From Caldithrix abyssi DSM 13497 (GTDB taxonomy: Bacteria; Electryoneota; AABM5-125-24; Hatepunaeales; Hatepunaeaceae), in the NCBI GenBank assembly GCA_945865405.1, contig CAMBDS010000002.1:2368-66367 (forward strand): a DNA stretch of 64,000 nucleotides, read 5' to 3'. Made by a program: the position numbers and the translations under genes. Of this stretch, positions 1-64,000 are shown piece by piece. The notes beneath the pieces were generated by a model. It was not told the DNA's origin and did no database searches. It was given only the letters and a program-made list of their open reading frames with translations. Numbering within the stretch: the stretch's first letter is position 1; each line of letters starts with the position of its first letter.

Positions 1-514
1 CTGGAATTTTAATTCTCCCGATTCTGGGACTACCCAATATCCCCATAACATCGAGCAAAGCAGGATCGATGTTCATCACCTTGATGCCGGGAAAATCGAC
101 CAGTGACAGGCCTTGTCCGAAAGCCCGGATTTGGATTCTGTCACCGATCACCATCTTGTCCATTTGCTCTCGTGTGAAGTCGATCATCACATGCTCGACC
201 CCGCCATGAGTTCCAGTTACTCGCCCCCACTCGCCCTTGGCTTCGCCAGATACGACAATTGCCCGATTGCCAACACAGGAGAAAATCTGAAGCGCCGCAT
301 TGGCTGACGATGTTTCCGGCTTGACCGGGCTTTTGATCGAGACGGCCGGTTCGACGTGATCGCAGACCCAGTCGATAGCCGAGTCGCCGATTCGGGCATT
401 GTAGGTTATGCCACCGGTGCCCGGCAATATCATCAATTCGCCGTCTGCCGAGATCCGGTACGGTTTTTCAAGGTTGGCGGGCGGCTCGCAAATTTCGCCA
501 AGTACTGACTGCAT
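1..514 (-). CDS. hypothetical protein, partial (gene runs off window start)
   Basis: Manual reverse-complement translation from ATG (complement of 512-514) is open to the window edge: MQSVLGEICEPPANLEKPYRISADGELMILPGTGGITYNARIGDSAIDWV...GIKVMNIDPALLDVMGILGSPRIGRIKIP. Not in the ORF track because no stop lies inside the window. No family recognised. Confidence 0.4.
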   Translation of the reverse strand, partial: MQSVLGEICEPPANLEKPYRISADGELMILPGTGGITYNARIGDSAIDWVCDHVEPAVSIKSPVKPETSSANAALQIFSCVGNRAIVVSGEAKGEWGRVTGTHGGVEHVMIDFTREQMDKMVIGDRIQIRAFGQGLSLVDFPGIKVMNIDPALLDVMGILGSPRIGRIKIP

Positions 515-580
515 GATCAGCTTGGTGCGGTTGGTCTTTAAGGGCAAAGTAGGCTCCTGAATTGAGTTTATGGCGAAAGA

Positions 581-1840
581 CTAAAAGACGGCGTCTTGAA
601 ACTGTTCGCGGAATTCATCGACAGAGATTCCGGCAACCGAGGCGTATTTGGTCAATTCGCCCAGATCGTCAAAATCTTCCTTTGTCAGGCGTATCATAAA
701 GTTTTGCAACACTTTATATGGGTCGGAATTGGGATCGACCATCCTGATGCGCGCCCGACCGGTCAACGGATCGATCATATCGGGGAACGGAATAGGGATG
801 AACTTACCGTTCTGAACCGAAGCCATCACCGCGTTGCCGCCCTCTATTAGATGAGTTGCCGCGTGATAGCCCAGGTCGCGAGTATATTCGATGTCGAAGG
901 CAATCGGGTCGCAACAACGGAGTTCGTAACCGACGTTTTTGGCAACGACGACAGACTTGATCCCCAACTCCCGCAACCGCTTCTGGACTTCGCGCTTCAT
1001 GATGAGGCCAAAGTCTATCTCGTCGAAGCGGATGTTGTCGTGTTCGTCACGCTCAAGGTGGCCAAGCGCAATCAGATCCTGCACCGGCATTTTGTCCAGA
1101 AGCCCTTCAGCAATAATTGCCACTCCGTCAGGATTACCGTAGGCGAGGCGCTTTATTATCGATCCGGTGATGATGTTGACAAGGCGCTTCATGGTCAGCG
1201 GTGAACTGTCGGGAAATTCCTCAGGGATAAGGGTAAGTGTGTTCCCTGCCGCTTTGGAAATGTTCAATGCAAGATGGCCAGCTTTGCGTCCCATCATCAC
1301 GACGAAGAACCAGCGGGACGTCGTCCTTGCGTCAACCATGAGATTTCGCACAATTTCAAATCCGTAATGACGAGCCGTCTGGAAGCCGAAGGTCGAAATG
1401 CCTGCGGGAAGATCGAGATCGTTGTCGATGGTTTTCGGGACGTGGACGACATGGATGCGTCCTTGCGCCATACGTTCGACGTTCATCGCCGAAAATGCGG
1501 TATCATCCCCGCCAATTGTGACCAGTTTATCGATATTGAGGCGCAGAAGGCTATTGACGACCTGTTCGAGCAGCTTCGGGTCTTTGGTCGGGTTGTCTCT
1601 CGCAATGCCAATGAATGATCCGCCGCTGAAATGGATGCGGCTGACAAGGTCTATTGTGAGTTCCCGAACGTGTGTGATATCGCTTTGCATCAGCCATTTG
1701 AAGCCGTCGAGCAGCCCGACCACTTCGACGCCCGCGACCAGACTGCGGATCGTTGCCGCGCTGATAACGCTGTTGATTCCGGGCGAAGGGCCTCCGGCGA
1801 CCAGTATCCCCATTCTATTTCGGGGTGCGATCATTGTCAT
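581..1840 (-). CDS. pfp: pyrophosphate-dependent 6-phosphofructokinase (PPi-PFK)
   Basis: 419 aa. PFK-A family motifs are GGDDT (rather than the GGDGS of ATP-PFK), PKTIDND (Lys rather than Gly, the PPi-type signature) and MGR. N-terminal glycine-rich loop is VAGGPSPGIN. Confidence 0.8.
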   Translation of the reverse strand: MTMIAPRNRMGILVAGGPSPGINSVISAATIRSLVAGVEVVGLLDGFKWLMQSDITHVRELTIDLVSRIHFSGGSFIGIARDNPTKDPKLLEQVVNSLLRLNIDKLVTIGGDDTAFSAMNVERMAQGRIHVVHVPKTIDNDLDLPAGISTFGFQTARHYGFEIVRNLMVDARTTSRWFFVVMMGRKAGHLALNISKAAGNTLTLIPEEFPDSSPLTMKRLVNIITGSIIKRLAYGNPDGVAIIAEGLLDKMPVQDLIALGHLERDEHDNIRFDEIDFGLIMKREVQKRLRELGIKSVVVAKNVGYELRCCDPIAFDIEYTRDLGYHAATHLIEGGNAVMASVQNGKFIPIPFPDMIDPLTGRARIRMVDPNSDPYKVLQNFMIRLTKEDFDDLGELTKYASVAGISVDEFREQFQDAVF

Positions 1841-2265
1841 TGATGATTCCTAATGTGCAAATTTTTGATAAGATAAGGTGTTCGTGTTTCTTGAACGAAA
1901 GATTGATACGAACGCGATTTAATATTTGTAATACAAGATGATAAACTTAATTTCACGAAAATCTTTCTCAAAAATAGACAAAATCGAGTCAATTGGAAGA
2001 TTCCGCCCGCTCGAATTTGTTGGTCATTTTGTTATATTTTAACGACATCAAGTGAGCGCCCTAAATTATCTTCACATCGTCACAATCGTCACAGACCTTA
2101 TCAGGCAGGGTTTTGTGGCGATTTTACTTATTATTTTCCGTCACCAAAATCACAGAAACAAGTGGCTGGTGGACTGGTGACCGGGTATTGGTCAGCGGAA
2201 ATTATGTCGATAATATACGGAATATTTTGGCAAAAAGCAAGAGAATTGGCGAGTATTTGGAGGGG

Positions 2266-4554
2266 TTATCGCATTAAGACGATTTTTTGAGTGGAAATGT
2301 CGGAACCTGATTGGAGGCGGACGAGATAGACTCCTGCGGGGGCGGAGGAGGCGTTCCAGACAAGTTTGGAATTTGGAGTTTGGAGTTTGGATTGAGGAAG
2401 GTCGAGCAGATCCTTTACAATCCGCCCCGACAGGTCGTAGATGCGTAGCCCGGCTTCCCCGAAGCCGGGGTTGAGAGAGAACCGTATGGTCAGAATCGAG
2501 TTAAACGGATTCGGCGACACACTCAATAACTCAGTCGCGTAGGGCCGATCTCCGAATCGGCCATCTTTCCCCACCCCCAAATCCCGCACCGTCACATCCC
2601 ACGTCACCGTATCCGCCTCAACCGAATCAGCCACAATGGCAGACACTTGGTAGTGCGGATTTAAATCCGCACTACCGGCAAATCTCCACTCCAGCCCCAA
2701 CTCCCCCTCCCGAACCACCTCCCCATCGACAAGCCACTGAATGCTTAGCGACTCGTTCTCCGGCTCACTCGGCACAACCTCGAAATGGACGACGCTGTCG
2801 GGTTCTACGTCGAAAGCAAGAGCCTCTGGCACATACGCCCAGATCGCCCCTCGAACGGCCACGTTCCACGTCACCTGATCGGACGACTGACCGCGATAAG
2901 CCCTTCCTTCAACCGTATAGTCCCCCGACCAAGGAAACTCGAACGTAACGCCGGCATCCCTGCCGGCTTCTTCTGTCTCCCCATTGCTCAGGTTCGTCTT
3001 CGTCCAGACGTATTCCGGTTCCTCTTCGCCAACATACTGAACAGTATCTATCGAGAAATCAACTAAGGAGCCTCTGCGTAGAGTGAGGTTGAGTGTATCG
3101 GGCGTAAACGCGGAGATGTAGAGGTCGGTGACGGTGACGTGCCATTGTACAGAATCGGCAAATTGGCCATCGGAGACTATGCAGACAACCTCGTGGTTAC
3201 CGACATCAGACCAGCTTAGGATTATTGCATTCGATTCTGAAACGACTTCGCCATCGATTTTATACCTAAAAATTACTGAGTCACCTTGAGGATCCTGAGC
3301 ACGAACTCTGAAAAGCAACTCTTGATCAATCAACATATTGACATCGGGCGGTGGCGGGCGAACAAATAGTATTTCAGGAGCTTGGGGTTCGTAACCTAAT
3401 GTCACGACTATACCTCTGCCGCCATTATCAGGATTACTCTGTTCTCCAACAAAGACGAACTCCTGATTACGGTTGACAATCCCCTCAAGCAATAAACCAC
3501 TACCTCCTCTTCCAGGAGGAACAACAAGCCTCAGTTCCCACTGAAGATTACCGGCGCGGTCTGTCAGCACGATTCCTGGAGCGGAATCTGCCCATCCTCC
3601 TATCAGCGCAATCGTTCCGTCATTCAATCGCGCCAATCCGGATGTTCCCAACCAATTTTCAATGTTTATCAATCGGCTATCCCAGCGTACTTCCCCATTC
3701 CTACTCACGCGGAGAACCCTTGGATAGCTTCTGTTGTGATTGAACCAGAAATTCCCGCCCAATAAAAAATCGCCATCATAAGATTCCATACCACTGATTG
3801 CAACATTACTTTCACCAACCGGGTATTGCCAATGATCGACAGTATGCAATTCGTAATCGACGTGTACCAAAGGTCCTGAACTTGTATTATTTTGGCCCGT
3901 AAAGTAGAATCCCTCTCCCGCAGCCTCCCGAGCTACAGTTATCTGAGAACAGATATCGGGATCGTAAGTTGCGTCGATTATAATTTCACCTTCCTCATCT
4001 ACCAAGACGGCGTATCCGTGAAATTCTTCATCAATCATTCTGCGACCTGCCAATAGAAATGTTCCCGCCTTTGTTTCGATAACACTACTGCATTGGCCTT
4101 GATCATTGCCGTTGTATCGACGTTCCCAAATTAACCTTCCGTCGTCTCCTCTGCACATAAAGGCAACAAAGTGATTGCTCGCTATACCCGCCCCGCCGAC
4201 AAGGATGTTACCAGCGTCTGTCTCGATCAAGCACTCCGGACTGTCGCTGGTTTGATCCCCAAATCCGTCCCACCATCGCTCCCAGATGATTTCTCCAACA
4301 TCATCGATTTTGAAGAGCCAGTTGTGAGCATAGGCTCCTGGCCCGCGACGTCCATGATTACTTCCGACACAGATATAGTTGTCATCCTCGCATTGATAGA
4401 TATCGCGGATATCTTCTAACCAAACGCCATAAAAGTGGTAGTCTCGTAAGATGGGCTGGGCACTTAGAGATGAAACTATCAGTGGAATCGAAGTCAGCCA
4501 GAGGAGTAGTCTATGGCTCGAAAATTGAAGGCTCATAATATTTTCTGTAAACAA
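2266..4554 (-). CDS. T9SS C-terminal-domain secreted protein, repeat-rich (beta-propeller-like)
   Basis: 762 aa. N-terminal signal peptide. C-terminus is SVSPNPFNSILTIRFSL...LRIYDLSGRIVKDLL...AGVYLVRLQSGSDISTQKIVLMR, a Por/T9SS sorting domain. Internal repeats are degenerate. Confidence 0.75.
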   Translation of the reverse strand: MFTENIMSLQFSSHRLLLWLTSIPLIVSSLSAQPILRDYHFYGVWLEDIRDIYQCEDDNYICVGSNHGRRGPGAYAHNWLFKIDDVGEIIWERWWDGFGDQTSDSPECLIETDAGNILVGGAGIASNHFVAFMCRGDDGRLIWERRYNGNDQGQCSSVIETKAGTFLLAGRRMIDEEFHGYAVLVDEEGEIIIDATYDPDICSQITVAREAAGEGFYFTGQNNTSSGPLVHVDYELHTVDHWQYPVGESNVAISGMESYDGDFLLGGNFWFNHNRSYPRVLRVSRNGEVRWDSRLINIENWLGTSGLARLNDGTIALIGGWADSAPGIVLTDRAGNLQWELRLVVPPGRGGSGLLLEGIVNRNQEFVFVGEQSNPDNGGRGIVVTLGYEPQAPEILFVRPPPPDVNMLIDQELLFRVRAQDPQGDSVIFRYKIDGEVVSESNAIILSWSDVGNHEVVCIVSDGQFADSVQWHVTVTDLYISAFTPDTLNLTLRRGSLVDFSIDTVQYVGEEEPEYVWTKTNLSNGETEEAGRDAGVTFEFPWSGDYTVEGRAYRGQSSDQVTWNVAVRGAIWAYVPEALAFDVEPDSVVHFEVVPSEPENESLSIQWLVDGEVVREGELGLEWRFAGSADLNPHYQVSAIVADSVEADTVTWDVTVRDLGVGKDGRFGDRPYATELLSVSPNPFNSILTIRFSLNPGFGEAGLRIYDLSGRIVKDLLDLPQSKLQTPNSKLVWNASSAPAGVYLVRLQSGSDISTQKIVLMR
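2365..2392. repeat. (TTTGGAR)4 heptanucleotide repeat inside T9SS cargo CDS
   Basis: tttggaatttggagtttggagtttggat. Encodes KLQTPNSKL in the minus frame. Confidence 0.85.
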
Positions 4555-4602
4555 TTGTAATCGGGGAGCATCTATCGATACTCCCCGAGTGCAAAATTGA
4601 CT

Positions 4603-5022
4603 CTACATTACGAAGGCGAATTGCCAATCAAGATAAGTACTTGAACCACCGCTTGTTGCGTTTCCCGGATTGGCACTGGGACTGACACCCCAATATTCCG
4701 TCTCGCCTTCGTTCGAATATCGAACCCACCAAGTAACAAAATTACCGGCTCGTTGATATGTGTATGTACCAAGACCTTGAGAGGTCGGGTCAGACCATCC
4801 ATCATCTGGTGAATTATTGTTATTGGCGTCAAAACAAAATTGCACACTAATTTCGTCTTCAGCAATTGGCACATGGCTTTCGCCATTCAGCCACCAACAA
4901 TAGACGTTGAAGTAAGTGTCTGCCTTCACCTCTTTCGGCGGCGGATAGACCAACACCCCGACCACAACCGCAATAATTGCAACCAGCCCGATCAGGGCTC
5001 TTAGTCGATCTTGCTTCTTCAT
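4603..5022 (-). CDS. small secreted/membrane-anchored hypothetical protein
   Basis: ORF track gives 4603..5100. The more plausible start is the internal MKKQDRLRALIGLVAIIAVVVGVLV, a signal or anchor helix. The Trp- and Asn-rich C-terminal part matches no known family. Confidence 0.45.
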   Translation of the reverse strand: MKKQDRLRALIGLVAIIAVVVGVLVYPPPKEVKADTYFNVYCWWLNGESHVPIAEDEISVQFCFDANNNNSPDDGWSDPTSQGLGTYTYQRAGNFVTWWVRYSNEGETEYWGVSPSANPGNATSGGSSTYLDWQFAFVM

Positions 5023-5262
5023 TTCAACCTCCAATTTGACTTTCTTAACGAATTTTCGTACATTGGAGGTGCATCCGTTTTGCGACGGACGCACCTCCAC
5101 ATTTATGAGCGTCTCTTCAACTTTTACGGGTTAGGTAGAGACGCTCGTGGTTTTTGACCACCGGGTTCTTTTAAGCAAAAAACCCGCCTCAAGGATCGGC
5201 AGAGCGTTATGAGACGCATCAGCCAATCCCCGGAGCGGGGCTTTAACTTTTTGGCAACCTAA

Positions 5263-5306
5263 GTTGCGAGGGGGTGCAAGGTGCAAGGTGCAAGGTGCAA
5301 GGTGCA
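5263..5306. repeat. (GGTGCAA)6 heptanucleotide tandem repeat, intergenic
   Basis: ggtgcaa x6, read directly. Lies upstream of the minus-strand small secreted protein gene. Confidence 0.9.
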
Positions 5307-5572
5307 AGGTGCAAGGAAAAGATCTGACCATTAGGCTTCCGGTGAAAGGTCTATAGAGTTCTTTTCAGTATCTACCATAACAATATAATAGCGTCATGAA
5401 TACATCGCAAGAAGTTCGGCATTTATTTTTTGAAGATAGGGTGGAGGATTGGGGGAATAACGACGTAAAGTGAAGAATGTGAAATGGTTGAGGCGAAGTA
5501 GAAAGAGGAAGAAGGTTAGTGGATACCGGCGTTCGCCGGTATGAGATGTTATTTAGTGAGAAGTGAGTTTAG

Positions 5573-5635
5573 ATGCTGGCAGACGAGACATCTGCCAGCA
5601 CAAGAGCGGACTTAAAGTCCGCCCTCCAAGAATAG
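5573..5635. repeat. REP-like paired hairpin element, copy 1 (just 3' of rsbW-like stop)
   Basis: gctggcagacg-agaca-tctgccagc, then gcggact-taa-agtccgc CCTCCAAGA. Confidence 0.7.
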
Positions 5636-5640
5636 TATCA

Positions 5641-6063
5641 TTATCCCACCCTCTTAGCATTTTTGGTCATTCTGACGACTTTCAGACCACCCGGCTCGGT
5701 GGAGAATTTGGCGCTGTCCATCAATTCGTTGATAAGATAAATGCCAAGCCCGCCGATTTTTCGATTCATCCACGTCGAAGTGAGATCTACTGGTGCAACT
5801 TCTTCCATCACGTACGGAGTCCCGTTCTCTCTGATCGTGATCGTCAAAGTGTTGTAGTCAGACTCTATCTCAAACTCGAACGTGCGCGAGGAATCTTCGT
5901 GAAGCCCATGCACAATGGCATTTGTGCATGCTTCTGCTACGGCAACCTGAACGTCATGGAGCTCGGTCACGCTCAGGTGGACGAACCCTGCATAGCGTTC
6001 AACCAATTCTGAGACGTCTGCCAGAGAGTTCCGGTCGGCAGGGAGGGTTAATTTCTCCCGCAA
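5641..6063 (-). CDS. anti-sigma factor serine-protein kinase (RsbW/SpoIIAB-like, HATPase_c)
   Basis: 140 aa. GHKL ATPase motifs are EACTNAIVHG (N-box) and GGLGIYLI (G-box). Sits immediately downstream of a STAS-domain gene. Confidence 0.7.
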   Translation of the reverse strand: MREKLTLPADRNSLADVSELVERYAGFVHLSVTELHDVQVAVAEACTNAIVHGLHEDSSRTFEFEIESDYNTLTITIRENGTPYVMEEVAPVDLTSTWMNRKIGGLGIYLINELMDSAKFSTEPGGLKVVRMTKNAKRVG

Positions 6064-6075
6064 GAGTGAAAACTC

Positions 6076-6429
6076 CTACCCGAAAAAGCTTTGGGTGGCA
6101 GTCGGCACATCGTCGAAAATCCTGATGACCGAAAAAAGCCCTGAAAGTTCAAAGACTTTGGAGACCGACTCCGGCAAAGCCGCCACGCGCAAATCTCCGC
6201 GGTGAGTGATGCGCAACTCTTTCGTCATCGCCAACACTACACGCAAGCCTGCTGACGCGATGTACTGTACGTTCGCCATGTTCAGCACGACGTGAGTCAA
6301 TCCGCGTCCGATGCAGTCGCGGATATATTGTTCGACCGATGGCGCTGTCGCCGCATCGAAGCGTCCGTCCAGATTGATCTGAACGACGTTATTCCATACC
6401 TGACCCGAGATATTCAATGTTTTTCCCAA
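6076..6429 (-). CDS. anti-sigma factor antagonist (STAS domain, SpoIIAA/RsbV-like)
   Basis: 117 aa. STAS pattern is LDGRFDAATAP...VVLNMANVQYIASAGLRVVL, with the conserved phosphorylatable Ser in the SAGL context. Confidence 0.75.
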   Translation of the reverse strand: MGKTLNISGQVWNNVVQINLDGRFDAATAPSVEQYIRDCIGRGLTHVVLNMANVQYIASAGLRVVLAMTKELRITHRGDLRVAALPESVSKVFELSGLFSVIRIFDDVPTATQSFFG

Positions 6430-6467
6430 TTTGTTTTCTTGGAGGGCGGATTCTTACTCCGCCTCAA

Positions 6468-9400
6468 TTACCTGACCAAAACTAATTTCGCAATAGCTGA
6501 TTTATCGGCCTGACTGACTCGCACCCAATAGATACCACTTGCCATATGATCTTCCCCAACCGAAGGAAAAAAGAATTTGTGGCTACCGGCTTGCATAACT
6601 GATCGATTGGCATAAACCACCTGCCCGAGCAAGTTGTAGAAGGCGAGGGAAACTTCGCCCGCGACTGCCACATCGACTGTCACCGTCACGCGGCTGTTGA
6701 ATGGATTGGGGAAGACTGGCCTCAAGCCAAATTCAGTCGGCAACACCGGCAGATTGATCGTGAACGACCATCCGCTGTCACCGGGAGCTGCGATGGTCGT
6801 AAAATTCCTCGTATCCATCGCCCGTACCCGCCAGAAGATAGTCATCCCCTCTGGAAGGCCATCGGTAACGTGGCTTACACGTGCAAGGTTCGCAGGAACA
6901 TCGGTAATATAAGTAAATGTGTCCAAAGTTGGCGCGCTCGAAGCAGGGAAATTACCGGTACGCGACCACTCGATGACGTACCTGACGGTGTCCCCCGGAT
7001 CGTTATCGACCGACTTGCTCCACCTGACCAGCACGGAATCGTTCCTGACGCTTGCCCCGTCGGGTGGTGATAACAATTGGAACTGACCGGGTTGATTATA
7101 CCTGTTGGACGCCATCGGCGAACCGTTTCGAACCAACGAAGCGCGCCAATTGGTTGAGTCTTCATTGCGCAATGCCGGATCGATCAATTCGAGCGTTGCG
7201 CCAAGCCCATCCGCTTCTCCGGGCCAGGGCGGAATATCGTTGAAGCGCACGGAGTCGATAGTCTCCAGACGGGAGCTAAGGAGCCTGACCTGATCGCCAT
7301 TCCCATCCAAACCAAAGCCCATATTGCCCAGGACGTTGTTCATCCCCGGAAAAAACCGGTGGAATTTCATAGTATCTTCAGCGACTACCAGGTATTGACC
7401 TGAGGGAATCGTTGTCCCGATGGGGAAAACGTAATGATGGGTAGAATCCTGATCCGAGAGGGACCAATCGGATAAGTTTACTTCGCCGTCTAGTGCGTAT
7501 AACTCGACCCAATCCCCTGTGTCGAAGCTATCAAGCGAATGGTAGTTGATCTCGTTGATAACCGGCAGTCCAACCAACCCTGGAGCGAGGGCAAAGATTG
7601 CCGTCAGTGAGCGGTCATTATCTAATGTTATCGTGATGCGGGAATCTGTCGAAGCTGAACCTCCCGTCCAACCGATAAAGCGATACCCGGGCAGCGGAAC
7701 TGCATCGAGCACTATCGGCACCGTTCTAAAATAGATTCCGCTCCAACCTGTCGGGATGATGTTGCGCCCGTTGATCTTGATGTCACCGCCAACGGGAGGA
7801 TTGCAGCTCAGGGTGATCGACGCGTGACCGGGCAGATTGAATCGCTCTTCGAGAAATTGACGCATCGCGGCGGGTCTGTTATGAGCAAAAGGAGGTATCG
7901 TAGCGACTTTCTCCTCCCATTCGGCAAGATTACGATCCCATCTGACAAGGTGACGCTCGACCTCTCCTTGTATCGTCGCCTTTTTTTCGTTCATATGACG
8001 CAACACATTGTCCGGCTTGAACTGAAAATTCATCAAATTGGCGAAACCGTTGATGAACTTTGCGCGGAATATAGGATTCTCGCACAGTTTACGCAGGTAA
8101 AGAGTTGCATAGGGAGGATTGGGCCAGACGGGTCCGTCAGGATCAAGGGCGTCGGCAAGGCTGTTGTGAACCCAAGAGCTGTCGGCATGTAAACCGAAGC
8201 CGAAGTCGAGGTCAAGCAGGAACCAGTGCCATTTTTCGCCAGGCCTCCTGATGCGGAATAATCGATTGTTGTTGCCGGGCCAATCGCCATTATCTACATA
8301 GATATTGACGGCGTTGTACTTGATAAACTCATCGATATCGACCATCTCTTCGGCAATCCGGTAATTATCGGCTAAAGATAGGTCGCGAGTGTTGAAAAAC
8401 TCGACCAATTCGGTATAGGCGTCCCATTCACCATTAACCTTTTCACCCCAAATTTCGAACTCATCAACTTCGCTCGGATCGACATTGCGGCGCTCGGCGA
8501 CAAACTGCTCGTTCATCTGTTGACGGATATTGAGTATCCCCCAGTAAGCCCCATTCAGATAAATAATAGCGGGTCGATAGGCAGAAATGTAGGGAAAATC
8601 CTCTCGCATCAATCCAGTCAGCAAATCGTCGCGGAAAATCGCATGATCCCAGTCTGATCCACCATTTCGCAAAACCAGAGACTCAAATTTATCGAATGAC
8701 CAATCGGGAAAGACCCGGTAGGCAATGTTGGGATCACCATACTTCGCCCTCGCCATGATTCGCAACGATTTCTGTGGAAATGATCTCGTCCAGCCGCCGT
8801 GAATCTTCAGGCCTGCATCGACCTCAAACGCTTCGAGGCCGTTGGTTTCGAACATCTCGACATGGACAGGCCGCTCCCAATTCTGCCAGAAGTTTGCTCC
8901 TCGAAAGGGCGGCAGCGGGTCGTATGTCGGCCCAAGGACGTACATCCCGGTCTCAGGATTCCAAAGATCGTCGGGCTTCATCGAAAGTGAAATTACCGGC
9001 AACGTAGGTCGGGGTCCTATGATGTAGCTCCTGACCCGGTCAGGGCTGAGCAACTCCCCCGGTATCCGCGCAACTGCTCTCACAACGCAAGATGTATCGA
9101 GCACAAACGGTCCAGTGTAAAATATGGACGATTCGTCTGGAGTTGAGCCGTCAAGCGTGTAATAAATATTCGCTTGTGTAATCGTGTCACGGATCGTGAC
9201 CGTTATCGGAGTCGTGTAAAAGCCAGGCAGTGGCGACATCAGCGGTTTCGGAGTGACAACAGTTCCTCCGACAAGCGGGTTGGGTTCTCCGGGCGTCGGA
9301 ATTTGGAAGATCCGCCAGTCGTTCGAACCATCGGGTGCTCGCCCTCGCGACATATTCGAGGGGACATCCTGAACTATCACTTCATCAACAACTGTCCCGT

Positions 9401-10322
9401 CTCCTCTTCGCAAAATCAGTGTGTCGTTCTCACCGGCAAGCTTGAAGTCGGTGTGCATCTGAAGCAAAAAGCCCCTTAGGGCTTCGACAGGATCACGAGT
9501 AACAACCGGTTGTCTTTTGAGACCAAGAGTAAAAAATGGAATGATCGACAGATCGTCCGATGCAGGATCAGAATTATGTACTTGAATTGCAAGGACGTTG
9601 CGGCCCTGCCTAACCAGTGCTCCAATCGTCGGGACAAAGAACAATTCGGGCCTGCCACCAGCCCACATAACAGCTTCGTGTTCATCGACCGAAGTCGAGT
9701 CAAATCGAGGTGGAAGCCCACCGACGTTGGCACGGGCAACCTCCTCTCCATTTACATAGGCGACAAAACCGTCATCATAATCAGCATGTAGGATAGCATA
9801 CTCTAAATCAGAAACATTATCGACATTAAAATCGATTCTGATATAGAGACTTGTTGTGGCTGGAACGATTGTCGAGTCATCGCCGTCACCATAGCCAAGG
9901 CTAAGCCTGCCACGTTGCCAGTCTGAATCGTTGATATCAGGCCAATACCAGCCAAATGCAGGTTCTGAAGCAGGGACAAGGTATCGGCACGGATCGCCGG
10001 GTCTGATGACAGTCTCGTTAAATGGAGCTAATTGCCCTTTGTTTTTGGCTGAAGCAAAGAACAAGACTCGCTGAAAAGCACTTAATTCGAAATTGGGAAT
10101 GGGCCACGGGAGGGTGTCGGAAGGATGATCGCAGATCGTCCAACCGTTTAATGAGACGGGGTCGAATGAGTTGTTGTACAACTCAAACCAGTCGGGGTAT
10201 CTTCCATCCTCATCCGCAATGGCAGCGAGATTGCCGGTCATGTACTCGTTGATCAAAACACCCTGTGCAAAAACGACCGGATTAATCAACAATACGGTTA
10301 TGACCGCAAACAGGTAACCCAT
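6468..10322 (-). CDS. CotH-kinase-family protein with two lamin-tail domains and a T9SS C-terminal sorting domain
   Basis: ORF track starts at 10499. The likely start is M60 (MGYLFAVITVLLINPVVFAQG, signal peptide), whose ATG overlaps the TAA of the upstream regulator as TAATG. The first lamin-tail domain is VLINEYMTG...DWFELYN...LNGWTI and the second is PVINEINYHSLD...GDWVELYALDGEVNLSDWSLSD. The CotH-like core is LVLRNGGSDWDHAIFRDDLL...AIIYLNGAYWGILNIRQQMNEQF. C-terminus is VFPNPFNSRVTVTV...IYWVRVSQADKSAIAKLVLVR. Confidence 0.8.
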   Translation of the reverse strand: MGYLFAVITVLLINPVVFAQGVLINEYMTGNLAAIADEDGRYPDWFELYNNSFDPVSLNGWTICDHPSDTLPWPIPNFELSAFQRVLFFASAKNKGQLAPFNETVIRPGDPCRYLVPASEPAFGWYWPDINDSDWQRGRLSLGYGDGDDSTIVPATTSLYIRIDFNVDNVSDLEYAILHADYDDGFVAYVNGEEVARANVGGLPPRFDSTSVDEHEAVMWAGGRPELFFVPTIGALVRQGRNVLAIQVHNSDPASDDLSIIPFFTLGLKRQPVVTRDPVEALRGFLLQMHTDFKLAGENDTLILRRGDGTVVDEVIVQDVPSNMSRGRAPDGSNDWRIFQIPTPGEPNPLVGGTVVTPKPLMSPLPGFYTTPITVTIRDTITQANIYYTLDGSTPDESSIFYTGPFVLDTSCVVRAVARIPGELLSPDRVRSYIIGPRPTLPVISLSMKPDDLWNPETGMYVLGPTYDPLPPFRGANFWQNWERPVHVEMFETNGLEAFEVDAGLKIHGGWTRSFPQKSLRIMARAKYGDPNIAYRVFPDWSFDKFESLVLRNGGSDWDHAIFRDDLLTGLMREDFPYISAYRPAIIYLNGAYWGILNIRQQMNEQFVAERRNVDPSEVDEFEIWGEKVNGEWDAYTELVEFFNTRDLSLADNYRIAEEMVDIDEFIKYNAVNIYVDNGDWPGNNNRLFRIRRPGEKWHWFLLDLDFGFGLHADSSWVHNSLADALDPDGPVWPNPPYATLYLRKLCENPIFRAKFINGFANLMNFQFKPDNVLRHMNEKKATIQGEVERHLVRWDRNLAEWEEKVATIPPFAHNRPAAMRQFLEERFNLPGHASITLSCNPPVGGDIKINGRNIIPTGWSGIYFRTVPIVLDAVPLPGYRFIGWTGGSASTDSRITITLDNDRSLTAIFALAPGLVGLPVINEINYHSLDSFDTGDWVELYALDGEVNLSDWSLSDQDSTHHYVFPIGTTIPSGQYLVVAEDTMKFHRFFPGMNNVLGNMGFGLDGNGDQVRLLSSRLETIDSVRFNDIPPWPGEADGLGATLELIDPALRNEDSTNWRASLVRNGSPMASNRYNQPGQFQLLSPPDGASVRNDSVLVRWSKSVDNDPGDTVRYVIEWSRTGNFPASSAPTLDTFTYITDVPANLARVSHVTDGLPEGMTIFWRVRAMDTRNFTTIAAPGDSGWSFTINLPVLPTEFGLRPVFPNPFNSRVTVTVDVAVAGEVSLAFYNLLGQVVYANRSVMQAGSHKFFFPSVGEDHMASGIYWVRVSQADKSAIAKLVLVR

Positions 10323-13300
10323 TACGCGCGAGGCGTGATATCTAAGGTTGAATTCCATTCTGTCAGATGTTTTGAGGTTTCTTCTGCCTGCTTGGTGATC
10401 TGTTTGGCTCGCTCTTTTTCGCCACGATTTGTCAAAATCCGTGCGTAATCCCGAAGTAGATCGGGTTGGATCACCGAGACATTGTTGTTGTTTCGACAAA
10501 TATCGATTGCCTGATTAAAATGACTTTCGGCATCGACAAAATTGTCCTGATCGAACAGCACCAGCCCCATTTCGTGATGGTAGCTGATCCAGTCTTCCGG
10601 GCTATCTTCACCCTGACACATGATATAGCAATCCGCAAGTGCATCGGCGGCACGGTTCAATTCCTTTTCAAGCCGGTGCGCTCTTGCGCTTAAACGATAG
10701 GTCTCCGCCAATTCAAGCCTTGTGCCATGGCTTCGAAGCAACTCAGCGGCTGACTCTAAAAGTGGGACAGCGCGACCCGCTTCTCCTTTTTTCAATAGCA
10801 ATTTGGCCTTAACCAAAAAGAGGAGACCCGTACCCCGAAGTGTCTCATCTGAGTCTGGTAAATTCTCAAGTGACCCCTCAACCTCGCCTATCAGCTTCTC
10901 GGCACCCTCGTAATCCCCTTGAAGGAGCTTCACGTCAGCAAGCGCTCTTTTTGCGGTAATAACCGCTATCGGTTGGCGGCTTGCCGGAGGAGCCACATCA
11001 CGCCCAAGCATTTTAGTCAGCTCGGCGCGGCGGTTTATCAGGTTTGATTGATTGTCGGAAGTACTGGAAAATTTCTGTAGCGCACTTGTCAGGACGTCGA
11101 TAGCCTGTTTGATTGCTCCTAACTGAATAAGGTGGTCGCTGTATTCGACAATCACCTCAAGCATTTTATCGGGTTCTTCGGCCAACCTCTCAAGTGCTGT
11201 TTCATAGGCAACTTTGGAATACCTCAAACCGGCGTGGCGGTCACCGTACCCAAACCAAAATCTTGCTGAAATCAAGAGCGAAGGTATCGCATCGGCTCGA
11301 TTGCCGGAATTGTAGAGGTAGTAAGCTCTGGCGTCATTACTGATCGGTTCGTTTGCCAATTCGATTGCTTTCAGGATATCCCTGAACATTCGTTGACGCT
11401 CAAGATGTGGGATCGTCTCGGCGATTGCCAACTTTATCATCTGATGATTGAACCCGAACGACAACCTGCCGCCCCGGTCGAGATTATGCAACAGGTTGCG
11501 ATCCTCAAGATCGACCATCATATCTTCGAGCGGGTCACGTTCCAACGGGACAATCTGTTGAGCAAGCTCAATGCTGAAGTCGCCGAGAATCAGCGATCCG
11601 GCTCTTAGAAGCCTAACATAATCGGCAGGAAGCTGAGACAGTCGGAAATTCGATATCTTCAGTAACAATGGCGGTACAAGCTTACGTTCGGTTGTCGGGG
11701 TGAAGTCGGGCTGATCGATCAACGCCGGGCTACGGATGAAATCGGTTTGACCGGCAATCAGTGAGTTTGTCAGTTCGATTGCGTATAGCGGGATGCCTGA
11801 TGAGTAGTGATAAATCCGCTCAACCTCCTCGACAGAGAGCTTCTCGATCACCTCCGGCGCTTTCTTCTTGAAAATCTCTATGATGTCATCATAAGAGAGG
11901 CTACCCAGTTCAATTCTGCGAAGTCGTCCGGTTCGGGCAATGGAGATAAGTGCCGAGGCGATTGTATCCTCGGAATTTTCCTCGAATGTCCGAAAGATAC
12001 CGATCAGCAAAAGCGGTAGCCGCTTCACTTCCTGAGCGAGGGTGGAGAAGACTTTATGCAAAGCTTCACCAGCCCAGTGCATATCGTCGAGTGCCACCAG
12101 TACCGGTTGCTGTTTGGCGAGAGATACAATCCAACGGCGGATGCCCTCAAGCAGGTGCGGCTCAGTCGAACCCTCCTGTTGTTGGATCACTTTTTCCTGT
12201 AGAACAAAGAGTTCTTGCAATTCCGCGCGGGCTGTGTCGGTCAATCTCGGATCGCGGCCAATAGATTCCAACACCTGCATCAGATCCTCAAGAGGCCTTG
12301 TCGATTCAATCTCCCGCGATTCACCAATACCGAGAATAAATTCCGATGGCAGCGAGCGAACGAATTCGCTGAATAACCTCGTCTTCCCAATCCCCATCTC
12401 ACCTGAGATAATCAGTACCAAACCCTGCCCCGATTGAACCTCTGTAATCAGGTTTTTCAGATCCTTCAACTCCTCCCGCCGACCGATAAACGGCACATCA
12501 GGCTTACCTGATGGTGCTGGCAGAAGCTCCTCGGGGATATGACTGGGGGGGTTTGTTTCATCCAATGTATGATCGGTCAGAGCAAGATTCGGGTCGATGA
12601 TTACTGGCGGGAGGTACTCTTCTAATTGCGACGGAACTGTAACGATGTAGGTTCCGTTCTGCAGCGAGTCGATCAATCTTACCATCTGTGGTGCGGGTGG
12701 TGCGTTAAAGTCCCGCTTCATCAATTGGGTGTAAACCTGGAACTGCCTGATGGCAGTCGAAACCCGCGCCATGTCAGCGTAAGCGCGAATCAATCCTTCG
12801 TGTGCGCGTTCGTAATCAGGTGCAAAAGAGAGGGCTCGCAAATAGACGTTCGATGCCAAAGCCGCCTGCCCCGTCTTGATGCAATACTCGCCAACCTCTT
12901 CTGAGGTACTTAAAAATGCCTGGTGCAACGTCTCGCGGCGGTGGTAAAGCCAATCCTCCCAATCAGGGAGATTCCGCAGCGTAAACCCATCCCAAAAGGG
13001 GCCTTTGTACAGTTCGAGTGCTTGTATTCTATCGACCATCTTATCACTCGGATTCTGAGTCGATATCAGGCGTTCAAATTCGCGGCCGTCGAGAAGGATC
13101 GATATTCCGGGGTTTAATTGGCAGGTTGACCGGTTGGTTGAGAGCAGGTCGGGGTCATCCTCAGTCTCTTTGAAGACTTTGCGGATGTTCCAAAGCGCAT
13201 AGCGGAGGTTATAGCGTGCCTGATCTTCCGGCGATTCGCTCCAAAACATCGAAATGAGCTTGTCGCGGGAAATCTGCTCGACGCCGGTATCTAACAAATA

Positions 13301-13444
13301 GCAAAGCAGTCCGATCACCTTTTGCGTTGTAAAACCGCTTAGGGTCCGACGACCTCGTCTTAACTTGACTCCTCCAAGAAAATCAACGTAGAGCGAATAG
13401 TTGGAAGAGTTTGAAGTTGGCTTCAATGTTCGGTTCTGCTCCAT
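10322..13444 (-). CDS. SARP/BTAD-family transcriptional regulator fused to an AAA/STAND ATPase and TPR repeats (AfsR-like)
   Basis: 1040 aa. N-terminal OmpR/SARP winged helix is LYVDFLGGVKLRRGRRTLSGFTTQKVIGLLCYLL...NLRYALWNIRKVF. BTAD region is ELYKGPFWDGF...DWEDWLYHRRETL. P-loop is LVLIISGEMGIGKTRLF. The C-terminal half is helical and TPR-like. Confidence 0.8.
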   Translation of the reverse strand: MEQNRTLKPTSNSSNYSLYVDFLGGVKLRRGRRTLSGFTTQKVIGLLCYLLDTGVEQISRDKLISMFWSESPEDQARYNLRYALWNIRKVFKETEDDPDLLSTNRSTCQLNPGISILLDGREFERLISTQNPSDKMVDRIQALELYKGPFWDGFTLRNLPDWEDWLYHRRETLHQAFLSTSEEVGEYCIKTGQAALASNVYLRALSFAPDYERAHEGLIRAYADMARVSTAIRQFQVYTQLMKRDFNAPPAPQMVRLIDSLQNGTYIVTVPSQLEEYLPPVIIDPNLALTDHTLDETNPPSHIPEELLPAPSGKPDVPFIGRREELKDLKNLITEVQSGQGLVLIISGEMGIGKTRLFSEFVRSLPSEFILGIGESREIESTRPLEDLMQVLESIGRDPRLTDTARAELQELFVLQEKVIQQQEGSTEPHLLEGIRRWIVSLAKQQPVLVALDDMHWAGEALHKVFSTLAQEVKRLPLLLIGIFRTFEENSEDTIASALISIARTGRLRRIELGSLSYDDIIEIFKKKAPEVIEKLSVEEVERIYHYSSGIPLYAIELTNSLIAGQTDFIRSPALIDQPDFTPTTERKLVPPLLLKISNFRLSQLPADYVRLLRAGSLILGDFSIELAQQIVPLERDPLEDMMVDLEDRNLLHNLDRGGRLSFGFNHQMIKLAIAETIPHLERQRMFRDILKAIELANEPISNDARAYYLYNSGNRADAIPSLLISARFWFGYGDRHAGLRYSKVAYETALERLAEEPDKMLEVIVEYSDHLIQLGAIKQAIDVLTSALQKFSSTSDNQSNLINRRAELTKMLGRDVAPPASRQPIAVITAKRALADVKLLQGDYEGAEKLIGEVEGSLENLPDSDETLRGTGLLFLVKAKLLLKKGEAGRAVPLLESAAELLRSHGTRLELAETYRLSARAHRLEKELNRAADALADCYIMCQGEDSPEDWISYHHEMGLVLFDQDNFVDAESHFNQAIDICRNNNNVSVIQPDLLRDYARILTNRGEKERAKQITKQAEETSKHLTEWNSTLDITPRA

Positions 13445-13748
13445 TACGATAAATATAGTGAATTAGCCACTTTTTTCCAATGGAACAACAGCTTAATAGC
13501 AGTATTCCGTTAACCTTGATCTTGCCTTGCCTTTCCAGCGCCGAGTCGCTGTGGTTGGAAGCAGATCAGCCAAATCTTCGCGCTTCACAGCTCCCAATAT
13601 TTAATAAAATTATTTTTTTAATATTTTTTCAATAAAACAAAATTAAAACGGAGACTAAACGCTGCTTTCACTGCCATACCAACGCAGCGGATTAAATTAC
13701 CCCACGTAACTTCAACGATAGAACCTTTAGGACCCAAGGACAACCATT

Positions 13749-15425
13749 ATGCTTTATTCTCGCGTCAGCTCAGGTCTCGATTTTCTCGATGCCGCCACCG
13801 GCGGAATCTATTCCAAGCGTTCCTACCTGCTTCACGGACCATCGCAGTCAGGTCGCACCACCGCTGTCCTCCAATTCCTTCTCGCAGGAATCGAGAACGG
13901 CGAAAATGGCATCCTTATATCGAGTGACCGTATCGAGAACGTGATCCTTAAGGCCGAGACCATCGGCATCCCACTCGAATCGCACCTGATCGCCAACCGC
14001 CTTGTGCTTATGGAATATCCCAAAGAGATCCTGAGCGGCCGCTTCCATTACGGCACCATCGTCCAACTCCTCGGCGAATTCGAGCAGTACATCCAGCATT
14101 ATAACTGCTCGCGACTCGCTTTTGATACGTTGCTGCCACTACTGACGATGGCACGTGAACCCCACCTCGTCAACTATATTTACTCACTGATGAACTCGCT
14201 CGAGGCATTGGGTGTCACCGTGCTCGTCACTACCGGCGAACCGAATAGCCCGACCGCGCAGCGCATCACCCAACTGGTCGAAGACGCCGCAGTCGGCTCG
14301 TTTGCCCTTTCCCGTGTCGATACCCGCCAGGGCATGCAACGCTTCTTCTCCATCAACAAGCTCGTAGATAAATTCACCCCGCCGATGACCTTCCGCATCA
14401 AGCTCGAGTACGGAGGCGGCTTGTTACAGGATATTCAGTCTGAAGACACCGCAAACATCGCTCCGACAACAAACCTGACCATTAACGATATCCCGATCCA
14501 TGTCGGCGTACTTGACGGTGATGATGATAGTCAAATCCAACTCGAAGAGATCTTCTCCAAGGGCAGCCAGGTCTATCCCTTCGAGACCGTCGAAGATCTC
14601 GCGTCACAGATGACCGGACTCGATTGCGACATTTTCTTTCTCAACATCTCACGTCCCGGCGTCCATTGGCAACGCGCCCTGAAAATGCTCCGCGAATCGT
14701 ACCCCAAAATGCCTATCTTTCTTTTCAGCGAAGAACGCAGCCTTCGCTTCACCTACCAACAAGCCAAACTTGCTGGTGCTGACGCTCTCTTTTTCAAGCC
14801 GTTTGTCCCCAACGACATTGTCCGCGCACTCGAGAAGTCACTTCGCTCCTTCGGAACTTTCGAAGATCTTGCCGCTCGCAGAAACCTCTCCTCTGCTTCA
14901 GGCGATCTGCCCGAAGATTTCATGGACGAAGACGGCCTTGGCTCGCGCCGTGAAGCCAACGCTGGCGTCTCACTCCTGCCACCTGCTGCATTTCGTGAGC
15001 TTGTCCATCGACAAATCTGGAAGTCTAACCAGAACAAATCACGCTGCGCTCTCGTCTCGTTCAAGATCGTTTACACTGGTGAACTTCCCAAAACTCCCAA
15101 TCTGCCGCAGGGCTTGGAACTCGTACTGAAAGTCGCCCAGATCATCTCTTCCTGCCTCCGCGGTGTCTCCGACAGTACCTCACGATATATGGACAAGGTT
15201 GTCGTTGTGCTCGAAGATTCCGACCGTAAAGGCGCACAGGCATTCGCCCGTCGCGCTGTAGGTGAGTTGAAGACGGGATTGCTTGAAAAACTGAACATTC
15301 AGGTCGATAAACACATCAATGTCCTCACCGCCATCGGCGTCTATCCGGAAGATGCCGACAACGTCAACGATCTTATCACCGAAGTTACCGATGTCCCCCG
15401 CAACTTCTTGAAGACGGTCGCCTGA
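13749..15425 (+). CDS. KaiC/RecA-like ATPase-fold protein with a receiver-like domain and a degenerate GGDEF-like domain (all three apparently non-canonical)
   Basis: 558 aa. KaiC/RadA-like N-terminus is GGIYSKRSYLLHGPSQSGRTTAVLQF, with Arg in place of the Walker A Lys. The middle REC-like domain has Asn in place of the phospho-acceptor Asp (LDCDIFFLNISRPG); the conserved Ser/Thr (PIFLFSE) and Lys (FFKPF) are retained. The C-terminus is GGDEF-like with the motif degenerated to RYMDKVVVVLED. Confidence 0.65.
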   Translation: MLYSRVSSGLDFLDAATGGIYSKRSYLLHGPSQSGRTTAVLQFLLAGIENGENGILISSDRIENVILKAETIGIPLESHLIANRLVLMEYPKEILSGRFHYGTIVQLLGEFEQYIQHYNCSRLAFDTLLPLLTMAREPHLVNYIYSLMNSLEALGVTVLVTTGEPNSPTAQRITQLVEDAAVGSFALSRVDTRQGMQRFFSINKLVDKFTPPMTFRIKLEYGGGLLQDIQSEDTANIAPTTNLTINDIPIHVGVLDGDDDSQIQLEEIFSKGSQVYPFETVEDLASQMTGLDCDIFFLNISRPGVHWQRALKMLRESYPKMPIFLFSEERSLRFTYQQAKLAGADALFFKPFVPNDIVRALEKSLRSFGTFEDLAARRNLSSASGDLPEDFMDEDGLGSRREANAGVSLLPPAAFRELVHRQIWKSNQNKSRCALVSFKIVYTGELPKTPNLPQGLELVLKVAQIISSCLRGVSDSTSRYMDKVVVVLEDSDRKGAQAFARRAVGELKTGLLEKLNIQVDKHINVLTAIGVYPEDADNVNDLITEVTDVPRNFLKTVA

Positions 15426-18400
15426 GTGAAATCGATTTCGTTAATAGTCGGGTTATTCATCCTCACCCTCTTTGTTGCGCTCCCAGTTGAGGCTCAAAAG
15501 CAGTCCCGTGAGATGCTGAACCGGGCAATGACTCTCGAGGCAGGCGGTGTGACGATGGAAGCTGTCACTACTTATGAGGAGTACCTCAAAAAGGAGCCGG
15601 GTGACGCCTCCGCAAGAGCACGCCTCATTGCATTGCTTCTGAAACTCAACAAGCGTCAGGATGCAATTAATCACATTGTTGTACTAAGAAAGCTCGACCC
15701 TGGCAACGCGAGTTACAGCTCCTTTTACGCAATCGAAGATGACTACCGATTGAACGTCGAAGTGGCTCAGGATGCCGACTTCAAAGCCAAAATCAAAGCT
15801 GGCACCGCTACCGCCGCCACTTACCTTGAGTACTCAAAATTCCTCGCCGGACGAAACGATGAGCCTGGCTCGCGGGAGATGTTGCGCAAATACCTCGAAC
15901 ATAAACCAACCGATTTCGACGCTCAACTCAATCTGGCAAGGCGCTACACATGGGCAAAACAGACCGAGGAAGGTCAACGCCACGCCGTTGCGGCTGTCAA
16001 TCTCCAGCCCGACAACGTCGATGCGAATCATCTGCTTGGCGATCTTCACTACTGGAAGGGTAACGAAGACGCGGCACTGGTCTCTTATCAGCGAGCCTCA
16101 AGAGGTGCACCAAACAACAAAGAGATCAAAGCGAAAGTCAGCAAAATAATCGATGCTCCTGGTTATCGCGAAAGGCGGATGATCGAAGCTCTTGCCAAGG
16201 AACCCGATACCAAGGTCAGTCTCGACCTCGCAAAATACTACCTTGATCACCATCGTGAATGGGAAGCCGATTCCCTCGTCAGAAGACGGCTCGTCAAAGT
16301 CCCCGAAGATCAGGACGCCGCCAAACTGTTAGGAGAAATCGAAAAAAGGCGTCAGGAACGATACGCCGTCCAGATCCGGGAATACAAAGCCAGGCTATCC
16401 GTTGCTCCCCGCGACACAACGCTACTTCTCGCTCTGGCAAGGTACTACGTCTCGGTTCCTACGCTCGATTCAGCACTTGAGATTTACGACCGCTTCATGA
16501 AGATCTATCCATCCAATTACGATGTCCGGATGGAAAGAGCCAAGGTACTGATGTGGAACGGACGCTCTGGTGAAGCCTCTGCAGAGTTTCGCGTTATCAG
16601 CATCGCTCAGCCTGACAACATCGAAGCATCACTTTCTCTTGCCGATTGCCTCATCATGAACGATGTCAACGTCGAGGAAGCTGAGAATATCTATCGGCGC
16701 GAGTTGACCGTACACCCCGATTCCATAAGACCGAGAATCGGCTATGCTGATGCTCTCCGCAAAGGGGGTCGCTACGACGAAGCTCAGGAACAGTACAAGG
16801 CTGTCCTTGCCAAAGACCCCGAAAATGAACGAGCGATTATCGGCCTCGAATGGATCAACCGCGATTTAACGCCACTATTGCGCAGACTCGAAAAGAATGT
16901 TGCCGAAAATCCTCGTGACGCCAAAGCTCGCCGCAGACTCGCCGGTCTCTACTATGATGCAAAACGTTACTGGGATGCTGAGCAACAAGTTAATCTGTTG
17001 TTGGCAGAAAACCCTGAAGACAAGCAATTACAATCTTTTCTCGCTGACATCAAAGCTCGGGCGAAAGCATTCCGCACCGCTGGACTTGATAGCCTGCAAC
17101 GGGACGTCGCCGCTCAACCGGAGAACAGTCAGCTTCGCTTAAGACTCGCTGATGAACTCGCTGGAGTAGGTCGTAACGACGAAGCGATTATCCAGTACAA
17201 CATGCTTCTGCAAGCTGATCCTGAAAACACATTCATAAGCATGAAGATTGTCGAAATTTACCTCGCTCAGGGCAAAATGAAGGAAGCGTCGGTCATTCTT
17301 CAACAGGTTGCCGATGACAATCCGGGCAACTTCGAATATCGATTTAAACTCGCCCAGGTTCTCTCATGGATGGGAGATTACGAAGGTGCAATGCGCGAAT
17401 ACGATGCCGCAATGCGCATCAACCCCAATTCGATTGAATGTCAGGTAGCCTTGGCCGACATCACAAAGTGGCGCGGAGATCCCTACACTGCCTACGACAT
17501 GTATAGCCGCATACTGGCAATGAATCCGAGTAACCCCACTGCACGTAAGTCAATTGACGAGCTAAAAGGGACTCTTATCAGAGGTGTTCAAGGGTCACTT
17601 CAGGAAGCTTCCGATAGCGAACATTTCAAAATGCGTGAGACTCGCGCCTCATTATCGGTAAATATTTCGCTCCGAATGGGGGCTCAAGGCGGATTTGGCA
17701 AAATCCATTTCGAACAGTCTGACGCCGTAACTCTTGCCCTCTACTCTGAAACGGGTTGGTTCCTCTTCGGGCAGATCGATTACCGCATCGACCCCCTGAC
17801 ACGTGCTTCCGGACAGATCAAATACTACACTTTTGCCTTAAAAAAGAGCCAGGGACTTCGCTTTGAAATCGAGCATAACTTCAAAGACTTCCCCAATCTC
17901 GACGGAATGATCGGCACAGCGTACTACACATCACAAGAAGCTGTTCTCGATCTCGCTTCCACAAGAAATCTGTTGTCTTGGACTGACAATCTGAAGTCGG
18001 AAAAATTAGGGGCAGTTGTCAACTACATTTATTCACCGAAATGGGTTGGTGAAGGCGAAGTTGCACTGATTGCAGTCTCCGACGGAAACACCCGCACCGA
18101 CATCTGGGCAGAATGGCGACGGGTCTTCAGCAAGTTGATCCAAATTGGCGCCCGCTATGAAAACATCAGCGCAAAGCGAGTTGCGGCTCAATACTGGTCA
18201 CCGAGTGCCTATCAAACTATCAGCCTTGTGGCGCAAATGCAGAATAGCTTCAATAAATGGAGTTATGAAGTTCACGGTGGTGTCGGTCGAGTTCTCAGTA
18301 CCAGTGATGCTTTGCGAAATTTCAGCGCTCAAATTCAGTGGCGCATTGCTCCGGCAATCTATTTCTCGGCCGGGATTCTCGACCTTGCAACCACTCGCGT

Positions 18401-18455
18401 TGATGGTCAGTATCGTTATCGCGGTGTCTCAGCTTCATTAACATTGGAGCGATAG
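15426..18455 (+). CDS. TPR-repeat protein with C-terminal outer-membrane beta-barrel (PgaA/BcsC-like exopolysaccharide export porin)
   Basis: 1009 aa. GTG start abuts the upstream stop as TGAGTG. Signal peptide is MKSISLIVGLFILTLFVALPVEAQ. About 650 aa are TPR-like helical repeats. The last ~300 aa show an alternating hydrophobic beta-strand pattern typical of a porin. Confidence 0.6.
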   Translation: MKSISLIVGLFILTLFVALPVEAQKQSREMLNRAMTLEAGGVTMEAVTTYEEYLKKEPGDASARARLIALLLKLNKRQDAINHIVVLRKLDPGNASYSSFYAIEDDYRLNVEVAQDADFKAKIKAGTATAATYLEYSKFLAGRNDEPGSREMLRKYLEHKPTDFDAQLNLARRYTWAKQTEEGQRHAVAAVNLQPDNVDANHLLGDLHYWKGNEDAALVSYQRASRGAPNNKEIKAKVSKIIDAPGYRERRMIEALAKEPDTKVSLDLAKYYLDHHREWEADSLVRRRLVKVPEDQDAAKLLGEIEKRRQERYAVQIREYKARLSVAPRDTTLLLALARYYVSVPTLDSALEIYDRFMKIYPSNYDVRMERAKVLMWNGRSGEASAEFRVISIAQPDNIEASLSLADCLIMNDVNVEEAENIYRRELTVHPDSIRPRIGYADALRKGGRYDEAQEQYKAVLAKDPENERAIIGLEWINRDLTPLLRRLEKNVAENPRDAKARRRLAGLYYDAKRYWDAEQQVNLLLAENPEDKQLQSFLADIKARAKAFRTAGLDSLQRDVAAQPENSQLRLRLADELAGVGRNDEAIIQYNMLLQADPENTFISMKIVEIYLAQGKMKEASVILQQVADDNPGNFEYRFKLAQVLSWMGDYEGAMREYDAAMRINPNSIECQVALADITKWRGDPYTAYDMYSRILAMNPSNPTARKSIDELKGTLIRGVQGSLQEASDSEHFKMRETRASLSVNISLRMGAQGGFGKIHFEQSDAVTLALYSETGWFLFGQIDYRIDPLTRASGQIKYYTFALKKSQGLRFEIEHNFKDFPNLDGMIGTAYYTSQEAVLDLASTRNLLSWTDNLKSEKLGAVVNYIYSPKWVGEGEVALIAVSDGNTRTDIWAEWRRVFSKLIQIGARYENISAKRVAAQYWSPSAYQTISLVAQMQNSFNKWSYEVHGGVGRVLSTSDALRNFSAQIQWRIAPAIYFSAGILDLATTRVDGQYRYRGVSASLTLER

Positions 18456-20333
18456 GTGCCTTCGAATTTACCAAAAGACTATACTGCAAACGGTCAACCC
18501 CACTCAATGGAGCAAATCTGGGGGTGGACTGATGGTCAAACGCCGGACGAAGAGACAATAGATTCGCACGACCAGTTTGGATCTCAAACACCTCAGCAAA
18601 TCGACGGCATGGGAGATCCTAATCACCATGATAAATTCCCTGAACCGGGCGAGTTTTCCGCGGACGACGATTTCGATTTTTGGGCAGGATATGACACAAC
18701 TCCATCAAACGGATTCCAACCGGCAAATACCAATCTTAATGACGTATCGATACCGGATGATGATGAGTTAACCATTGCTGAAGTATCAATGATCGCTGCA
18801 ACAATGCCAATTGTTTCAACTATTAGCGAGACTTCCACTACCCCGCCACCTCCGCCCGCACCTCGAAAGGTGGCGCGGAAGGCTGAAGACTATCAGGAAC
18901 CTAAAATCCCTTGGCTATCCCAGAAAAAACGTGGCGCCAAGCAATGGGGTTACGGCTTCATCATCGCGATTTTGCTCACTATTTTCGGATCTATTTCCAT
19001 CGGTGTTTATCTCGTCTTGTTGAACTCGAAAGTCTCGATCCCGACCGTTTTCGTGAACGTCTCGATTGTTTCGTTGCTCTTGTTCCTTTTTCTTCTTGTC
19101 GCTCGTTACATCGGCCTGATTTACATGTCCTTCCTCCACCTTAATCGTAGTAAGGAAGAGGAATTCGACGAGGTCAGCCAGCAACTGAAATGTTCAATCC
19201 TCGTCCCGGCTTACAACGAAGGCAAAGGCATCGAAGACTCCATTATCTCAATGCTCGAGATGGATTATGACAACTTTGAGGTCATCGTCATCAATGATGG
19301 ATCGAAGGATGACACCCTTGAGGTCGCACGCAAGCATGAGGGCTGGCACGGTAACGTTCTGGTCAAGGTTATCTCCCAGAAGAACATGGGCAAGTCCAAC
19401 GCCTTGAACTACGGCACCAGCGTCGCCACCGGCGACATCATCCTCTGCGTAGATGGCGACTCCAAGCTCCATCCGCAAACCTTGAAGCTTGGCATGAGGC
19501 ACTTTCAGGATCCCAAGCTCGGCTCGGTTGCCGGTAACGTCAAGGTCATCAATCGTCGCAATATGATGACCAATTTGCAAGCCCTTGAGTATATTGAAGG
19601 CCTTAATCTCGTCCGAAGAGCACAAGCATTGATGCAAGCCGTCAATATTGTCCCAGGTCCTTGTGGATTCTTCAGAAGATCAGTAATTTTGGAGGTTGGA
19701 GGCTGGGACGACGACACCTATGCTGAGGACTGCGACCTCACCTTGAAAGTCCTCACAAGAGGCTACAAAATCGACTACGAGCCGGGCGCGATCAGCTACA
19801 CCGAAGCCCCCGAAAAGCTTCTGCAGCTCCTGAAGCAGCGCTACCGCTGGACTCGCGGCATCCTTCAGGCGATGCGCAAGAATGCCATCCACCTAATCAA
19901 CCCCATTGCCGGCTGGCGAGTCGTCCTCGTCATGTGGCAGATGGTCTTCGAGAGCGTCCTCTGGCCCCTGATGAACGTCGTCGCGAACCTGCTGTTCCTC
20001 CTTGTCGCATTCATTTTCGGAATGTCGCCGCTGATCGTCTTCTGGTGGGTGCAGTTGACGATCCTCGACACCATCGCCGCCATGCACACCGTCGCCATCG
20101 AACGTGAGTCTATCAAGCTCGTCCCTTACGCCGTCCTTTACCGAGCATTCTTCATCCAGCTCGTCGACGTCGCAAAATTGCTCGCAACCTTCGAGGAACT
20201 TATGGGCGTCGAGATGTCCTGGGGACACATGGAGCGTCAAGGTCGCCTCAGCGGCACCGTCGCCCAAGGCGCAACCGTCATTCACCGTACGCATATTACC
20301 ACCACCACCACTACCACCACTCTGGAGACCTAA
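18456..20333 (+). CDS. family-2 processive beta-glycosyltransferase (PgaC/IcaA/NodC/chitin-cellulose synthase-like)
   Basis: 625 aa. GT2 motifs are VPAYNEG...VIVINDGSKDDT, CVDGDS (DxD), YAEDCDLT (TED), QRYRWTRG (QxxRW) and flanking transmembrane helices. There is an unusual ~160-aa acidic, Pro-rich N-terminal extension. The true start is uncertain (GTG at 18456, or internal ATGs). C-terminal poly-Thr run. Confidence 0.8.
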   Translation: MPSNLPKDYTANGQPHSMEQIWGWTDGQTPDEETIDSHDQFGSQTPQQIDGMGDPNHHDKFPEPGEFSADDDFDFWAGYDTTPSNGFQPANTNLNDVSIPDDDELTIAEVSMIAATMPIVSTISETSTTPPPPPAPRKVARKAEDYQEPKIPWLSQKKRGAKQWGYGFIIAILLTIFGSISIGVYLVLLNSKVSIPTVFVNVSIVSLLLFLFLLVARYIGLIYMSFLHLNRSKEEEFDEVSQQLKCSILVPAYNEGKGIEDSIISMLEMDYDNFEVIVINDGSKDDTLEVARKHEGWHGNVLVKVISQKNMGKSNALNYGTSVATGDIILCVDGDSKLHPQTLKLGMRHFQDPKLGSVAGNVKVINRRNMMTNLQALEYIEGLNLVRRAQALMQAVNIVPGPCGFFRRSVILEVGGWDDDTYAEDCDLTLKVLTRGYKIDYEPGAISYTEAPEKLLQLLKQRYRWTRGILQAMRKNAIHLINPIAGWRVVLVMWQMVFESVLWPLMNVVANLLFLLVAFIFGMSPLIVFWWVQLTILDTIAAMHTVAIERESIKLVPYAVLYRAFFIQLVDVAKLLATFEELMGVEMSWGHMERQGRLSGTVAQGATVIHRTHITTTTTTTTLET

Positions 20334-21067
20334 TGGACATCGTCCCGATACTTTCGACGATTATCCTGATATCGACGCTGATCACGCTGATTGTCGCGAT
20401 AGCATCATACATGACCTTCCGCATCAAAGAGAAGAAGAAGCAAGCCGCTATGGCCGAGTTTTCCGAGGTCTTTTCCGCCGATCTGGCCGAGCTTCAGGAA
20501 GCCGCCCCCATGGACAGCCCCGCCCAGCTCCCTGCCGCACAGGTTGTCGCCCAGACGCCTCCCGTTGTCGGCAACATCCAGCCACCCGTCGTGATGACGC
20601 CGCCACAACCCATCATCACTCCAGCGCAAGCTGAAGTCCTGCAAATCCAGCCGCCCGAGCAGTTCCAGCAGCCGCAAGCACCCCAACAACAGCAGCAGCA
20701 GCAACAACACCAGATGCCTTACCAAACGCAACAACCACAGGGACAGCCGTACCCCCCGCAACAGCCGCAACAGCAAGGCTATCCCCAACAGCAACAGCAG
20801 CAGAACCCCAATCAGCCACCGCCCTACCAAGATCCCTATGGCAACCCCTTCCAGTTCCCCCCTCAGCCACAACGCGCACCACAGTTCAGCGGCGCTCAGT
20901 CCGCCTTCATGAAAAGTATGCAAAGTGATGATAAGTCGGAAGAGTTGACCCGCCACCCCCAACAAGGCGCTGACTACGGCCCGATGCGACGCTTTACACC
21001 CCCGGAGCAGAAGCCCCGCCAACAGCCTCCACAGGCCCACCACGACGACTCTCCGGCCTGGAAATAA
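20333..21067 (+). CDS. single-pass membrane protein with Pro/Gln-rich low-complexity tail (possible PgaD/IcaD-like synthase accessory)
   Basis: 244 aa. ATG overlaps the upstream TAA as TAATG. N-terminal transmembrane helix is ILSTIILISTLITLIVAIASY. The rest is Q/P-rich (QQQQQQQHQ...). Confidence 0.5.
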   Translation: MDIVPILSTIILISTLITLIVAIASYMTFRIKEKKKQAAMAEFSEVFSADLAELQEAAPMDSPAQLPAAQVVAQTPPVVGNIQPPVVMTPPQPIITPAQAEVLQIQPPEQFQQPQAPQQQQQQQQHQMPYQTQQPQGQPYPPQQPQQQGYPQQQQQQNPNQPPPYQDPYGNPFQFPPQPQRAPQFSGAQSAFMKSMQSDDKSEELTRHPQQGADYGPMRRFTPPEQKPRQQPPQAHHDDSPAWK

Positions 21068-21070
21068 CCG

Positions 21071-23854
21071 ATGCGATTCTCTTTGACAACACTATCGCTT
21101 GTGCTGTTGGCCGTTTCTACGGCAACTGCACAGGTTGTGCTTGTCAAACCTCAGACAACCGCAAATTTTGTCGCTCCCGACAATCCCGCGAAGCAGATCG
21201 ATGCCTGGACGGCTAACCTTTTGATCTTAATGCGTGAAGCCGGCATCGACCCTGTCGTTGAGAATGAGTCTTTCCTCACCTCTAACACTCTGCCTTCGAC
21301 CATCATCCTCTTCCACGCCGAATACCTTTCCGACGAGCAGGTCAAAGCGTTACAGGAGCATCTGAACCAGGGCAACAACCTCTGGATCACATCGGGAACC
21401 GGTTACCGCACCGCGACCGGCGAAGTCCGCGGTTGGGGTTTCCTACAGGAGGTTCTCGGCGGGACTATCGAACCGACAACACTCCAAAGCGGCACGGCGG
21501 TTTCGCTCCAAATGCGTTACGGAAGACCGGGAAGCTCCTCCCTCCCCCCGGGCTACCGTTGGAGATTAGCTCTTTCAGAAACACCACTATCCCTCAAAAC
21601 AACCAACTCAGATGACATCGTCGGCTACTGGGCAAGAGACGCCTACCAGCTCGAACCTGCCGATTCTATCCCCCGTCAGGCGGGGTTCATATCTCGCACA
21701 ACCTTATCAGGCGGCAGAGTTGTCTGGATTGGAGCAGGTATGGAAGGTCTTCACCTTGATCTCGTCAATCGCGATATGTCGCTCAAAGTGCTGACAGAAA
21801 CGCTCGGCTGGCTGAAGGGTGAAGGAATTCCCTCCGTCGAAGCCTGGCCCTCCGCTCAAAAAAGTGCCGTCTTGATACATGGCGATATCGAAGACAGATT
21901 CGAATATATCCCTCGATTAACCACTATTTTCAAAGGTCAGGACGTCCCGGTCACTTACAACATTCTCACATCGGAAGCCGCTAAATTCCCCAAGGCTCTC
22001 GATGAAATATTAAAAACTCGCGCCGAATTGTCCGTTCACGGAGATGACCACAGCGATTTCGCTGGTCAACCTGTACAGACTCAGATTGACCGCCTGATGT
22101 CCTGCGCTTCATTTATTGCACTCTATGGTCCTCGTCCCACCGCGTTTCGACCCACTTCGCTAAGCTATGATGACAACACCCTTCGTGCAGCAAAAAATGT
22201 CGGCTACACAAGCGTTCTCGCCTATAACAAACCCGACCGCGACTACCCGATTTACAACGTCGATGAACGTTCTCTCGAATCAGGGCTCGTATTTTACCCC
22301 AAAAGTGAACTCGACGATTACGATTTGGTCGAAAAAATACCGATACCAACTGAGGCAGGAAAAGCTCGCAATTTTATCGGCGACTTCAACCGCATCAATG
22401 ACCTGCACGGGCTCTATAAACTCAATTTCCACAGCCAATATCTCGCAACCGAAGAGTTACCTAAAGCGGTTGAAAAAACCCTTATTGAAATAAAAAGCCG
22501 TAACGATGTCTGGATCACCGACACCCAATCTATTTCGGCGTGGCTGAAACTCCGCAGCAGGTTGCTTCTGCAGACTAATTCAAACCAATCGGTCGTCAAC
22601 CTTACTCTAACCAATACATCATCTGCTCCTGCACGTAACGTAATTCTACGAATTTTGCCCCCGCAAAACGTCCCCGCCGAGCTCCTTGTCCCGCGAAACG
22701 TGAGCGAGAGCATCCAATACGATGTCCGCGACGGCGTTCTCTATGCCAGCATCCCAAATCTGAAGCCCGGAGCGATCTTCAAAATGGAACTCGCGGCTGG
22801 TACCGGCCCCGCAATGAACCTCTTCAATAAAAATATGTTAATCACCGGCTTCAAAGCATTCGCCGCTATCGGAGCCATATTCATTCTCTGGTTCGTTATG
22901 TATCTTGCATTTTCAGGCAAGAAAGCCAGGCCTGGTCGTTCACAGCGAACTTTGCCTGACCTCACTACAGAAGAGGAGATCCTCTATCGTAAACTCGGTA
23001 TCAAAAATAGTGATTTGGATTCTACCCAGACTAACATCTCCAATGGCGATTCAGGTTCACAACGCATCGATTTGGTGCACAATATGCCGATAGCATCCGC
23101 TCCTGCCGGGAATTTTCCAATGATCCCTGATCCAAATCAAATTAAGTCTGTTGCGAATAGAAACCAAAACACCTCAAGAGCTGTCCCTTCGATTATCGGC
23201 ACAATCACCGGCACGGGCGATTTTAATGCTCCCACACTTTCGAGTAACGCTGTAGGCACTCACCCAAACGGATTTTCGCGCTTCAACCGCAATTCCAAGG
23301 TTCCGGCACTCCCAATGGTTTTTAAACCGTTAACCTCAACAGGTGACAAACCGGTATCACTTCAACCGCGTCGCAAAGTAGCGCCTCCCCAACTGGAGAT
23401 GTCCCCGATTCCGATCTCTGAACAAATTCAAGCTGACAATCCGCAACAATTATCAGTCAGTACCAATAGCATCTCCGAAGCAGCTCCCCCGCAAAAAGCA
23501 CCTGCTCCTCGGCCAAAGCCCGAGTCGCTGTTGCCTGTTGTTGGAATTCCACCGCAAAGACCAGTGTCTAACGCCCTCAATCCGGCTCAAAAATCAGCCG
23601 CATCATCGCCCAACAGGCCAATGGACAATCGCAACTCCAATACTTTCCAGTCACCTTCCGGATTGCGGACAACTGCCAATTTACCGAAACCAAAACGGCA
23701 GGGAAACGTTGACAACGCTCCGTCAAATAGCTCACAGTCGCAGTCCCAAGGTCAGCCACAGTCCACACCTGACCCACAGGGAATGGTAAGAACTTCAGTG
23801 GAGATGTTTCGCAAACAGAAAGCTAAATCGAACAACGTCGAGGAATGGCGATAA
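21071..23854 (+). CDS. secreted polysaccharide deacetylase-like (CE4/NodB-like) protein with a transmembrane helix and long Ser/Pro/Gln-rich tail
   Basis: 927 aa. Signal peptide is MRFSLTTLSLVLLAVSTATAQ. CE4-like motifs are LIHGDIED, SVHGDDHSDF and FRPTSLSYDD. A transmembrane helix follows (ITGFKAFAAIGAIFILWFVMYLAF), then a low-complexity tail. Confidence 0.45.
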   Translation: MRFSLTTLSLVLLAVSTATAQVVLVKPQTTANFVAPDNPAKQIDAWTANLLILMREAGIDPVVENESFLTSNTLPSTIILFHAEYLSDEQVKALQEHLNQGNNLWITSGTGYRTATGEVRGWGFLQEVLGGTIEPTTLQSGTAVSLQMRYGRPGSSSLPPGYRWRLALSETPLSLKTTNSDDIVGYWARDAYQLEPADSIPRQAGFISRTTLSGGRVVWIGAGMEGLHLDLVNRDMSLKVLTETLGWLKGEGIPSVEAWPSAQKSAVLIHGDIEDRFEYIPRLTTIFKGQDVPVTYNILTSEAAKFPKALDEILKTRAELSVHGDDHSDFAGQPVQTQIDRLMSCASFIALYGPRPTAFRPTSLSYDDNTLRAAKNVGYTSVLAYNKPDRDYPIYNVDERSLESGLVFYPKSELDDYDLVEKIPIPTEAGKARNFIGDFNRINDLHGLYKLNFHSQYLATEELPKAVEKTLIEIKSRNDVWITDTQSISAWLKLRSRLLLQTNSNQSVVNLTLTNTSSAPARNVILRILPPQNVPAELLVPRNVSESIQYDVRDGVLYASIPNLKPGAIFKMELAAGTGPAMNLFNKNMLITGFKAFAAIGAIFILWFVMYLAFSGKKARPGRSQRTLPDLTTEEEILYRKLGIKNSDLDSTQTNISNGDSGSQRIDLVHNMPIASAPAGNFPMIPDPNQIKSVANRNQNTSRAVPSIIGTITGTGDFNAPTLSSNAVGTHPNGFSRFNRNSKVPALPMVFKPLTSTGDKPVSLQPRRKVAPPQLEMSPIPISEQIQADNPQQLSVSTNSISEAAPPQKAPAPRPKPESLLPVVGIPPQRPVSNALNPAQKSAASSPNRPMDNRNSNTFQSPSGLRTTANLPKPKRQGNVDNAPSNSSQSQSQGQPQSTPDPQGMVRTSVEMFRKQKAKSNNVEEWR

Positions 23855-26125
23855 TTGTCAGCCCAATCTGGAAATATACCTCCCGGTAAATTGCCGCCAA
23901 AGCCTGTAGCGCCGGCTAAAAAGGCATCTAAAACCGTTAAAAGCGAAACAAAAAAAACTACAGTTACGATTCCTGTTATCTCGAAGTTATTTCATCGTAA
24001 GAGCCAAAGACCATCAGCTCCGAATTCTGCCCCCCTCGTCGTAGCCCCCCCTTCGGGCACTATTGTCAAACCCAAAGACACCCGCATCGAACGGCTCAAG
24101 AAGCAAGTCGGAGGCTTCCTCTTCCAACTTGTGACGCTCGCTCTGTTTCTGACCGCCTTCGGCTGGTGGGGCTACACGCAGGTGATGAAACAGGTTCTCG
24201 GCCGCTTCGATGTCCTCGACTGGGAATCTGCCGGAGCTTCGCTATACGGTGCTCCAAACGTTCTGTTGATCGATCCGTTACGCACTGAGGAGTACCTTCG
24301 CCCGGACACAGCGCGGCACGATACGATCTGGCCGTACAGCGAACGAATCGACGACTGGCCCCTGTTGGACACCCTTTGGTACGCGCCGGGAATTCCGCAC
24401 CACAGTCGTGACGGGTTTCAGGCATGGGATCTGATGGGTACCGATGACTTCAAACAAGCTGGCCTCGCCGATCCCTGGAAGGAATTGCTTTTCCGCAAGA
24501 AAATCTCGTTCACGCTCGAGCAAGAGCCTGCCCTGACTGCTATACCGGACGGTGTCAATATGGTGATTTTACCCGGAACACTCCTCTTGTCAGCTCAGGA
24601 GCGAAAGGGCATCAAGGACTTTCTCGTCGAAGGCGGCAAGCTACTTTGCTGTTGGTCACCCGGCTGTCGTGACGAAAATGGCAACTGGACGGGATACACT
24701 TTTTTGGAGCAAATTGTCGGGGGCAGTCTGGCAGGTCTTGTTCAGGACCCCACCGGCGGTGAAACAATCCTCCTAAACGGGAGCGGCCCAATAACGGCGA
24801 TGGTCGCCCCCGGCGCGCATCTCGAATTCTTCACCTGGAACGGCAATATCGAGATGAACATCCTTGAGCCTCGCACCACCGCCGACGCATGGCAGTTTGA
24901 GTCTTACTGGCTCAACGCCGGAAAGACCGCTGGAGCTACCCAGCCGGCAATGGCTGCGCATGGAACCTATGTGGCAGGTAAATTTGTCTGGTTCTCTTTC
25001 ACGCCTGATGCGATGCAGCCTCACAAGGATAATAACGTTATCATGGAGAAACTCGCCCTCAATGCCATCTACTGGCTTGCTGGCAAACCTCTCGTCGATA
25101 TCAGTGTCTGGCCGCCCGGCTACTCGGCAGGAGGATCACTGGCACTGACCGGACAGGGAACCCCTTCGGCTATCAACGAACTCCAAAATTCGATTGACAA
25201 GAGCAGAAAGCCGCTCGATCTGATCCTCGATCCTGACAATATCCCGGAGAACATCGAATTTCTTGGTGATGGTTGGGGCGACGTCATCATCGGTTCTTCA
25301 GATACAGCTCTCTTTAACAGCCTTAATCCCCGCGATATATTCGATTGGCTCGAGACAAGCGCTGTCCGTCTCGAAAATATCACAGGCCGCCGCCCCAAAG
25401 GGCTCTTTCCACCTGATTGGAGTTACAGTGAATTCGCTGCCATAGGCGCGGCAACCGAGCAGATGCGCTTTGTCATGTGTTCGCCAAGCCCTCGTTTCTA
25501 CGGCCCGACTGAAAGCCTCCTAAGGCCTCATGGCTGGTGGATCTTTTCCGATAAAGTTCAGCTTGCCACTCTGCCAAAGTGTCAGGTATCATCAGATGAA
25601 TGGGTAGATTACGGGAAGGTAAAGGGAGCGGCGGGAATCTATTCCGCTATGGGCAACAATATGCGACATATTCGTAAATTTGGCGGTATGTACATCGGCA
25701 TCGTCGATCCGACAACCCTTGAGGCGGAAAACGCACTGAACTTACCCGCACAGCTGAGTGCGCGAATGGACTCGCTCGGCTTCTGGCGCGGTTCGATTGG
25801 CGAGGTCATGGATCGCTTTAGTGGATGGAGGGGGTTGAGAGAGGGGACAATGGAGATCACACCCAAACGTCTTCAGCTTCAGCTCTCAAACGAAAGCGAT
25901 GTCGATATGAAAAACGTCAAACTTGAACTCTATTTCACCCCGGACGTTGTCTCTTCATTCGAAGTCACTTCCGAAGTCATGGGACTCCGCGCCGCAGATG
26001 TCAATTGGAACAAGCGTTCCGGGCTCTTTAGTTTTGCAATACCTGAGCTAACAGCCGGGATGAACGCCGTAATCTACATCGACGCAACAACAGGCGAATC
26101 AAAACCGGAAATTATAAACAGATGA
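23855..26125 (+). CDS. membrane-anchored hypothetical protein (possible polysaccharide-modifying enzyme)
   Basis: 756 aa. TTG start directly after the upstream TAA. Basic N-terminus, then one transmembrane helix (FLFQLVTLALFLTAFGWWGY) and a large periplasmic part. The match to deacetylase-like or amidotransferase-like folds is weak. Confidence 0.45.
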   Translation: MSAQSGNIPPGKLPPKPVAPAKKASKTVKSETKKTTVTIPVISKLFHRKSQRPSAPNSAPLVVAPPSGTIVKPKDTRIERLKKQVGGFLFQLVTLALFLTAFGWWGYTQVMKQVLGRFDVLDWESAGASLYGAPNVLLIDPLRTEEYLRPDTARHDTIWPYSERIDDWPLLDTLWYAPGIPHHSRDGFQAWDLMGTDDFKQAGLADPWKELLFRKKISFTLEQEPALTAIPDGVNMVILPGTLLLSAQERKGIKDFLVEGGKLLCCWSPGCRDENGNWTGYTFLEQIVGGSLAGLVQDPTGGETILLNGSGPITAMVAPGAHLEFFTWNGNIEMNILEPRTTADAWQFESYWLNAGKTAGATQPAMAAHGTYVAGKFVWFSFTPDAMQPHKDNNVIMEKLALNAIYWLAGKPLVDISVWPPGYSAGGSLALTGQGTPSAINELQNSIDKSRKPLDLILDPDNIPENIEFLGDGWGDVIIGSSDTALFNSLNPRDIFDWLETSAVRLENITGRRPKGLFPPDWSYSEFAAIGAATEQMRFVMCSPSPRFYGPTESLLRPHGWWIFSDKVQLATLPKCQVSSDEWVDYGKVKGAAGIYSAMGNNMRHIRKFGGMYIGIVDPTTLEAENALNLPAQLSARMDSLGFWRGSIGEVMDRFSGWRGLREGTMEITPKRLQLQLSNESDVDMKNVKLELYFTPDVVSSFEVTSEVMGLRAADVNWNKRSGLFSFAIPELTAGMNAVIYIDATTGESKPEIINR

Positions 26126-27492
26126 AGATAATTACAAAAAAGCCGTTTAGGTATCCGCTGGCTTACGCCCTCGTCTGCCAGCATCAAACCCAAGCTGCGG
26201 GTAGCCCGCCGAGCCTGGCGGGTAGCCCGGCGAGCCTGGCGGGTAGCCCGGCGAGCTTTGCTCGGCGGGTCTTTCCACTTACTCTCTTTTTCACTTTGCT
26301 CATCTTTTCGTCTATTTCTATCATTGGTTGCACGACAGAAACTGTCTCTCCTCGCTACAACAACATCCGTCCTGAGATTATCCTGTTTGAAACCCTTCCC
26401 GACGATTCCATCGAAGTCCAGGATACACTGGTTCTCGAGTGTGAAGCCGATGATCCCGAGGGCCAACCGCTAAGCTATTTCTGGCATGCAGAAAGCGGCA
26501 CAATTCTCTCTGATTCTACCGTAACGACACGATGGGTCGCTCCTCGAGTTCCCGGTAGCTATTGGATAAATTTAACAGTAAGTGATCCTTTTTCAGATAC
26601 AACCGCTTCTCGTTTGGCAATAGTACTACCCCGAGGTGCGACAAATCGTGCACCTGAAATTGTGCAGATTACTACAGTCCCTGATACAGTAACTGCAGGT
26701 GAAATAGTAAACTGCGCAGTACAGGCGACAGACGAAGAGGAAGATGCCCTCAGCTACATCTGGACAGCACAGGCGGGCGAATTCGACCGTTCGTTTGGCT
26801 CCCAAGTTCACTGGGCGGCACCTGCTGAGTTAGGCGAGTATTATATTAAAGTTGCCGTTACCGACGGCAACCACTCCATTTCTGATTCACTTTCAGTTTT
26901 GGTTGCGGCGGACACAGTAACTCTTTATGATGCTGATTTTACTATAGATCAAGTAAGTGGAGCATGGGGGAGTATAGGCTTGTTGGCAGGGTTGGGGGAT
27001 AGTGAGGGTATTAACCAAATAGAATGGGATTCTACAACTCACGCAATGTCAGTTACTTCCAAAACAACTTATGGCACTTATGGATTCAGATTAATAGGCC
27101 GTAATTTCGGCCCCGGAACGTTTTACTGCACCGTGAAAGTCCTTAACGGTGAATATCATAGGATTGCTTTTGTACCAAAACTGATCGACAGGCAAAACTA
27201 TGTTATATTTGGTATCGATCCTTATGTAGGAAGCTGGCAGGTCTTGCGATGTACTGCAGGAACAATGCAATACCTTTCGGAAGGCTGGAACACTTTCGAC
27301 TTGAATAACCCGCTAAGGTTTGAATATAAAGAATCCAATAACCGCGCCACCGCATCTATAAATGGTCAAATGCTTTGGTCTGGCGCAGTTGCACCCGAAT
27401 TTCAGAGAAGTGCTCCGATGGGAGTTGCACTATACGGCACCAACCAATCAGGCCCCGCTCTCTTCGATAACTTCATGATCTCAACACCCTAA
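26122..27492 (+). CDS. lipoprotein with two Ig/PKD-like repeats and a C-terminal beta-sandwich domain
   Basis: 456 aa. ATG overlaps the upstream stop as ATGA. Lipobox-like SISIIGC. Two ~90-aa repeats are PEIILFETLPDD...YFWHAESG and PEIVQITTVPD...YIWTAQAG. The 5' coding region contains a REP-like hairpin and a 3x21-nt tandem repeat. Confidence 0.55.
   Translation: MKIITKKPFRYPLAYALVCQHQTQAAGSPPSLAGSPASLAGSPASFARRVFPLTLFFTLLIFSSISIIGCTTETVSPRYNNIRPEIILFETLPDDSIEVQDTLVLECEADDPEGQPLSYFWHAESGTILSDSTVTTRWVAPRVPGSYWINLTVSDPFSDTTASRLAIVLPRGATNRAPEIVQITTVPDTVTAGEIVNCAVQATDEEEDALSYIWTAQAGEFDRSFGSQVHWAAPAELGEYYIKVAVTDGNHSISDSLSVLVAADTVTLYDADFTIDQVSGAWGSIGLLAGLGDSEGINQIEWDSTTHAMSVTSKTTYGTYGFRLIGRNFGPGTFYCTVKVLNGEYHRIAFVPKLIDRQNYVIFGIDPYVGSWQVLRCTAGTMQYLSEGWNTFDLNNPLRFEYKESNNRATASINGQMLWSGAVAPEFQRSAPMGVALYGTNQSGPALFDNFMISTP
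26155..26185. repeat. REP-like hairpin, copy 4, inside annotated 5' end of lipoprotein ORF
   Basis: ccgctggcttacgccctcgtctgccagcatc is the near-exact reverse complement of gatgctggcatacgagggcgtctgccagcgg at 45754-45784. Confidence 0.7.
26197..26259. repeat. 3 x 21-nt tandem repeat (GCGGGTAGCCCGSCGAGCCTG) in 5' coding region of lipoprotein gene
   Basis: Encodes AGSPPSL AGSPASL AGSPASF. On the opposite strand it gives RRATRQA repeats. Confidence 0.85.
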
Positions 27493-27496
27493 ATAT

Positions 27497-28423
27497 CTAC
27501 TTCAATCTTTTCCGTCTTGCTAAAAATTCAAACAGCGCAATTTCGAAAGGAACGTCTGTCGTGAATAATCGGTAGTCTATCCTCCCCCCGCTGCATCCAT
27601 GTCGATAAAATTCAAGCACCTTCTCCATCTCTTCACGATATGCCTGCCGAATATGGTGAGGTCTTGTCGGCAGCAATTCGGTCGTTTCAAGATCTCTGAA
27701 TTTGGCATCTCTGGGAAAATCAAACGTAACTTCCAGCGGGTCAAGGATATGAAAAACAAGCAATTCATGACCGACGTGCCGAACTGCTCGCATCGCTGCT
27801 AATGTCTCTTCTGGATCATCAAGTAAATCACTGATCAACACTACCAACCCCCTCCGCTTCACTCTCTCTGCCACATCGAACAGCGCTGAAGCGACTTTCG
27901 TTTTGCCAACCGGCTGAAGATCCTGCATTTGTTTCGACAATGTCTCCAGCCACCCCATGGTGGACTTGGGGGGGAGGATGGAGGTGAGGCTTTCCGCAAA
28001 TGTCACCAACCCCACTGCATCTCGTTGTTTCAGCAATAACAACGATATCGCTGCCGCCAAACACGTCGCATACTCTAACTTCGACAGTTTCCCTTCCTTC
28101 ATTCGTAATTCGTCATTCGTAATTCGTAATTCTCCCTTGAACCCCATCGACCCGGAATGGTCAACCAGGATATACGCCTTCAGGTTGGTCTCCTCTTCGA
28201 ACTGCTTGATGTAGTACCGCCCCGTCTTGCCCAACACCTTGTAATCAAGGTGCTTCAGGCTATCCCCCGCCATGTAAGGCCGATGCTGGGCAAACTCGAC
28301 CGAGAAGCCGTGGTACGGGCTTTGGTGCAATCCCGTCAGGAAACCTTCCACTACCGCCTGCGCATTTAGTTGCAGGTTGGATAGCCGCGAGACGGCCGAG
28401 GGGTTGAGAAGCTGTTGCGTCAA
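27497..28423 (-). CDS. DUF58 family protein (vWA-like, MoxR-associated type)
   Basis: 308 aa. DUF58 core is HRPYMAGDSLKHLDYKVLGKTGRYYIKQFEEETNLKAYILVDHSGSMGF. An internal heptanucleotide repeat sits in-frame in the coding sequence. Confidence 0.7.
   Translation of the reverse strand: MTQQLLNPSAVSRLSNLQLNAQAVVEGFLTGLHQSPYHGFSVEFAQHRPYMAGDSLKHLDYKVLGKTGRYYIKQFEEETNLKAYILVDHSGSMGFKGELRITNDELRMKEGKLSKLEYATCLAAAISLLLLKQRDAVGLVTFAESLTSILPPKSTMGWLETLSKQMQDLQPVGKTKVASALFDVAERVKRRGLVVLISDLLDDPEETLAAMRAVRHVGHELLVFHILDPLEVTFDFPRDAKFRDLETTELLPTRPHHIRQAYREEMEKVLEFYRHGCSGGRIDYRLFTTDVPFEIALFEFLARRKRLK
28101..28135. repeat. (ATTCGTM)5 heptanucleotide repeat inside DUF58 CDS
   Basis: attcgta attcgtc attcgta attcgta attctcc. 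Encodes ELRITNDELRM. Confidence 0.8.
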
Positions 28424-28427
28424 AAGA

Positions 28428-29360
28428 TTACTTCTTTGTCTTATAAAGCGATGCGAGAATTGATATTGTCAAAATCCCCAATATGACCCCCAGCGAAAAT
28501 GGTATCGGAATCTTAACAAATTCGACTATTGTCATCTTAATCCCCACAAAGATAAGGATGACCGACAACCCAAGCTTGAGGTAAACGAACCTGTCCACAA
28601 TATCTGCGAGCAGGAAATAGAGTGACCGAAGTCCCAGGATTGCAAAGATATTCGATGTGAACACGATGAACGGATCTCGCGTCACGGCAAAGATCGCCGG
28701 GATCGAGTCAACCGCGAAAATCACGTCGGTTGCTTCGATGGCGACCAGTGCCAGCAGTAGCGGCGTCGCGAATCTCCGCCCGTTCTCCAACACCATGAAC
28801 TTTTCGCCGCGAAACCCGTCGGTGACGGGCATGAATCGCCGTGTCAGCTTGACCAGTGGATTCTTCCCCGGATCGCTTTCGCCATGCTTCTGGATCATCA
28901 GCTTGATGCCGGTGACGATCAGAATTCCGCCGAACAGGTAAATCGTCCAGTGAAACTTCTCCAGGAGTGCGCTTCCAGCAAAAATGAAGATTATCCTCAT
29001 GATCAGCGCACCAAAGATCCCCCAGAACAGGACGCGATGCTGGTAAAGAGGCGGAATTGCAAATGCTGAGAAAATAACGACAAAGACGAAGATGTTGTCG
29101 ACTGAGAGCGCCTTTTCGATCAGGTATCCGGTGACGAATTCCATCGCTCGTTCGGGACCGAACCATACCTTTACGAGGTAGGCGAACCCCAACGACAGCG
29201 CGATCCAGACGATGCTCCAGATCAAGGCGCTCCTCAGGCTTGTCACTTTCGACTTCCTGCGGAATACTCCGAGGTCGAGAGCTAACATTACAAAAATCAG
29301 CGCAAAAAATCCGAGCCACATTGACGGCGTGCCGACCGTATCGATACCGAATAGGTTCAT
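28428..29360 (-). CDS. TerC/Alx family integral membrane protein
   Basis: 310 aa, multi-pass. TerC hallmarks are EKALSVDNIFVFVVIF and ATDVIFAVDSIPAIFAVTRDPFIVFTSNIFAILGLRSLYF. Confidence 0.85.
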   Translation of the reverse strand: MNLFGIDTVGTPSMWLGFFALIFVMLALDLGVFRRKSKVTSLRSALIWSIVWIALSLGFAYLVKVWFGPERAMEFVTGYLIEKALSVDNIFVFVVIFSAFAIPPLYQHRVLFWGIFGALIMRIIFIFAGSALLEKFHWTIYLFGGILIVTGIKLMIQKHGESDPGKNPLVKLTRRFMPVTDGFRGEKFMVLENGRRFATPLLLALVAIEATDVIFAVDSIPAIFAVTRDPFIVFTSNIFAILGLRSLYFLLADIVDRFVYLKLGLSVILIFVGIKMTIVEFVKIPIPFSLGVILGILTISILASLYKTKK

Positions 29361-29439
29361 TGCAAATTTGGGTTAGGTTAAGGTTGAGAGTGATACGGAA
29401 GGAGCCTTGTTGCTATAGGCGTTTGGCAGGAAATTACGA

Positions 29440-29640
29440 CCCGGTAGGACAGGTTTCCAAACCTGTCCCTCTTCTTTCAGGAGGACAGGCGTCCCTGACT
29501 TTCCCCACCGCTTGCGGGGGGGACAAAGGGGGCGTGTGCTTTCGTCACTCTCTCCCGTACGACAGGCGTCCCTGACTGTCATCTTATCCCCCTCTGCTTG
29601 CAGGGGGGAATTAAAGGGGGGGTGGTTTCCCTATTGCAGG
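29440..29640. repeat. cluster of palindromic repeat units (GGACAGGTTTCCAAACCTGTCC; CCCCACCGCTTGCGGGGGG; GACAGGCGTCCCTGAC) between TerC and HK genes
   Basis: The perfect 22-nt palindrome ggacaggtttccaaacctgtcc lies at 29448-29469. G/C-run flanked ccgcttgcgg lies at 29506-29520. gacaggcgtccctgact occurs twice. Confidence 0.8.
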
Positions 29641-29701
29641 TGCGACTCCGTTGAACGGAGTTGCGAAAAGGATCCGATTGATATTATCGGTTCATGGGAG
29701 G

Positions 29702-32700
29702 TCATTTTTCCTTATCCCTATCCAACACCTCCCGCACCTTGGTAGCCAGTTCAACAGGTCTGAAAGGTTTCGGGAGATATGGTGAATCAGGGTCGATTAT
29801 TCCCTGATTGACGACAGCGTTTGTGGTATATCCCGACATGAAAATCACCTTCAAGCCGGGTATATGTCCGCGCATGATTGCCGCAAGTTCATTCCCCTTC
29901 ATCTTCGGCATCACTACATCCGTCAACAACAGGTCGAATTTCAACGATCCAGCGAGGTAAAGGTCGATAGCCTCTTGCCCGTTGGAAGCCGCTGTCACTT
30001 TATAACCGTAGGCTTCGAGGAATTTCACAGCAATCTCTCGCACTGCTCGCTCATCTTCCACTACAAGGATAGACTCGTCGCCTCTAAGTTTCGAGTTGTC
30101 CGTTGTGAGGTTAACCGCATCAATGTTACTCTCTTCCTGAGCCGCTGGCAGATATATCTTGAACGCTGTACCTTTCCCCACTTCTGAATAAACATTGATC
30201 GAGCCATTACTCTGCTTGACAATGCCATAAACAGTCGAAAGCCCCAGCCCCGTCCCCTTTCCAACTTCTTTTGTTGTGAAGAAAGGATCGAAGATTTTGC
30301 TGACGATTTCGCTCGACATTCCTATCCCGGTATCGCTAACCGCAAGCATGACGTGCTGGCCGGCATTCGCTTCAGGATAGAGTTTGATGTATTCCTTATC
30401 AAGAACAATATTGTCTGTTTCTATCGTGAGACTGCCCCCGTCCGGCATGGCATCACGGGCGTTGACGGCAAGATTAATAATCACCTGCTCTATCTGACCC
30501 GGATCGACTTTAACCTTCCAAAGATTAAGCGACCCCTTGCAAACCAAAGTGACATCTTCACCAATCAGACGCCGCAACATTTTTTCCATATTATTGATCG
30601 AATAATTCAAATCAACTATTTTCGGTGCCAAAGCCTGTTTTCGACTGAATGCCAGCAATTGACGCGTAAGGCTTGCCGCTCTATCTGCCGCATCGGCAAT
30701 TTCATTGATATCTTCCCGTACTGGATCATTGTCTTTTAACTTAATCATCGCCAATTCACAGTTACCAGAAATCACCGTAAGAAGATTATTGAAGTCGTGT
30801 GCTACTCCGCCCGCGAGCTGGCCTATCGACTCCATCTTTTGCGACTGGCGTAGTTGACCTTCCAGAATTTTTCGAGCTGAGAGATCACGCAATACAGAGA
30901 CTACCATCCAGTTGTCGCTGAATAGAAATGTATGCGCATTGACCTCAACCGGTACTTTTATCCCGTCCTTGCTTTGAACCAGCATCTCAAAATTATTTAC
31001 TCCTTCTTGCAAAAGTCGCTCACTTCTTTGAAGCATATGTGGACGATCTTCTTCCGCCGCAATGTCGAAGGGGGTCATACAAAGTAATTCATCATGGGTA
31101 AAACCCAGCAATTCAGTAGCGGCAAGATTTACTTCTGTGAACGTTGATAATTTGTCTGGTTCAATATGGCGTACGAGAATTGCGTCACGGGCATTGTCGA
31201 AAAGTGCGCGAAATTTCTCTGCCGATTCTTTGATCATCTTATCAGCACGAATTCGTTCGGTGATATCGCGAATGTTACATTGGATAACCGGCTTGCCTGC
31301 TACATCATAAACATTGCTGATAAACTCAACCAAATGTTCGTTGCCTGCCTTTGATTTTAATGGCAGATTTTCGTAACGAATATACTCTCTATCCTGCAAT
31401 TTCAAGAATTTGGCTTTACTCTCTTCGACGTCGATCCCCCAGCCAATATCCCAGATAGCCTTATCCTTCAGTTCTGCTAAAGTATATCCCAGCATATCCA
31501 GTATAAACGGATTCGCATCGACAATCTTCCCCGATTCCGAATCGAGTATAAGGATTCCATCCTTAGCCGCCTCGAAAAGACGTCGATAGCGCAATTCTGA
31601 CGCAATCGACTCTCGCTCAGCCTTGAGCTTCTCTGTAACATCTTGGACATCAATCAAAGAAGCGGGCATACCTTTGTAGATGAATGGAACTGCATTCATC
31701 TCAACGTTGAATGGCGTTCCGTCCAATTTTAAAAGAATTCCCTTTATTCCTCGCCTCGGAACTCCAGTATTAAGCATATCCTCAATATCTGCCAGAACAT
31801 AGGAACGGGCATATTCAGGAATTCGTTCAATAATGGGGTGTCCGATGACCTGGTTAGGGTCGGTGGCGCCATACATTGCAAGGCCTGATCGGTTGACAAA
31901 TTGCGTTACCCCACCACATTGAAACTCTATCATCGACGAAGTATTCTCGACCACCAGACGATGGAGTTCCTCAGAATGCACCAGTTCTGCTTCAGCAAGT
32001 TTGCGCTTAGTAATATCCTGGTTAACACCATAAGTTTTTACAGTTCTTCCTGTTGAATCTTTTTCTATGAATATCTGAACAGAAAAGTGCCCGATCTGGC
32101 CATCAGCATACAAAACACGGTGTTCGAGGATGCTACTATAATTTGGATCTTCTGTTGAAAGAGCTTTTCCAATCTCTTCTCCAACAAGTGGAAGTTCATC
32201 AGGATGAACGTACTTACCTGCATAGTCGGCTGACGACATTTTATAACCGCCAGCTTCAATTGCCGTGGTTCGAAATAGTGAGTAAAAGGCATCATTGAAA
32301 GTAAACTGATCTGCTGCTACATCATATTCCCAAGGTCCAAGCCGCGCAATGTCAATGGCGTTGGCAAGCTGTATTTTGCTGTTTCTCAGCTCCAGTTCGG
32401 CATTTTTTCGTTCGGTTATTACATCGAACACAGCTACAAAATGATCCCGTTTGGGGCTGTAAATCAACAACGAAAACCACTGCTTCAGAGCTTCTACGTG
32501 GAACTCAATCTTTTGCGTTTCGCCTCCGCGTGATACAGCTCCATAAATTCTAAACAATTCCTTGTCACTCTCAAGTATCCCCGGGATGACGTCCGAAACC
32601 TTTTTTCCAACAACATTTTTGAGTCCGGTCAGCGATTCGAAGGATTCATTGACATCAAGATAGATAAAATCAATAGGTTCATTGTTTTCGTATAACATTT

Positions 32701-33748
32701 GACAATAGGCGTACCCCTCCTGCATATTCTCAAAAAGTGATCGATACTTTATCTCGCTTGCGACTAGTTCCTTTTTCTGCTCGGAAGCTTTTGTCACTAA
32801 CCTTGCCAGAGACCCCAGCTCATCGTCCCTTTTGAGCATATCATTGAGAAGTGACGGGTCGTCTCTCCGTAAGCTTTCTGACAAGTTTTGTAACGGCTGA
32901 TAAATAAATTGATAAGCTCCAATTAATATTAACGCCATTAATCCCAACATAAATAGTGAATAATCAATAATATCCCTCTTGGTCGAGGCGGCAATTTTCG
33001 CAAACGAAGCAGCCTCTTTAGATGAAATCAGATAACCTTGTACTGTATCATTCCAACTCTTTAGCTCAAACCTGAAGTCGATTACTCCGATATCTGGCTC
33101 ATTATCATGGAGATGAGTGAGATTGCTTGCTTGATTCTCTGAATTGGGATACTCAACTGTAACATGACTCTCTATCAAGTCTGAAACCATCGTTACGTAA
33201 TCACTATCCCACAAAACCCCTGTAATAAAATATCCCTGAGGAGTGGTCTTCCTGTCTTGATCTGCTGAAGGTTGTAGCGGAGCGGTTCGAATTTCAAGTT
33301 TTCCCCAGGTTGAGTTGACAAAAAAATGATTGAACCAGTCGTCACTGATTACAGATTTAAGATCAAACGGCAACTCGATTGTCGTGAACTCTTCCTCTTC
33401 GTCCTTCATAACGTTATAAACAACATGAAAGTCCTTGTCTGTCAACCACAACGCGTCAACCTTGAATGTGGAGGTTGCAGGTTGAAGATTTTCAATAGCC
33501 CACACTGTATCAGGTGCCTTGACGAACTCAAGAATGTCATCCCAATAGCTGTAGTCATACGTGAGCAATCTCTGTGATTCATTAATAAGGGATAGCTGAT
33601 TATTGAAAATCCTAAGATCGCCAGCTTCTCTATCTTGATGAATCTCAATTAATTCCTGTTGCTCACTTTTCAACAGGAAATGCCCGCCCACTGCGAAAAG
33701 CAGCACGAACGAAGCGGCTAACAGAACAATTTTTGACTTAGTGTTCAT
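29702..33748 (-). CDS. hybrid sensor histidine kinase with periplasmic sensor, multiple PAS/PAC domains, HisKA, HATPase_c and C-terminal receiver
   Basis: 1348 aa. N-terminal transmembrane helix, then a second one about 250 aa later. Several PAS-like segments. H-box is GGVAHDFNNLLTVISG. GHKL motifs are present. The C-terminal REC domain is LVVEDERAVREI...LLLTDVVMPKMKG. Confidence 0.85.
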   Translation of the reverse strand: MNTKSKIVLLAASFVLLFAVGGHFLLKSEQQELIEIHQDREAGDLRIFNNQLSLINESQRLLTYDYSYWDDILEFVKAPDTVWAIENLQPATSTFKVDALWLTDKDFHVVYNVMKDEEEEFTTIELPFDLKSVISDDWFNHFFVNSTWGKLEIRTAPLQPSADQDRKTTPQGYFITGVLWDSDYVTMVSDLIESHVTVEYPNSENQASNLTHLHDNEPDIGVIDFRFELKSWNDTVQGYLISSKEAASFAKIAASTKRDIIDYSLFMLGLMALILIGAYQFIYQPLQNLSESLRRDDPSLLNDMLKRDDELGSLARLVTKASEQKKELVASEIKYRSLFENMQEGYAYCQMLYENNEPIDFIYLDVNESFESLTGLKNVVGKKVSDVIPGILESDKELFRIYGAVSRGGETQKIEFHVEALKQWFSLLIYSPKRDHFVAVFDVITERKNAELELRNSKIQLANAIDIARLGPWEYDVAADQFTFNDAFYSLFRTTAIEAGGYKMSSADYAGKYVHPDELPLVGEEIGKALSTEDPNYSSILEHRVLYADGQIGHFSVQIFIEKDSTGRTVKTYGVNQDITKRKLAEAELVHSEELHRLVVENTSSMIEFQCGGVTQFVNRSGLAMYGATDPNQVIGHPIIERIPEYARSYVLADIEDMLNTGVPRRGIKGILLKLDGTPFNVEMNAVPFIYKGMPASLIDVQDVTEKLKAERESIASELRYRRLFEAAKDGILILDSESGKIVDANPFILDMLGYTLAELKDKAIWDIGWGIDVEESKAKFLKLQDREYIRYENLPLKSKAGNEHLVEFISNVYDVAGKPVIQCNIRDITERIRADKMIKESAEKFRALFDNARDAILVRHIEPDKLSTFTEVNLAATELLGFTHDELLCMTPFDIAAEEDRPHMLQRSERLLQEGVNNFEMLVQSKDGIKVPVEVNAHTFLFSDNWMVVSVLRDLSARKILEGQLRQSQKMESIGQLAGGVAHDFNNLLTVISGNCELAMIKLKDNDPVREDINEIADAADRAASLTRQLLAFSRKQALAPKIVDLNYSINNMEKMLRRLIGEDVTLVCKGSLNLWKVKVDPGQIEQVIINLAVNARDAMPDGGSLTIETDNIVLDKEYIKLYPEANAGQHVMLAVSDTGIGMSSEIVSKIFDPFFTTKEVGKGTGLGLSTVYGIVKQSNGSINVYSEVGKGTAFKIYLPAAQEESNIDAVNLTTDNSKLRGDESILVVEDERAVREIAVKFLEAYGYKVTAASNGQEAIDLYLAGSLKFDLLLTDVVMPKMKGNELAAIMRGHIPGLKVIFMSGYTTNAVVNQGIIDPDSPYLPKPFRPVELATKVREVLDRDKEK

Positions 33749-34121
33749 GATTCATCCATAGCGTTCTGCTGATCGAAAGCCAGATCACTGCAATCTTGCG
33801 ATCATCGACCGCGCTACCAAACTCTTCATTGGGTAAGTAGCTCAGATTTAGTTGAGGTTCCACTGACCAATCTCCCCACTCAAGCGTTGCGACGCAATGA
33901 TAATTAAGGACGAGCACCCCGGCATCGGATACTCCGAGGTTCACCTCTTTGAATTTCTTCGATGACCATCCTGCGCCAAACTCCTGATTAATGCTGAAGG
34001 ATGGGAATTCCTTTTCGTGTGCAAGGCTCAGGTTGCCAAAATAAGCTCCCTGGTACTCGATCACATCGACAGTGTTGGTGAAGTTAAGGCTGAAGGTCGA
34101 TAGCGGATAGGCGCAGATCAA
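33738..34121 (-). CDS. hypothetical small protein (possible OM beta-barrel fragment); TTG start, boundaries uncertain
   Basis: 127 aa. Alternating hydrophobic pattern. Overlaps the histidine-kinase start by 11 nt. No in-frame ATG upstream. Confidence 0.25.
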   Translation of the reverse strand: MICAYPLSTFSLNFTNTVDVIEYQGAYFGNLSLAHEKEFPSFSINQEFGAGWSSKKFKEVNLGVSDAGVLVLNYHCVATLEWGDWSVEPQLNLSYLPNEEFGSAVDDRKIAVIWLSISRTLWMNHEH

Positions 34122-34414
34122 CTCAACCTCGCCTGTCGAAGGCGATTCTGGAGAAATCGAATTCTCTTTTGGGTGCGCTAACCTCTTCTAACATAACTTT
34201 AATCCATAATTCTAACGAAACTCAGGGCTTTCGTCATGCTGGTTTACTGTAAAATTCGGTGACTTTTGTTCCTCGCTACCGTTGCATATAGTACGACAGA
34301 GTCAGGCTGAGTGTGTGCTCTTCCCCTCTTTATTTAAGACGCATTATTTAAGCGACATTTTCACTTGCTTTTTATCAATTATTGTCGTATATTAGCAGTC
34401 ACAATCTACTACCT

Positions 34415-34460
34415 TACTTCGTACTTCGTACTTCTGACTTCTGACTTCTGACTTCGTACT
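34415..34460. repeat. mixed heptanucleotide tandem repeat (TACTTCG)2(TGACTTC)3, intergenic
   Basis: tacttcgtacttcgtacttctgacttctgacttctgacttcgtact. Confidence 0.8.
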
Positions 34461-34584
34461 TTTTCTGTGACTGATGTGACCATTCAAACATGTTGAATCA
34501 CAAATCGATCACGCCTGTAGCCACTATCCAATAAGCCTTTCCAGATTCCTGTGACTCAGTGATCGATTTTTGACTATACCGCCC

Positions 34585-35994
34585 TTATCCGTGAATCTGC
34601 ATCTTATTGACCGCCAGTGCCGCCTCCTTCAAGGCTTCGGAAAGCGTTGGGTGAGCGTGGATCGTGCGGCCAATATCCTCGGACGACGCGACAAACTCCA
34701 TCGCCATAGCGGCCTCAGCGATCAGGTCGGAAGCTCGCGGCCCCAATATGCTGACCCCCAACACCCTGTCGGTCTCAGCGTCAGCGACAACCTTCACCAA
34801 CCCCTCCGCACTGCCAAGGCTTAGTGCCCGCCCGTTCCCGCGGAAGTAGAACTTCCCGGTCTTGACCGTCTTCCCCGCCGCTTTCGCCTCATCCTCCGAC
34901 AACCCAACCACCGCAAGCTCAGGATTCGTATAGACAACATTCGGGACAACGTCGTAATTGACGTGCCCGGCGTGACCTGTGAGCTGCTCGGCTAACGCGA
35001 CGCCTTCTTCGGATGCCTTGTGCGCCAGCATCGGCCCGCGGATCAGATCGCCGATAGCGTAAACGCTGTGGATGTTGGTCTGGAAGTGGTCGTCAACCAC
35101 GACTTTGCCACGCTCGATGGCGACGCCAGCCTCAGCCAAGCCTGCGCCTTCGCTGAAGGCACGCCTGCCTATCGCGACAAGGATTTTGTCGCCAATGAGG
35201 CTCTGCTCAGCGCCGTCCTTGTCGGTGTAGGTGAGGGTGGCTTTTTTGCCTTTGACGGTCGCGCCGGTGACTTTGGCGTTAAGGATGAATTCGATGCCCT
35301 GATCAGTCAAAGATTTCTGGAGCATCGTCGTCAACTGCTTGTCGGCGAACGGGACGATGTTGGGGAGCATCTCCACGACGGTGACTTTGCTGCCGAGCCG
35401 CCGCCAGACGCTGCCAAGCTCAAGGCCGACCGCGCCAGCGCCGACGACGATCAGGTGGTCGGGGACTTTGTCGAAGGCGAGAGCTTCGGTCGAGGAAACG
35501 ACGAACTTGCCGTCGAACTTCATGAAGGGAAGCTCGATGGGGACAGAGCCCATGGCGAGGACGATGCTCTTAGTTTGGAGTTTGGAGTTTGGAGTTTGGA
35601 ATTGCGGGTCGGCGCTGTCAAGAATTTCGACTTCGCCGGTACCGATGAGCTTTCCAGTCCCTTTGATGACCGTGACCTTATTCTTCTTCATCAGCAAGGC
35701 GATGCCGTCAGTCAGGGTGTTGACGATGTTAGTTTTTTTGCCGAGAAGCTGGGGCAGGTCAAGCGAGACGCCGGAGGTTTTGATGCCGTAGCCAGGAAAT
35801 TTATGGAGGACGTCGTGGAACCATTCGGAGGTTTCGAGCATGGCTTTGGAAGGGATACAGCCAACGTTTAGGCACGTTCCGCCGAGGCGGGCGTCCTTTT
35901 CGACGAGGGCGACTTTCATGCCAAGCTGGGCGGCACGGATGGCGCAGACATAGCCTCCGGGGCCTGAGCCGATGACGACAAGATCGAAGTTCAT
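34585..35994 (-). CDS. lpdA: dihydrolipoyl dehydrogenase (E3)
   Basis: 469 aa. FAD-binding site is VVIGSGPGGYVCAIRAAQLG. Redox-active disulfide is GGTCLNVGCIPSK. Carries an in-frame (TTTGGAG)n insert encoding QTPNSKLQTK. Confidence 0.9.
   Translation of the reverse strand: MNFDLVVIGSGPGGYVCAIRAAQLGMKVALVEKDARLGGTCLNVGCIPSKAMLETSEWFHDVLHKFPGYGIKTSGVSLDLPQLLGKKTNIVNTLTDGIALLMKKNKVTVIKGTGKLIGTGEVEILDSADPQFQTPNSKLQTKSIVLAMGSVPIELPFMKFDGKFVVSSTEALAFDKVPDHLIVVGAGAVGLELGSVWRRLGSKVTVVEMLPNIVPFADKQLTTMLQKSLTDQGIEFILNAKVTGATVKGKKATLTYTDKDGAEQSLIGDKILVAIGRRAFSEGAGLAEAGVAIERGKVVVDDHFQTNIHSVYAIGDLIRGPMLAHKASEEGVALAEQLTGHAGHVNYDVVPNVVYTNPELAVVGLSEDEAKAAGKTVKTGKFYFRGNGRALSLGSAEGLVKVVADAETDRVLGVSILGPRASDLIAEAAMAMEFVASSEDIGRTIHAHPTLSEALKEAALAVNKMQIHG
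35574..35601. repeat. (TTTGGAG)4 heptanucleotide repeat inside lpd CDS
   Basis: tttggagtttggagtttggagtttggaa. Same tract as at 2365. Encodes FQTPNSKLQTK. Confidence 0.85.
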
Positions 35995-36031
35995 TAAGAA
36001 TTAATAATTAAGAATTAATAATTAAGAATAG
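35995..36031. repeat. 14-nt tandem repeat (TTAAGAATTAATAA x2.6) abutting lpd start codon
   Basis: ttaagaattaataa ttaagaattaataa ttaagaata, directly adjacent to the lpd ATG (complement of 35992-35994). Confidence 0.8.
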
Positions 36032-36044
36032 TTGGGAATCCCAA

Positions 36045-36650
36045 TTACTCTTTCCATTTGATGGAACAGCCTTTGGCGACAGTCTCGGCGGTGACGATCT
36101 GGTCGGGCTTGCCTGCGACGAGGGCCTTGATGGCGTCGGAAAGATAGTGCTCTTTGACCAAAGTTTGGTCCTTGGAGTCGTCGATAGCACCGCGGTAGCG
36201 CAAGGTTAAGTTGCCGTCGAAGAGGAAGACGTGGGGGGTGACTCGCGCACCGAAAGCTGTGCCTACCCATTGAGTCGGGTCGTAGAGGTAGGGGAAAGGG
36301 TACTTCTTCTCGAGGGCGCGGGCTTTCATATGTGCTGGGCCGTCGTCGGGGGCGAAAGACGTGTCGTTCGAGGAGATCAGGATGAGCTGGACGCCTTGCT
36401 TGCCGAACTCGTTGCCCAAGGCGATCATGCGGTCTTCGTAAGCCTTGGCAACGGGGCAGTGGTTGCAGGAGAAGATTACACAGACGGCTTTGGACTTGCC
36501 CTCGTAGCGGCTGATGTTGACGAACTTGTCGTCAACGGTGTTGACAAGCTTGAAGTCGGGGGACTTCGCGCCGATGGCAAGCTGCGGAGGGGGATCCTTG
36601 GCGAAAGCGGTCGCGGCAAGGAACAGGGGAAGGATGATGTATTTGGTCAT
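36045..36650 (-). CDS. secreted thioredoxin-fold thiol-disulfide oxidoreductase (TlpA/ResA/AhpC-TSA-like)
   Basis: 201 aa. Signal peptide. CxxC motif is FSCNHCPVAK. Confidence 0.7.
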   Translation of the reverse strand: MTKYIILPLFLAATAFAKDPPPQLAIGAKSPDFKLVNTVDDKFVNISRYEGKSKAVCVIFSCNHCPVAKAYEDRMIALGNEFGKQGVQLILISSNDTSFAPDDGPAHMKARALEKKYPFPYLYDPTQWVGTAFGARVTPHVFLFDGNLTLRYRGAIDDSKDQTLVKEHYLSDAIKALVAGKPDQIVTAETVAKGCSIKWKE

Positions 36651-37097
36651 TTAAGATCCTGTGCGTGAGTGGTGTTTATATAATGTAGTTTCAATGTCAT
36701 TCAAGAGAAATGGATTCAAGTTGTCTTGTAATATCTTGTATTTAATATAGATATAGTTTTGGGGCGTATAGTTCTCTATGCCAAATTCTCTTAATGTCAT
36801 GGGTGATCCAAACTCAATAGTTTTTCTTATAGTAATTGCTAATCCCAAATTACTTTGGCTGTAGTAATCGAGAAATCTGTCTATGTCAATACCACCAATA
36901 GAACCATACTTATTCCATAGACTCTCCGGAGAATCAACGTCCAGTTCATTTACAAAAAATAACCCGACAACTTTAGAAGTTGGTCTGGTTGAATATACGA
37001 GAATCGCATCCGGTTTTTTGCTAAAGGCAATTTTCCTAAACTCAACATGTTTTCGTCCAAGGAATATTGATGCTGTAAATTCGGGATGGATTGGCAT
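36651..37097 (-). CDS. ASCH-domain (PUA-like) protein
   Basis: ORF track gives 36651..37274, which overlaps the upstream gene. The internal start MPIHPEFTASIFLGRKHVEFRK matches the canonical ASCH N-terminus. Further ASCH-type segments are ...AILVYSTRPTSKVVGLFFV...LWNKYG.. and ..LAITIRKTIEFGSPMTLREFG. Lies in the low-GC island. Confidence 0.6.
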   Translation of the reverse strand: MPIHPEFTASIFLGRKHVEFRKIAFSKKPDAILVYSTRPTSKVVGLFFVNELDVDSPESLWNKYGSIGGIDIDRFLDYYSQSNLGLAITIRKTIEFGSPMTLREFGIENYTPQNYIYIKYKILQDNLNPFLLNDIETTLYKHHSRTGS

Positions 37098-37117
37098 CAA
37101 TGCGATCACCGAATTAA

Positions 37118-38596
37118 CTAGTGAATCCAATTTAGAACCTCCTTTGAAATTGACTGAATAGAGCGTGGTGCCATTTTCAGCAATCCATTTTGAATTAATT
37201 TCTCCAAAGAAATTGGCTGTTTCAGTATAATTGCCTGGCGAAAAAGAATGGCAATTACTTTTCTCTTTCGGCAAAGCTCCTCGATTTGATTGTAAGTATA
37301 TACCGTTCTTTTACTAACTAAACGAGCGATCCTATCTGGGTTTTCAGTTTGAATTGCTTTTTCGACAACCCCAACCGCCACGATACTTTTTCGTACCTTT
37401 GATGAATAAAAAAGAATAATCGATCCGGCATCAATTGCCTTAATACTTGAATTTGATAAATAAGCTTTCCGAAGAGAATTACCTGCTTCATTGACGCCAA
37501 CTAAAGTACTAAGTTGCTCCTCCACTTCAGGGAAGAGAACTTTCTGAAATCCAGATAATATTGGAACGATAAAAGTATTCCCTTTCTCACGATGAATTAT
37601 GTGAGGCCCAAATTTAATGTTGTATTCTAAAGAACCGAGGTTCTCGCTATCTAACACATTTGGAGAAAAAGATTTAATATAGAACACATCTCGAAACTGC
37701 TCATTGATAATATCTCTATAAAACCCGAACGTTTGTACCAAGGCAATGAGCGATACGTGTTTGTCAAAGATAGTCAAGTAACAATAGGAAAAGTCATTTG
37801 AATTCGCGTACTCAAATACGGATTTTAAAAGCAGTTCTCCATAGCCGAATCCAATAAAATTGCTTGCTACTTTAAATGAACAAATCTTGAGTACTTTCTT
37901 CTGAAATTCTAAATTCTTTGCAGGATAATCTTCGCTTGATTCGTGTTTGATTATACAAACCGCGGCGTATGGTGTCGATTCATCTCCATCAATAAGCCAA
38001 ATTGATCGATGTTCTCTTTTGACCTTTCTTGACCATTCATCAAACTTTGGATAATCATCACGAAAACTGTCGAAAAAAGGCGCAGAGAAATCGATTTCAT
38101 AAGCGTCTACTTTTCTTACAGATGGTGGAGGAGTAAATGATTCGTCATATAAGAATCGTTTTAGATAGTTGAGTGCCTCTTGAACCGAAAAAATGCGATC
38201 TGAAAAACCTAATTTATCCCCACGTTTCATTAAACGAACATCTTCTGTTATCAAACCATCAACCGCGTCTGCGTGCAGAGCCCCAATCATCTGAAAATCG
38301 ACCCAATCATTGCTTTTATTGCTAACTTCTCCTAACTGCTGAACCACGAATTCAAACGAATGTTTCGGTGTACTAACCAATTGGTATTTACCGAAACTGT
38401 TAAGTCGAATACTCTTTCTTTCCTGATCCCTATCTCGTAATATATCGAATTTTGAGCTCTCGTGAATACAAATATGATGTCCCGCCGTGCTAATCAGTCG
38501 ATGCAAGTCTTGTATTTGCTTGGACATTTGACTAAAATCATCCAATTTCGTTGGCTCTAACGGGATGAAAATATTGGTATCAATCAGAAATTTCAA
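37118..38596 (-). CDS. PIN nuclease - GNAT acetyltransferase - ASCH/PUA-like three-domain fusion protein
   Basis: 492 aa. TTG start 4 nt after the sucB stop. The PIN domain is MKFLIDTNIFIPLE...GLITEDVRLM, with acidic residues at the canonical positions. GNAT motifs A and B are KVLKICSFKVASNFIGFGYGELLLKSVFEYA and YCYLTIFDKHVSLIALVQTFGF. The C-terminal ASCH-like domain is GSIILFYSSKVRKSIVAVGVVE...VIAILFRQAIILKQPISLEKLIQNGLLKMAPRSIQSIS. About 38% GC against about 55% in the flanks. Confidence 0.6.
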   Translation of the reverse strand: MKFLIDTNIFIPLEPTKLDDFSQMSKQIQDLHRLISTAGHHICIHESSKFDILRDRDQERKSIRLNSFGKYQLVSTPKHSFEFVVQQLGEVSNKSNDWVDFQMIGALHADAVDGLITEDVRLMKRGDKLGFSDRIFSVQEALNYLKRFLYDESFTPPPSVRKVDAYEIDFSAPFFDSFRDDYPKFDEWSRKVKREHRSIWLIDGDESTPYAAVCIIKHESSEDYPAKNLEFQKKVLKICSFKVASNFIGFGYGELLLKSVFEYANSNDFSYCYLTIFDKHVSLIALVQTFGFYRDIINEQFRDVFYIKSFSPNVLDSENLGSLEYNIKFGPHIIHREKGNTFIVPILSGFQKVLFPEVEEQLSTLVGVNEAGNSLRKAYLSNSSIKAIDAGSIILFYSSKVRKSIVAVGVVEKAIQTENPDRIARLVSKRTVYTYNQIEELCRKRKVIAILFRQAIILKQPISLEKLIQNGLLKMAPRSIQSISKEVLNWIH

Positions 38597-38600
38597 TCGT

Positions 38601-39893
38601 TCACACTCCCATCATCAACCGTTCCGGCTGTTCGATGCACTCGACGATTTTTTTCAGGAAGGCGACAGACTCGCGGCCGTCAATCAGGCGGTGGTCATAT
38701 GAAAGCGCGAGGTACATCATCGGACGGACGACGATCTGGTCAGAGTCACCAACCACCACAGGACGCTTCTTGACCCCATGCAAGCCCAAAATCCCCGGCT
38801 GAGGCGGGTTCAGGATCGGCGTCGAAAGCATCGAACCGAAGACCCCACCATTGGAAATCGTGAAGACGCCGCCTTGCAAGTCGTCCAAGGTGATCGTCCG
38901 GTTGCGAGCCTTCTCTGCGTAGCGGGCAATTGCAGCCTCAAGCTCGGCAAAACCGAGCTGGTCAGCATCACGAATGACCGGCACAACCAAACCGCGCTCC
39001 GTCGAGACAGCTACGCCGATGTCGTAAAAGTGGTTCTCGACGATTGAGTCGCCGTCGATCCGGGCGTTGACTGCGGGGACGGCTTTCAAAGCCTCGACGG
39101 TCGCCTTCACGAAGAACGACATGAACCCAAGTTTGATACCGTATTTTGCCTGAAATGGTTCCTGCAAGTGAGCGCGCGCAGTCATCACCGCCGACATATC
39201 GACCTCGTTGAAGGTGGACAGTGTGGCAGAGTTATGCTGAGACTCTACCATCCGCTCGGCGATGCGGTGGCGGAGGGAAGACATGGGGCGACGAGTTGTT
39301 CTCTCGGCAATGGAAGGTTTGACACCCCCCCCTGCCCCCCCCGCAAGCGGTGGGGGTAGAGAGACAGGTTTGGAAACCTGTCCTACCGAAACTGCTTTCA
39401 GGGCATCTTCTTTGGTGATGCGGCCGCCTTTGCCTGTGCCGACGATCAGCGCGGGGTTAAGTTGCTCCTCGGCGACGATACGACGAACGGAAGGAGCCAG
39501 GTCGTTTAGATTAGCTTTGAGAGATTCGATGCCTGCGGTTGGGGAGAGAGCGGGAATTTCTGAGGAGGAGGAGGAGACACCCCCCCCTGCCCCCCCCGCA
39601 AGCGGTGGGGATGCGACAGGTTTGGAAACCTGTCCTACCGGGGCGGGAGCCGCTACGGCGTCGGTGTCGATGGTGGCGACGGAACTGCCGATCAAGACGG
39701 TGTCGCCGGGTTTGGCGGAGAGGCTGATTCGTCCGGCCTTCTCTGCGGTGACGGTCATAGAGACTTTGTCGGTCTCAAGCTCGAAGAGAGCGTCGTCCGC
39801 CTTGACGAAGGCTCCGTCGGAAACTTTCCATTCAGCGAGGATACCTTCCGAGATCGACTCGCCTACGGCCGGGACTTTGACGGTAATGCGCAT
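38601..39893 (-). CDS. sucB: dihydrolipoamide succinyltransferase, E2 of 2-oxoglutarate dehydrogenase
   Basis: 430 aa. Lipoyl domain is LFELETDKVSMTV. Two Ala/Pro/Gly linkers. Subunit-binding domain is IVGTGKGGRITKEDA. Catalytic DHRLIDG. Both linkers are encoded by copies of a palindromic repeat element. Confidence 0.85.
   Translation of the reverse strand: MRITVKVPAVGESISEGILAEWKVSDGAFVKADDALFELETDKVSMTVTAEKAGRISLSAKPGDTVLIGSSVATIDTDAVAAPAPVGQVSKPVASPPLAGGAGGGVSSSSSEIPALSPTAGIESLKANLNDLAPSVRRIVAEEQLNPALIVGTGKGGRITKEDALKAVSVGQVSKPVSLPPPLAGGAGGGVKPSIAERTTRRPMSSLRHRIAERMVESQHNSATLSTFNEVDMSAVMTARAHLQEPFQAKYGIKLGFMSFFVKATVEALKAVPAVNARIDGDSIVENHFYDIGVAVSTERGLVVPVIRDADQLGFAELEAAIARYAEKARNRTITLDDLQGGVFTISNGGVFGSMLSTPILNPPQPGILGLHGVKKRPVVVGDSDQIVVRPMMYLALSYDHRLIDGRESVAFLKKIVECIEQPERLMMGV
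39302..39375. repeat. copy of the palindromic element inside sucB linker 2 (in-frame)
   Basis: cccccccctgccccccccgcaagcggtgggggtagagagacaggtttggaaacctgtcctacc is the reverse-complement of the 29440-29520 units. Encodes VGQVSKPVSLPPPLAGGAGGGV. Confidence 0.8.
39582..39650. repeat. second copy of the palindromic element inside sucB linker 1 (in-frame)
   Basis: cccccccctgccccccccgcaagcggtggggatgcgacaggtttggaaacctgtcctacc. Encodes GQVSKPVASPPLAGGAGGGV. Confidence 0.8.
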
Positions 39894-39984
39894 AATTATT
39901 CTAAAATTCCAAAGTTAGAAAGTTGAAAAGAAAACGAAGAGAGTAATTAAAAGACTTATTGTGCCCCAGGTCGAAATATCTTCT

Positions 39985-41061
39985 TTATCTTGCGCCCCTA
40001 TTCTTCCGCCACAGCTTTATAATGCCGAGGCCGCATCCGCTCGCCAGCCTTGTTCCGTCGGGGCTGAACGCGACAGAAAGGACCCAATCATTATGCCCCG
40101 TAAGCGTCCCAAGTAGCGCCCCGTCCGACGGCCGCCACAGCTTGATGCGGTTGTCGCCGCCCCCACTTGCCAGCGTCATCCCGTCGGGACTAAAGGCGAC
40201 GGACGAAACTCCGCCCTTATGCCCCTCGAGCGTCCGCAGACAGGAACCGTCCGAAGCTCGCCATAGATTGATGGCATTATCCCGGCTCCCGCTTGCCAGC
40301 GTCGTCCCGTCAGGGCTGAAAGCGACAGAATGGACCCAATTCGAATGTCCTTCGAGAGTCCGCAGGCGCTCCCCGTCCGAAGCCCGCCACAGCTTGACGG
40401 TTTTATCCGTGCTTCCACTCGCCAGAGTCGCCCCATCGGGGCTGAAGGCGACAGTTAGGATCCCTTTCTTATGCCCTTCGAGCGTCCGCAGACGGGCACC
40501 GTCCGAAGCCTTCCACAGCTTAATGGTTTTATCCAGACTCCCGCTCGCCAGCGTCGTTCCATCGGGGCTGAAGGAGACGGAATTGACCCAATTCGCATGC
40601 CCTTCGAGCGTCCGCAACAGCGACCCGTCCGAAGCCCGCCACAGCTTGATGCGGTTGTCGCATCCCCCACTCGCCAGAGTCGTCCCGTCGGGGCTGAAGG
40701 CGACGGATAAGACTCCATTATTGTGACTCTCAATTGTCTTCAGTAGTTTCCCGTCCGAAGTACGCCACAATTTGATGGTTTCATCCATGCTCCCACTCGC
40801 CAGAGTTGTCCCGTCGGGGTTGAAGGCGACGCACATTGCCCCTCCACCAGTATGCCCCTCGAGTGTCCTTTCGAGCGTGACGTCAATATCTTGCACGGCG
40901 GTGGCTTCGTACGCAAAACAAAGACATATGAGAACGCTAAGGCTGTGAATTCTAATCCAATCAACAAGGCACGAAAGAGGATAAAGCCTCCAAGTTTTTC
41001 CGTCCCAATGCCTAACAGCCTCTTCGTTTCTTTGTGTCTTCGTGTTAAAATCCTTGCACAC
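39985..41061 (-). CDS. WD40-repeat beta-propeller protein (7 near-identical repeats)
   Basis: 358 aa. Seven repeats of the form LEGH...V.SVAFSPDGTTLASGS.D.TIKLWRASDG..LRTL. Hydrophobic N-terminal segment. Confidence 0.8.
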   Translation of the reverse strand: MCKDFNTKTQRNEEAVRHWDGKTWRLYPLSCLVDWIRIHSLSVLICLCFAYEATAVQDIDVTLERTLEGHTGGGAMCVAFNPDGTTLASGSMDETIKLWRTSDGKLLKTIESHNNGVLSVAFSPDGTTLASGGCDNRIKLWRASDGSLLRTLEGHANWVNSVSFSPDGTTLASGSLDKTIKLWKASDGARLRTLEGHKKGILTVAFSPDGATLASGSTDKTVKLWRASDGERLRTLEGHSNWVHSVAFSPDGTTLASGSRDNAINLWRASDGSCLRTLEGHKGGVSSVAFSPDGMTLASGGGDNRIKLWRPSDGALLGTLTGHNDWVLSVAFSPDGTRLASGCGLGIIKLWRKNRGAR

Positions 41062-41090
41062 TTTTTTTCACCGTGGAGTTTTTGTGGTTA

Positions 41091-43910
41091 TTACGATTCG
41101 ATCATTTCCGGGAGGATCGTCACGTCGTGTCCGACTGCGTTGCCGGTGATTGCAGACTTGACAATCTCGGCTTGCTCGCGCTGATGACGAATCAGAGATC
41201 CTGTCGCGGCGGCGGCGGCGTAGCCTCGCCCAACGTAATGTAGAGGTGTACCCGTAAATAGATATTGAAGCCAGGGTCGGATAAAAGTCCAGGCACCACG
41301 ATTCTTCGGTTCTTCCTGCGCCCAGACGATCTCAGAGACTCCCTTGTAACGACTGGCAATTTGTTGCATCAGGTCGTTCTTTAAAGGGTAGAGTTGTTCA
41401 ATGCGCACGAGGGCAATGTCATCGACATTTTGAGCGGTGCGGTACTCGAGAAGCTCATAGTAGAGCTTGCCGTTGCAAAGGACGAGCCGACGGGGATTCT
41501 TGGGCGGCGTCGGGTCGTCTAGGATTTCGTGGAAGCCGTCGTCGGTGAACTCGCTCAACTTCGAGACGGCGAGCTTATGCCTGAGCATCGACTTAGGTGC
41601 CATAAGAATTAGAGGACGGCGGAACTTGCGGCGAACCTGACGACGAAGGGCGTGGAAATATTGTGCCGGGGTTGTCAGGTTGCAGACCTGCATGTTGTCT
41701 TGAGCACACGCAGAGAGGTAACGCTCCAAGTAGGCGTTGGAATGCTCCGCGCCCTGACCTTCGAAGCCGTGGGGGAGTAGCATGATCAGGCCTGAGGTGC
41801 GCTGCCACTTTGATTGAGATGCGACTATGAACTGGTCGATTATCATCTGGGCACCGTTGGAGAAATCGCCAAACTGGGCTTCCCAGAGGATCATCATGCG
41901 TGGTTCAGCAAGCGAGTAGCCGTAATCGAAACCGAGGACTGCAGCCTCAGAGAGGGGGCTGTTGTAAACGCAGAAGTGCGATTGTTCGCTGGAAATGTTG
42001 TTCAGCGGGATATAGCTCGATTCGGTCACCATGTCTTTCCAAACAGAGTGACGCTGTGAGAAGGTACCGCGCTCGCTGTCCTGCCCGGAGAGCCGAATGG
42101 GGGTCTTCTCTTGCAACAATGTTCCAAAAGCAAGTGCTTCGGCGAACGACCAGTCGAGACCGTTATCCTGCTCGAACGCAGTCAGTTTGTCGGCCATCTG
42201 GCGGGCGATCTTGGGGTTTAGATTGAAGTCCCCGGGGACTCGCGTTAAGGCTCGGGCGACAATTTCGAGGGCTTCGGGAGTGACGGAAGTCTTGAAAGGC
42301 GCTTCGCTCCACTTTTGATCGAGGCCTTCCCAACGGGGGTCTACCGCATGCGAGCGGAACTCAACCTCTTTTTTGTGGTTGGTGAAGTGTGCCTGAAGGT
42401 CGGACTGGAATTCAGTGGCGATCTTCTCGGTCTCGGTCGGGTCAATCTCGCCGGCTTCGAGCAGAGCTTTGCCGTAGAGTTTATAGATCGAGGGACGATT
42501 CTTGATTTTGTCGTACATCAAGGGTTGGGTGAAAGCTGGTTCGTCGGCTTCGTTGTGGCCGAACCGACGGTAACATACCATATCGATGACGACGTCGCGC
42601 TGGAATTCCTGACGGAATTTCAAGGCAAGTTCCGTGACATAGACGACAGCTTCGGGGTCATCGCTATTGACATGGAAGATAGGGGCTTCGATAGCTTTGG
42701 CTGAGTCGGTGCAGTAGGCGGAGCTGCGGCCGTCCTGAGGAACAGTGGTGAAGCCGATCTGGTTATTGATGACGAAGTGGATTGTCCCGCCGACATGATA
42801 GCCTTTTAGCTGTGACATGTTGAGGACTTCCGCAACGAGTCCTTGCCCGGCAAATGCGGCATCGCCATGGATCAGGAAGGGAAGTACACCGCGACGGTCA
42901 ACATTTTCACCGGGAGCGTAAGTACCACCGCGAACGTGGTGGAGTTGGCGTTGTTTGGCGCGAGCACGTCCGAGCACGACGGGATCGACAGCCTCAAGAT
43001 GGGAGGGGTTGGCAGTTAGAGTCAGGTGGACAGACTTGCCGGAAGCGTTGACGTGGTTGCTTGAGAAGCCGAGGTGGTACTTGACGTCGCCGTCGCCGCC
43101 GAAGGAGTCGGGCAGAAGCATCCCCTCGAACTCGCTGAAAATCATATCATATTCTTTGTCGAGGATGTTCGCCAGCATGTTGAGCCTGCCGCGGTGTGCC
43201 ATGCCAAGGACGATCTCGTTGACGCCGAGGTCGGGGGCAAGCATGACTAAGGCGTGAACAGCAGGGATCAACGTTTCGCCACCTTGAAGCGAGAAGCGTT
43301 TATGACCCGGGTAGCGGGTGTGGATAAACGACTCAAACATCTCAGCTTCAGAAAGGAGGCGAAGAATCTCGGCTTTTTTTGCTTTGTCAAAGTTGGGCCG
43401 GTTGCGACGAGGCTCGATTTCGGCTTGTATCCAGCGGCGTATCGATTTGTCCTGAATGTGGGTATATTGGACGCCGATTGTGCCGCAATAAGTCTCCTGC
43501 AAGATGGTCAGAATTTGTTGCAGAGAGGCTCGAGGAGGACCACCGAGATGCCCGGTATCGAATACAGAATCGAGGTCTTTGTCGGTGAAGTCGTAGTTGT
43601 GATAATCGAGGTCGGCAATCGAGTAAGGGTTTACGGGATTACCCAACGGATCGAGGTGGGCGGCGAAGTGACCCTCCGTCCGGTAAGCGAAGATCAAGCT
43701 GGCGACCTGCGACTGTAGATGAGCACGAGACGAAGCGACACAAGTGCGGGGGCACATTGCCATCTCGAAGCCGCGGAAAAACATCTGCCAGTCGGGGGAC
43801 AGGGACGCGGGGTCTTCCTCCCATTGGGCGTGGAGGTTGAGGACGTAGTCCTGATTCCAGCCGGTAACGGCGGGAGATTTGTGTCGGGTTGGTGAGTCTG
43901 TTATTGACAA
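41091..43910 (-). CDS. sucA: 2-oxoglutarate dehydrogenase E1 component
   Basis: 939 aa. Contains HGDAAFAGQGLVAEVLNMSQLKGYHVGGTIHFVINNQIGFTT and ThDP-binding regions typical of SucA. Confidence 0.9.
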   Translation of the reverse strand: MSITDSPTRHKSPAVTGWNQDYVLNLHAQWEEDPASLSPDWQMFFRGFEMAMCPRTCVASSRAHLQSQVASLIFAYRTEGHFAAHLDPLGNPVNPYSIADLDYHNYDFTDKDLDSVFDTGHLGGPPRASLQQILTILQETYCGTIGVQYTHIQDKSIRRWIQAEIEPRRNRPNFDKAKKAEILRLLSEAEMFESFIHTRYPGHKRFSLQGGETLIPAVHALVMLAPDLGVNEIVLGMAHRGRLNMLANILDKEYDMIFSEFEGMLLPDSFGGDGDVKYHLGFSSNHVNASGKSVHLTLTANPSHLEAVDPVVLGRARAKQRQLHHVRGGTYAPGENVDRRGVLPFLIHGDAAFAGQGLVAEVLNMSQLKGYHVGGTIHFVINNQIGFTTVPQDGRSSAYCTDSAKAIEAPIFHVNSDDPEAVVYVTELALKFRQEFQRDVVIDMVCYRRFGHNEADEPAFTQPLMYDKIKNRPSIYKLYGKALLEAGEIDPTETEKIATEFQSDLQAHFTNHKKEVEFRSHAVDPRWEGLDQKWSEAPFKTSVTPEALEIVARALTRVPGDFNLNPKIARQMADKLTAFEQDNGLDWSFAEALAFGTLLQEKTPIRLSGQDSERGTFSQRHSVWKDMVTESSYIPLNNISSEQSHFCVYNSPLSEAAVLGFDYGYSLAEPRMMILWEAQFGDFSNGAQMIIDQFIVASQSKWQRTSGLIMLLPHGFEGQGAEHSNAYLERYLSACAQDNMQVCNLTTPAQYFHALRRQVRRKFRRPLILMAPKSMLRHKLAVSKLSEFTDDGFHEILDDPTPPKNPRRLVLCNGKLYYELLEYRTAQNVDDIALVRIEQLYPLKNDLMQQIASRYKGVSEIVWAQEEPKNRGAWTFIRPWLQYLFTGTPLHYVGRGYAAAAATGSLIRHQREQAEIVKSAITGNAVGHDVTILPEMIES

Positions 43911-43943
43911 GGTTATTCGGTATTGAAATTTCGATGGATACGA

Positions 43944-44198
43944 TTAATAAGCTTCTGACCGGTGAGCTACTTTGTTGACGGTTACAATTTTGGCTTTATC
44001 GTCGATTGAGTAGAGTATCCGCAAATCGCCGATACGAACACGGTAAACGTTATCAAAATCAGCGAGCTTGAGACAACCTATTGGTCGAGGATTAGTTTCA
44101 AACGCAATGAGTTTTGCCTCAACACGCAAAAAGTGATCGTCAGAAAGCTGTCTCATGGATTTCTGAGCTCCTTTAGTCACAACGACAAGATACTTCAC
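43944..44198 (-). CDS. RelE/ParE-family type II toxin
   Basis: 84 aa. YRVRIGDLRILYSIDDKAKIVTVNKVAHRSEAY is the RelE/ParE signature. Overlaps the upstream antitoxin stop. Confidence 0.75.
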   Translation of the reverse strand: MKYLVVVTKGAQKSMRQLSDDHFLRVEAKLIAFETNPRPIGCLKLADFDNVYRVRIGDLRILYSIDDKAKIVTVNKVAHRSEAY

Positions 44199-44411
44199 TT
44201 AAAGGCCGCGTTTTTGGCGTTCTTCCCGCAGGACTTGCTCAAGCGGCACGGTCTCTTCGTTTCGACTTTCATCTATTGACGCAACATCTTCGATGTCTTC
44301 TATCAGTTCCTGTAATCTGCGCCAGCTTTTCATATCGATCAGGACACCTGTTCGACGACCTCGTTGATTTGTGACAAAGTGAGGGTTAAGTTTAAGAGCA
44401 TTGGTTGTCAT
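44199..44411 (-). CDS. type II antitoxin (Phd/YefM- or RelB-like)
   Basis: 70 aa, acidic C-terminus. Immediately upstream of the RelE/ParE toxin and coupled to it. Confidence 0.55.
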   Translation of the reverse strand: MTTNALKLNPHFVTNQRGRRTGVLIDMKSWRRLQELIEDIEDVASIDESRNEETVPLEQVLREERQKRGL

Positions 44412-44459
44412 GTCAATTTTACTCTCGATTGAGGATTCTTATCTTAACAAAATCTGTTT

Positions 44460-45476
44460 TCAATTTGCCCGTTCCGGCAGTCCAGTCAGCTTTCGCACCT
44501 CACTGATCGTTTCGCGGGAAATTTGGCGGGCGGCGGCGGTGCCCTGGGTGATAATTTTGTCGATACGAGCGGGATCCTTCATCAGTTCGGCGCGGCGGGC
44601 GCGCATGGAGGACGTAAGCTCGACCAGAGCGTCAGCGACGGCTTCTTTCAGGTTGACATAACGAAGAGTGCCAGCTTTGTAGTCGTTCAGAAGGCTTTCG
44701 GCAACGTCGTTTTTATTGCAAGACTTAAGGATAGTCAACATGTTGGCGACGCCGGGACTGACGGTGACACCTTCAGGAAGGGCTCCTGAGTCGGTGACGG
44801 CGGTTTTGACCTTTTTGCGGATGGAAGACTCTTCCTCGAACAGACCGACAGTGTGCTTGTCGCCAAGGCTCTTCGACATCTTCTTTTCAGGATCGGCGAG
44901 CGACATGACCTTGGCGGCTTCGGTGAGAAGCGGTGCGGGCTCGGGGAAGTATTCGCCGAAGGAATAGTTGAACCGGCGGGCTATTTCGCGGGAAAGCTCG
45001 AGATGCTGAACCTGATCCTTGCCAACCGGAACCTGATCAGCGCGGTAGATCAGGATGTCCGCGGCTTGCAGGACGGGATAGTCGAAAAGACCTGCCGAGA
45101 TGAACGCGCCGCCTTCGCCCTCCACCTGATCCGACTTGTCCTTGAATTGCGTCATCCTGCCGAGATCACCGATGGGGGTCAGGCAGTTGAATATCCAGCA
45201 AAGCTCGGTGTGTTCAGGGATTAGCGACTGGATTATCAGCGTGCATTTGTCGGGGTTGAGACCGGCGGCGATCAAGTCGATGAACATTTGCCGCGTGTTG
45301 GCGCGAAGGACTGCCGGGTCGAACGGCATCGTCATCGCGTGAAGATCGACCACGCCGAAAATGCACTCGTGCGTTTCCTGCAGGCGGACGTAGTTGGCGA
45401 CAGCGCCAAAGTAGTTGCCGACGTGCATATCGCCTGTCGGCTGGATCAGTGATAAGACCCGGTTGGTAGTGATCAT
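44460..45476 (-). CDS. trpS: tryptophan--tRNA ligase
   Basis: 338 aa. HIGH-like motif is PTGDMHVGNYFGAV. KMSKS is present (KMSKSLGD). Confidence 0.9.
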   Translation of the reverse strand: MITTNRVLSLIQPTGDMHVGNYFGAVANYVRLQETHECIFGVVDLHAMTMPFDPAVLRANTRQMFIDLIAAGLNPDKCTLIIQSLIPEHTELCWIFNCLTPIGDLGRMTQFKDKSDQVEGEGGAFISAGLFDYPVLQAADILIYRADQVPVGKDQVQHLELSREIARRFNYSFGEYFPEPAPLLTEAAKVMSLADPEKKMSKSLGDKHTVGLFEEESSIRKKVKTAVTDSGALPEGVTVSPGVANMLTILKSCNKNDVAESLLNDYKAGTLRYVNLKEAVADALVELTSSMRARRAELMKDPARIDKIITQGTAAARQISRETISEVRKLTGLPERAN

Positions 45477-45674
45477 GAGGAAAGTTAAAGGTTGAAAGTT
45501 AAAAGTTTAATGGTGCCAGAGACGTCATGTGTCCGGGAAGTTAATATAAGCAATTTTTCAGATTTTTTGTGCGTAAAGGAAAGAGATATCCTTCCCCCCG
45601 ATCAGGTCAGGGGCTACGACCGTTCAGGATACATTCTGCCTCAGGCAGACGAGGACGTCTGCCTGAAAGAAACG

Positions 45675-45700
45675 GAAGCGCAAGCAAGCTTGCGCTTCCG
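45675..45700. repeat. perfect 26-nt palindrome ggaagcgcaagc-aa-gcttgcgcttcc in trpS-SDR intergenic region
   Basis: Read directly. 12-bp arms. Confidence 0.85.
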
Positions 45701-45712
45701 GAACTGGTAGAC

Positions 45713-45822
45713 GGGCGGACAGGAGTGTCCGCCCTCCAAGAGGATGTGTCTTGATGCTGGCATACGAGGGCGTCTGCCAGCGGATTAGAAGAGCGGACTG
45801 AAAGTCCGACCTCCAAGAAACC
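45713..45822. repeat. REP-like hairpin cluster, copies 2-3 (just 3' of SDR gene stop)
   Basis: ggcggaca-ggag-tgtccgcc CTCCAAGAG, then gctggcatacg-aggg-cgtctgccagc, then gcggact-gaa-agtccgA CCTCCAAGA. Shares arms and the CCTCCAAGA tail with copy 1. Confidence 0.7.
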
Positions 45823-46608
45823 TTACTGACAAGCTAATCGCCCGCCATCGACGGCAAGGCTGACGCCACTGATATATGCGGCGGCGGGAGTTGCCAGGAA
45901 GGCTACTGCGGCAGCGATCTCCTCCGGTTTGCCGAAGCGACCAGCAGGAATGGCTTGCAAGTTGATATTTTCGATGGCTTCGACCGATAGATTGGCGGCT
46001 CCTGCGCGGTGCTTGAAGAGCGAATCGAGCCGCTCGGTGCGAGTCATACCTGGCAGGATGTTGTTGACGGTGATTCCGTACTGACCAAGCTCCGCCGCCA
46101 ACGTTCTGCCCCAATTGGCGACTGCCGCCCTGAGGGAATTGGAGACACCCAAACCTCGCAAGGGTTGAAGCACAGAAGTTGAAAGAATGTTGATGATGCG
46201 GCCGTAACAAGCACTTTTCATGCCGGGGAGAAGCGTCTGGACGAACATCTGGTAAGCCATAAGGTGGCCTTGGATTGCATTGGCGAATTCGTCGGGGGCG
46301 GCTTCGGAGGCAAGGCCGGGCTTGGGGCCGCCGCTGTTATTGATCAGAATGTGGACTGGATTGGCCCATGCGAGCTTTTCCAAGCTGTCGTGGAGGGCGT
46401 CTTGGTCAAAAAGATCAAGTTCAACAAACGAGTGGTTGATGCTATCACAGGTTGGCAACTCAGCAAGAACTTGATGGAGTTTTTCACGGTTTCGGGCGAC
46501 AAGGATAATCTCAGCGCCGAGACCGGCGAGTTCAAGAGCAATGGCGCGACCAATGCCTTGGGATGAACCGAGGATCAGAGCGCGTTTCCCGTGTAGAGAG
46601 AGGTCCAT
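45823..46608 (-). CDS. SDR-family oxidoreductase (FabG-like)
   Basis: 261 aa. Rossmann motif is LILGSSQGIGRAIA. Catalytic YxxxK region is present. Confidence 0.8.
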   Translation of the reverse strand: MDLSLHGKRALILGSSQGIGRAIALELAGLGAEIILVARNREKLHQVLAELPTCDSINHSFVELDLFDQDALHDSLEKLAWANPVHILINNSGGPKPGLASEAAPDEFANAIQGHLMAYQMFVQTLLPGMKSACYGRIINILSTSVLQPLRGLGVSNSLRAAVANWGRTLAAELGQYGITVNNILPGMTRTERLDSLFKHRAGAANLSVEAIENINLQAIPAGRFGKPEEIAAAVAFLATPAAAYISGVSLAVDGGRLACQ

Positions 46609-46786
46609 TAAAATCTCGACGTTAGATTATGGCTTTCGACAGAAAAGAATTGGTAGATTTCTGACTTCTAAATAAGAGAATACGTAGCGGAAGGTGCAGT
46701 GTTAGGCAACTGGAACAAGATTGATTATATTATGAGCTACTTTACGCGTTAATACGCAAATCCTATCCAATAAAAGGAACATTTCC

Positions 46787-47674
46787 ATGCGTCTGATTAC
46801 CCGCGCCGACCTTGACGGCGTAGTTAGTGCCGTAATGATTACACAGATGGAAGATATTGAGAAAGTTGTTTACGCTCAACCCCAGGACATCGAAGACGGG
46901 ACAGTACGTGTCGAAATGGGAGACGCGATTGCCAATCTTTCAATCCATCACAACGCTGTTCTCTGGTTCGATCATCACGACCGCGCCGAGTCGATCCCGG
47001 ATGTCAACCCGCGCTTGAAAGGAAAATGGGGTGTAGCCCCGAGCGCGGCGCGACTCGTCTATGAGTATTACAATTCTCCCCGCCTGGAGAAGTTTGAGGC
47101 AATTGTCGAAGCGACCGACCGATTCGACAGCGGCCACCTCTCGGTCAACGACGTACTCGACCCGAAAGGCTGGTTCCTGCTCGGATTTACACTCGACCCA
47201 TACATGGGGTTGGCGGCTTTCACCGGTTATGCGAACGAAGTCGCAGCTGCAATCAAACACGGCTCGCCCATTGAGCAGATCCTTAATACCCACGACGTAA
47301 TGGCACGGGTACGGTTATACAAACGCGATGCGGATGAATTCAGAGCAGAAATCAGGCGATTGTCACAGCTTGATGGTAATCTGTTGATTACCGATACACG
47401 CAACGAGGAAGTACTTCCGGCGGGGAACCGTTTCCTTGCTTTCGCAATGTTCCCGGATGCCGCTTTGCAGGTGGTATTGACACATCACAGCGCCAAAGAA
47501 AAGGTGCGCCTCAGGGTTGCGAAGAGTATCTTTAACCGCACGTCGCAAGTTCATCTGGGCAGACTGATGGCGGAATATGGCGGCGGCGGCCTCGATGGGG
47601 CGGCCGGTTGTCTGCTTGAAACTCATGATGCTGACAACAAGATACCAGAGATCATTGAGAGGTTGCGGGGTTAA
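46787..47674 (+). CDS. DHH-family phosphoesterase (NrnA/RecJ-like domain)
   Basis: 295 aa. Motifs are ADLDGVVSAV and WFDHHD. Confidence 0.55.
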   Translation: MRLITRADLDGVVSAVMITQMEDIEKVVYAQPQDIEDGTVRVEMGDAIANLSIHHNAVLWFDHHDRAESIPDVNPRLKGKWGVAPSAARLVYEYYNSPRLEKFEAIVEATDRFDSGHLSVNDVLDPKGWFLLGFTLDPYMGLAAFTGYANEVAAAIKHGSPIEQILNTHDVMARVRLYKRDADEFRAEIRRLSQLDGNLLITDTRNEEVLPAGNRFLAFAMFPDAALQVVLTHHSAKEKVRLRVAKSIFNRTSQVHLGRLMAEYGGGGLDGAAGCLLETHDADNKIPEIIERLRG

Positions 47675-47692
47675 ATAGTAACAGACCTAATT

Positions 47693-47959
47693 ATGCCGGA
47701 GATAAGTCGATTTATGGGGATTGTGATTCAAATGTACATCGATGAGCACAATCCCCCACATTTCCATGCAGATTATGGCGAGTACCGCGCCGAAATTGAT
47801 ATTCGTACTCTCCAAATGATCACAGGCAATCTTCCTCCAAGGATTTTGCGCAAAGTCCTCTTATGGGCGTCAATTCACCAAGAAGAACTTTTGGCCAATT
47901 GGAATAACTTAAGATTGCAAAAACCTACAACAAAAATTGAACCATTGAGTAACAAATGA
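47693..47959 (+). CDS. DUF4160 family protein
   Basis: 88 aa. Signature is MPEISRFMGIVIQMYIDEHNPPHFHADY. Overlaps the downstream DUF2442 gene. Confidence 0.7.
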   Translation: MPEISRFMGIVIQMYIDEHNPPHFHADYGEYRAEIDIRTLQMITGNLPPRILRKVLLWASIHQEELLANWNNLRLQKPTTKIEPLSNK

Positions 47960-48288
47960 TTCCAAAAGTCAAATCAGTCACTCCCCTGCCCAATCTAAAA
48001 ATTGATGTCACATTTCAGGATGGTGTAACCGGCGTCATCGATATTGGTAAATCGCTGAAACTAATAGGCGTCCTGGAACCACTCAAAGACCCGGAATTCT
48101 TTGCGTTAGTTCATATCGGAAAGTTGAGCAAGTCCGTTACTTGGCCAGGTGAGCTAGATCTCGATCCGGTCATGCTCTATCACCGAGCAACCGGGAAGAG
48201 TATTAAGTGGATACTCGATCAAGATGATCCACCCAAACCGACACGAAAACGGAAAACAGAGACGTCGATTCAACCTGCCAAGCCTTAA
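47956..48288 (+). CDS. DUF2442 family protein
   Basis: 110 aa. Partner of DUF4160, with a 4-nt overlap. Confidence 0.7.
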   Translation: MIPKVKSVTPLPNLKIDVTFQDGVTGVIDIGKSLKLIGVLEPLKDPEFFALVHIGKLSKSVTWPGELDLDPVMLYHRATGKSIKWILDQDDPPKPTRKRKTETSIQPAKP

Positions 48289-48297
48289 TAGCCTGAA

Positions 48298-51200
48298 CTA
48301 CTCTCTTTTCAGAATCACCGCTCCCAACGGCGGCAGTGTAATCAGCACCGAATCTGGTCGCCCATGAAATCCTTCGCCCGTTGAGTAAACCTGCCCGAAG
48401 TTGCCTTTGCCAGAGCCAGCATAGTGCTCGGAATCGCTGTTGAATAACTCCTTCCAAGTTCCTCCCCACGGAACGCCCAGCCGGTAATCGAAACGAGTTT
48501 CCGGCGTAAAATTCAAAACTACCAATACACACTCACTACGATCACGATTCCAGCGAAGATAGCTGAGCGAAGATCCTTCGGCATCGTTACAATCAAGCCA
48601 CTCAAAACCAGCCACATCACAATCGAGTTCGTACAGAGCAGATTCTCGCCGGTAAATCTCATTCAGGCTTGTGACGAGCTGCTTTAGCCCGGAATGGTTT
48701 GGGTAGTCAAGTAGATGCCAGTCGAGACTGCGGTCGTGATTCCACTCTGACCACTGCCCAATTTCCCCACCCATGAACAACAACTTTTTACCCGGCTGAG
48801 TGAATTGAACCGTCATCAACAAGCGAAGGTTGGCGAATTTCTGCCATGCATCACCCGGCATTTTGCCGATCAGTGAGCCTTTGCCATGGACGACCTCGTC
48901 GTGCGATAACGGGAGGACGAAGTTCTCATGCCAGGCGTAGAGCATACGGAAGGTGAGAGAATTGTGATAATATTTACGGTGGATTGGGTCTCGCGAAAAG
49001 TAGTCGAGAATGTCGTGCATCCAACCCATATCCCATTTGTAGCCAAAACCTAATCCGCCGAGGTAGGTGGGTCTTGAGACGGCGGGCCATGAGGTTGACT
49101 CCTCTGCCATAATTTGGACATCGGGGTAACGGGAATAGACCTCTTCGTTAAAGCGGCGGAGAAACGAGATGGCGTCGAGATTTTCCCGGCCGCCATAATG
49201 GTTGGTTATCCATTCGCCTGCTTTGCGTGAATAGTCGAGGTAGAGCATCGAGGCGACGGCATCGACTCGCAAACCGTCGGCGTGGAATTTATCGAGCCAG
49301 AACAAGCCGCTTGAGAAGAGGAAACTGCGGACTTCGTTACGGCCATAATTGAATATAAGGCTCCCCCAGTCGGGATGGAATCCCTGCCGGGAGTCGGCAT
49401 GTTCGTAGAGGTGCGTACCATCGAAATATGCGAGACCGTGCTCATCGGAGGGAAAGTGTGACGGAACCCAGTCGAGAATGACGGCGATGTTGTTCTGGTG
49501 CAAGACGTCAATCAGATGCATCAGATCCTGGGGAGTTCCATATCGACTTGTCGGGGCGAAATAGCCGGTTGTCTGGTAGCCCCAGGAACCGTAAAAGGGA
49601 TGCTCCATGACCGGCAGGAACTGGACATGTGTGAATCCGAGGTCTATCAGGTAAGACGGTAGCTGTTCGGCAAGTTCACGGTAGCTTAGGGAGCGTTCGC
49701 CTTGCTCAACAACTCTGCGCCAGGATCCGAGGTGCATCTCGTAGATCGACATTGGTGCATCGAGGCGATTCTTCGCGCCTCGACCCTCCATCCAAGTTGA
49801 GTCGCTCCATTTGTAGTCAGTATTCCAGACCTTCGAGCCGGTTTTGGGGGAAGTCTCGGCGTGAAAAGCAAAGGGATCGGCTTTTTCAACCTGAAATCCG
49901 TTAAAACGGCTTTTAACGAAGTATTTGTAGGTGGTGGTGGCTGTGATTCCGGGGATGAAGGCTTCCCAGATGCCGGAGGAATCGTTCGTGAAAAGCGGGT
50001 GGGTTGTGCGATTCCAGCCGTTGAAATCGCCGATCAGATGGACAGACTCGGCGTCAGGAGCCCAAACGGCGAAATGTGTGCCCGCGACCCCATCGACTTC
50101 TCCCAAGTGAGAGCCGAGCTTTTCATATAGATTTAGGTGGGAACCTTCGTTAAATAGGTAACAATCGTCTTTGGTAAGCCTGAAATATGATTGGGACGAC
50201 CCAACGGTTGTTCCTATAACTTCTTCTGAACTTTTGATTATTGGAGTCGCTCCTGATGCGACTTCGTTCTTTTTTCTCCCTGCCATAGTAATTGCTCTCC
50301 CCCGTTTTCCTACCAGTTCTTTTATTTGATCTGCAATTGTAATATCTGTAATGATTTCATCAAGTGATTTGGTGAATTTCTTGCGCCAATTGGGAATTGG
50401 ATCGACGGTTCCAGGTCGGTTTTGCGACTCGGTTTCAGCCCAGAGGTCTTCGATATTGAGAAGAACTACTGATGAGTCGCTCGCTGCGAGTAGGTTGTGT
50501 GCCGCGCGTATGGCGGTTTTTGTATCTTCTCCTCCTTCGGGCCAGACATTTTTTGCGAGCGCTTCTTTTCTAACGGCAGCACGAAACCTGCCTCGCTCCT
50601 GGCGCGAAAGCCCTTCTTGTCGCTCATCCAACCACCCCCACTCACTCCTCTCATTGATATCTGACTCCTGCCAGTACCCAGCAAAAGGGACGAGATCGTG
50701 GGTATTGAGCGAAGCAATCGAATTAACAGGAGGAGGTTTAATCTCTGGATCACTCTGGGAATCTGCCTCGAACGGCAATACATAGAGCCGGAGGGCTGCT
50801 CGCCGGTTCATCTCTTCGCGCACCTCATCGGGGACGGTGCCAAGGTCTTCACCGACAATTTCGCACCTGTTCAGATGCGATTCGAGGGATAGAATTGCCC
50901 AAAGTTCTTCAGCCGGATATTTGACGTATACGCCTTCGCTGGCGGGCATACCATCAGGTACCCAGAAGAGCCTATGCAGGCCCGTGACGTGGTCGATGCG
51001 AAGAAGACTGGCGATGCTGGTGTGGCGGCGGATGACTTCACGTAGATAGGCATGGCCTGTTCGGCGAGAGACTATGGGGTTTATTGGAGGTATCCCCCAG
51101 ACCTGACCTTCGGGTCCCAACGGATCGGGTGGTGCACCGATACTCATTCCAGAAACAAAGATATCTTTGTATTTCCAGAGATCATATCCTTGTGAGTGAG

Positions 51201-52248
51201 ATCCGAGCGGGAGGTCGAGGTAGAGTCCTACGCCGAGCGACTCACTTTCGGTAACTAATTCGGTCAGTTGGGTCGCAACGATCCATTGGGTGTAGATAAA
51301 GTACTCGATGAGTCGTTCGGGAGGGAAGTCGTTCTTTGCTTCGGACACTGAACGGAAGCGAGCATATTCAATGAGATCGGGGTTAGCCTCGACAAATAGA
51401 CGCATTTCTGCATTGCGTGGAGATTCTGCATCGCTACAAACTTCCTCTGAAAGCAGTTCCAGAATTTGGCGCTTCAACGCGGCAGTCCGGCGATAATCTA
51501 CGTAGATGAAATCCGCGAGAGTCTTTCGCTCTTTCTCGATAGCGGAAGTTGCGACGAGACGATGAACTCGAGAAGAAGACCGATATTCAGGCAATCGACG
51601 TAAATCGATGTAAAGTTCGTTCCAGAAGAGGCGGCTGAGCGGTTGGTAGGGACTTGGGTCGCACGGATCGGCAAGAAACTGCGCAGAGAGAGGCAGTGTT
51701 CCTACTACATCGACGCCACGCTTGACTGCCCAGCGGATCAGCTCGCGAGCGTCGCCAAAATCACCAACTCCCCACGATGAATTCGAACGTAAGGCATAAA
51801 ATGGCGCGAAAATTCCGAGGCGTTGGACGGTCGGACTTTTTTGATAACATTTTGAAGGAGCTGATATTACCAACGAAATGGTTGTGGTACCATCCTGCGT
51901 TTGTTCCAGATTGAAATAACCTATTGGAAGAGGTTGATTTAGGTCGATACTCGCTCCGCCCTGCTCCGGAGTGATCCTGATATTTCCCGCCCCGAGCGAC
52001 GGGCAGTGGCCATCCCAAGCGACAATGACAGAAGAATGGACATTCGGTGACGATTGCCCTGTACGTTCTGCGAGGAGTTCCTCAGCATGATTGGGATCAT
52101 CTATATGAACTCCGAGACTTCGCAAAGCCGCCATTAACGAATCGGGGGAGGCATAACAGACCTCCCCCGACAGATTGGTATAACTCGTCAAAACACCTGC
52201 CTCGTCGGCAAGTCGTTCCAGAGCATTGGATATTCGCGATTCGTTCAC
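48298..52248 (-). CDS. fusion of 4-alpha-glucanotransferase (MalQ, GH77) and 1,4-alpha-glucan branching enzyme (GlgB, GH13)
   Basis: 1316 aa, continuous ORF. The N-terminal half has WGVGDFGD (GH77) and an actinobacterial-type MalQ N-terminus. The C-terminal half has the GlgB motifs FAVWAPDAESVHLIGDFNGWN, YEMHLGSW, GFTHVQFLPV, DWVPSHFP, GLRVDAVASMLY, AEESTSWP and KWDMGWMHD. Confidence 0.8.
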   Translation of the reverse strand: MNESRISNALERLADEAGVLTSYTNLSGEVCYASPDSLMAALRSLGVHIDDPNHAEELLAERTGQSSPNVHSSVIVAWDGHCPSLGAGNIRITPEQGGASIDLNQPLPIGYFNLEQTQDGTTTISLVISAPSKCYQKSPTVQRLGIFAPFYALRSNSSWGVGDFGDARELIRWAVKRGVDVVGTLPLSAQFLADPCDPSPYQPLSRLFWNELYIDLRRLPEYRSSSRVHRLVATSAIEKERKTLADFIYVDYRRTAALKRQILELLSEEVCSDAESPRNAEMRLFVEANPDLIEYARFRSVSEAKNDFPPERLIEYFIYTQWIVATQLTELVTESESLGVGLYLDLPLGSHSQGYDLWKYKDIFVSGMSIGAPPDPLGPEGQVWGIPPINPIVSRRTGHAYLREVIRRHTSIASLLRIDHVTGLHRLFWVPDGMPASEGVYVKYPAEELWAILSLESHLNRCEIVGEDLGTVPDEVREEMNRRAALRLYVLPFEADSQSDPEIKPPPVNSIASLNTHDLVPFAGYWQESDINERSEWGWLDERQEGLSRQERGRFRAAVRKEALAKNVWPEGGEDTKTAIRAAHNLLAASDSSVVLLNIEDLWAETESQNRPGTVDPIPNWRKKFTKSLDEIITDITIADQIKELVGKRGRAITMAGRKKNEVASGATPIIKSSEEVIGTTVGSSQSYFRLTKDDCYLFNEGSHLNLYEKLGSHLGEVDGVAGTHFAVWAPDAESVHLIGDFNGWNRTTHPLFTNDSSGIWEAFIPGITATTTYKYFVKSRFNGFQVEKADPFAFHAETSPKTGSKVWNTDYKWSDSTWMEGRGAKNRLDAPMSIYEMHLGSWRRVVEQGERSLSYRELAEQLPSYLIDLGFTHVQFLPVMEHPFYGSWGYQTTGYFAPTSRYGTPQDLMHLIDVLHQNNIAVILDWVPSHFPSDEHGLAYFDGTHLYEHADSRQGFHPDWGSLIFNYGRNEVRSFLFSSGLFWLDKFHADGLRVDAVASMLYLDYSRKAGEWITNHYGGRENLDAISFLRRFNEEVYSRYPDVQIMAEESTSWPAVSRPTYLGGLGFGYKWDMGWMHDILDYFSRDPIHRKYYHNSLTFRMLYAWHENFVLPLSHDEVVHGKGSLIGKMPGDAWQKFANLRLLMTVQFTQPGKKLLFMGGEIGQWSEWNHDRSLDWHLLDYPNHSGLKQLVTSLNEIYRRESALYELDCDVAGFEWLDCNDAEGSSLSYLRWNRDRSECVLVVLNFTPETRFDYRLGVPWGGTWKELFNSDSEHYAGSGKGNFGQVYSTGEGFHGRPDSVLITLPPLGAVILKRE

Positions 52249-55200
52249 TCGGAAACTTCCAGAAGCTGCAAAAGCCCTCTGAGCGGGATATCGATCCAGG
52301 TCGGTCGATTATTCAATTCGTAATCCAACTCGTAAAGCGCTTTGTCAAGCATATAGATACGAACCATAAAGTTCAGTTCGGCGTCGTCTTTTGGAAGAAT
52401 TCCAGCCTTGCGAATCGACGGTACGTAGGAACTGAGGAACGAAGCCGCTGTCCAATCACTCCAGTAACGTCCCCAAGGCTCGAGGGTGATTTTCTGATCT
52501 TCGGTCAGGGCAAGCTGAGAAATAGGGCCTGTTAGTGCCGCTTCAGAAGCATAATGAAATGATCTTATCATCCCGGCGACATCTTTCAAGGGCGACCTTT
52601 TGATACGTCGTTCGCCGATGGAGCGCGACGGTTCGCCCTCAAAGTCGATCACGACATAATCGTTCCCGGAACAGAGCATTTGCCCCAAATGGTAATCACC
52701 ATGGACGCGAATGCGGAGCGTGTTGATCTGCGCGTCCTTGACACGGCGGAACTTTTCTTCGATCTGAGACTGGCTCTTCAGGACTTTTTGCGCAAGTGGG
52801 CGGCTGATACTGCCGAGAGCGTCGAGTCCCCCTTTGAGCGAAGCGAGAGTTTGGCTGGCACGAGCGAGCATTCCGTGGCTGATAGAACGAAGATATAGCT
52901 CGGAAAATTCCTCAGGTTCAAAAGCTGCCCCACCGCCTTTGCTGGTGAGGGCAAGGTGCATCCCGGCTGTCCGCTCGCCGATTAGTCGGGCTTTTTCGAG
53001 GTAAGGGCCAATCAGTTCCCGTACTGAGTCGGGGATGCCGTGAAGTGCCGCCCAGTTGCGGTCGGGAAGTGGAGTGACATCGAGACGCTTTTCAGGAGGA
53101 AGCACCAGTACCGACTCGTAGAAATGTCCGAGGTTATCAAGCGCTTCGCTCCAGGCATCGCCTTCGCTGGCAACAAAGTTTTGCAAGACAGCGAGGGTAT
53201 ACGCCGGTTTTCCTTTGACATTGTAATCGAGGGAACCGAGAATTTGTGGAATTCTCGTGAACTCACTTTTTTCGGCGAGGTGCCTTCCAATCTCAAGCTC
53301 GGGGTTGACTCCGCCTTCGACCCTGCGGAACAACTTAAGATTAAGGCGATCCGAGAAGTTGATCGAGCTGTTTGACTGCTCACGACCCATCGGACGAGGT
53401 TTCAGGCTGGAGTCGGTTATAGTAGAGTTTAAGAGATCAGATGGGAAAAGGACTCCTGTAATTTCGCCGTGCAAACCTTTGATAACTTTACGTTTGCGAA
53501 CCGCATCAAGTAGGGCGAGGCTACACTGGGTGACGTTTGTAGATTCGATTAAATAGTGGTGGTTGAGGGCTCCGCGATGCTCTATCGAAATGCTACAGAT
53601 AGCCTCTTTTTCGAGATTGCTTCCCCCATCTTTGCCCGCAACGGTCAGTGGAATCTGGTAAATCTCCGGCTCACCCTCAGTGAACTCGACTCTGACAAAG
53701 ATCAGCTTGGTCGGGTGGTCGCTATTGGCAATCGGGAACTCTTCCTGGAGGTGCAGGGCCTGAATAACCTTACCCTTGCTTCCAAACCAGCGCCTTGTCG
53801 GCAGCCATGCAGTGAGCAGGGGGACTAACTGATTCCATTTAGTGGATTGAAGAACCTCGTCCCAACTCTCGGAAACTGACAAATCTATTAAAGTACGTCG
53901 AAGAGTCGACTTTTTGTCACTCGAGGCTGACTTACGTTTAAGGGAGAACCAGAGGAACGAGTGAGGGCCTACGGTTAGGACATAGGGGTTGGTTTCGACT
54001 TTCGGGAAGCGCGTCTGCCCGAAAAGTTCGACGGGGGTAGCACCTTGAAATTCAGAGAGGTTGAGTTCTGCCGCCTGCGCAAATCGTGAGAGGTTGGCAA
54101 CAACAAGAATCGTTTCGTCTTCATGCCTGCGCAAATAAGCGAGGACTTTGCGATTTGCCGGGAAGAGGAACTCGAGGCTGCCAAGCCCGAAAACGGGGTG
54201 TTTTTTCCGGAGAGCGATCAATCTTTTCATCCACCAGTAGAGGGAGTGAGGGTTGCTCTGGCCGTTTTCGACATTGACAGTCTCGTAGTGATACTCGGGG
54301 TCGATGATGACCGGGAAGTAGAGCTTCTGCGGGTTGGCTCTGGAAAAGCCGGCGTTGCGGTCGCCTGACCACTGCATCGGTGTGCGGACGCCGTTGCGGT
54401 CGCCGAGATAGACATTGTCGCCCATGCCGAGTTCATCACCGTAATAGATGATCGGCGTGCCGGGCAGACTGAAGAGTAGCCCGTTCATCAACTCAATTTT
54501 GCGTCGGTTATTGCCAAGAAGAGGAGCCAGTCGCCTGCGGATTCCAAGATTAACGCGAGCCTGCGGATCGGCAGCATAAACGCGGTACATATAGTCGCGC
54601 TCCTCGTCAGTCACCATCTCGAGGGTCAGCTCATCGTGATTTCGAAGAAATAGTGCCCACTGGCAAGAGGCGGGAATGGCTGGCGTCTGGTCGAGGATTT
54701 CGATAATCGGAAAGCGATCTTCCATGCGGACAGACATAAAGAGCCTCGGCATAAGCGGAAAGTGGAATGCCATCTGGCACTCATCGCCTTTACCGAAATA
54801 AGCGATGGAATCTTCAGGCCACTGGTTCGCTTCGCCGAGAAGCATTCGCCCCGGGAAGTTGGTATCTACATGTGACCGTAGTTGGCGAAGGTACTCGTGT
54901 GTCTCAGGCAGATTCTCGTTGTTAGTACCATCCCGTTCGTAGAGATAGGGTACCGCGTCGAGCCTTAAGCCATCGACCCCCATCCCGAGCCAGAAATCGA
55001 GCACCTTGAACATCGAGCGGCGAACCTCCGCGTTATCGAAATTAAGGTCAGGCTGGTGGTGGTAAAAGCGGTGCCAGTAATACTGTTCGGCTATCGGATC
55101 CCAACTCCAGTTGGACGGCTCAAAGTCTTGAAAGATAATCCTTGTCTCACGATAGCGGTCAGGATCGTCGTTCCAAACATAAAAGTTGCGGTAACGACTG

Positions 55201-55598
55201 CCCTTGGGTGAGCGACGGGCGCGCTGGAACCAGGGGTGTTGGTCGGAAGTGTGGTTCAGGACAAGCTCGGTGATGACCTTCAAGCCGCGGCTATGAGCTT
55301 CCTTCATGAAGGTGCGGAAGTCGCGCATGTCGCCATAGGTAGGGTTGATCGAGTAGTAGTCCGCGATGTCGTAGCCGTCGTCGCGAAGCGGTGAGGGATA
55401 GAAGGGCAAAACCCAAAGTGCAGTTACGCCTAATTCTTGCAGGTAGTCGAGCTTCTGGGTCAAGCCTTTTAGATCACCGACGCCATCACCATCTGAGTCA
55501 AAGAAAGCTCGGATGTGAAGCTCGTAGATGACAGCTTCTTTGTACCATTCGAGAGCGATTTTTTCGCTGTTTTTGGGATTATTTGGAAATTGGTTCAT
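52245..55598 (-). CDS. treS: trehalose synthase / maltokinase fusion (TreS-Mak/Pep2)
   Basis: 1117 aa. The N-terminal GH13 TreS part is WYKEAVIYELHIRAFFDSDGDGVGD...PLRDDGYDIADYY. The C-terminal maltokinase part is HGDYHLGQMLC...VIDFEGEP. Confidence 0.85.
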   Translation of the reverse strand: MNQFPNNPKNSEKIALEWYKEAVIYELHIRAFFDSDGDGVGDLKGLTQKLDYLQELGVTALWVLPFYPSPLRDDGYDIADYYSINPTYGDMRDFRTFMKEAHSRGLKVITELVLNHTSDQHPWFQRARRSPKGSRYRNFYVWNDDPDRYRETRIIFQDFEPSNWSWDPIAEQYYWHRFYHHQPDLNFDNAEVRRSMFKVLDFWLGMGVDGLRLDAVPYLYERDGTNNENLPETHEYLRQLRSHVDTNFPGRMLLGEANQWPEDSIAYFGKGDECQMAFHFPLMPRLFMSVRMEDRFPIIEILDQTPAIPASCQWALFLRNHDELTLEMVTDEERDYMYRVYAADPQARVNLGIRRRLAPLLGNNRRKIELMNGLLFSLPGTPIIYYGDELGMGDNVYLGDRNGVRTPMQWSGDRNAGFSRANPQKLYFPVIIDPEYHYETVNVENGQSNPHSLYWWMKRLIALRKKHPVFGLGSLEFLFPANRKVLAYLRRHEDETILVVANLSRFAQAAELNLSEFQGATPVELFGQTRFPKVETNPYVLTVGPHSFLWFSLKRKSASSDKKSTLRRTLIDLSVSESWDEVLQSTKWNQLVPLLTAWLPTRRWFGSKGKVIQALHLQEEFPIANSDHPTKLIFVRVEFTEGEPEIYQIPLTVAGKDGGSNLEKEAICSISIEHRGALNHHYLIESTNVTQCSLALLDAVRKRKVIKGLHGEITGVLFPSDLLNSTITDSSLKPRPMGREQSNSSINFSDRLNLKLFRRVEGGVNPELEIGRHLAEKSEFTRIPQILGSLDYNVKGKPAYTLAVLQNFVASEGDAWSEALDNLGHFYESVLVLPPEKRLDVTPLPDRNWAALHGIPDSVRELIGPYLEKARLIGERTAGMHLALTSKGGGAAFEPEEFSELYLRSISHGMLARASQTLASLKGGLDALGSISRPLAQKVLKSQSQIEEKFRRVKDAQINTLRIRVHGDYHLGQMLCSGNDYVVIDFEGEPSRSIGERRIKRSPLKDVAGMIRSFHYASEAALTGPISQLALTEDQKITLEPWGRYWSDWTAASFLSSYVPSIRKAGILPKDDAELNFMVRIYMLDKALYELDYELNNRPTWIDIPLRGLLQLLEVSE

Positions 55599-55674
55599 AG
55601 TTGTGATAATATCGAAAGGACTATTTGAAGTAAATGGAATATTGGGATCGATGCACGATCACAAACTGTCTGAC

Positions 55675-57732
55675 TTACTCAAAACTTTCGGCCCCACCAT
55701 CGCCAGTTTTGCGGGTCAGCTTAAAGATATGTGCCGGGATATTGAACGGGTGTAGCTCAATGTAGTTGCGCTCGCCTTGCCAGATGTACTTCAGATCGGT
55801 CAAGAGGTCGTGGACCTGGTAGCTCTCGTTCCAGCTCAACCCGAGATCGGCGATGCGGAGATCAACCCACCCGATTTGCGTGTTGTGCGGATCGAGGTTG
55901 ACCGCGACCAATATTGTGTTTGACTTGTCTGCTGTTTGACGGCTGTAAAAGAGCATGAACGGATTGTCAATTTTGTGGAACCGTATGTTCCAATTCGTCT
56001 GAAGGGCGACATTCTCTCTGCGAGCCTTGTTGACTTTCGAAATGATGTGTCGAATGCTGATAGGGTCGTCAAGATTGTGATGCGCAATTTCGTACTTTTC
56101 TGAATCCAGGTACTCTTCAGAACTCTTTTCTTTCGGAGTATTGTAGCAAAGCTCATAGGCTGGCCCATAGATGCCGAAATTGCCGCTCGATGTTGCTGCC
56201 AAGACCAGGCGGGTGATAAAGGCAGACCTTCCCCCTGTTTGCAGCGATTCGTGTAGAATATCAGGGGTGTTGGGCCAAAAATTAGGGATAAAATACTCAC
56301 GGCCAGACCCTTCGGCGATCTCATTGAAGTATAGCTCAAGCTCCCACTTGTCGTTGCGCCAAGTGAAATAGGTGTAGGATTGCGTGAAGCCAATCTTGGC
56401 AAGACGGTGCATTGTTTTGGGGCGGGTGAACGCCTCGGCAAGGAAGAGTATTTCCGGATGGTCGCGCTTAACTTCGGCGATCAACCACTCCCAGAACCGG
56501 AACGGCTTGGTGTGGGGGTTATCTACGCGGAAAATCGTCACTCCCTGCTCGACCCAGTAGAGAAAAACGCTCTTAATCTCCTCCCAGAGAGCGACGCAAT
56601 CATCAGACTCAAAGTTTAGCGGATAAATGTCCTGATATTTTTTGGGCGGGTTCTCGGCATACTGGATGCGCCCGTCGGGTCGCTCTTTGAACCAGCTACG
56701 ATGCTCCTTTACCCACGGATGGTCGGGGGAACATTGAAGGGCTATATCGAGAGCGATTTCGATGCCATACTCCTTTGCCTCCCGCACAAGTTGGTGGAAG
56801 TCAGGGAGCGTTCCGAGTTCGGAGTTGATCTCTTTGTGTCCACCTTCCTCAGAGCCAATACCCCATGGGCTGCCGGGATCTTCAGAAGAGGCTACCAGAG
56901 CGTTGTTCCGTCCTTTGCGGAAGCTTTTGCCAATCGGATGGATTGGCGGGAGGTAAAGAACGTCGAAGCCAAGTTCGGCAATATAAGGCAATCGGTTGAT
57001 GACATCACTAAAGGTACCGTGTCTACCTGGCTCAAGGGATGTTGAACGGGGAAAAATTTCGTACCAACTGCTAAATCGAGCCTGGGGGCGATCGACTGAG
57101 ACCGACAGAACTTGATGATATGAGGTTGAATTCTCGCGGTCAGGATAACGGGTCATCAAGAGTTGTAAGTGTTCATCGAGGGCAGTTTCGACGCGGGAAG
57201 CGATTTCACCACTCTTCATCAAGTCGATGAAGTGTTTTATGTACTGCAAGTCGTCACCAGTCAATCGCCGTAGAGTCTGTCGAACGAGTTTGACACCAAT
57301 TTCGATCTCTATTGCAAGATCTTGCCCTGCGAGAATTCTTTTTTCGAGATCGGCGCGCCAACTAGCAAAGGGGTCTAACCACGCTTCAACAGTGTACTCA
57401 TATTTCCCGACTTGCGAAACAGTGAAGCTTCCCTGCCAGAGATCGTTGCCCAATAGGCTCATCGGCGATTCTTCCCAACGGATATCGGTAGAGTGTCGCC
57501 ACAACAATCTGGCACCGAGCTTCTCATGGCCATCGGCATAGATATCGGCTTCGACTACGACCGATTCCCCTATGACCCGTTTAATAGGGAATCTTCCGCC
57601 GTTAACCTTGGGCGTAACATGCTCTACAACAACTCGTTGACGGGAAATCTTGTCGGTAAATTGTTCCACTACCGGAGACCTGATTTGGTTGAACTTAAGC
57701 GCGATAATAAATGAAGAAATTCCTCTATTCAA
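55675..57732 (-). CDS. glgE: alpha-1,4-glucan:maltose-1-phosphate maltosyltransferase
   Basis: 685 aa. GlgE N-terminus is HVTPKVNGGRFPIKRVIGESVVVEADIYADGHE. A GH13 catalytic core follows. Confidence 0.85.
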   Translation of the reverse strand: MNRGISSFIIALKFNQIRSPVVEQFTDKISRQRVVVEHVTPKVNGGRFPIKRVIGESVVVEADIYADGHEKLGARLLWRHSTDIRWEESPMSLLGNDLWQGSFTVSQVGKYEYTVEAWLDPFASWRADLEKRILAGQDLAIEIEIGVKLVRQTLRRLTGDDLQYIKHFIDLMKSGEIASRVETALDEHLQLLMTRYPDRENSTSYHQVLSVSVDRPQARFSSWYEIFPRSTSLEPGRHGTFSDVINRLPYIAELGFDVLYLPPIHPIGKSFRKGRNNALVASSEDPGSPWGIGSEEGGHKEINSELGTLPDFHQLVREAKEYGIEIALDIALQCSPDHPWVKEHRSWFKERPDGRIQYAENPPKKYQDIYPLNFESDDCVALWEEIKSVFLYWVEQGVTIFRVDNPHTKPFRFWEWLIAEVKRDHPEILFLAEAFTRPKTMHRLAKIGFTQSYTYFTWRNDKWELELYFNEIAEGSGREYFIPNFWPNTPDILHESLQTGGRSAFITRLVLAATSSGNFGIYGPAYELCYNTPKEKSSEEYLDSEKYEIAHHNLDDPISIRHIISKVNKARRENVALQTNWNIRFHKIDNPFMLFYSRQTADKSNTILVAVNLDPHNTQIGWVDLRIADLGLSWNESYQVHDLLTDLKYIWQGERNYIELHPFNIPAHIFKLTRKTGDGGAESFE

Positions 57733-57940
57733 GTTAAGCTTGGCAACGCATCATGTCAAGCGGGGAGGGATGACAATTGCAGGTATATTCATGTCAAGCA
57801 TTAGATGGTTAATACCTTGACAATATAGTAAGATTATGTGTATATTTAAGGTTGGAAGTCTCCGTTAAGCTTTACAAACTGTCACCACAAGCAATTCGCA
57901 TTCTTAAAATCAAATCCTTTTGTCACCAAGGCGGTAAGAG

Positions 57941-60900
57941 ATGTTTTTTCAAAAACATTCGATTTTGGCACTCTATATTTCGATTTTTTTCTCGACGGCC
58001 AATTTCGCTGTCGCTGCTTCTAATCAAGAATTTCAAGCCAACGCTGTATCAATAAAGAGCTCAAATGCTCACTCGATAAAGCTTGGGTTTGACATCCAGA
58101 ATTTAGAGCAGAAGCGCATTGAGAAAGATGGTGACGAATTTGAACTGATGCAAGTACCAGAAGAAGGCATGACGTTCGAGTATGGAAGACCGTTGCTTCC
58201 TGCTATCAGCCGCTTTGTGCTCGTCCCGCCGAACGCAGGACTTCAATTCAGCTACACTTTCGATGAACCGCGTTCGTTGCGATCAACCGCATCTCCCGCA
58301 CTTTGTGACGATTCAATCATGATAGGATCGGTTGCCAGTCCCATGGACGGACTTTATCCAGGCAAAATCGCCGAAATGTCCGAACCGTTTATAATCCGTG
58401 GTGCAAGACTTGTTAAGGTGACCGTTTATCCGCTTCAGTACGACCCAATCAGCCAATCTTATGTTCGCTACGAAAATATTCAGACTGAAATCACTTACAC
58501 GGATGATGAGCCGATCAATCCGGTGCAGTCTCCGAATCGCCGCCACCGCAGCAAGTTATTCAAAAACCTCATTGGCGAACTTGCCATCAATGGTGACGAA
58601 CTTGGGCGTGACGATCCGCCTGATTCCGAACCAGAATATGTCGCTCACTATCTTATAGTGGCGCATCAGGCAACGCTCGGATTTCAGATGGTCAGAGACT
58701 GGATCGAGTTCCGCAGACGAACCGGTTACAAGATGGAGATACTTATTCCTCGTGACCCCAGCAACGCAGATGGAACGAGACAGGATATTCAAGGTCGTTA
58801 CAACGCTTATCTTCAACGTGGTGAAGATCCATTCGACTACGTTGCTCTCATTGGCGATCTAAATTACGATCAGGCACCTGTCCATCAGGCGTCAAATATA
58901 CTGCAAGCCCCTACAGGCTGGTCGATTTGGGGTGGATTTCCCCACGCAGATTTTCTGTTTGCCTGCCTCGAAGGTGGCCAAAACGACCTTCATCCCGATG
59001 TTGGGTACTCAAGATTTCCCGCCGGAAGCGAAGGAGCTGCAAATCTTATTTTTGGCAGGACACTTCTTTACGAAGAGAAGCCACGTATGACCAATCCAGA
59101 GTGGTTCCGCCGCGGGATGGTTTACTCTCAGCATTGGGGGAATAGCCCTGAGTCAGCATGGCATATTTCAATCCATACGAATGTTCGTTATGGCGAAGAA
59201 GTTTTGAAAAGCCTCGGCTTCAATGACATCAACTTCTATGAGAATACCGACTACGATCAGCCAGGCTCGCAGATAGGTCCGAGAGTTGCCGAGCAGTACA
59301 ATCGCGGCGTCAACGTGATGATTGGACGTGCTGAGATATACTACTGGCAGTCTCAATACCAGGGTGTCAACGGCGTCAATGAGAATAATACTGATTTTGT
59401 TTACCCTATAGACATTGTCTATTCAGGACATGGCGAGTGGGCAAACCAGGTCGTATTCAGGTCCGGAACCTGGCCTAATGAGATGAAGGGTCCGGTTGCG
59501 AGGACGTGCGGATGGGGTTGGCCTGCCTCTGCTCCCGTAAGCTATATCTGGCTGTCGATGGTGAATGGCGTGCTACAGCGCGACCTACCGCTCGGAATTG
59601 CACGGGCAAGGTCTGTCACAGCTATAGAAGGGGTCTTCCCGAATTTCGATATACCTAACGTCGGTGGTCAACTCTATGCTCATATCAAGACTGACACGGA
59701 CATGTATGGGGACCCAGGGCTACAACCTTGGATAGGGGTGCCGCGACTTCCTGAAATTAATATGCCGGAGACAATTCCTCCCTCAACGAAATCTCTTGAG
59801 GTTTTTGTTCATAGATACCGCGCTGATGATCCGATGCCAGGCGCACAGGTGACTCTCTACTCACCAGGAAACATGCCAGCACTGAACCAGCCAGCACAGT
59901 ACGCAGCTTACGCGGGATTCCTGCAGAAAACGACTACCGCGGACGCCGATGGTATCGCACGATTCGTGCTTGAAGGCAACGAAGCCTTTATCGCTAATCG
60001 ACCGATTTGCATTTCTGCTTCCGGGCGTGACATTCGCCCCTTTACCGATACAGTACGGGTTGCAAATGTCCCCGCGGCAATTGAACTTCTTGAATACACA
60101 CTGACTTCGATTCCCGATGATGCAGATGAAACAGTTAATCCAGGTGACGCGTTTGAACTCAATGTAACTGTTAAAAACGTTGGTGCTTCCGAAGACCTGA
60201 ATGATGTTTTTGTGGAAGCTATTTCTGTCTCACCATACCTTGAGGTGGTCGAAAATGCCCAAATTGAAATTGGCAATGTCGCGCACGGCGAAGCGGCTCA
60301 GGCTGGTGCCAACATCATTGTTCAATTTGCACCTAATACACCGGATGGGACGTCCAGGCCTATCACACGACCGATATTGAAACTGCATTTTACCAGTGGT
60401 GATGATAGTTGGGATTCGCAGATCAAGTTTATGCCGGAATCACCTAATTTTGAGCTACATGCCTTTCTCGGCGGGAACATTATTGGCGATACTGTACAGG
60501 CTCTGAATCTCGACATCAAGAACGACGGTGAATTGGACGCCAGGCGGTTATCAGTCGAATTACGTAGCCTTGGAATGGGTGTGACCGTCGTCGAAAATAC
60601 GGCAATGTTGGATGACCTTGATGCGGGAGATCATGATCGCATGGAATCGGCATTCTCAATCTCTGGCAACAGGGTTGTCGTCCCCGGCTCAAAAAATCAG
60701 ATGGTGGCGATATTCCGCGCTGATGATGGTTTTGTTGACTCACTCTTCTTTGAGCTACAGGTTCTGCGTGAGAGGGCTCACGCTCCGACTGGGCCTGATA
60801 ATTTTGGATACATTTGCTTCGATGACACAGACACCGATTGGGATATGGCACCGCAATATGAATGGATTGAGATCAATCCCCAGGGACAAAATGCCGAGTA

Positions 60901-63460
60901 CGACGGAACGCGAATTCAGGCACTTGAAGGCAATGTTGAGTTCGATATTGGCAAGTGCATTGTCGTCGATTTAGGTTTTACCACCCAGTTTTACGGCAAG
61001 GAATATACGCAGATAACCATTGCCACAAACGGCTTTATTGCGATGGGATCTCAGCCCCGTATTACAAATTATGCCAATTGGCCGATGGATCAGTGTATTG
61101 GTGGCGGTGTGGGTATGCTTGCGCCGTTCTGGGATGATATTCGATTCGGGCAAAACGGAAGAATCTGGAAATACTACGATGAAGATAACGGCCGATTTAT
61201 CGTCGAATGGGAGCGAATGCGCCCGGCAAATGGCGACGCTGAGTGGACCTTTCAGGTAATCATCCTTGATAAAGACATCTGGATCACTGAATCGGGCGAC
61301 CCTAACATCCTGTTCCAGTATAAGACCGTTTCTAATATTGAGAACATCCGCCAGAATGATGTGCAGTGGTCTAACAACATTCCATTCGGCTCGGTTGGTA
61401 TTTCATCACCTGACGGCAGATCGGGTATTAACTACTCGTTCCTTAACCGACGCCCCGTTAGCGCCGAACCAGTGCAGGCTCGCAGAGCACTCCTTTTCTC
61501 GACTTCCCCCAGATACAAAGCTTGCACGTTGCGAGGCTTTGTCCACGATGCGCGAACCGGAGAAGCACTTGAGGGAGTGAGGGTTTATACGGAACATGGA
61601 TTCGTCGATGACACTGACGCTGACGGATTCTGGCAGATTATCGATGCTCTTGCCGAAGTTCCGTTCGATATTACTGCCCATAAACAGGGTTATAATGACT
61701 CGACCTATTTCGATCAAGAAGTTGAAGAAGGCGATACTGTTCAATTCGACTTCGATCTCCTCCATCCGGAATTTTCTCCCTCGACGGAATTATTGTCGGA
61801 CAGACTTGATCCCGATCGGGCGCGCGACTTGCCTTGGAGTATCTTCAATGGAGGAAACGGACCACTCTTCTGGACTGCTGAAAAGAGGCTACTTGGTGAT
61901 GCAAATGCTCAACCGTGGGAACTGCGCAGAACCTACAACGTAAGCGACACCGTCGCAGACCTTCGCATCGAAGGAGTGATATTCGCTGAAGATCAATTCT
62001 TTCTTTCTGGAGCAAATGAAGCAGGCGATATCAATGACAATGTAATTTATAGACTTGATCGAAACGGTGCATTAATCGATACATTCCTGCAGACGGGATC
62101 TTCTCGATACGGATACAAAGACATGGATTGGGATGGAGAATATATCTGGGCGGTAGGCGAGGATAATGTTTATGCCTTGACCATCGCTGGAGAGGTGGCA
62201 ATCAGCTGGGAATTGCCCATGCAAAATCCTACTCCCTATATTGCTTTCAACTCTGACGAGGGAGTGATTTACCTATGTGGTACTACCTCAGACATTTTCA
62301 GATTCGACCGGGAAGGAAACCGTCTCGAAGGCGATCTCGATAATCTTGGACTTAAGACTTACGGTCTCTCCTATTGGCCAGAAGATCCGGAAGGCCATAA
62401 TCTCTATATCATCAACAAGCCCTCAAATGCCGAAAACAGATCATTCGTTACAAAGATGGATGTCAATACAGGCGATACTCTCTCGGCGTTTGAGATTGCT
62501 CAAGATACTAGCTCGACCGGTCAGATAGGAGGATGGATAACCAATGAGTTCGATGTCTATAGCTGGGTCTTCATGAGTCTACAGAACATTTCCGAACCAG
62601 GTGGAGGAGACAAAGTACAAATTCATCAACTCGATGCGAGAAGGGACTGGCTGAATCTCGATGTATGGGAAGGGACGTTGAACCCGAACGAAACTCAGGA
62701 GTTGATCCTGACGCTTGACGCGGCAGCGCTCCCGGATACATTATTTGAAGGCGAACTTTATTTCCGTCATAACGCCGACGATGGCGAGGCAATAATCAGC
62801 GTTGAACTCGATGTGATCGGACCTGAACAGCCCGAGCAATTTAACCTTCTGACACCGACTGACGGCGACACAATTACCGCCCACCCGCTTCACGGAGACA
62901 CGCTCCGCATACCGGAAATTGCCTTCAAATGGGAGCCATCGGCTGATGCGAATTTCGATGACACTCTCATCTCCTACATATTCGCATTGAAGGCAGGTGA
63001 CGAACTCTTTACGACAACAATCGCCAACACTGAGTTGACTCTTTTACTCGATACACTTGACCTTCCGTTCTGGTTCGACAATTTTTATGAATGGTCGGTG
63101 AAGGCTGTGTCGGGAGCCGACACTATTAATTGTGTAGCACCATTCCACTTTGGAATTGTGCCTGATGATGTCGATTTAGAGAAGCGACCAATTCCTGTTG
63201 AGTTCGGCATTCACGCTCTCTTCCCGAGCCCGTTCAACTCGGTGACCACCATTAGCTTCGGTGCCGATAAGGCCGTCCCAACATCGCTTAAGATATACAA
63301 TGTTCTTGGGCGTGAAGTCTCGACCTTGTTCGAGCGGACGCCGGAAGTTGGCAATTGCAAGATTGCCTGGAACGCAACGAGTATGCCAACCGGGATTTAC
63401 GTAGTAAAGCTTGAATCGGCTAACAGGACAGCTATCCAGAAGATTGCGTTAATTCGATAG
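57941..63460 (+). CDS. very large T9SS cargo protein with peptidase C25 (gingipain)-like region and C-terminal sorting domain
   Basis: 1839 aa. Signal peptide. C25-like segments are YLIVAHQATLGFQMVRDWIEFRRRTGYKMEI and VYSGHGEWANQ. C-terminus is LFPSPFNSVTTISF...IYVVKLESANRTAIQKIALIR. Followed by a strong intrinsic terminator. Confidence 0.55.
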   Translation: MFFQKHSILALYISIFFSTANFAVAASNQEFQANAVSIKSSNAHSIKLGFDIQNLEQKRIEKDGDEFELMQVPEEGMTFEYGRPLLPAISRFVLVPPNAGLQFSYTFDEPRSLRSTASPALCDDSIMIGSVASPMDGLYPGKIAEMSEPFIIRGARLVKVTVYPLQYDPISQSYVRYENIQTEITYTDDEPINPVQSPNRRHRSKLFKNLIGELAINGDELGRDDPPDSEPEYVAHYLIVAHQATLGFQMVRDWIEFRRRTGYKMEILIPRDPSNADGTRQDIQGRYNAYLQRGEDPFDYVALIGDLNYDQAPVHQASNILQAPTGWSIWGGFPHADFLFACLEGGQNDLHPDVGYSRFPAGSEGAANLIFGRTLLYEEKPRMTNPEWFRRGMVYSQHWGNSPESAWHISIHTNVRYGEEVLKSLGFNDINFYENTDYDQPGSQIGPRVAEQYNRGVNVMIGRAEIYYWQSQYQGVNGVNENNTDFVYPIDIVYSGHGEWANQVVFRSGTWPNEMKGPVARTCGWGWPASAPVSYIWLSMVNGVLQRDLPLGIARARSVTAIEGVFPNFDIPNVGGQLYAHIKTDTDMYGDPGLQPWIGVPRLPEINMPETIPPSTKSLEVFVHRYRADDPMPGAQVTLYSPGNMPALNQPAQYAAYAGFLQKTTTADADGIARFVLEGNEAFIANRPICISASGRDIRPFTDTVRVANVPAAIELLEYTLTSIPDDADETVNPGDAFELNVTVKNVGASEDLNDVFVEAISVSPYLEVVENAQIEIGNVAHGEAAQAGANIIVQFAPNTPDGTSRPITRPILKLHFTSGDDSWDSQIKFMPESPNFELHAFLGGNIIGDTVQALNLDIKNDGELDARRLSVELRSLGMGVTVVENTAMLDDLDAGDHDRMESAFSISGNRVVVPGSKNQMVAIFRADDGFVDSLFFELQVLRERAHAPTGPDNFGYICFDDTDTDWDMAPQYEWIEINPQGQNAEYDGTRIQALEGNVEFDIGKCIVVDLGFTTQFYGKEYTQITIATNGFIAMGSQPRITNYANWPMDQCIGGGVGMLAPFWDDIRFGQNGRIWKYYDEDNGRFIVEWERMRPANGDAEWTFQVIILDKDIWITESGDPNILFQYKTVSNIENIRQNDVQWSNNIPFGSVGISSPDGRSGINYSFLNRRPVSAEPVQARRALLFSTSPRYKACTLRGFVHDARTGEALEGVRVYTEHGFVDDTDADGFWQIIDALAEVPFDITAHKQGYNDSTYFDQEVEEGDTVQFDFDLLHPEFSPSTELLSDRLDPDRARDLPWSIFNGGNGPLFWTAEKRLLGDANAQPWELRRTYNVSDTVADLRIEGVIFAEDQFFLSGANEAGDINDNVIYRLDRNGALIDTFLQTGSSRYGYKDMDWDGEYIWAVGEDNVYALTIAGEVAISWELPMQNPTPYIAFNSDEGVIYLCGTTSDIFRFDREGNRLEGDLDNLGLKTYGLSYWPEDPEGHNLYIINKPSNAENRSFVTKMDVNTGDTLSAFEIAQDTSSTGQIGGWITNEFDVYSWVFMSLQNISEPGGGDKVQIHQLDARRDWLNLDVWEGTLNPNETQELILTLDAAALPDTLFEGELYFRHNADDGEAIISVELDVIGPEQPEQFNLLTPTDGDTITAHPLHGDTLRIPEIAFKWEPSADANFDDTLISYIFALKAGDELFTTTIANTELTLLLDTLDLPFWFDNFYEWSVKAVSGADTINCVAPFHFGIVPDDVDLEKRPIPVEFGIHALFPSPFNSVTTISFGADKAVPTSLKIYNVLGREVSTLFERTPEVGNCKIAWNATSMPTGIYVVKLESANRTAIQKIALIR

Positions 63461-63482
63461 TATCCAGTTGGAAGCTATTATA

Positions 63483-63528
63483 CAAAGCCGTCATCCTGAG
63501 ATTACAGGGTGACGGCTTTGTATTTTAG
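63483..63528 (+). terminator. rho-independent terminator after the 1839-aa T9SS cargo gene
   Basis: caaagccgtcaTcctg-agatta-cagggtgacggctttg, a 16-bp stem with one mismatch, followed by TATTTTA. Confidence 0.7.
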
Positions 63529-63631
63529 TATGGACTAATCAACCCTCCAGAATGAGCTACTCGCGTGTGCCTTTTGCAACAATTGTTGTTATATTGAGTC
63601 ACTCTACCACAATCAAAATTTGAGACTTCCC

Positions 63632-64000
63632 ATGCCCCTGACTCCCCCTTCAACCACTCCACGTGCACGACTAACGAGAATCATTGCAACAGTTGGTCCT
63701 GCATCGGAATCACCTACCGAAATTGAGAGACTTATTACCGCAGGAGTTGAGGTATTCCGCCTGAACTTCAGCCACGGCACCCACGAATTCCATCGGGCAA
63801 CCTACGACACCATCAGGTCAGTAGCGGCAAAATTAGGCAACCCAATTGTTATTCTGCAGGACATTTCCGGGCCGAAAATCCGTATTGGTGAGTTTGCGGG
63901 TGGTGAGACTAAAGTCGCAGTAGGTAGCCCGTTTCGGTTAATCGAAGGTTTGAAGTTCGGCAATTCAGAATCGGTCGGTTTCACCGACACAGGGTGGTTC
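63632..64000 (+). CDS. pyk: pyruvate kinase, N-terminal part (continues beyond window)
   Basis: Sequence is RIIATVGPASESPTEIERLITAGVEVFRLNFSHG...VILQDISGPKIRIG. Runs off the window end. Confidence 0.85.
   Translation, partial: MPLTPPSTTPRARLTRIIATVGPASESPTEIERLITAGVEVFRLNFSHGTHEFHRATYDTIRSVAAKLGNPIVILQDISGPKIRIGEFAGGETKVAVGSPFRLIEGLKFGNSESVGFTDTGWF

Follow-up and report, generated by a model that had tools for sequence, protein, structure and literature searches.

In the window, as we call the whole 64,000-nt stretch of DNA analyzed here, a two-gene cassette lies on the minus strand at approximately positions 36669 to 38596, between sucB and a redoxin/lpd gene pair (Table 1). The two genes are designated A and B; sucB was recognized by matches to the Pfam families Biotin_lipoyl, E3_binding and 2-oxoacid_dh on an identical contig. 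As had been read originally, A starts 4 nt past the sucB stop codon, and a GGGAG Shine-Dalgarno-like motif is found within the 3′ end of sucB, 9 nt upstream of the TTG of A. B begins 20 nt past the A stop codon on the same strand. The original prediction gave the B sequence correctly, but its length of 149 aa was one residue too many. A 207-aa version of the B ORF, starting from TTG 37274 and overlapping A, was unsupported, since homologue alignments start at MPIHPEF.

Table 1. Coordinates of the cassette, its domains and its neighbors in the window.
Feature	Coordinates	Strand	Description and basis
lpd	34585..35994	-	Dihydrolipoyl dehydrogenase; ORF and Pfam Pyr_redox_2 / Pyr_redox_dim
Redoxin gene	36045..36650	-	Secreted AhpC/TSA-redoxin family protein; Pfam AhpC-TSA, E 1.3e-17
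Gene B	36651..37097	-	148-aa stand-alone ASCH protein, ZmASCH (GKER) type; ATG 37097, TAA 36651-36653
Right junction	36657..36668	-	Host 12-mer TCACGCACAGGA from the ribosome-binding region of the redoxin gene, now forming the final codons of B
ASCH octapeptide of B	37035..37058	-	G14-x-K16-x-x-E19-x-R21; alignment of 80 B-family sequences
Gene A	37118..38596	-	492 aa, TTG start; PIN–GNAT–PUA-like (EVE-type) fusion; ORF list
C-terminal PUA-like (EVE-type) domain of A	37121..37594	-	Approximately residues 335-492; paralogue of B
GNAT acetyltransferase domain of A	37667..38119	-	Approximately residues 160-310
PIN nuclease domain of A	38147..38596	-	Approximately residues 1-150
Left junction	38597..38603	-	sucB TGA (38601-38603) and 4 nt (ACGA), then TTG of A
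sucB	38601..39893	-	E2 of 2-oxoglutarate dehydrogenase; approximately 57-62% GC; ORF list

At the other end of the cassette, the redoxin ATG directly abuts the B stop codon, and the spacers at the cassette ends measure 0-4 nt. The 12-mer TCACGCACAGGA lies 6 nt upstream of the redoxin start and is identical in a relative, L092 (positions 4391-4402); the last five codons and the stop codon of B are host-like sequence, common to the redoxin leader of that relative. The right edge of the foreign DNA is thus at about 36669 and not at 36651, where it had been placed. Because there is no visible room upstream for a promoter of its own, or for a terminator, the A-B pair is probably co-transcribed with sucA, sucB, the redoxin gene and lpd. 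A promoter scan returned one strong σ70-like match, located within gene A (37978-37950), which may be a chance occurrence in DNA of 36% GC.

The GC content of the cassette is 36.5%, compared to 56.4% for the sucA, sucB, redoxin and lpd flanks and 50.4% for the whole window, and no other 2-kb stretch of the window has a lower value; the low-GC island originally described between sucB and the redoxin/lpd genes is therefore real. Neither an integrase nor a transposase gene was found in the 1.93-kb insert, and its ends showed no target-site duplication, no terminal, inverted or direct repeats and no attC-like structures, in agreement with the earlier observation that integrase and direct repeats were not visible. 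Among relatives of the host operon, two from the protein database were informative, L091 and L092, the latter being the closest relative that has the operon. None of the nearest relatives with this operon had the A-B pair. At the sucB|redoxin junction, L092 carries instead a toxin–antitoxin (TA)-like pair, composed of a DUF4258 protein and an MqsA-like Zn-ribbon protein, the first gene of which begins 1 nt past its sucB stop codon. The presence of a different TA-like pair at the same junction indicates that the A-B cassette is accessory at this site. Together with the compositional gap, it bears out the proposal of horizontal acquisition and speaks against a core operon gene pair of host-like composition. 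In a metagenome scan, no redoxin exceeded 54% identity and no further sucB-redoxin linkages were detected; the closest named redoxin matches were from Calditrichota-like MAGs.

Mobility is also seen across the family to which the cassette belongs. In 61 of 76 loci the GC content of the family cassette was more than 3 points below that of its flanks, with a median difference of −6 points, compared to −20 points for the window copy. Homologues were found on plasmids (30 records), in the 'inserted fragment IFa' of the archaeal prophage psiM100 and, in a lambdoid phage, at the position of rexAB. Of 5426 complete E. coli genomes, 275 carried a phage version that has no PIN domain (GevT/GevA-type, see below).

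Protein A matched the PADLOC profile PDLC04421 (PDC-M11A) over its entire length (E 9.9e-156; residues 1-492 against positions 1-481 of 486) and phrog_10674, likewise full length (E 1e-81). The three-domain organization originally proposed, PIN, GNAT and PUA-like, was upheld, but there was no support for calling the C-terminal domain ASCH proper: it lacks the ASCH octapeptide, that is, the Gly-Lys-Glu-Arg motif with its Lys-Glu dyad, and in the literature it is termed EVE. The best structural matches of the PIN domain were VapC structures, the GNAT domain matched Pfam Acetyltransf_1 above the gathering score (E 2e-5), and the C-terminal domain gave a sub-threshold match to Pfam EVE, its nearest structure being ZmASCH and not a solved EVE protein. 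Modeling of A by AlphaFold required an alignment of 120 sequences, with which a pLDDT of 91.3 was obtained; a single-sequence model (pLDDT 32) was discarded. A Foldseek search of viral structures (BFVD) returned generic GNATs only.

Homologues of A formed 641 clusters, nearly all of approximately 489 aa, and the family comprised 542 clusters at 50% identity (E <1e-30) from more than 10 phyla. PIN residues D6, D100 and D119 and GNAT residues G249 and E254 were invariant, and the PIN domain of A retains the acidic active-site residues. The window copy is nevertheless divergent: among 15 billion proteins, no relative of A with at least 50% identity was found, and 12 of the 110 positions at which the family is highly conserved (≥90%) carry another residue in A, including P78K, D172A, R398S and Q478R. 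These departures, combined with an asparagine in B where the family usually has S114, mean that activity of the window copy is not assured.

Protein B was correctly recognized at the outset as an ASCH protein. It matched PADLOC PDLC04425 (PDC-M11B; E 6e-36), phrog_3136 (E 1e-32) and ZmASCH (PDB 5GUQ/5GUS; E 3e-9). In an alignment of 80 B-family sequences, K16, E19 and R21 of the octapeptide were 100% conserved and G14 99%, and Y35, Y78 and Q113 were similarly conserved (97-100%). The comparison with YqfB that had been offered does not hold, because YqfB-type ac4C amidohydrolases carry GK[T/S]R and measure approximately 103-110 aa, whereas B has a Glu at the corresponding position (GKER) and 148 aa. 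The octapeptide G-x-K-x-x-E-x-R with its Lys-Glu dyad is that of the GKER-type ASCH proteins (ZmASCH, TthASCH, EOLA1 and TRIP4).

ZmASCH (ZMO0922) itself falls in the PDC-M11B family (E 3e-29). B shares with it the GKER motif and the cleft residues Y47, Y90 and Q127 (ZmASCH numbering), but S128 is replaced by N in B and K53 is not conserved. ZmASCH binds ssRNA and ssDNA, cleaves ssRNA, leaves ssDNA undegraded and has no obvious metal site (PMC5615036). According to an un-reviewed 2026 preprint, it strips ac4C34 from tRNA in vitro, and no drop in ac4C followed its expression in E. coli; GKER-type ASCH proteins are reported to need the Lys-Glu dyad to deacetylate ac4C in tRNA (preprint 10.64898/2026.02.27.708502). 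The idea that ZmASCH has an A-like partner in Zymomonas was rejected: the 375-aa protein encoded by its upstream neighbor is not similar to A and matched nothing in PADLOC or Pfam.

The pairing of A and B is obligate: of 84 loci with an A homologue, drawn from many phyla, 83 had a B homologue as the next gene downstream on the same strand, and in most of them the two ORFs were 2 nt apart or overlapped by 4 nt. The co-occurrence of A-like genes with stand-alone ASCH genes, which the original prediction had proposed to look for in defense islands, was thus found, but the window locus, inside a tricarboxylic acid (TCA)-cycle operon, is outside any defense island, and most sampled loci lie among housekeeping genes. 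The 138 neighboring ORFs of 35 loci included 4 type I specificity subunits, as well as HsdR and methylase genes.

Judged by sequence, the A-B pair is a divergent member of the (PIN)-GNAT-EVE + ASCH family, which corresponds to the PADLOC candidate system PDC-M11. Its architecture, initially thought to be unrecognized, was therefore already known: (PIN)-GNAT-EVE + ASCH operons figure in Iyer et al. 2013 and in Bell et al. 2020, and the family is catalogued in PADLOC. As quoted by Bell et al., Iyer et al. 2013 proposed DNA bases, not RNA, as the GNAT substrate, and Bell, Wolf and Koonin (2020; PMC7641849) reported PIN-GNAT-EVE proteins with an adjacent ASCH gene, linked with type I restriction-modification (R-M) and other defense genes. 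Their operons and the window cassette have the same order, PIN, GNAT, PUA-like and then the ASCH gene, and are patchy and mobile; by contrast, the window copy has no AAA_17 ATPase and no adjacent R-M genes and is flanked by sucB and redoxin/lpd. The supplement of Payne et al. 2024 (bioRxiv 10.1101/2024.01.29.577857) includes PDC-M11 among its candidates, and the DefensePredictor preprint left PDC systems out. Both PDC-M11 profiles were matched over their full length by adjacent genes in the same order and on the same strand in the window. The system was, however, nominated from copies inside BREX, DISARM or type I R-M loci, whereas the window copy sits in a TCA-cycle operon.

A related pair is annotated in Escherichia phage PhiR47_2 (GenBank PV340567.1), where the depositors labeled a GNAT-EVE toxin, GevT, followed by an ASCH antitoxin, GevA. 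The two proteins belong to PDC-M11 (E 2e-133 and 7e-52, respectively); identity is 30% between A and GevT, in the GNAT region (E 6e-20), and 36% between B and GevA (E 5e-22). GevT is a 357-aa protein encoded at the rexAB position of the phage and has no PIN domain, which A has in addition. Literature searches for PDC-M11, GNAT-EVE and GevT/GevA yielded no experimental study and no publication behind the GevT/GevA names. The folds of A are also those of the GNAT toxins TacT, AtaT, ItaT and KacT and of the VapBC PIN toxins, which are established as acting on tRNA/RNA. However, all of these toxins consist of a single domain, and a small antitoxin that binds DNA is encoded upstream of them (RHH/DUF1778 for TacT/AtaT), whereas A has three domains in 492 aa, including a PUA-like reader, and a downstream ASCH partner. 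A gave no family-level sequence match to these toxins, and there is no RHH/DUF1778 antitoxin ORF at the locus, the upstream gene being sucB.

We consider that the pair is best explained, with a probability of roughly 0.55, as a horizontally acquired, self-contained two-gene toxin–antidote cassette and candidate anti-phage system, in which A would be the effector and B the antidote. On this reading, the cassette inserted into the very short gap that separates the sucB stop codon from the ribosome-binding site of the gene that follows. The EVE-type PUA domain of A would dock onto nucleic acid, most likely RNA such as tRNA, and flip a base into its aromatic pocket. Docking would set the GNAT domain to move an acetyl group from acetyl-CoA onto the bound substrate and the PIN domain to cut RNA. 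B, whose translation is coupled to that of A in most relatives, would act as an antidote that binds the same substrate class and either removes the acetyl mark, through the Lys16/Glu19 dyad, or blocks A. If B were lost or overwhelmed, for instance upon phage infection or loss of the element, A would shut down translation.

DarT/DarG is an enzymatic writer–eraser TA system that also protects against phage and in which the toxin gene comes first; the toxin ADP-ribosylates DNA and the eraser is a macrodomain protein. The logic proposed for A and B would be that of DarT/DarG with acetyl replacing ADP-ribose; the likeness is one of logic only, folds and chemistry being unrelated. The occurrence of the dyad in B and its lack in the PUA-like domain of A fit a scheme in which A is the reader and B the eraser, and the earlier idea of an acetyl writer with a deacetylating antidote is viable on the grounds that B keeps the dyad that the preprint reports as required for this activity in GKER-type ASCH proteins. 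The general idea of a toxin/immunity or defense module, also put forward in the original prediction, agrees with the PDC-M11 candidacy and with the phage pair labeled GevT/GevA. A TA reading is further favored by the TA-like pair at the same junction in L092 and by a RelB/ParE pair immediately upstream of sucA in the window. On the other side, ZmASCH has no A-like neighbor gene, the deacetylase report is an un-reviewed preprint, the window locus is outside a defense island and Iyer et al. 2013, as quoted by Bell et al., proposed DNA bases. Only tentatively do we propose an RNA writer–eraser TA, in which the GNAT domain would acetylate a nucleobase (e.g., cytidine N4) or the aminoacyl group of a tRNA chosen by the EVE-type domain, the PIN domain would cut the marked RNA and B would erase the mark through its Lys-Glu dyad.

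Alternatively, the EVE-type domain and B might read hypermodified bases in phage DNA, with B as a co-sensor and not an antidote, the GNAT domain acetylating an amino group of the modified base and the PIN domain destroying phage transcripts. Such modification-sensing restriction would accord with the DNA-base acetylation proposed by Iyer et al. 2013, with the type I R-M genes among the neighbors and with the known role of PUA-like domains as modified-base readers; Bell et al. (PMC7641849) argue that ASCH binds modified DNA in these operons, citing HTH-ASCH fusions and an ASCH-HsdS fusion. Moreover, the partners of plasmid homologues are annotated as helix-turn-helix (HTH) proteins. However, PIN domains are RNases, not DNases, the sole characterized B-family protein has ssRNA and tRNA as its substrates and leaves ssDNA intact, and the cassette has no methylase or other self-marking gene. 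The strict 1:1 coupling of A and B and the toxin/antitoxin label of the phage record fit an antidote better, and we therefore regard this alternative as unlikely. We also hold it rather doubtful that B is a non-enzymatic antitoxin or autoregulator, as in type II systems, binding A or the operon DNA, with a GKER cleft that serves nucleic-acid binding alone. The HTH-ASCH fusions of alpha-proteobacterial versions, the regulatory role suggested by Bell et al. (PMC7641849), the binding of both ssDNA and ssRNA by ZmASCH and the translational coupling of A and B would suit such a function. But the invariance of Lys and Glu in the 80 B sequences goes beyond the needs of mere binding, B in the window has no HTH and no promoter region remains there for B to regulate.

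A housekeeping function, with the pair recruited to the operon as an acetyl writer and eraser of tRNA or rRNA and playing no part in conflict, could be imagined from the co-transcription with central-metabolism genes deduced from the junctions, from acetyl-CoA, which ties GNAT chemistry to the TCA cycle, and from the reports of ASCH proteins as ac4C erasers. It is made very improbable by the absence of the pair from the nearest operon-sharing relatives, a GC content 20 points under the flanks, a patchy distribution over more than 10 phyla, plasmids and phages, and the unrelated TA-like pair at the same junction in L092. There is similarly little likelihood that the cassette is genuine and the window copy an inactive, drifting passenger. 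The 12 off-consensus positions of A, its lack of close relatives and the C-terminal tail of B running into host sequence would be consistent with decay, but both ORFs are intact and full length, and many of the substitutions (P to K/E/S) go toward AT-rich codons, which base composition by itself would lead one to expect. Because the invariant columns of the family include the window sequence, all invariant residues are kept in this copy, which also counts against decay. Since the source is a metagenome-assembled contig, the low-GC segment might have been joined to the operon by mis-assembly. We give this next to no credence: two independent assemblies, from separate records, match the window with 100% identity through the junction of B and the redoxin gene, one 3.5-kb contig covers the A-B-redoxin-lpd junction, and the junctions are tight and in-frame, with ribosome-binding motifs shared across them.

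The candidate toxin–antidote family is of interest because it is widespread, occurring in many phyla, in archaeal and enteric prophages and on plasmids. Were the writer–eraser reading true, it would connect bacterial immunity with the acetylation of RNA, place ASCH/PUA-like 'erasers' in a biological setting, provide an acetyl counterpart of DarT/DarG and, for the first time, assign ASCH deacetylases a natural role in conflict systems. For the mechanism, the window copy, divergent and from an uncultured host, adds little, and the E. coli prophage pair would be a better model. Its value is as an example of small toxin–antidote cassettes that colonize the inter-cistronic junctions of core operons, where they borrow the transcription of the operon and even its ribosome-binding sites. 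The two related genomes, that of the window and L092, carry different cassettes at the same site of a few bases.

Gene A, encoding a PIN–GNAT–PUA-like (EVE-type) fusion, and gene B, encoding a stand-alone ASCH protein, lie between sucB and the redoxin and lpd genes, as originally predicted, and form a cassette with a GC content of 36.5%, compared with 56.4% for the operon genes and 50.4% for the whole window, in which it is the lowest-GC 2-kb stretch. At the left junction, ACGA separates the sucB stop codon TGA (38601-38603) from the TTG start codon of A, confirming the predicted 4-nt spacing, and a GGGAG motif within the final sucB codons is located 9 nt 5′ of this TTG. At the right junction, the TAA stop codon of B (36651-36653) touches the redoxin ATG with no spacer. 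The NCBI call for A (P0001, 469 aa) begins at Met24 and drops 38528-38596 (− strand), losing the first PIN strand and, with it, invariant Asp6; alignment of the family favours the TTG at 38596 as the true start. Consistent with the reported absence of an integrase and direct repeats, neither direct nor inverted repeats were found at the cassette ends, and no recombinase gene was found in the cassette. The window is 100% identical to two assemblies from separate records, and a single 3.5-kb contig of those assemblies covers A, B, redoxin and lpd, indicating that a chimera is unlikely; we consider an assembly artefact hardly credible.

Genes in and around the suc operon (positions in the window)
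Feature	Position	Strand	Remarks
RelB-like antitoxin	44199-44411	−	E 1.5e-6; directly upstream of sucA
ParE toxin	43944-44156	−	E 4.3e-7; directly upstream of sucA
sucA	41091-43910	−	ORF, operon gene
WD40 gene	39985-41061	−	between sucA and sucB; seven-repeat beta-propeller, Pfam WD40 E 1.8e-96
sucB	38601-39893	−	ORF, operon gene
Gene A	37118-38596	−	492 aa, TTG start
Gene B	36651-37097	−	148 aa, ATG start
AhpC/TSA-type redoxin	36045-36650	−	operon gene
lpd	34585-35994	−	operon gene

The redoxin–lpd linkage is common to only two database relatives. In the informative one of the two, the nearest relative that has this operon (JGI Ga0172380_10019169; 79%, 72% and 72% protein identity to the window for sucA, sucB and lpd, respectively), a DUF4258 protein (E 7e-11) begins 1 nt past the sucB stop codon and is followed by an 89-aa ORF weakly matching an MqsA-like zinc ribbon (E 0.0012). 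The two ORFs (3772-4361) make up a toxin–antitoxin-like pair, and the redoxin gene, a HEAT-repeat gene and lpd come next in that order. The same few-base gap between sucB and redoxin is thus occupied by unrelated two-gene cassettes in the two loci. Relatives do not all carry the A–B pair, with host-like composition of the pair, at this junction; the cassette is accessory there. An identical 12-mer, TCACGCACAGGA, precedes the redoxin start by 6 nt both in the relative (4391-4402) and in the window (36657-36668, − strand). The end of B (…S-R-T-G-S-stop) therefore comes from a host-derived leader that contains the ribosome-binding site of the redoxin gene, and the foreign segment spans about 1.93 kb, with its right edge at about 36669 and not at 36651, as first proposed. 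In the relative, sucA and sucB are separated by no more than about 105 nt, with no WD40 gene, so the WD40 gene of the window is a further accessory insertion in the operon. The RelB-like/ParE pair (43944-44411) sits where GC falls to about 46-49%. Every junction of the suc operon seems to accept accessory genes.

Of the domains first assigned to A (PIN, GNAT and ASCH/PUA-like), only the acetyltransferase was recovered above threshold by Pfam in A itself (Acetyltransf_1, residues 167-292, E 2e-5); EVE was sub-threshold (residues 381-491, E 0.0055) and the search with A gave no PIN match. Across 43 A-family members, Acetyltransf_1 matched 40, PIN_3 10 and EVE 10, and the Pfam ASCH model none. 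At 50% identity (E ≤ 1e-30) the family forms 542 clusters among 1.84 billion representatives, and at 90% identity it forms 641, nearly all about 489 aa; no relative of window A above 45% identity appeared in the cluster searches. A survey of 120 sequences bore out the expected conservation of the PIN acidic residues (D6, D100 and D119 invariant; E14, D51 and D55 at 90% or more) and of the GNAT acetyl-CoA loop (G249, E254, L255 and L257 invariant), and K377, Y379, F396, Y397, Y433 and P477 of the C-terminal domain were also invariant. Window A deviates at 12 of 110 highly conserved positions, as might a decaying passenger, but every invariant residue is kept and both ORFs are intact, making decay very improbable.

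B, for which Pfam gave no match, aligned with the solved chains of ZmASCH (Zymomonas mobilis ZMO0922; E 3e-9), so the predicted ASCH assignment stands, with 148 rather than 149 aa. In an alignment of 80 B-family proteins, K16, E19, R21, Y35 and Y78 were conserved in 100%, G14 in 99%, P112-Q113 in 97-100% and S114 in 80%, window B having N at the latter position. Conserved B positions correspond to ZmASCH Y47, Y90, Q127 and S128, which line the nucleic-acid cleft of this protein, a reported ssRNA-specific, Mg-dependent endoribonuclease whose Y47, K53 or S128 mutants show reduced binding or cleavage (PMC5615036). According to a 2026 preprint (10.64898/2026.02.27.708502), 19 ASCH proteins including ZmASCH all strip ac4C34 off E. 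coli tRNA in vitro, those GKER-type proteins that were tested cannot do without the Lys-Glu dyad of the G-K-E-R octapeptide, and ZmASCH showed no activity on the free nucleoside and did not lower ac4C in vivo. The C-terminal domain of A is homologous to B (profile–profile probability 77%, E 2e-5, 122 columns). In this domain the G, K, E and R of the octapeptide are missing and the aromatic and P-Q-S cleft residues are kept, and B keeps GKER, so that a reader-type PUA domain fused to GNAT and PIN is paired with a stand-alone PUA-like protein keeping hydrolase-type residues.

The architecture, unrecognised in the original prediction, is already covered by databases and literature. A matched PDC-M11A over its full length (PADLOC-DB, E 9.9e-156) and B matched PDC-M11B (E 6e-36), and PHROGs holds full-length families for both. 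PDC systems have candidate status only, nominated through copies embedded in BREX, DISARM or type I R-M loci, and the supplement entry FAM_00697>>FAM_00247 reads 'Assign as candidate PDC-M11' (Payne et al., 10.1101/2024.01.29.577857). Bell, Wolf & Koonin (2020, PMC7641849) described EVE fused to the C-terminus of GNAT, often with an added N-terminal PIN and with an ASCH gene next to it, PIN-GNAT-EVE accompanying defence genes, type I R-M among them, and PIN-less GNAT-EVE occurring in prophages; as of that paper no such module was experimentally characterised, and it credits the first description and a DNA-base acetylation proposal to Iyer et al. 2013. The pair has all examined sequence-level features of PDC-M11 and of the (PIN)-GNAT-EVE plus ASCH class, except for a defence-island setting, an optional feature absent at the window locus, and for the naming of A's C-terminal domain as EVE or ASCH, a question of convention. 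Judged by sequence, it is a divergent member of a known, experimentally uncharacterised kind. TacT/AtaT-type or VapBC-type modules, a YqfB-type amidohydrolase and an integron cassette or transposon were rejected for the pair. ZmASCH itself (ZMO0922 region, 4825-6447 of its locus) matches PDC-M11B (E 3e-29) and is preceded by a 375-aa protein unrelated to A and without a Pfam or PADLOC match, indicating at least one other uncharacterised partner for B-type ASCH proteins.

A genome scan for A homologues yielded 80 loci, from Chloroflexota, Acidobacteriota, Planctomycetota, Verrucomicrobiota, Myxococcota, Actinomycetota, Armatimonadota, Desulfobacterota, Spirochaetota, Nitrospirota and others, and exact-protein look-up added five. 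The anticipated co-occurrence was confirmed: a B homologue lay immediately downstream on the same strand in 83 of 84 full-length A homologues, the contig ending at the lone exception. In related loci, A and B are typically projected to lie 2 nt apart or to overlap by 4 nt, pointing to translational coupling. In 61 of 76 loci, cassette GC is lower than that of the flanking DNA by more than 3 points (median −6, window −20). As for the proposed link with defence islands, the 138 ORFs flanking 35 loci included four type I specificity subunits as well as HsdR, methylase and SWI2/SNF2 genes; the majority were housekeeping genes. Homologues also occur in 30 plasmid records, mostly from rhizobia (partners labelled 'ASCH domain-containing' or 'helix-turn-helix'), in archaeal prophage psiM100 ('inserted fragment IFa') and in lambdoid phages, where they immediately follow cI at the rexAB position. 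The phage pair, annotated 'GevT toxin' / 'GevA antitoxin' in Escherichia phage PhiR47_2 (PV340567.1; 2959-4387 of the locus), belongs to PDC-M11 (E 2e-133 and 7e-52); a literature search found no paper behind these names. GevT is a PIN-less GNAT-EVE protein, whereas window A has a PIN domain; B shares 36% identity with GevA and A shares 30% with GevT, the latter over the GNAT region. Copies of the phage version with at least 99% identity are present in 275 of 5426 complete E. coli genomes, where their sole annotation is 'hypothetical protein | ASCH domain-containing protein'. To a specialist the A–B architecture would be familiar, and E. coli prophages offer better experimental models; of local interest are the hotspot at the operon junction and the reader/eraser asymmetry of the two PUA-like domains.

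We favour, at a probability of about 0.55, a mobile toxin–antidote or candidate defence module. A would be the effector, its reader domain targeting an RNA that the GNAT would acetylate and the PIN cleave, and B would be the antidote, possibly via deacetylation. Such logic would be DarTG-like, DarTG being the DarT/DarG writer–eraser toxin–antitoxin. This specific writer–eraser chemistry is tentative and less likely than not. Restriction of phage DNA by a modification-sensing system, proposed by Bell et al. and, in their account, by Iyer et al., appears unlikely, and it is distinctly doubtful that B is a non-enzymatic binding antitoxin or regulator. That A and B form a housekeeping RNA-modification pair is highly improbable.

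Within A, a near-consensus sigma-70-like promoter match (TCGACA-17-TATAAT, 11/12; 37950-37978, − strand) would, if real, drive the 3′ part of A, B and redoxin/lpd, and may be a chance occurrence in AT-rich DNA. In the short, AT-rich redoxin/lpd spacer, the 14-mer ATTAATAATTAAGA is exactly duplicated in tandem (36000-36027). Second only to the cassette in low GC within the window (39-47%) is the gene for a 1348-aa CHASE4/PAS hybrid histidine kinase (29702-33748, − strand), which may also be of foreign origin.

What the first reader, a model, noticed from the sequence alone, without database searches (positions are those of the whole stretch)
39302..39650. A palindromic intergenic repeat element occurs twice, in-frame, inside the sucB (E2) coding sequence, where it encodes both inter-domain linkers
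The element is cccccccctgccccccccgcaagcggtgggg...gacaggtttggaaacctgtcctacc. Its perfect 22-nt palindrome is GGACAGGTTTCCAAACCTGTCC. It occurs at 39302-39375 and 39582-39650 within sucB. It also occurs in several intergenic units between TerC and the histidine kinase (29440-29640), in the opposite orientation.

In sucB both copies translate to the Ala/Pro/Gly-rich flexible linkers (G)QVSKPV(A/S)(S/L)PPPLAGGAGGGV. These separate the lipoyl, subunit-binding and catalytic domains. A mobile palindromic unit therefore appears to have been fixed as, or copied from, the E2 linker. If it inserted, each gain would add a linker-length segment.

Antisense ORFs in this stretch are artefacts of the repeat.
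Basis: seen in the sequence. Interest (0 to 1): 0.7.

Follow-up and report, generated by a model that had tools for sequence, protein, structure and literature searches.

The report
REP hairpin repeats encoding SucB linkers
Both flexible linkers of this bacterium's 2-oxoglutarate dehydrogenase E2 protein (SucB) are encoded largely by short palindromic repeats that also occur between genes. This is a clear new example of an already described phenomenon, REP elements fixed in-frame inside genes.

Summary
sucB (38601-39893, minus strand) carries two in-frame copies of a composite repeat, and each copy encodes most of one inter-domain linker. The same pieces lie in the intergenic gap at 29444-29625.

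The "element" is two separate modules.
- Module A is a GTAG-tagged REP hairpin, GTAGGACAGGTTTCCAAACCTGTC, 24 nt, read as VGQVSKPV.
- Module B is a G/C-rich palindrome with a G-run tail, about 35 nt, read as PPLAGGAGGGV.

Module A is a dispersed, mostly intergenic repeat in the closest sequenced relative, a Calditrichota MAG, and in MAGs of several other phyla. REP-associated Y1 transposase genes flanked by same-stem hairpins occur in relatives.

Close SucB orthologues carry different mosaics of such modules. These include B on the opposite strand and other hairpins shared with intergenic DNA. None of the 113 more distant listed homologues shows a module-encoded motif. The relative's sucA has a clean 117-nt three-hairpin in-frame insertion that the window's sucA lacks.

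In-frame REPs, including some in E2 genes of Opitutus terrae and Sphingopyxis alaskensis, were catalogued in 2013. I therefore file this as a new member of a known kind, of moderate interest.

The parts
38601..39893 (-). sucB, the dihydrolipoyl succinyltransferase (E2o) gene, 430 aa. Domains: lipoyl 4-75, E3-binding 134-164, catalytic 198-428.
   Evidence: ORF, Pfam, homologues, AlphaFold2 model.
39615..39640 (-). Module A copy in linker 1: CGGTAGGACAGGTTTCCAAACCTGTC. It has a GTAG head and a 9-bp stem around a CC centre; the RNA fold gives an 8-bp stem with a 4-nt loop. It encodes V86-V93, VGQVSKPV.
   Evidence: (I2).
39576..39610 (-). Module B copy in linker 1: CCCCACCGCTTGCGGGGGGGGCAGGGGGGGGTGTC, a G/C palindrome with two G8 runs. 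It encodes about P96-V106, PPLAGGAGGGV.
39363..39388 (-). Module A copy in linker 2, 26/26 identical to the linker-1 copy. It encodes V170-V177.
   Evidence: (I3).
39321..39355 (-). Module B copy in linker 2, 35/35 identical to the linker-1 copy. It encodes about P180-V191.
29442..29468 (+). Intergenic module A copy (CGGTAGGACAGGTTTCCAAACCTGTCC, 10-bp stem). It lies between the 3' end of the histidine kinase gene (29702-33748, minus) and the start of the TerC gene (28428-29360, minus).
29477..29499 (+). Module C: TCAGGAGGACAGGCGTCCCTGAC, a decayed GGACAGG...CCTGTCC-type hairpin. The same TCAGGAGGAC junction follows A in the linkers of orthologues P0004 and P0003.
29503..29537 (+). Intergenic module B copy. 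The first 20 nt are identical to the sucB copies and the tail is ACAAAGGGGGCGTG. It is out of frame relative to A here.
29557..29580 (+). Module C': GTACGACAGGCGTCCCTGACTGTC. It has the GTAC-headed, same-stem form of the hairpins that flank the Y1 transposase gene in relative locus L009.
29588..29625 (+). Module B': CCCCCTCTGCTTGCAGGGGGGAATTAAAGGGGGGG, a diverged B copy. Its stem keeps pairing through a CG-to-TA double change.

Best explanation
The two SucB linkers are encoded mainly by two kinds of short dispersed palindromic DNA repeat that entered, or were exchanged into, the linker-coding DNA and were kept. Both modules are read in an open frame that gives a Gly/Pro/Ala/Ser/Val-rich, unstructured peptide.

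Module A is a GTAG-tagged REP, a 24-nt hairpin. Module B is a G/C-rich palindrome with a G-run tail.

What is shown:
- DNA-level identity between the coding and intergenic copies.
- Dispersed, mostly intergenic copies of A in relatives.
- Module mosaics that differ between orthologues, with B on either strand.
- Clean in-frame REP-cluster insertions in neighbouring and unrelated genes of relatives.
- Y1 (RAYT-type) transposase genes flanked by same-stem hairpins in relatives.

What is inferred:
- The modules are moved as single-stranded hairpins by a RAYT-type HUH/Y1 enzyme. This would explain the lack of target-site duplication. Alternatively they are patched in by recombination with intergenic clusters.
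- Only events that preserve the frame and avoid stop codons at structurally tolerant sites, such as E2 swinging-arm linkers and surface loops, survive.
- Within a gene the two linkers are homogenised by gene conversion or parallel exchange. This would explain why each species has the same module set in both linkers.

The peptide itself probably serves only as a flexible spacer.
For: - Statistics: exact 26-nt (A) and 20-35-nt (B) identity between the sucB and intergenic copies, with 0 matches expected by chance.
- Synonymous sites: third-codon positions of conserved sucB domains are only 49-54% identical between the window and its orthologues. Module A is 24/24 identical in the window's linker 1, the window's linker 2 and linker 1 of P0004.
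- Distribution: the 20-mer of A occurs in 31 loci of GTDB genomes, and the 24-mer in 19 metagenome loci. It is nearly always preceded by GTAG and is mostly intergenic. Six of the genome loci are from one Calditrichota MAG. That MAG also encodes the syntenic 78%-identical SucB, P0003.
- Transposase association: L009 (same MAG) has a Y1_Tnp gene (PF01797, E=4.9e-10) flanked on both sides by GACAGG-loop-CCTGTC-GTAC hairpins. L016 has a Y1_Tnp gene with an A-like hairpin just upstream.
- Orthologue mosaics: P0004 has A+C+E in both linkers. P0003 has degenerate A plus a hairpin identical (1 mismatch in 25) to intergenic copies in its own genome. P0002 and P0006 carry B on the opposite strand.
- Clade restriction: the module-encoded motifs are found only in P0001-P0007 of the 120 listed homologues.
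- Filled versus empty sites: the sucA of L034 has a 117-nt three-hairpin in-frame insert between GG and PPR that is absent from the window and L037. Aldo/keto reductases in L046 and L005 carry A, or C2-A-C2, in a loop that is 7-8 aa shorter in PDB 1pz1 and 3n2t.
- Structure: the REP-encoded residues lie in segments with pLDDT below 50 and no secondary structure. The hairpins fold as predicted.
- Precedent: PMC3733652 lists GTAG/CGTC REPs in-frame in E2 genes of O. terrae and S. alaskensis.
Against: - No Y1 transposase gene was found in the 64-kb window. Only 28% of the source contig is visible, so copy number and a cognate RAYT in this genome are unknown.
- Module B has no GTAG tag. Five of its eight known copies are in E2 linkers (window x2, L036, L037 and a second E2 in L022). 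Pro runs followed by Gly runs would by themselves produce a C-run/G-run palindrome. B could therefore be linker-born.
- In T9SS C-terminal domains A replaces a loop of equal length rather than adding 8 residues. That fits patch-like exchange better than simple insertion.
- Exact copy numbers are low compared with classical REPs, at six loci in the relative MAG.
- RAYT activity on these hairpins is untested.
Confidence: 0.8

Rival explanations
1. This rival differs in mechanism and is not exclusive of the best explanation. The modules were not transposed. They were copied into the linkers by homologous or microhomology-mediated recombination (gene conversion) with intergenic mosaic clusters, and between the two linkers. 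In this view a REP-occupied site is a cassette that is repeatedly overwritten.
For: - The intergenic unit A-C-B has the same order and the same A/TCAGGAGGAC junction as the P0004 and P0003 linkers. The window's linkers are the same unit without C.
- Each species has the same module set in both linkers.
- In T9SS C-terminal domains A, or another GTAG hairpin, occupies the same loop at the native length of 8-9 aa.
- There are no target-site duplications.
Against: - The sucA insert in L034 and the A copy in the L046 aldo/keto reductase are net additions at previously empty sites. These need an insertion step.
- The spacers between A and B differ in the two linkers, GCAT versus TCTCTAC. This argues against a single duplicated A+B block.
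Confidence: 0.3
2. The repeat is native linker-coding sequence. An ancestral linker peptide was duplicated within sucB, and a fragment of it was later copied into the intergenic region. The palindromes are by-products of Pro (CCC) and Gly (GGG) codon runs.
For: - B copies are concentrated in E2 linkers, including a paralogous E2 in L022.
- E2 linkers are typically Ala/Pro-rich and variable (established knowledge).
Against: - A is a GTAG-headed hairpin found intergenically in many genomes and phyla, and in unrelated genes.
- B lies on opposite strands in different orthologues.
- B' has a compensatory stem change in non-coding DNA.
- B-like copies occur outside any E2 gene: two in the window's intergenic gap, and one that overlaps the first codons of the listed lipA ORF in L022, upstream of its conserved KPPWLK motif.
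- None of the 113 more distant listed SucB homologues has the peptide.
- Synonymous sites in A are frozen while the rest of the gene is about 50% diverged at those sites.
Confidence: 0.07
3. The hairpins are kept in the linkers for a nucleic-acid function. Stable mRNA hairpins and a G-quadruplex-prone GGGGGGGGCAGGGGGGGG tract at each domain boundary would pause ribosomes and aid co-translational folding. Alternatively the G8 runs give slippage-based on/off switching of SucB.
For: - Both linkers fold into two adjacent hairpins. Minimum free energies are -42 and -34 kcal/mol, with z-scores of -2.2 and -1.7.
- There are four G8 runs on the sense strand.
- Both A copies are perfectly conserved although the protein-level constraint on a linker is weak.
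Against: - Orthologues use quite different modules, or none (P0005; P0007 in linker 1), at the same positions.
- A is degenerate and no longer pairs in P0003.
- The z-scores are modest.
- No known RNA family matches the window.
Confidence: 0.1
4. The repeat is an assembly artefact, in which repeats caused a chimeric join inside sucB in this metagenome contig.
For: The window is a single short-read metagenome contig, and the exact protein occurs on one contig only.
Against: - The reading frame and all three domains are intact.
- Independent assemblies from other samples (NCBI MAG, Logan, JGI, ENA) show the same kind of modules at the same two positions.
- Synteny with relatives is preserved.
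Confidence: 0.02

Closest known systems
GTAG-tagged repetitive extragenic palindromes (REPs) with their REP-associated tyrosine transposases (RAYT, 'REPtrons'). Sources: Nunvar et al. 2010 (PMC2817692) and Di Nocera et al. 2013 (PMC3733652).
   Same: Module A has the unpaired GTAG head directly followed by a 9-10-bp stem with a very short loop. It is multi-copy and mostly intergenic, and it occurs in clusters with other hairpins. In relatives, Y1_Tnp genes are flanked by hairpins with the same stem.
   Different: - Exact copy numbers seen are low.
- The same 20-24-nt sequence occurs in MAGs of several phyla, while the two associated Y1 proteins compared are only 35% identical.
- The intergenic cluster here is head-to-tail rather than alternating.
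- Module B has no GTAG or CGTC tag.
- No RAYT is visible in the window itself.
Intragenic REPs in E2 genes listed by Di Nocera et al. 2013 (Additional file 3): Opitutus terrae Oter_4191 (2-oxoglutarate dehydrogenase E2, aa 190-204) and Oter_4192 (dihydrolipoamide acetyltransferase, aa 127-142), and Sphingopyxis alaskensis Sala_1235 (pyruvate dehydrogenase E2, aa 180-187).
   Same: REP units lie in frame in 2-oxoacid dehydrogenase E2 proteins. The listed residue numbers fall in the range where inter-domain linkers lie in E2 proteins of this size, which I infer and did not check. They encode short Pro/Ala/Gly-rich peptides.
   Different: - The REP sequence families and the phyla differ.
- Here both linkers are occupied, by a two-module mosaic that makes up about 60-75% of each linker.
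- Orthologue comparison shows module turnover, strand inversion and within-gene homogenisation. None of these appears in the passages of that paper I read.
Rickettsia palindromic elements (RPEs), in-frame palindromic insertions in protein-coding genes (Ogata et al. 2000, from my own knowledge; discussed in PMC3733652).
   Same: Palindromic repeats inserted in frame into conserved proteins at tolerant surface sites, and also present in intergenic DNA.
   Different: RPE-1 is much longer, about 100-150 bp, and is specific to Rickettsia. No sequence similarity was tested or is expected. The modules here are 24-35 nt and combine as mosaics.
Bacterial interspersed mosaic elements (BIMEs) of Enterobacteria.
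   Same: Composite arrays of different short palindromic units, both in intergenic DNA (29442-29625) and inside genes (L005, and sucA of L034).
   Different: Classical BIMEs alternate REP orientation with defined linker motifs and are extragenic.
MITEs
   Same: Small, non-autonomous and multi-copy, and occasionally found in frame.
   Different: There are no terminal inverted repeats distinct from the hairpin itself and no target-site duplications. The units are far shorter than MITEs.

Membership tests
GTAG-tagged REP (REP/RAYT system) | An unpaired GTAG tetranucleotide directly 5' of the stem-loop. | tested here: met
   All three window copies of A have it, as do most of the 31 genome copies. 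It was part of the 24-nt query for the 19 metagenome copies.
GTAG-tagged REP (REP/RAYT system) | A short (20-40 bp) imperfect palindrome able to form a stable stem-loop. | tested here: met
   An 8-9-bp stem with a 4-nt loop. The 26-nt unit folds at -13.3 kcal/mol with z = -3.8. The DNA folds give the same hairpin. Variant copies keep pairing through double changes, e.g. GACAGATTTCCAAATCTGTC.
GTAG-tagged REP (REP/RAYT system) | Many dispersed copies per genome, predominantly extragenic. | tested here: inconclusive
   The closest relative MAG has exact copies in 6 separate contigs, mostly intergenic. Only 64 kb of the window's own genome is visible, with 1 intergenic and 2 coding copies. Exact-match scans undercount variants.
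GTAG-tagged REP (REP/RAYT system) | A cognate RAYT (Y1/HUH transposase) gene flanked by the REPs (a REPtron). | tested here: met
   This was met in relatives only. L009:177-644 is Y1_Tnp (E=4.9e-10) with 4 upstream and 2 downstream GACAGG...CCTGTC-GTAC hairpins. L016:5548-6057 is Y1_Tnp (E=8.5e-7) with GTAGGGACAGGTTTCTAAACCTGTCCCTAC just upstream. None was found in the window.
GTAG-tagged REP (REP/RAYT system) | RAYT-dependent binding, cleavage or mobilisation of the hairpin. | not testable with these tools
   This needs biochemistry or genetics.
In-frame intragenic palindromic repeats (RPE / intragenic REP class) | The unit or cluster length is a multiple of three, the frame is open, and the host protein's domains are intact. 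| tested here: met
   A is 24 nt. The A+spacer+B blocks are 63 and 69 nt. The sucA insert is 117 nt. Pfam domains are intact.
In-frame intragenic palindromic repeats (RPE / intragenic REP class) | Orthologues exist that lack the insert (empty sites). | tested here: met
   sucA of L034 versus the window and L037 gives a clean site. The aldo/keto reductase of L046 was compared with PDB homologues. The SucB motifs are absent from P0008-P0120. The SucB linkers themselves cannot be aligned, so no base-precise empty site exists for sucB.
In-frame intragenic palindromic repeats (RPE / intragenic REP class) | Located in linkers or surface loops rather than in the structural core. | tested here: met
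   pLDDT is below 50 and there is no secondary structure at residues 79-127 and 171-204. In the aldo/keto reductase the insert aligns to a gap in the solved homologues 1pz1 and 3n2t, just before their IQPPY motif.
MITE | Terminal inverted repeats plus target-site duplications. | tested here: not met
   No duplicated flanks are seen at the sucB, aldo/keto reductase, sucA or intergenic copies.
Known structured RNA family (Rfam) | A match above a family's gathering score. | tested here: not met
   There were 0 matches in the whole window.

The most novel reading that the evidence does not exclude
In this Calditrichota-related clade, REP-type hairpin modules may act as exchangeable cassettes inside genes. 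The same structural sites would be repeatedly overwritten with different modules, on either strand, always in a tolerated frame. Candidate sites are the two E2 linkers, one loop of T9SS sorting domains and an aldo/keto reductase loop. The result would be a RAYT- or recombination-driven route for rapid turnover of linkers and loops.

In addition, one 24-nt REP is kept identical in at least six phylum-level groups although the associated Y1 transposases are only about 35% identical. This implies either very deep co-conservation of a REP with its enzyme or inter-phylum spread of the hairpin.
Probability: 0.2. Interest if true: 0.7.

Novelty: new member of a known kind. Interest (0 to 1): 0.45.

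Why it matters
This is an unusually clean case of repeat DNA supplying working protein sequence. About 60-75% of each swinging-arm linker of a core TCA-cycle enzyme is repeat-encoded.

Orthologue comparisons catch the process at several stages. They show gain, decay, module swapping and strand inversion, and both linkers of a species carry the same module set.

It extends in-frame REPs to Calditrichota-like bacteria. It also gives concrete loci for testing how REPs move: the clean sucA empty site, the candidate REPtron in L009, and a Y1 gene that itself carries the hairpin.

For annotation it has practical uses. It explains the spurious antisense and intergenic ORFs built from these repeats. 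It also flags four G8 runs inside sucB as likely sites of frameshifts or sequencing errors.

It does not reveal a new kind of system.

Tried and rejected
- Rfam scan of the whole window: no family matched.
- Literature search for the literal A and B sequences: no paper.
- Target-site duplications: none at any copy.
- RAYT gene in the window: tblastn with remembered RayT and IS200 probes hit only relatives' loci.
- Recent inter-phylum transfer of a REPtron as the reason for the cross-phylum identity of A: not supported for the pair tested, because the L009 and L016 Y1 proteins are only 35% identical.
- Chance or protein-level convergence as the source of A: rejected, because of the GTAG heads in non-coding DNA and the frozen synonymous sites. 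One genome hit, L011, is probably native peptide deformylase sequence (LRQVSKPV) and not an element.
- Long open frames spanning A in the high-GC loci L008, L019, L024, L025 and L014: judged spurious or upstream of the real start.
- An nhmmer profile of B on all held DNA (about 0.5 Mb): it found only one further copy, overlapping the first codons of the listed lipA ORF in L022. The direction of transfer for B stays open.
- The source contig could not be walked beyond the window with the look-up rules.
Full report
**1. The observation**

sucB is the minus-strand ORF 38601-39893, 430 aa. Pfam finds a lipoyl domain (4-75), an E3-binding domain (134-164) and the acyltransferase catalytic domain (198-428).

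On the coding strand, linker 1 contains CGGTAGGACAGGTTTCCAAACCTGTC-GCAT-CCCCACCGCTTGCGGGGGGGGCAGGGGGGGGTGTC. This lies at window 39640-39576 and encodes V86-V106. Linker 2 contains the same two blocks joined by TCTCTAC, at 39388-39321, and encodes V170-V191.

The 22-mer and the 19-mer cores each have three or four matches in the window, against 0.00 expected from shuffles.

The gap between the histidine kinase and TerC genes carries, on the plus strand:
- block A (29442-29468);
- a 35-nt spacer containing a third hairpin, module C;
- block B (29503-29537);
- a second unit, C' plus B' (29557-29625).

An AlphaFold2 model gives pLDDT below 50 and no secondary structure for residues 79-127 and 171-204. 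The repeat-encoded residues therefore sit in the two flexible linkers.

- The 22-mer is not a perfect palindrome. It has 10-bp arms around a CC centre.
- The first coordinate interval is shifted by about 20 nt.
- The "element" is two modules, which are separated by another module in the intergenic copy.

**2. What module A is**

A scan of one genome per GTDB species for GACAGGTTTCCAAACCTGTC gave 31 loci. About one match would be expected by chance from the length of the pattern and the size of the collection. The loci come from MAGs labelled Gemmataceae, Pirellulales, Kuenenia, Anaerolineae/Chloroflexota, Caldithrix, Nitrospinota, Fibrobacter and Gammaproteobacteria.

In nearly all of them the hairpin is preceded by GTAG. 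Most copies lie in short open stretches or upstream of gene starts, so they are intergenic.

A metagenome scan with the 24-mer gave 19 more loci.

GTAG followed by a short stem-loop is the defining anatomy of the GTAG superfamily of repetitive extragenic palindromes (PMC3733652).

Six of the genome loci belong to one MAG, "uncultured Caldithrix sp." GCA_964355675.1 (phylum Calditrichota). That MAG also encodes P0003, which is the syntenic SucB with 78% identity. The window organism is therefore a relative of this MAG.

In locus L009 of that MAG, a 155-aa Y1_Tnp protein (PF01797, E=4.9e-10) is flanked by four upstream and two downstream hairpins. They have the form GGAGACAGG-loop-CCTGTCGTAC, which is the same stem as A with a GTAC head. 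This is the REPtron arrangement.

In a Chloroflexota MAG (L016), a Y1_Tnp gene has GTAGGGACAGGTTTCTAAACCTGTCCCTAC just upstream. It also carries an A copy in frame inside itself.

The two Y1 proteins are only 35% identical. Recent transfer of a whole REPtron therefore does not explain the cross-phylum identity of A for this pair.

**3. Orthologue comparison**

Seven close SucB homologues (P0002-P0008, 67-78% identity) have conserved domains but linkers that cannot be aligned. I fetched DNA for five of them (P0002, P0003, P0004, P0006, P0007) plus P0005. It shows that the linkers are mosaics of repeat modules.

| Orthologue | Linker 1 | Linker 2 |
|---|---|---|
| Window (P0001) | A + B | A + B |
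| P0004 | A + GGAGGACAGGGCTCCGTACCTGTCC + module E (TTTGCGAACGAAGTGAAGCAATC) | the same set, plus an extra A variant |
| P0003 | degenerate A + GGAGGACGGGTCTCCGCATCCGTCC + 7-nt tandem repeat | degenerate A + E + an identical 7-nt tandem repeat |
| P0002 | 7-nt arrays | B on the opposite strand (APPLPPPASGGE) + 7-nt arrays |
| P0006 | 7-nt arrays | B on the opposite strand (TPPPPPPASEGG) + 7-nt arrays |
| P0007 | none | one heptamer array |
| P0005 | none recognisable | none recognisable |

The P0003 hairpin GGAGGACGGGTCTCCGCATCCGTCC differs by 1 of 25 nt from intergenic copies in its own genome (L005, L022, L031).

The A/TCAGGAGGAC junction of the window's intergenic unit is the same as in the P0004 and P0003 linkers.

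Of the 120 listed homologues, only P0001-P0007 contain any module-encoded motif.

Third-codon positions in the conserved domains are only 49-54% identical between the window and these orthologues. Module A is 24/24 identical in three linkers. The shared sequence is therefore DNA-level repeat homology and not a conserved linker peptide.

Within each species the two linkers carry the same modules with identical sequence. This points to homogenisation by gene conversion, or to parallel exchange. That step is inferred.

**4. Direct evidence for in-frame gain in this clade**

- *sucA.* The relative's sucA (L034) has a 117-nt insert (7225-7341) made of three hairpins, the last of which ends in CTAC. 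It lies exactly between ...DTGHLGG and PPRASL.... The window's sucA and the L037 sucA have the uninterrupted site.
- *Aldo/keto reductase.* L046 carries a single A (MDRCVGS-VGQVSKPV-RIASLQPPY). Its orthologue in L005 carries hairpin-A-hairpin at the same place. Solved homologues 1pz1 and 3n2t are 7-8 residues shorter there.
- *T9SS sorting domains.* Four domains in L040, L042 and L045 have A, or a one-base variant, in the loop after ...TTI(T/S)(F/Y)S. The window's own T9SS protein (2266-4554, minus strand) has a different GTAG hairpin in that same loop. It also has two further GTAG hairpins and a heptamer array in frame.
- *Reading frame.* All eight exact coding copies that are read in the forward direction use the frame VGQVSKPV. 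Five of the six frames of the 24-mer are open.

**5. Module B**

B has no GTAG tag. Its known copies are:
- two in the window's sucB;
- two in the window's intergenic gap, where B' keeps stem pairing through a CG-to-TA double change;
- one each in the sucB of L036 and L037, on the opposite strand;
- one in the linker of a second E2 paralogue in L022;
- one B-like copy that overlaps the first codons of the listed lipA ORF in L022, upstream of its conserved KPPWLK motif.

Either strand of B encodes a Pro/Ala/Gly-rich peptide. I think B is another dispersed palindromic module. An origin within E2 linkers cannot be excluded for B alone.

**6. Mechanism**

Shown: the modules are shared between coding and non-coding DNA. 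They differ between orthologues. They can be net insertions without target-site duplication. Y1 transposase genes are associated with same-stem hairpins.

Inferred:
- The hairpins move by single-strand, RAYT-type mobilisation, or by recombinational patching from intergenic clusters.
- Selection keeps only frame-preserving, stop-free events at tolerant sites.
- The two linkers are homogenised.
- The encoded peptide works simply as a flexible spacer.

A nucleic-acid role remains a minor possibility. The candidates are mRNA hairpins, a G-quadruplex-prone tract, or slippage at the G8 runs.

**7. Comparison with what is known, and verdict**

In-frame REPs are documented. Di Nocera et al. 2013 report intragenic GTAG and CGTC REPs. 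Their supplementary table lists the O. terrae 2-oxoglutarate dehydrogenase E2, the O. terrae dihydrolipoamide acetyltransferase and the S. alaskensis pyruvate dehydrogenase E2. Rickettsia RPEs are the classic parallel.

The literal A and B sequences are not found in the searchable literature, and Rfam has no match.

It is a new member of a known kind. The added value lies in the double-linker mosaic, the turnover seen among orthologues, the density of coding-region REPs in this clade, and the cross-phylum identity of A.

Noticed in passing
window 2266-4554 (-): A T9SS-type secreted protein carries three GTAG-tagged hairpins in frame: GTAGCCCGGCTTCcccGAAGCCGGG at 2445-2469, GTAGGGCCGATctccgaATCGGCC at 2539-2562 and GGTAGTGCGGATTtaAATCCGCACTACC at 2649-2676. 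It also carries a CCAAACT heptamer array at 2363-2405, read as QSKLQTPNSKL. The first hairpin sits in the same sorting-domain loop that holds module A in other contigs.
   Followed up: partly
L034 7225-7341; empty site in window sucA near 43532/43533: The relative's sucA has a 117-nt in-frame insert of three hairpins between DTGHLGG and PPRASL. The window's sucA and the L037 sucA have the clean empty site.
   Followed up: yes
L046 3937-4938 (-) and L005 2312-3397 (-): Orthologous aldo/keto reductases carry module A alone (L046), or A flanked by two inverted GGAGGACGGATCTCCGCATCCGTCC hairpins (L005), in frame at the same site. Solved homologues 1pz1 and 3n2t are 7-8 residues shorter there.
   Followed up: yes
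L040 (A at 9119-9142), L042 (A at 2423-2446), L045 (A at 3243-3266; one-base variant at 536): Four T9SS C-terminal sorting domains have module A, or a one-base variant, read as VGQVS(K/Q)PV. It replaces a native 8-residue loop at equal length rather than adding to it. This looks like cassette replacement, not simple insertion.
   Followed up: partly
L002-L032 and L040-L058: The same 20-24-nt GTAG hairpin is exact in MAGs labelled as Planctomycetota (three lineages), Chloroflexota, Calditrichota, Nitrospinota, Fibrobacterota and Gammaproteobacteria. The two associated Y1 transposases compared are only 35% identical. The cause of this cross-phylum identity is unexplained.
   Followed up: partly
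L016 5548-6057 (-): A Y1 (RAYT-like) transposase gene in a Chloroflexota MAG carries an A copy in frame inside itself. It is read as DRFGNLS, lies in a 13-residue insertion after the HUH motif, and is accompanied by an A-like hairpin just upstream of the gene.
   Followed up: partly
window 39325-39342 and 39580-39597: There are four runs of eight G on the sucB sense strand, arranged as two GGGGGGGGCAGGGGGGGG tracts. These are prone to slippage and frameshift, could form G-quadruplexes, and are a likely site of sequencing errors.
   Followed up: no
window 35572-35600 (in lpdA, 34585-35994, -) and 2363-2391: A heptamer tandem repeat (AGTTTGG)x4 lies in frame in lpdA, read as PQFQTPNSKLQTKS. That segment is 5 residues longer than in PDB 3urh. 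Similar heptamer arrays (QILNLKSEILN, QISNFKFQISN, QIQNPKSKIQN) end the SucB linkers of orthologues.
   Followed up: partly
L022 6466-7974 (+) and L022 1016-1052: A second E2 paralogue in the relative MAG has a B-like module (APPPAPPASSGG) and other hairpin-like stretches in its long linker. A further B-like copy overlaps the first codons of the listed lipA (lipoyl synthase) ORF, upstream of its conserved KPPWLK motif.
   Followed up: partly
window 5573-5632, 6435-6462, 26153-26259, 45641-45820: Other intergenic palindromic modules recur in the window: TGCTGGCAGAcgagacaTCTGCCAGCA, GAGCGGACTnAAAGTCCGCCCTCCAAG and GGGCGGACAggagTGTCCGCCC. There is also a 21-nt x3 tandem repeat, GCGGGTAGCCCGGCGAGCCTG. 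The GAGCGGACT... module is shared with the Calditrichota MAG, where it flanks module A.
   Followed up: partly
window 39985-41061 (-), 36651-38596 (-) and the RelB/ParE-like pair upstream of sucA: The sucA-sucB-lpd cluster is interrupted by lineage-specific genes. A WD40-repeat gene lies between sucA and sucB, and it has five roughly 75%-identical 126-nt repeats. Two unrelated ORFs lie between sucB and lpd; relatives have a DUF4258 pair there instead. A toxin-antitoxin pair lies upstream of sucA.
   Followed up: no
L048 8165-8188: Here the TAG within the GTAG head of module A serves as the stop codon of the upstream cNMP-binding/ZIP protein gene.
   Followed up: no
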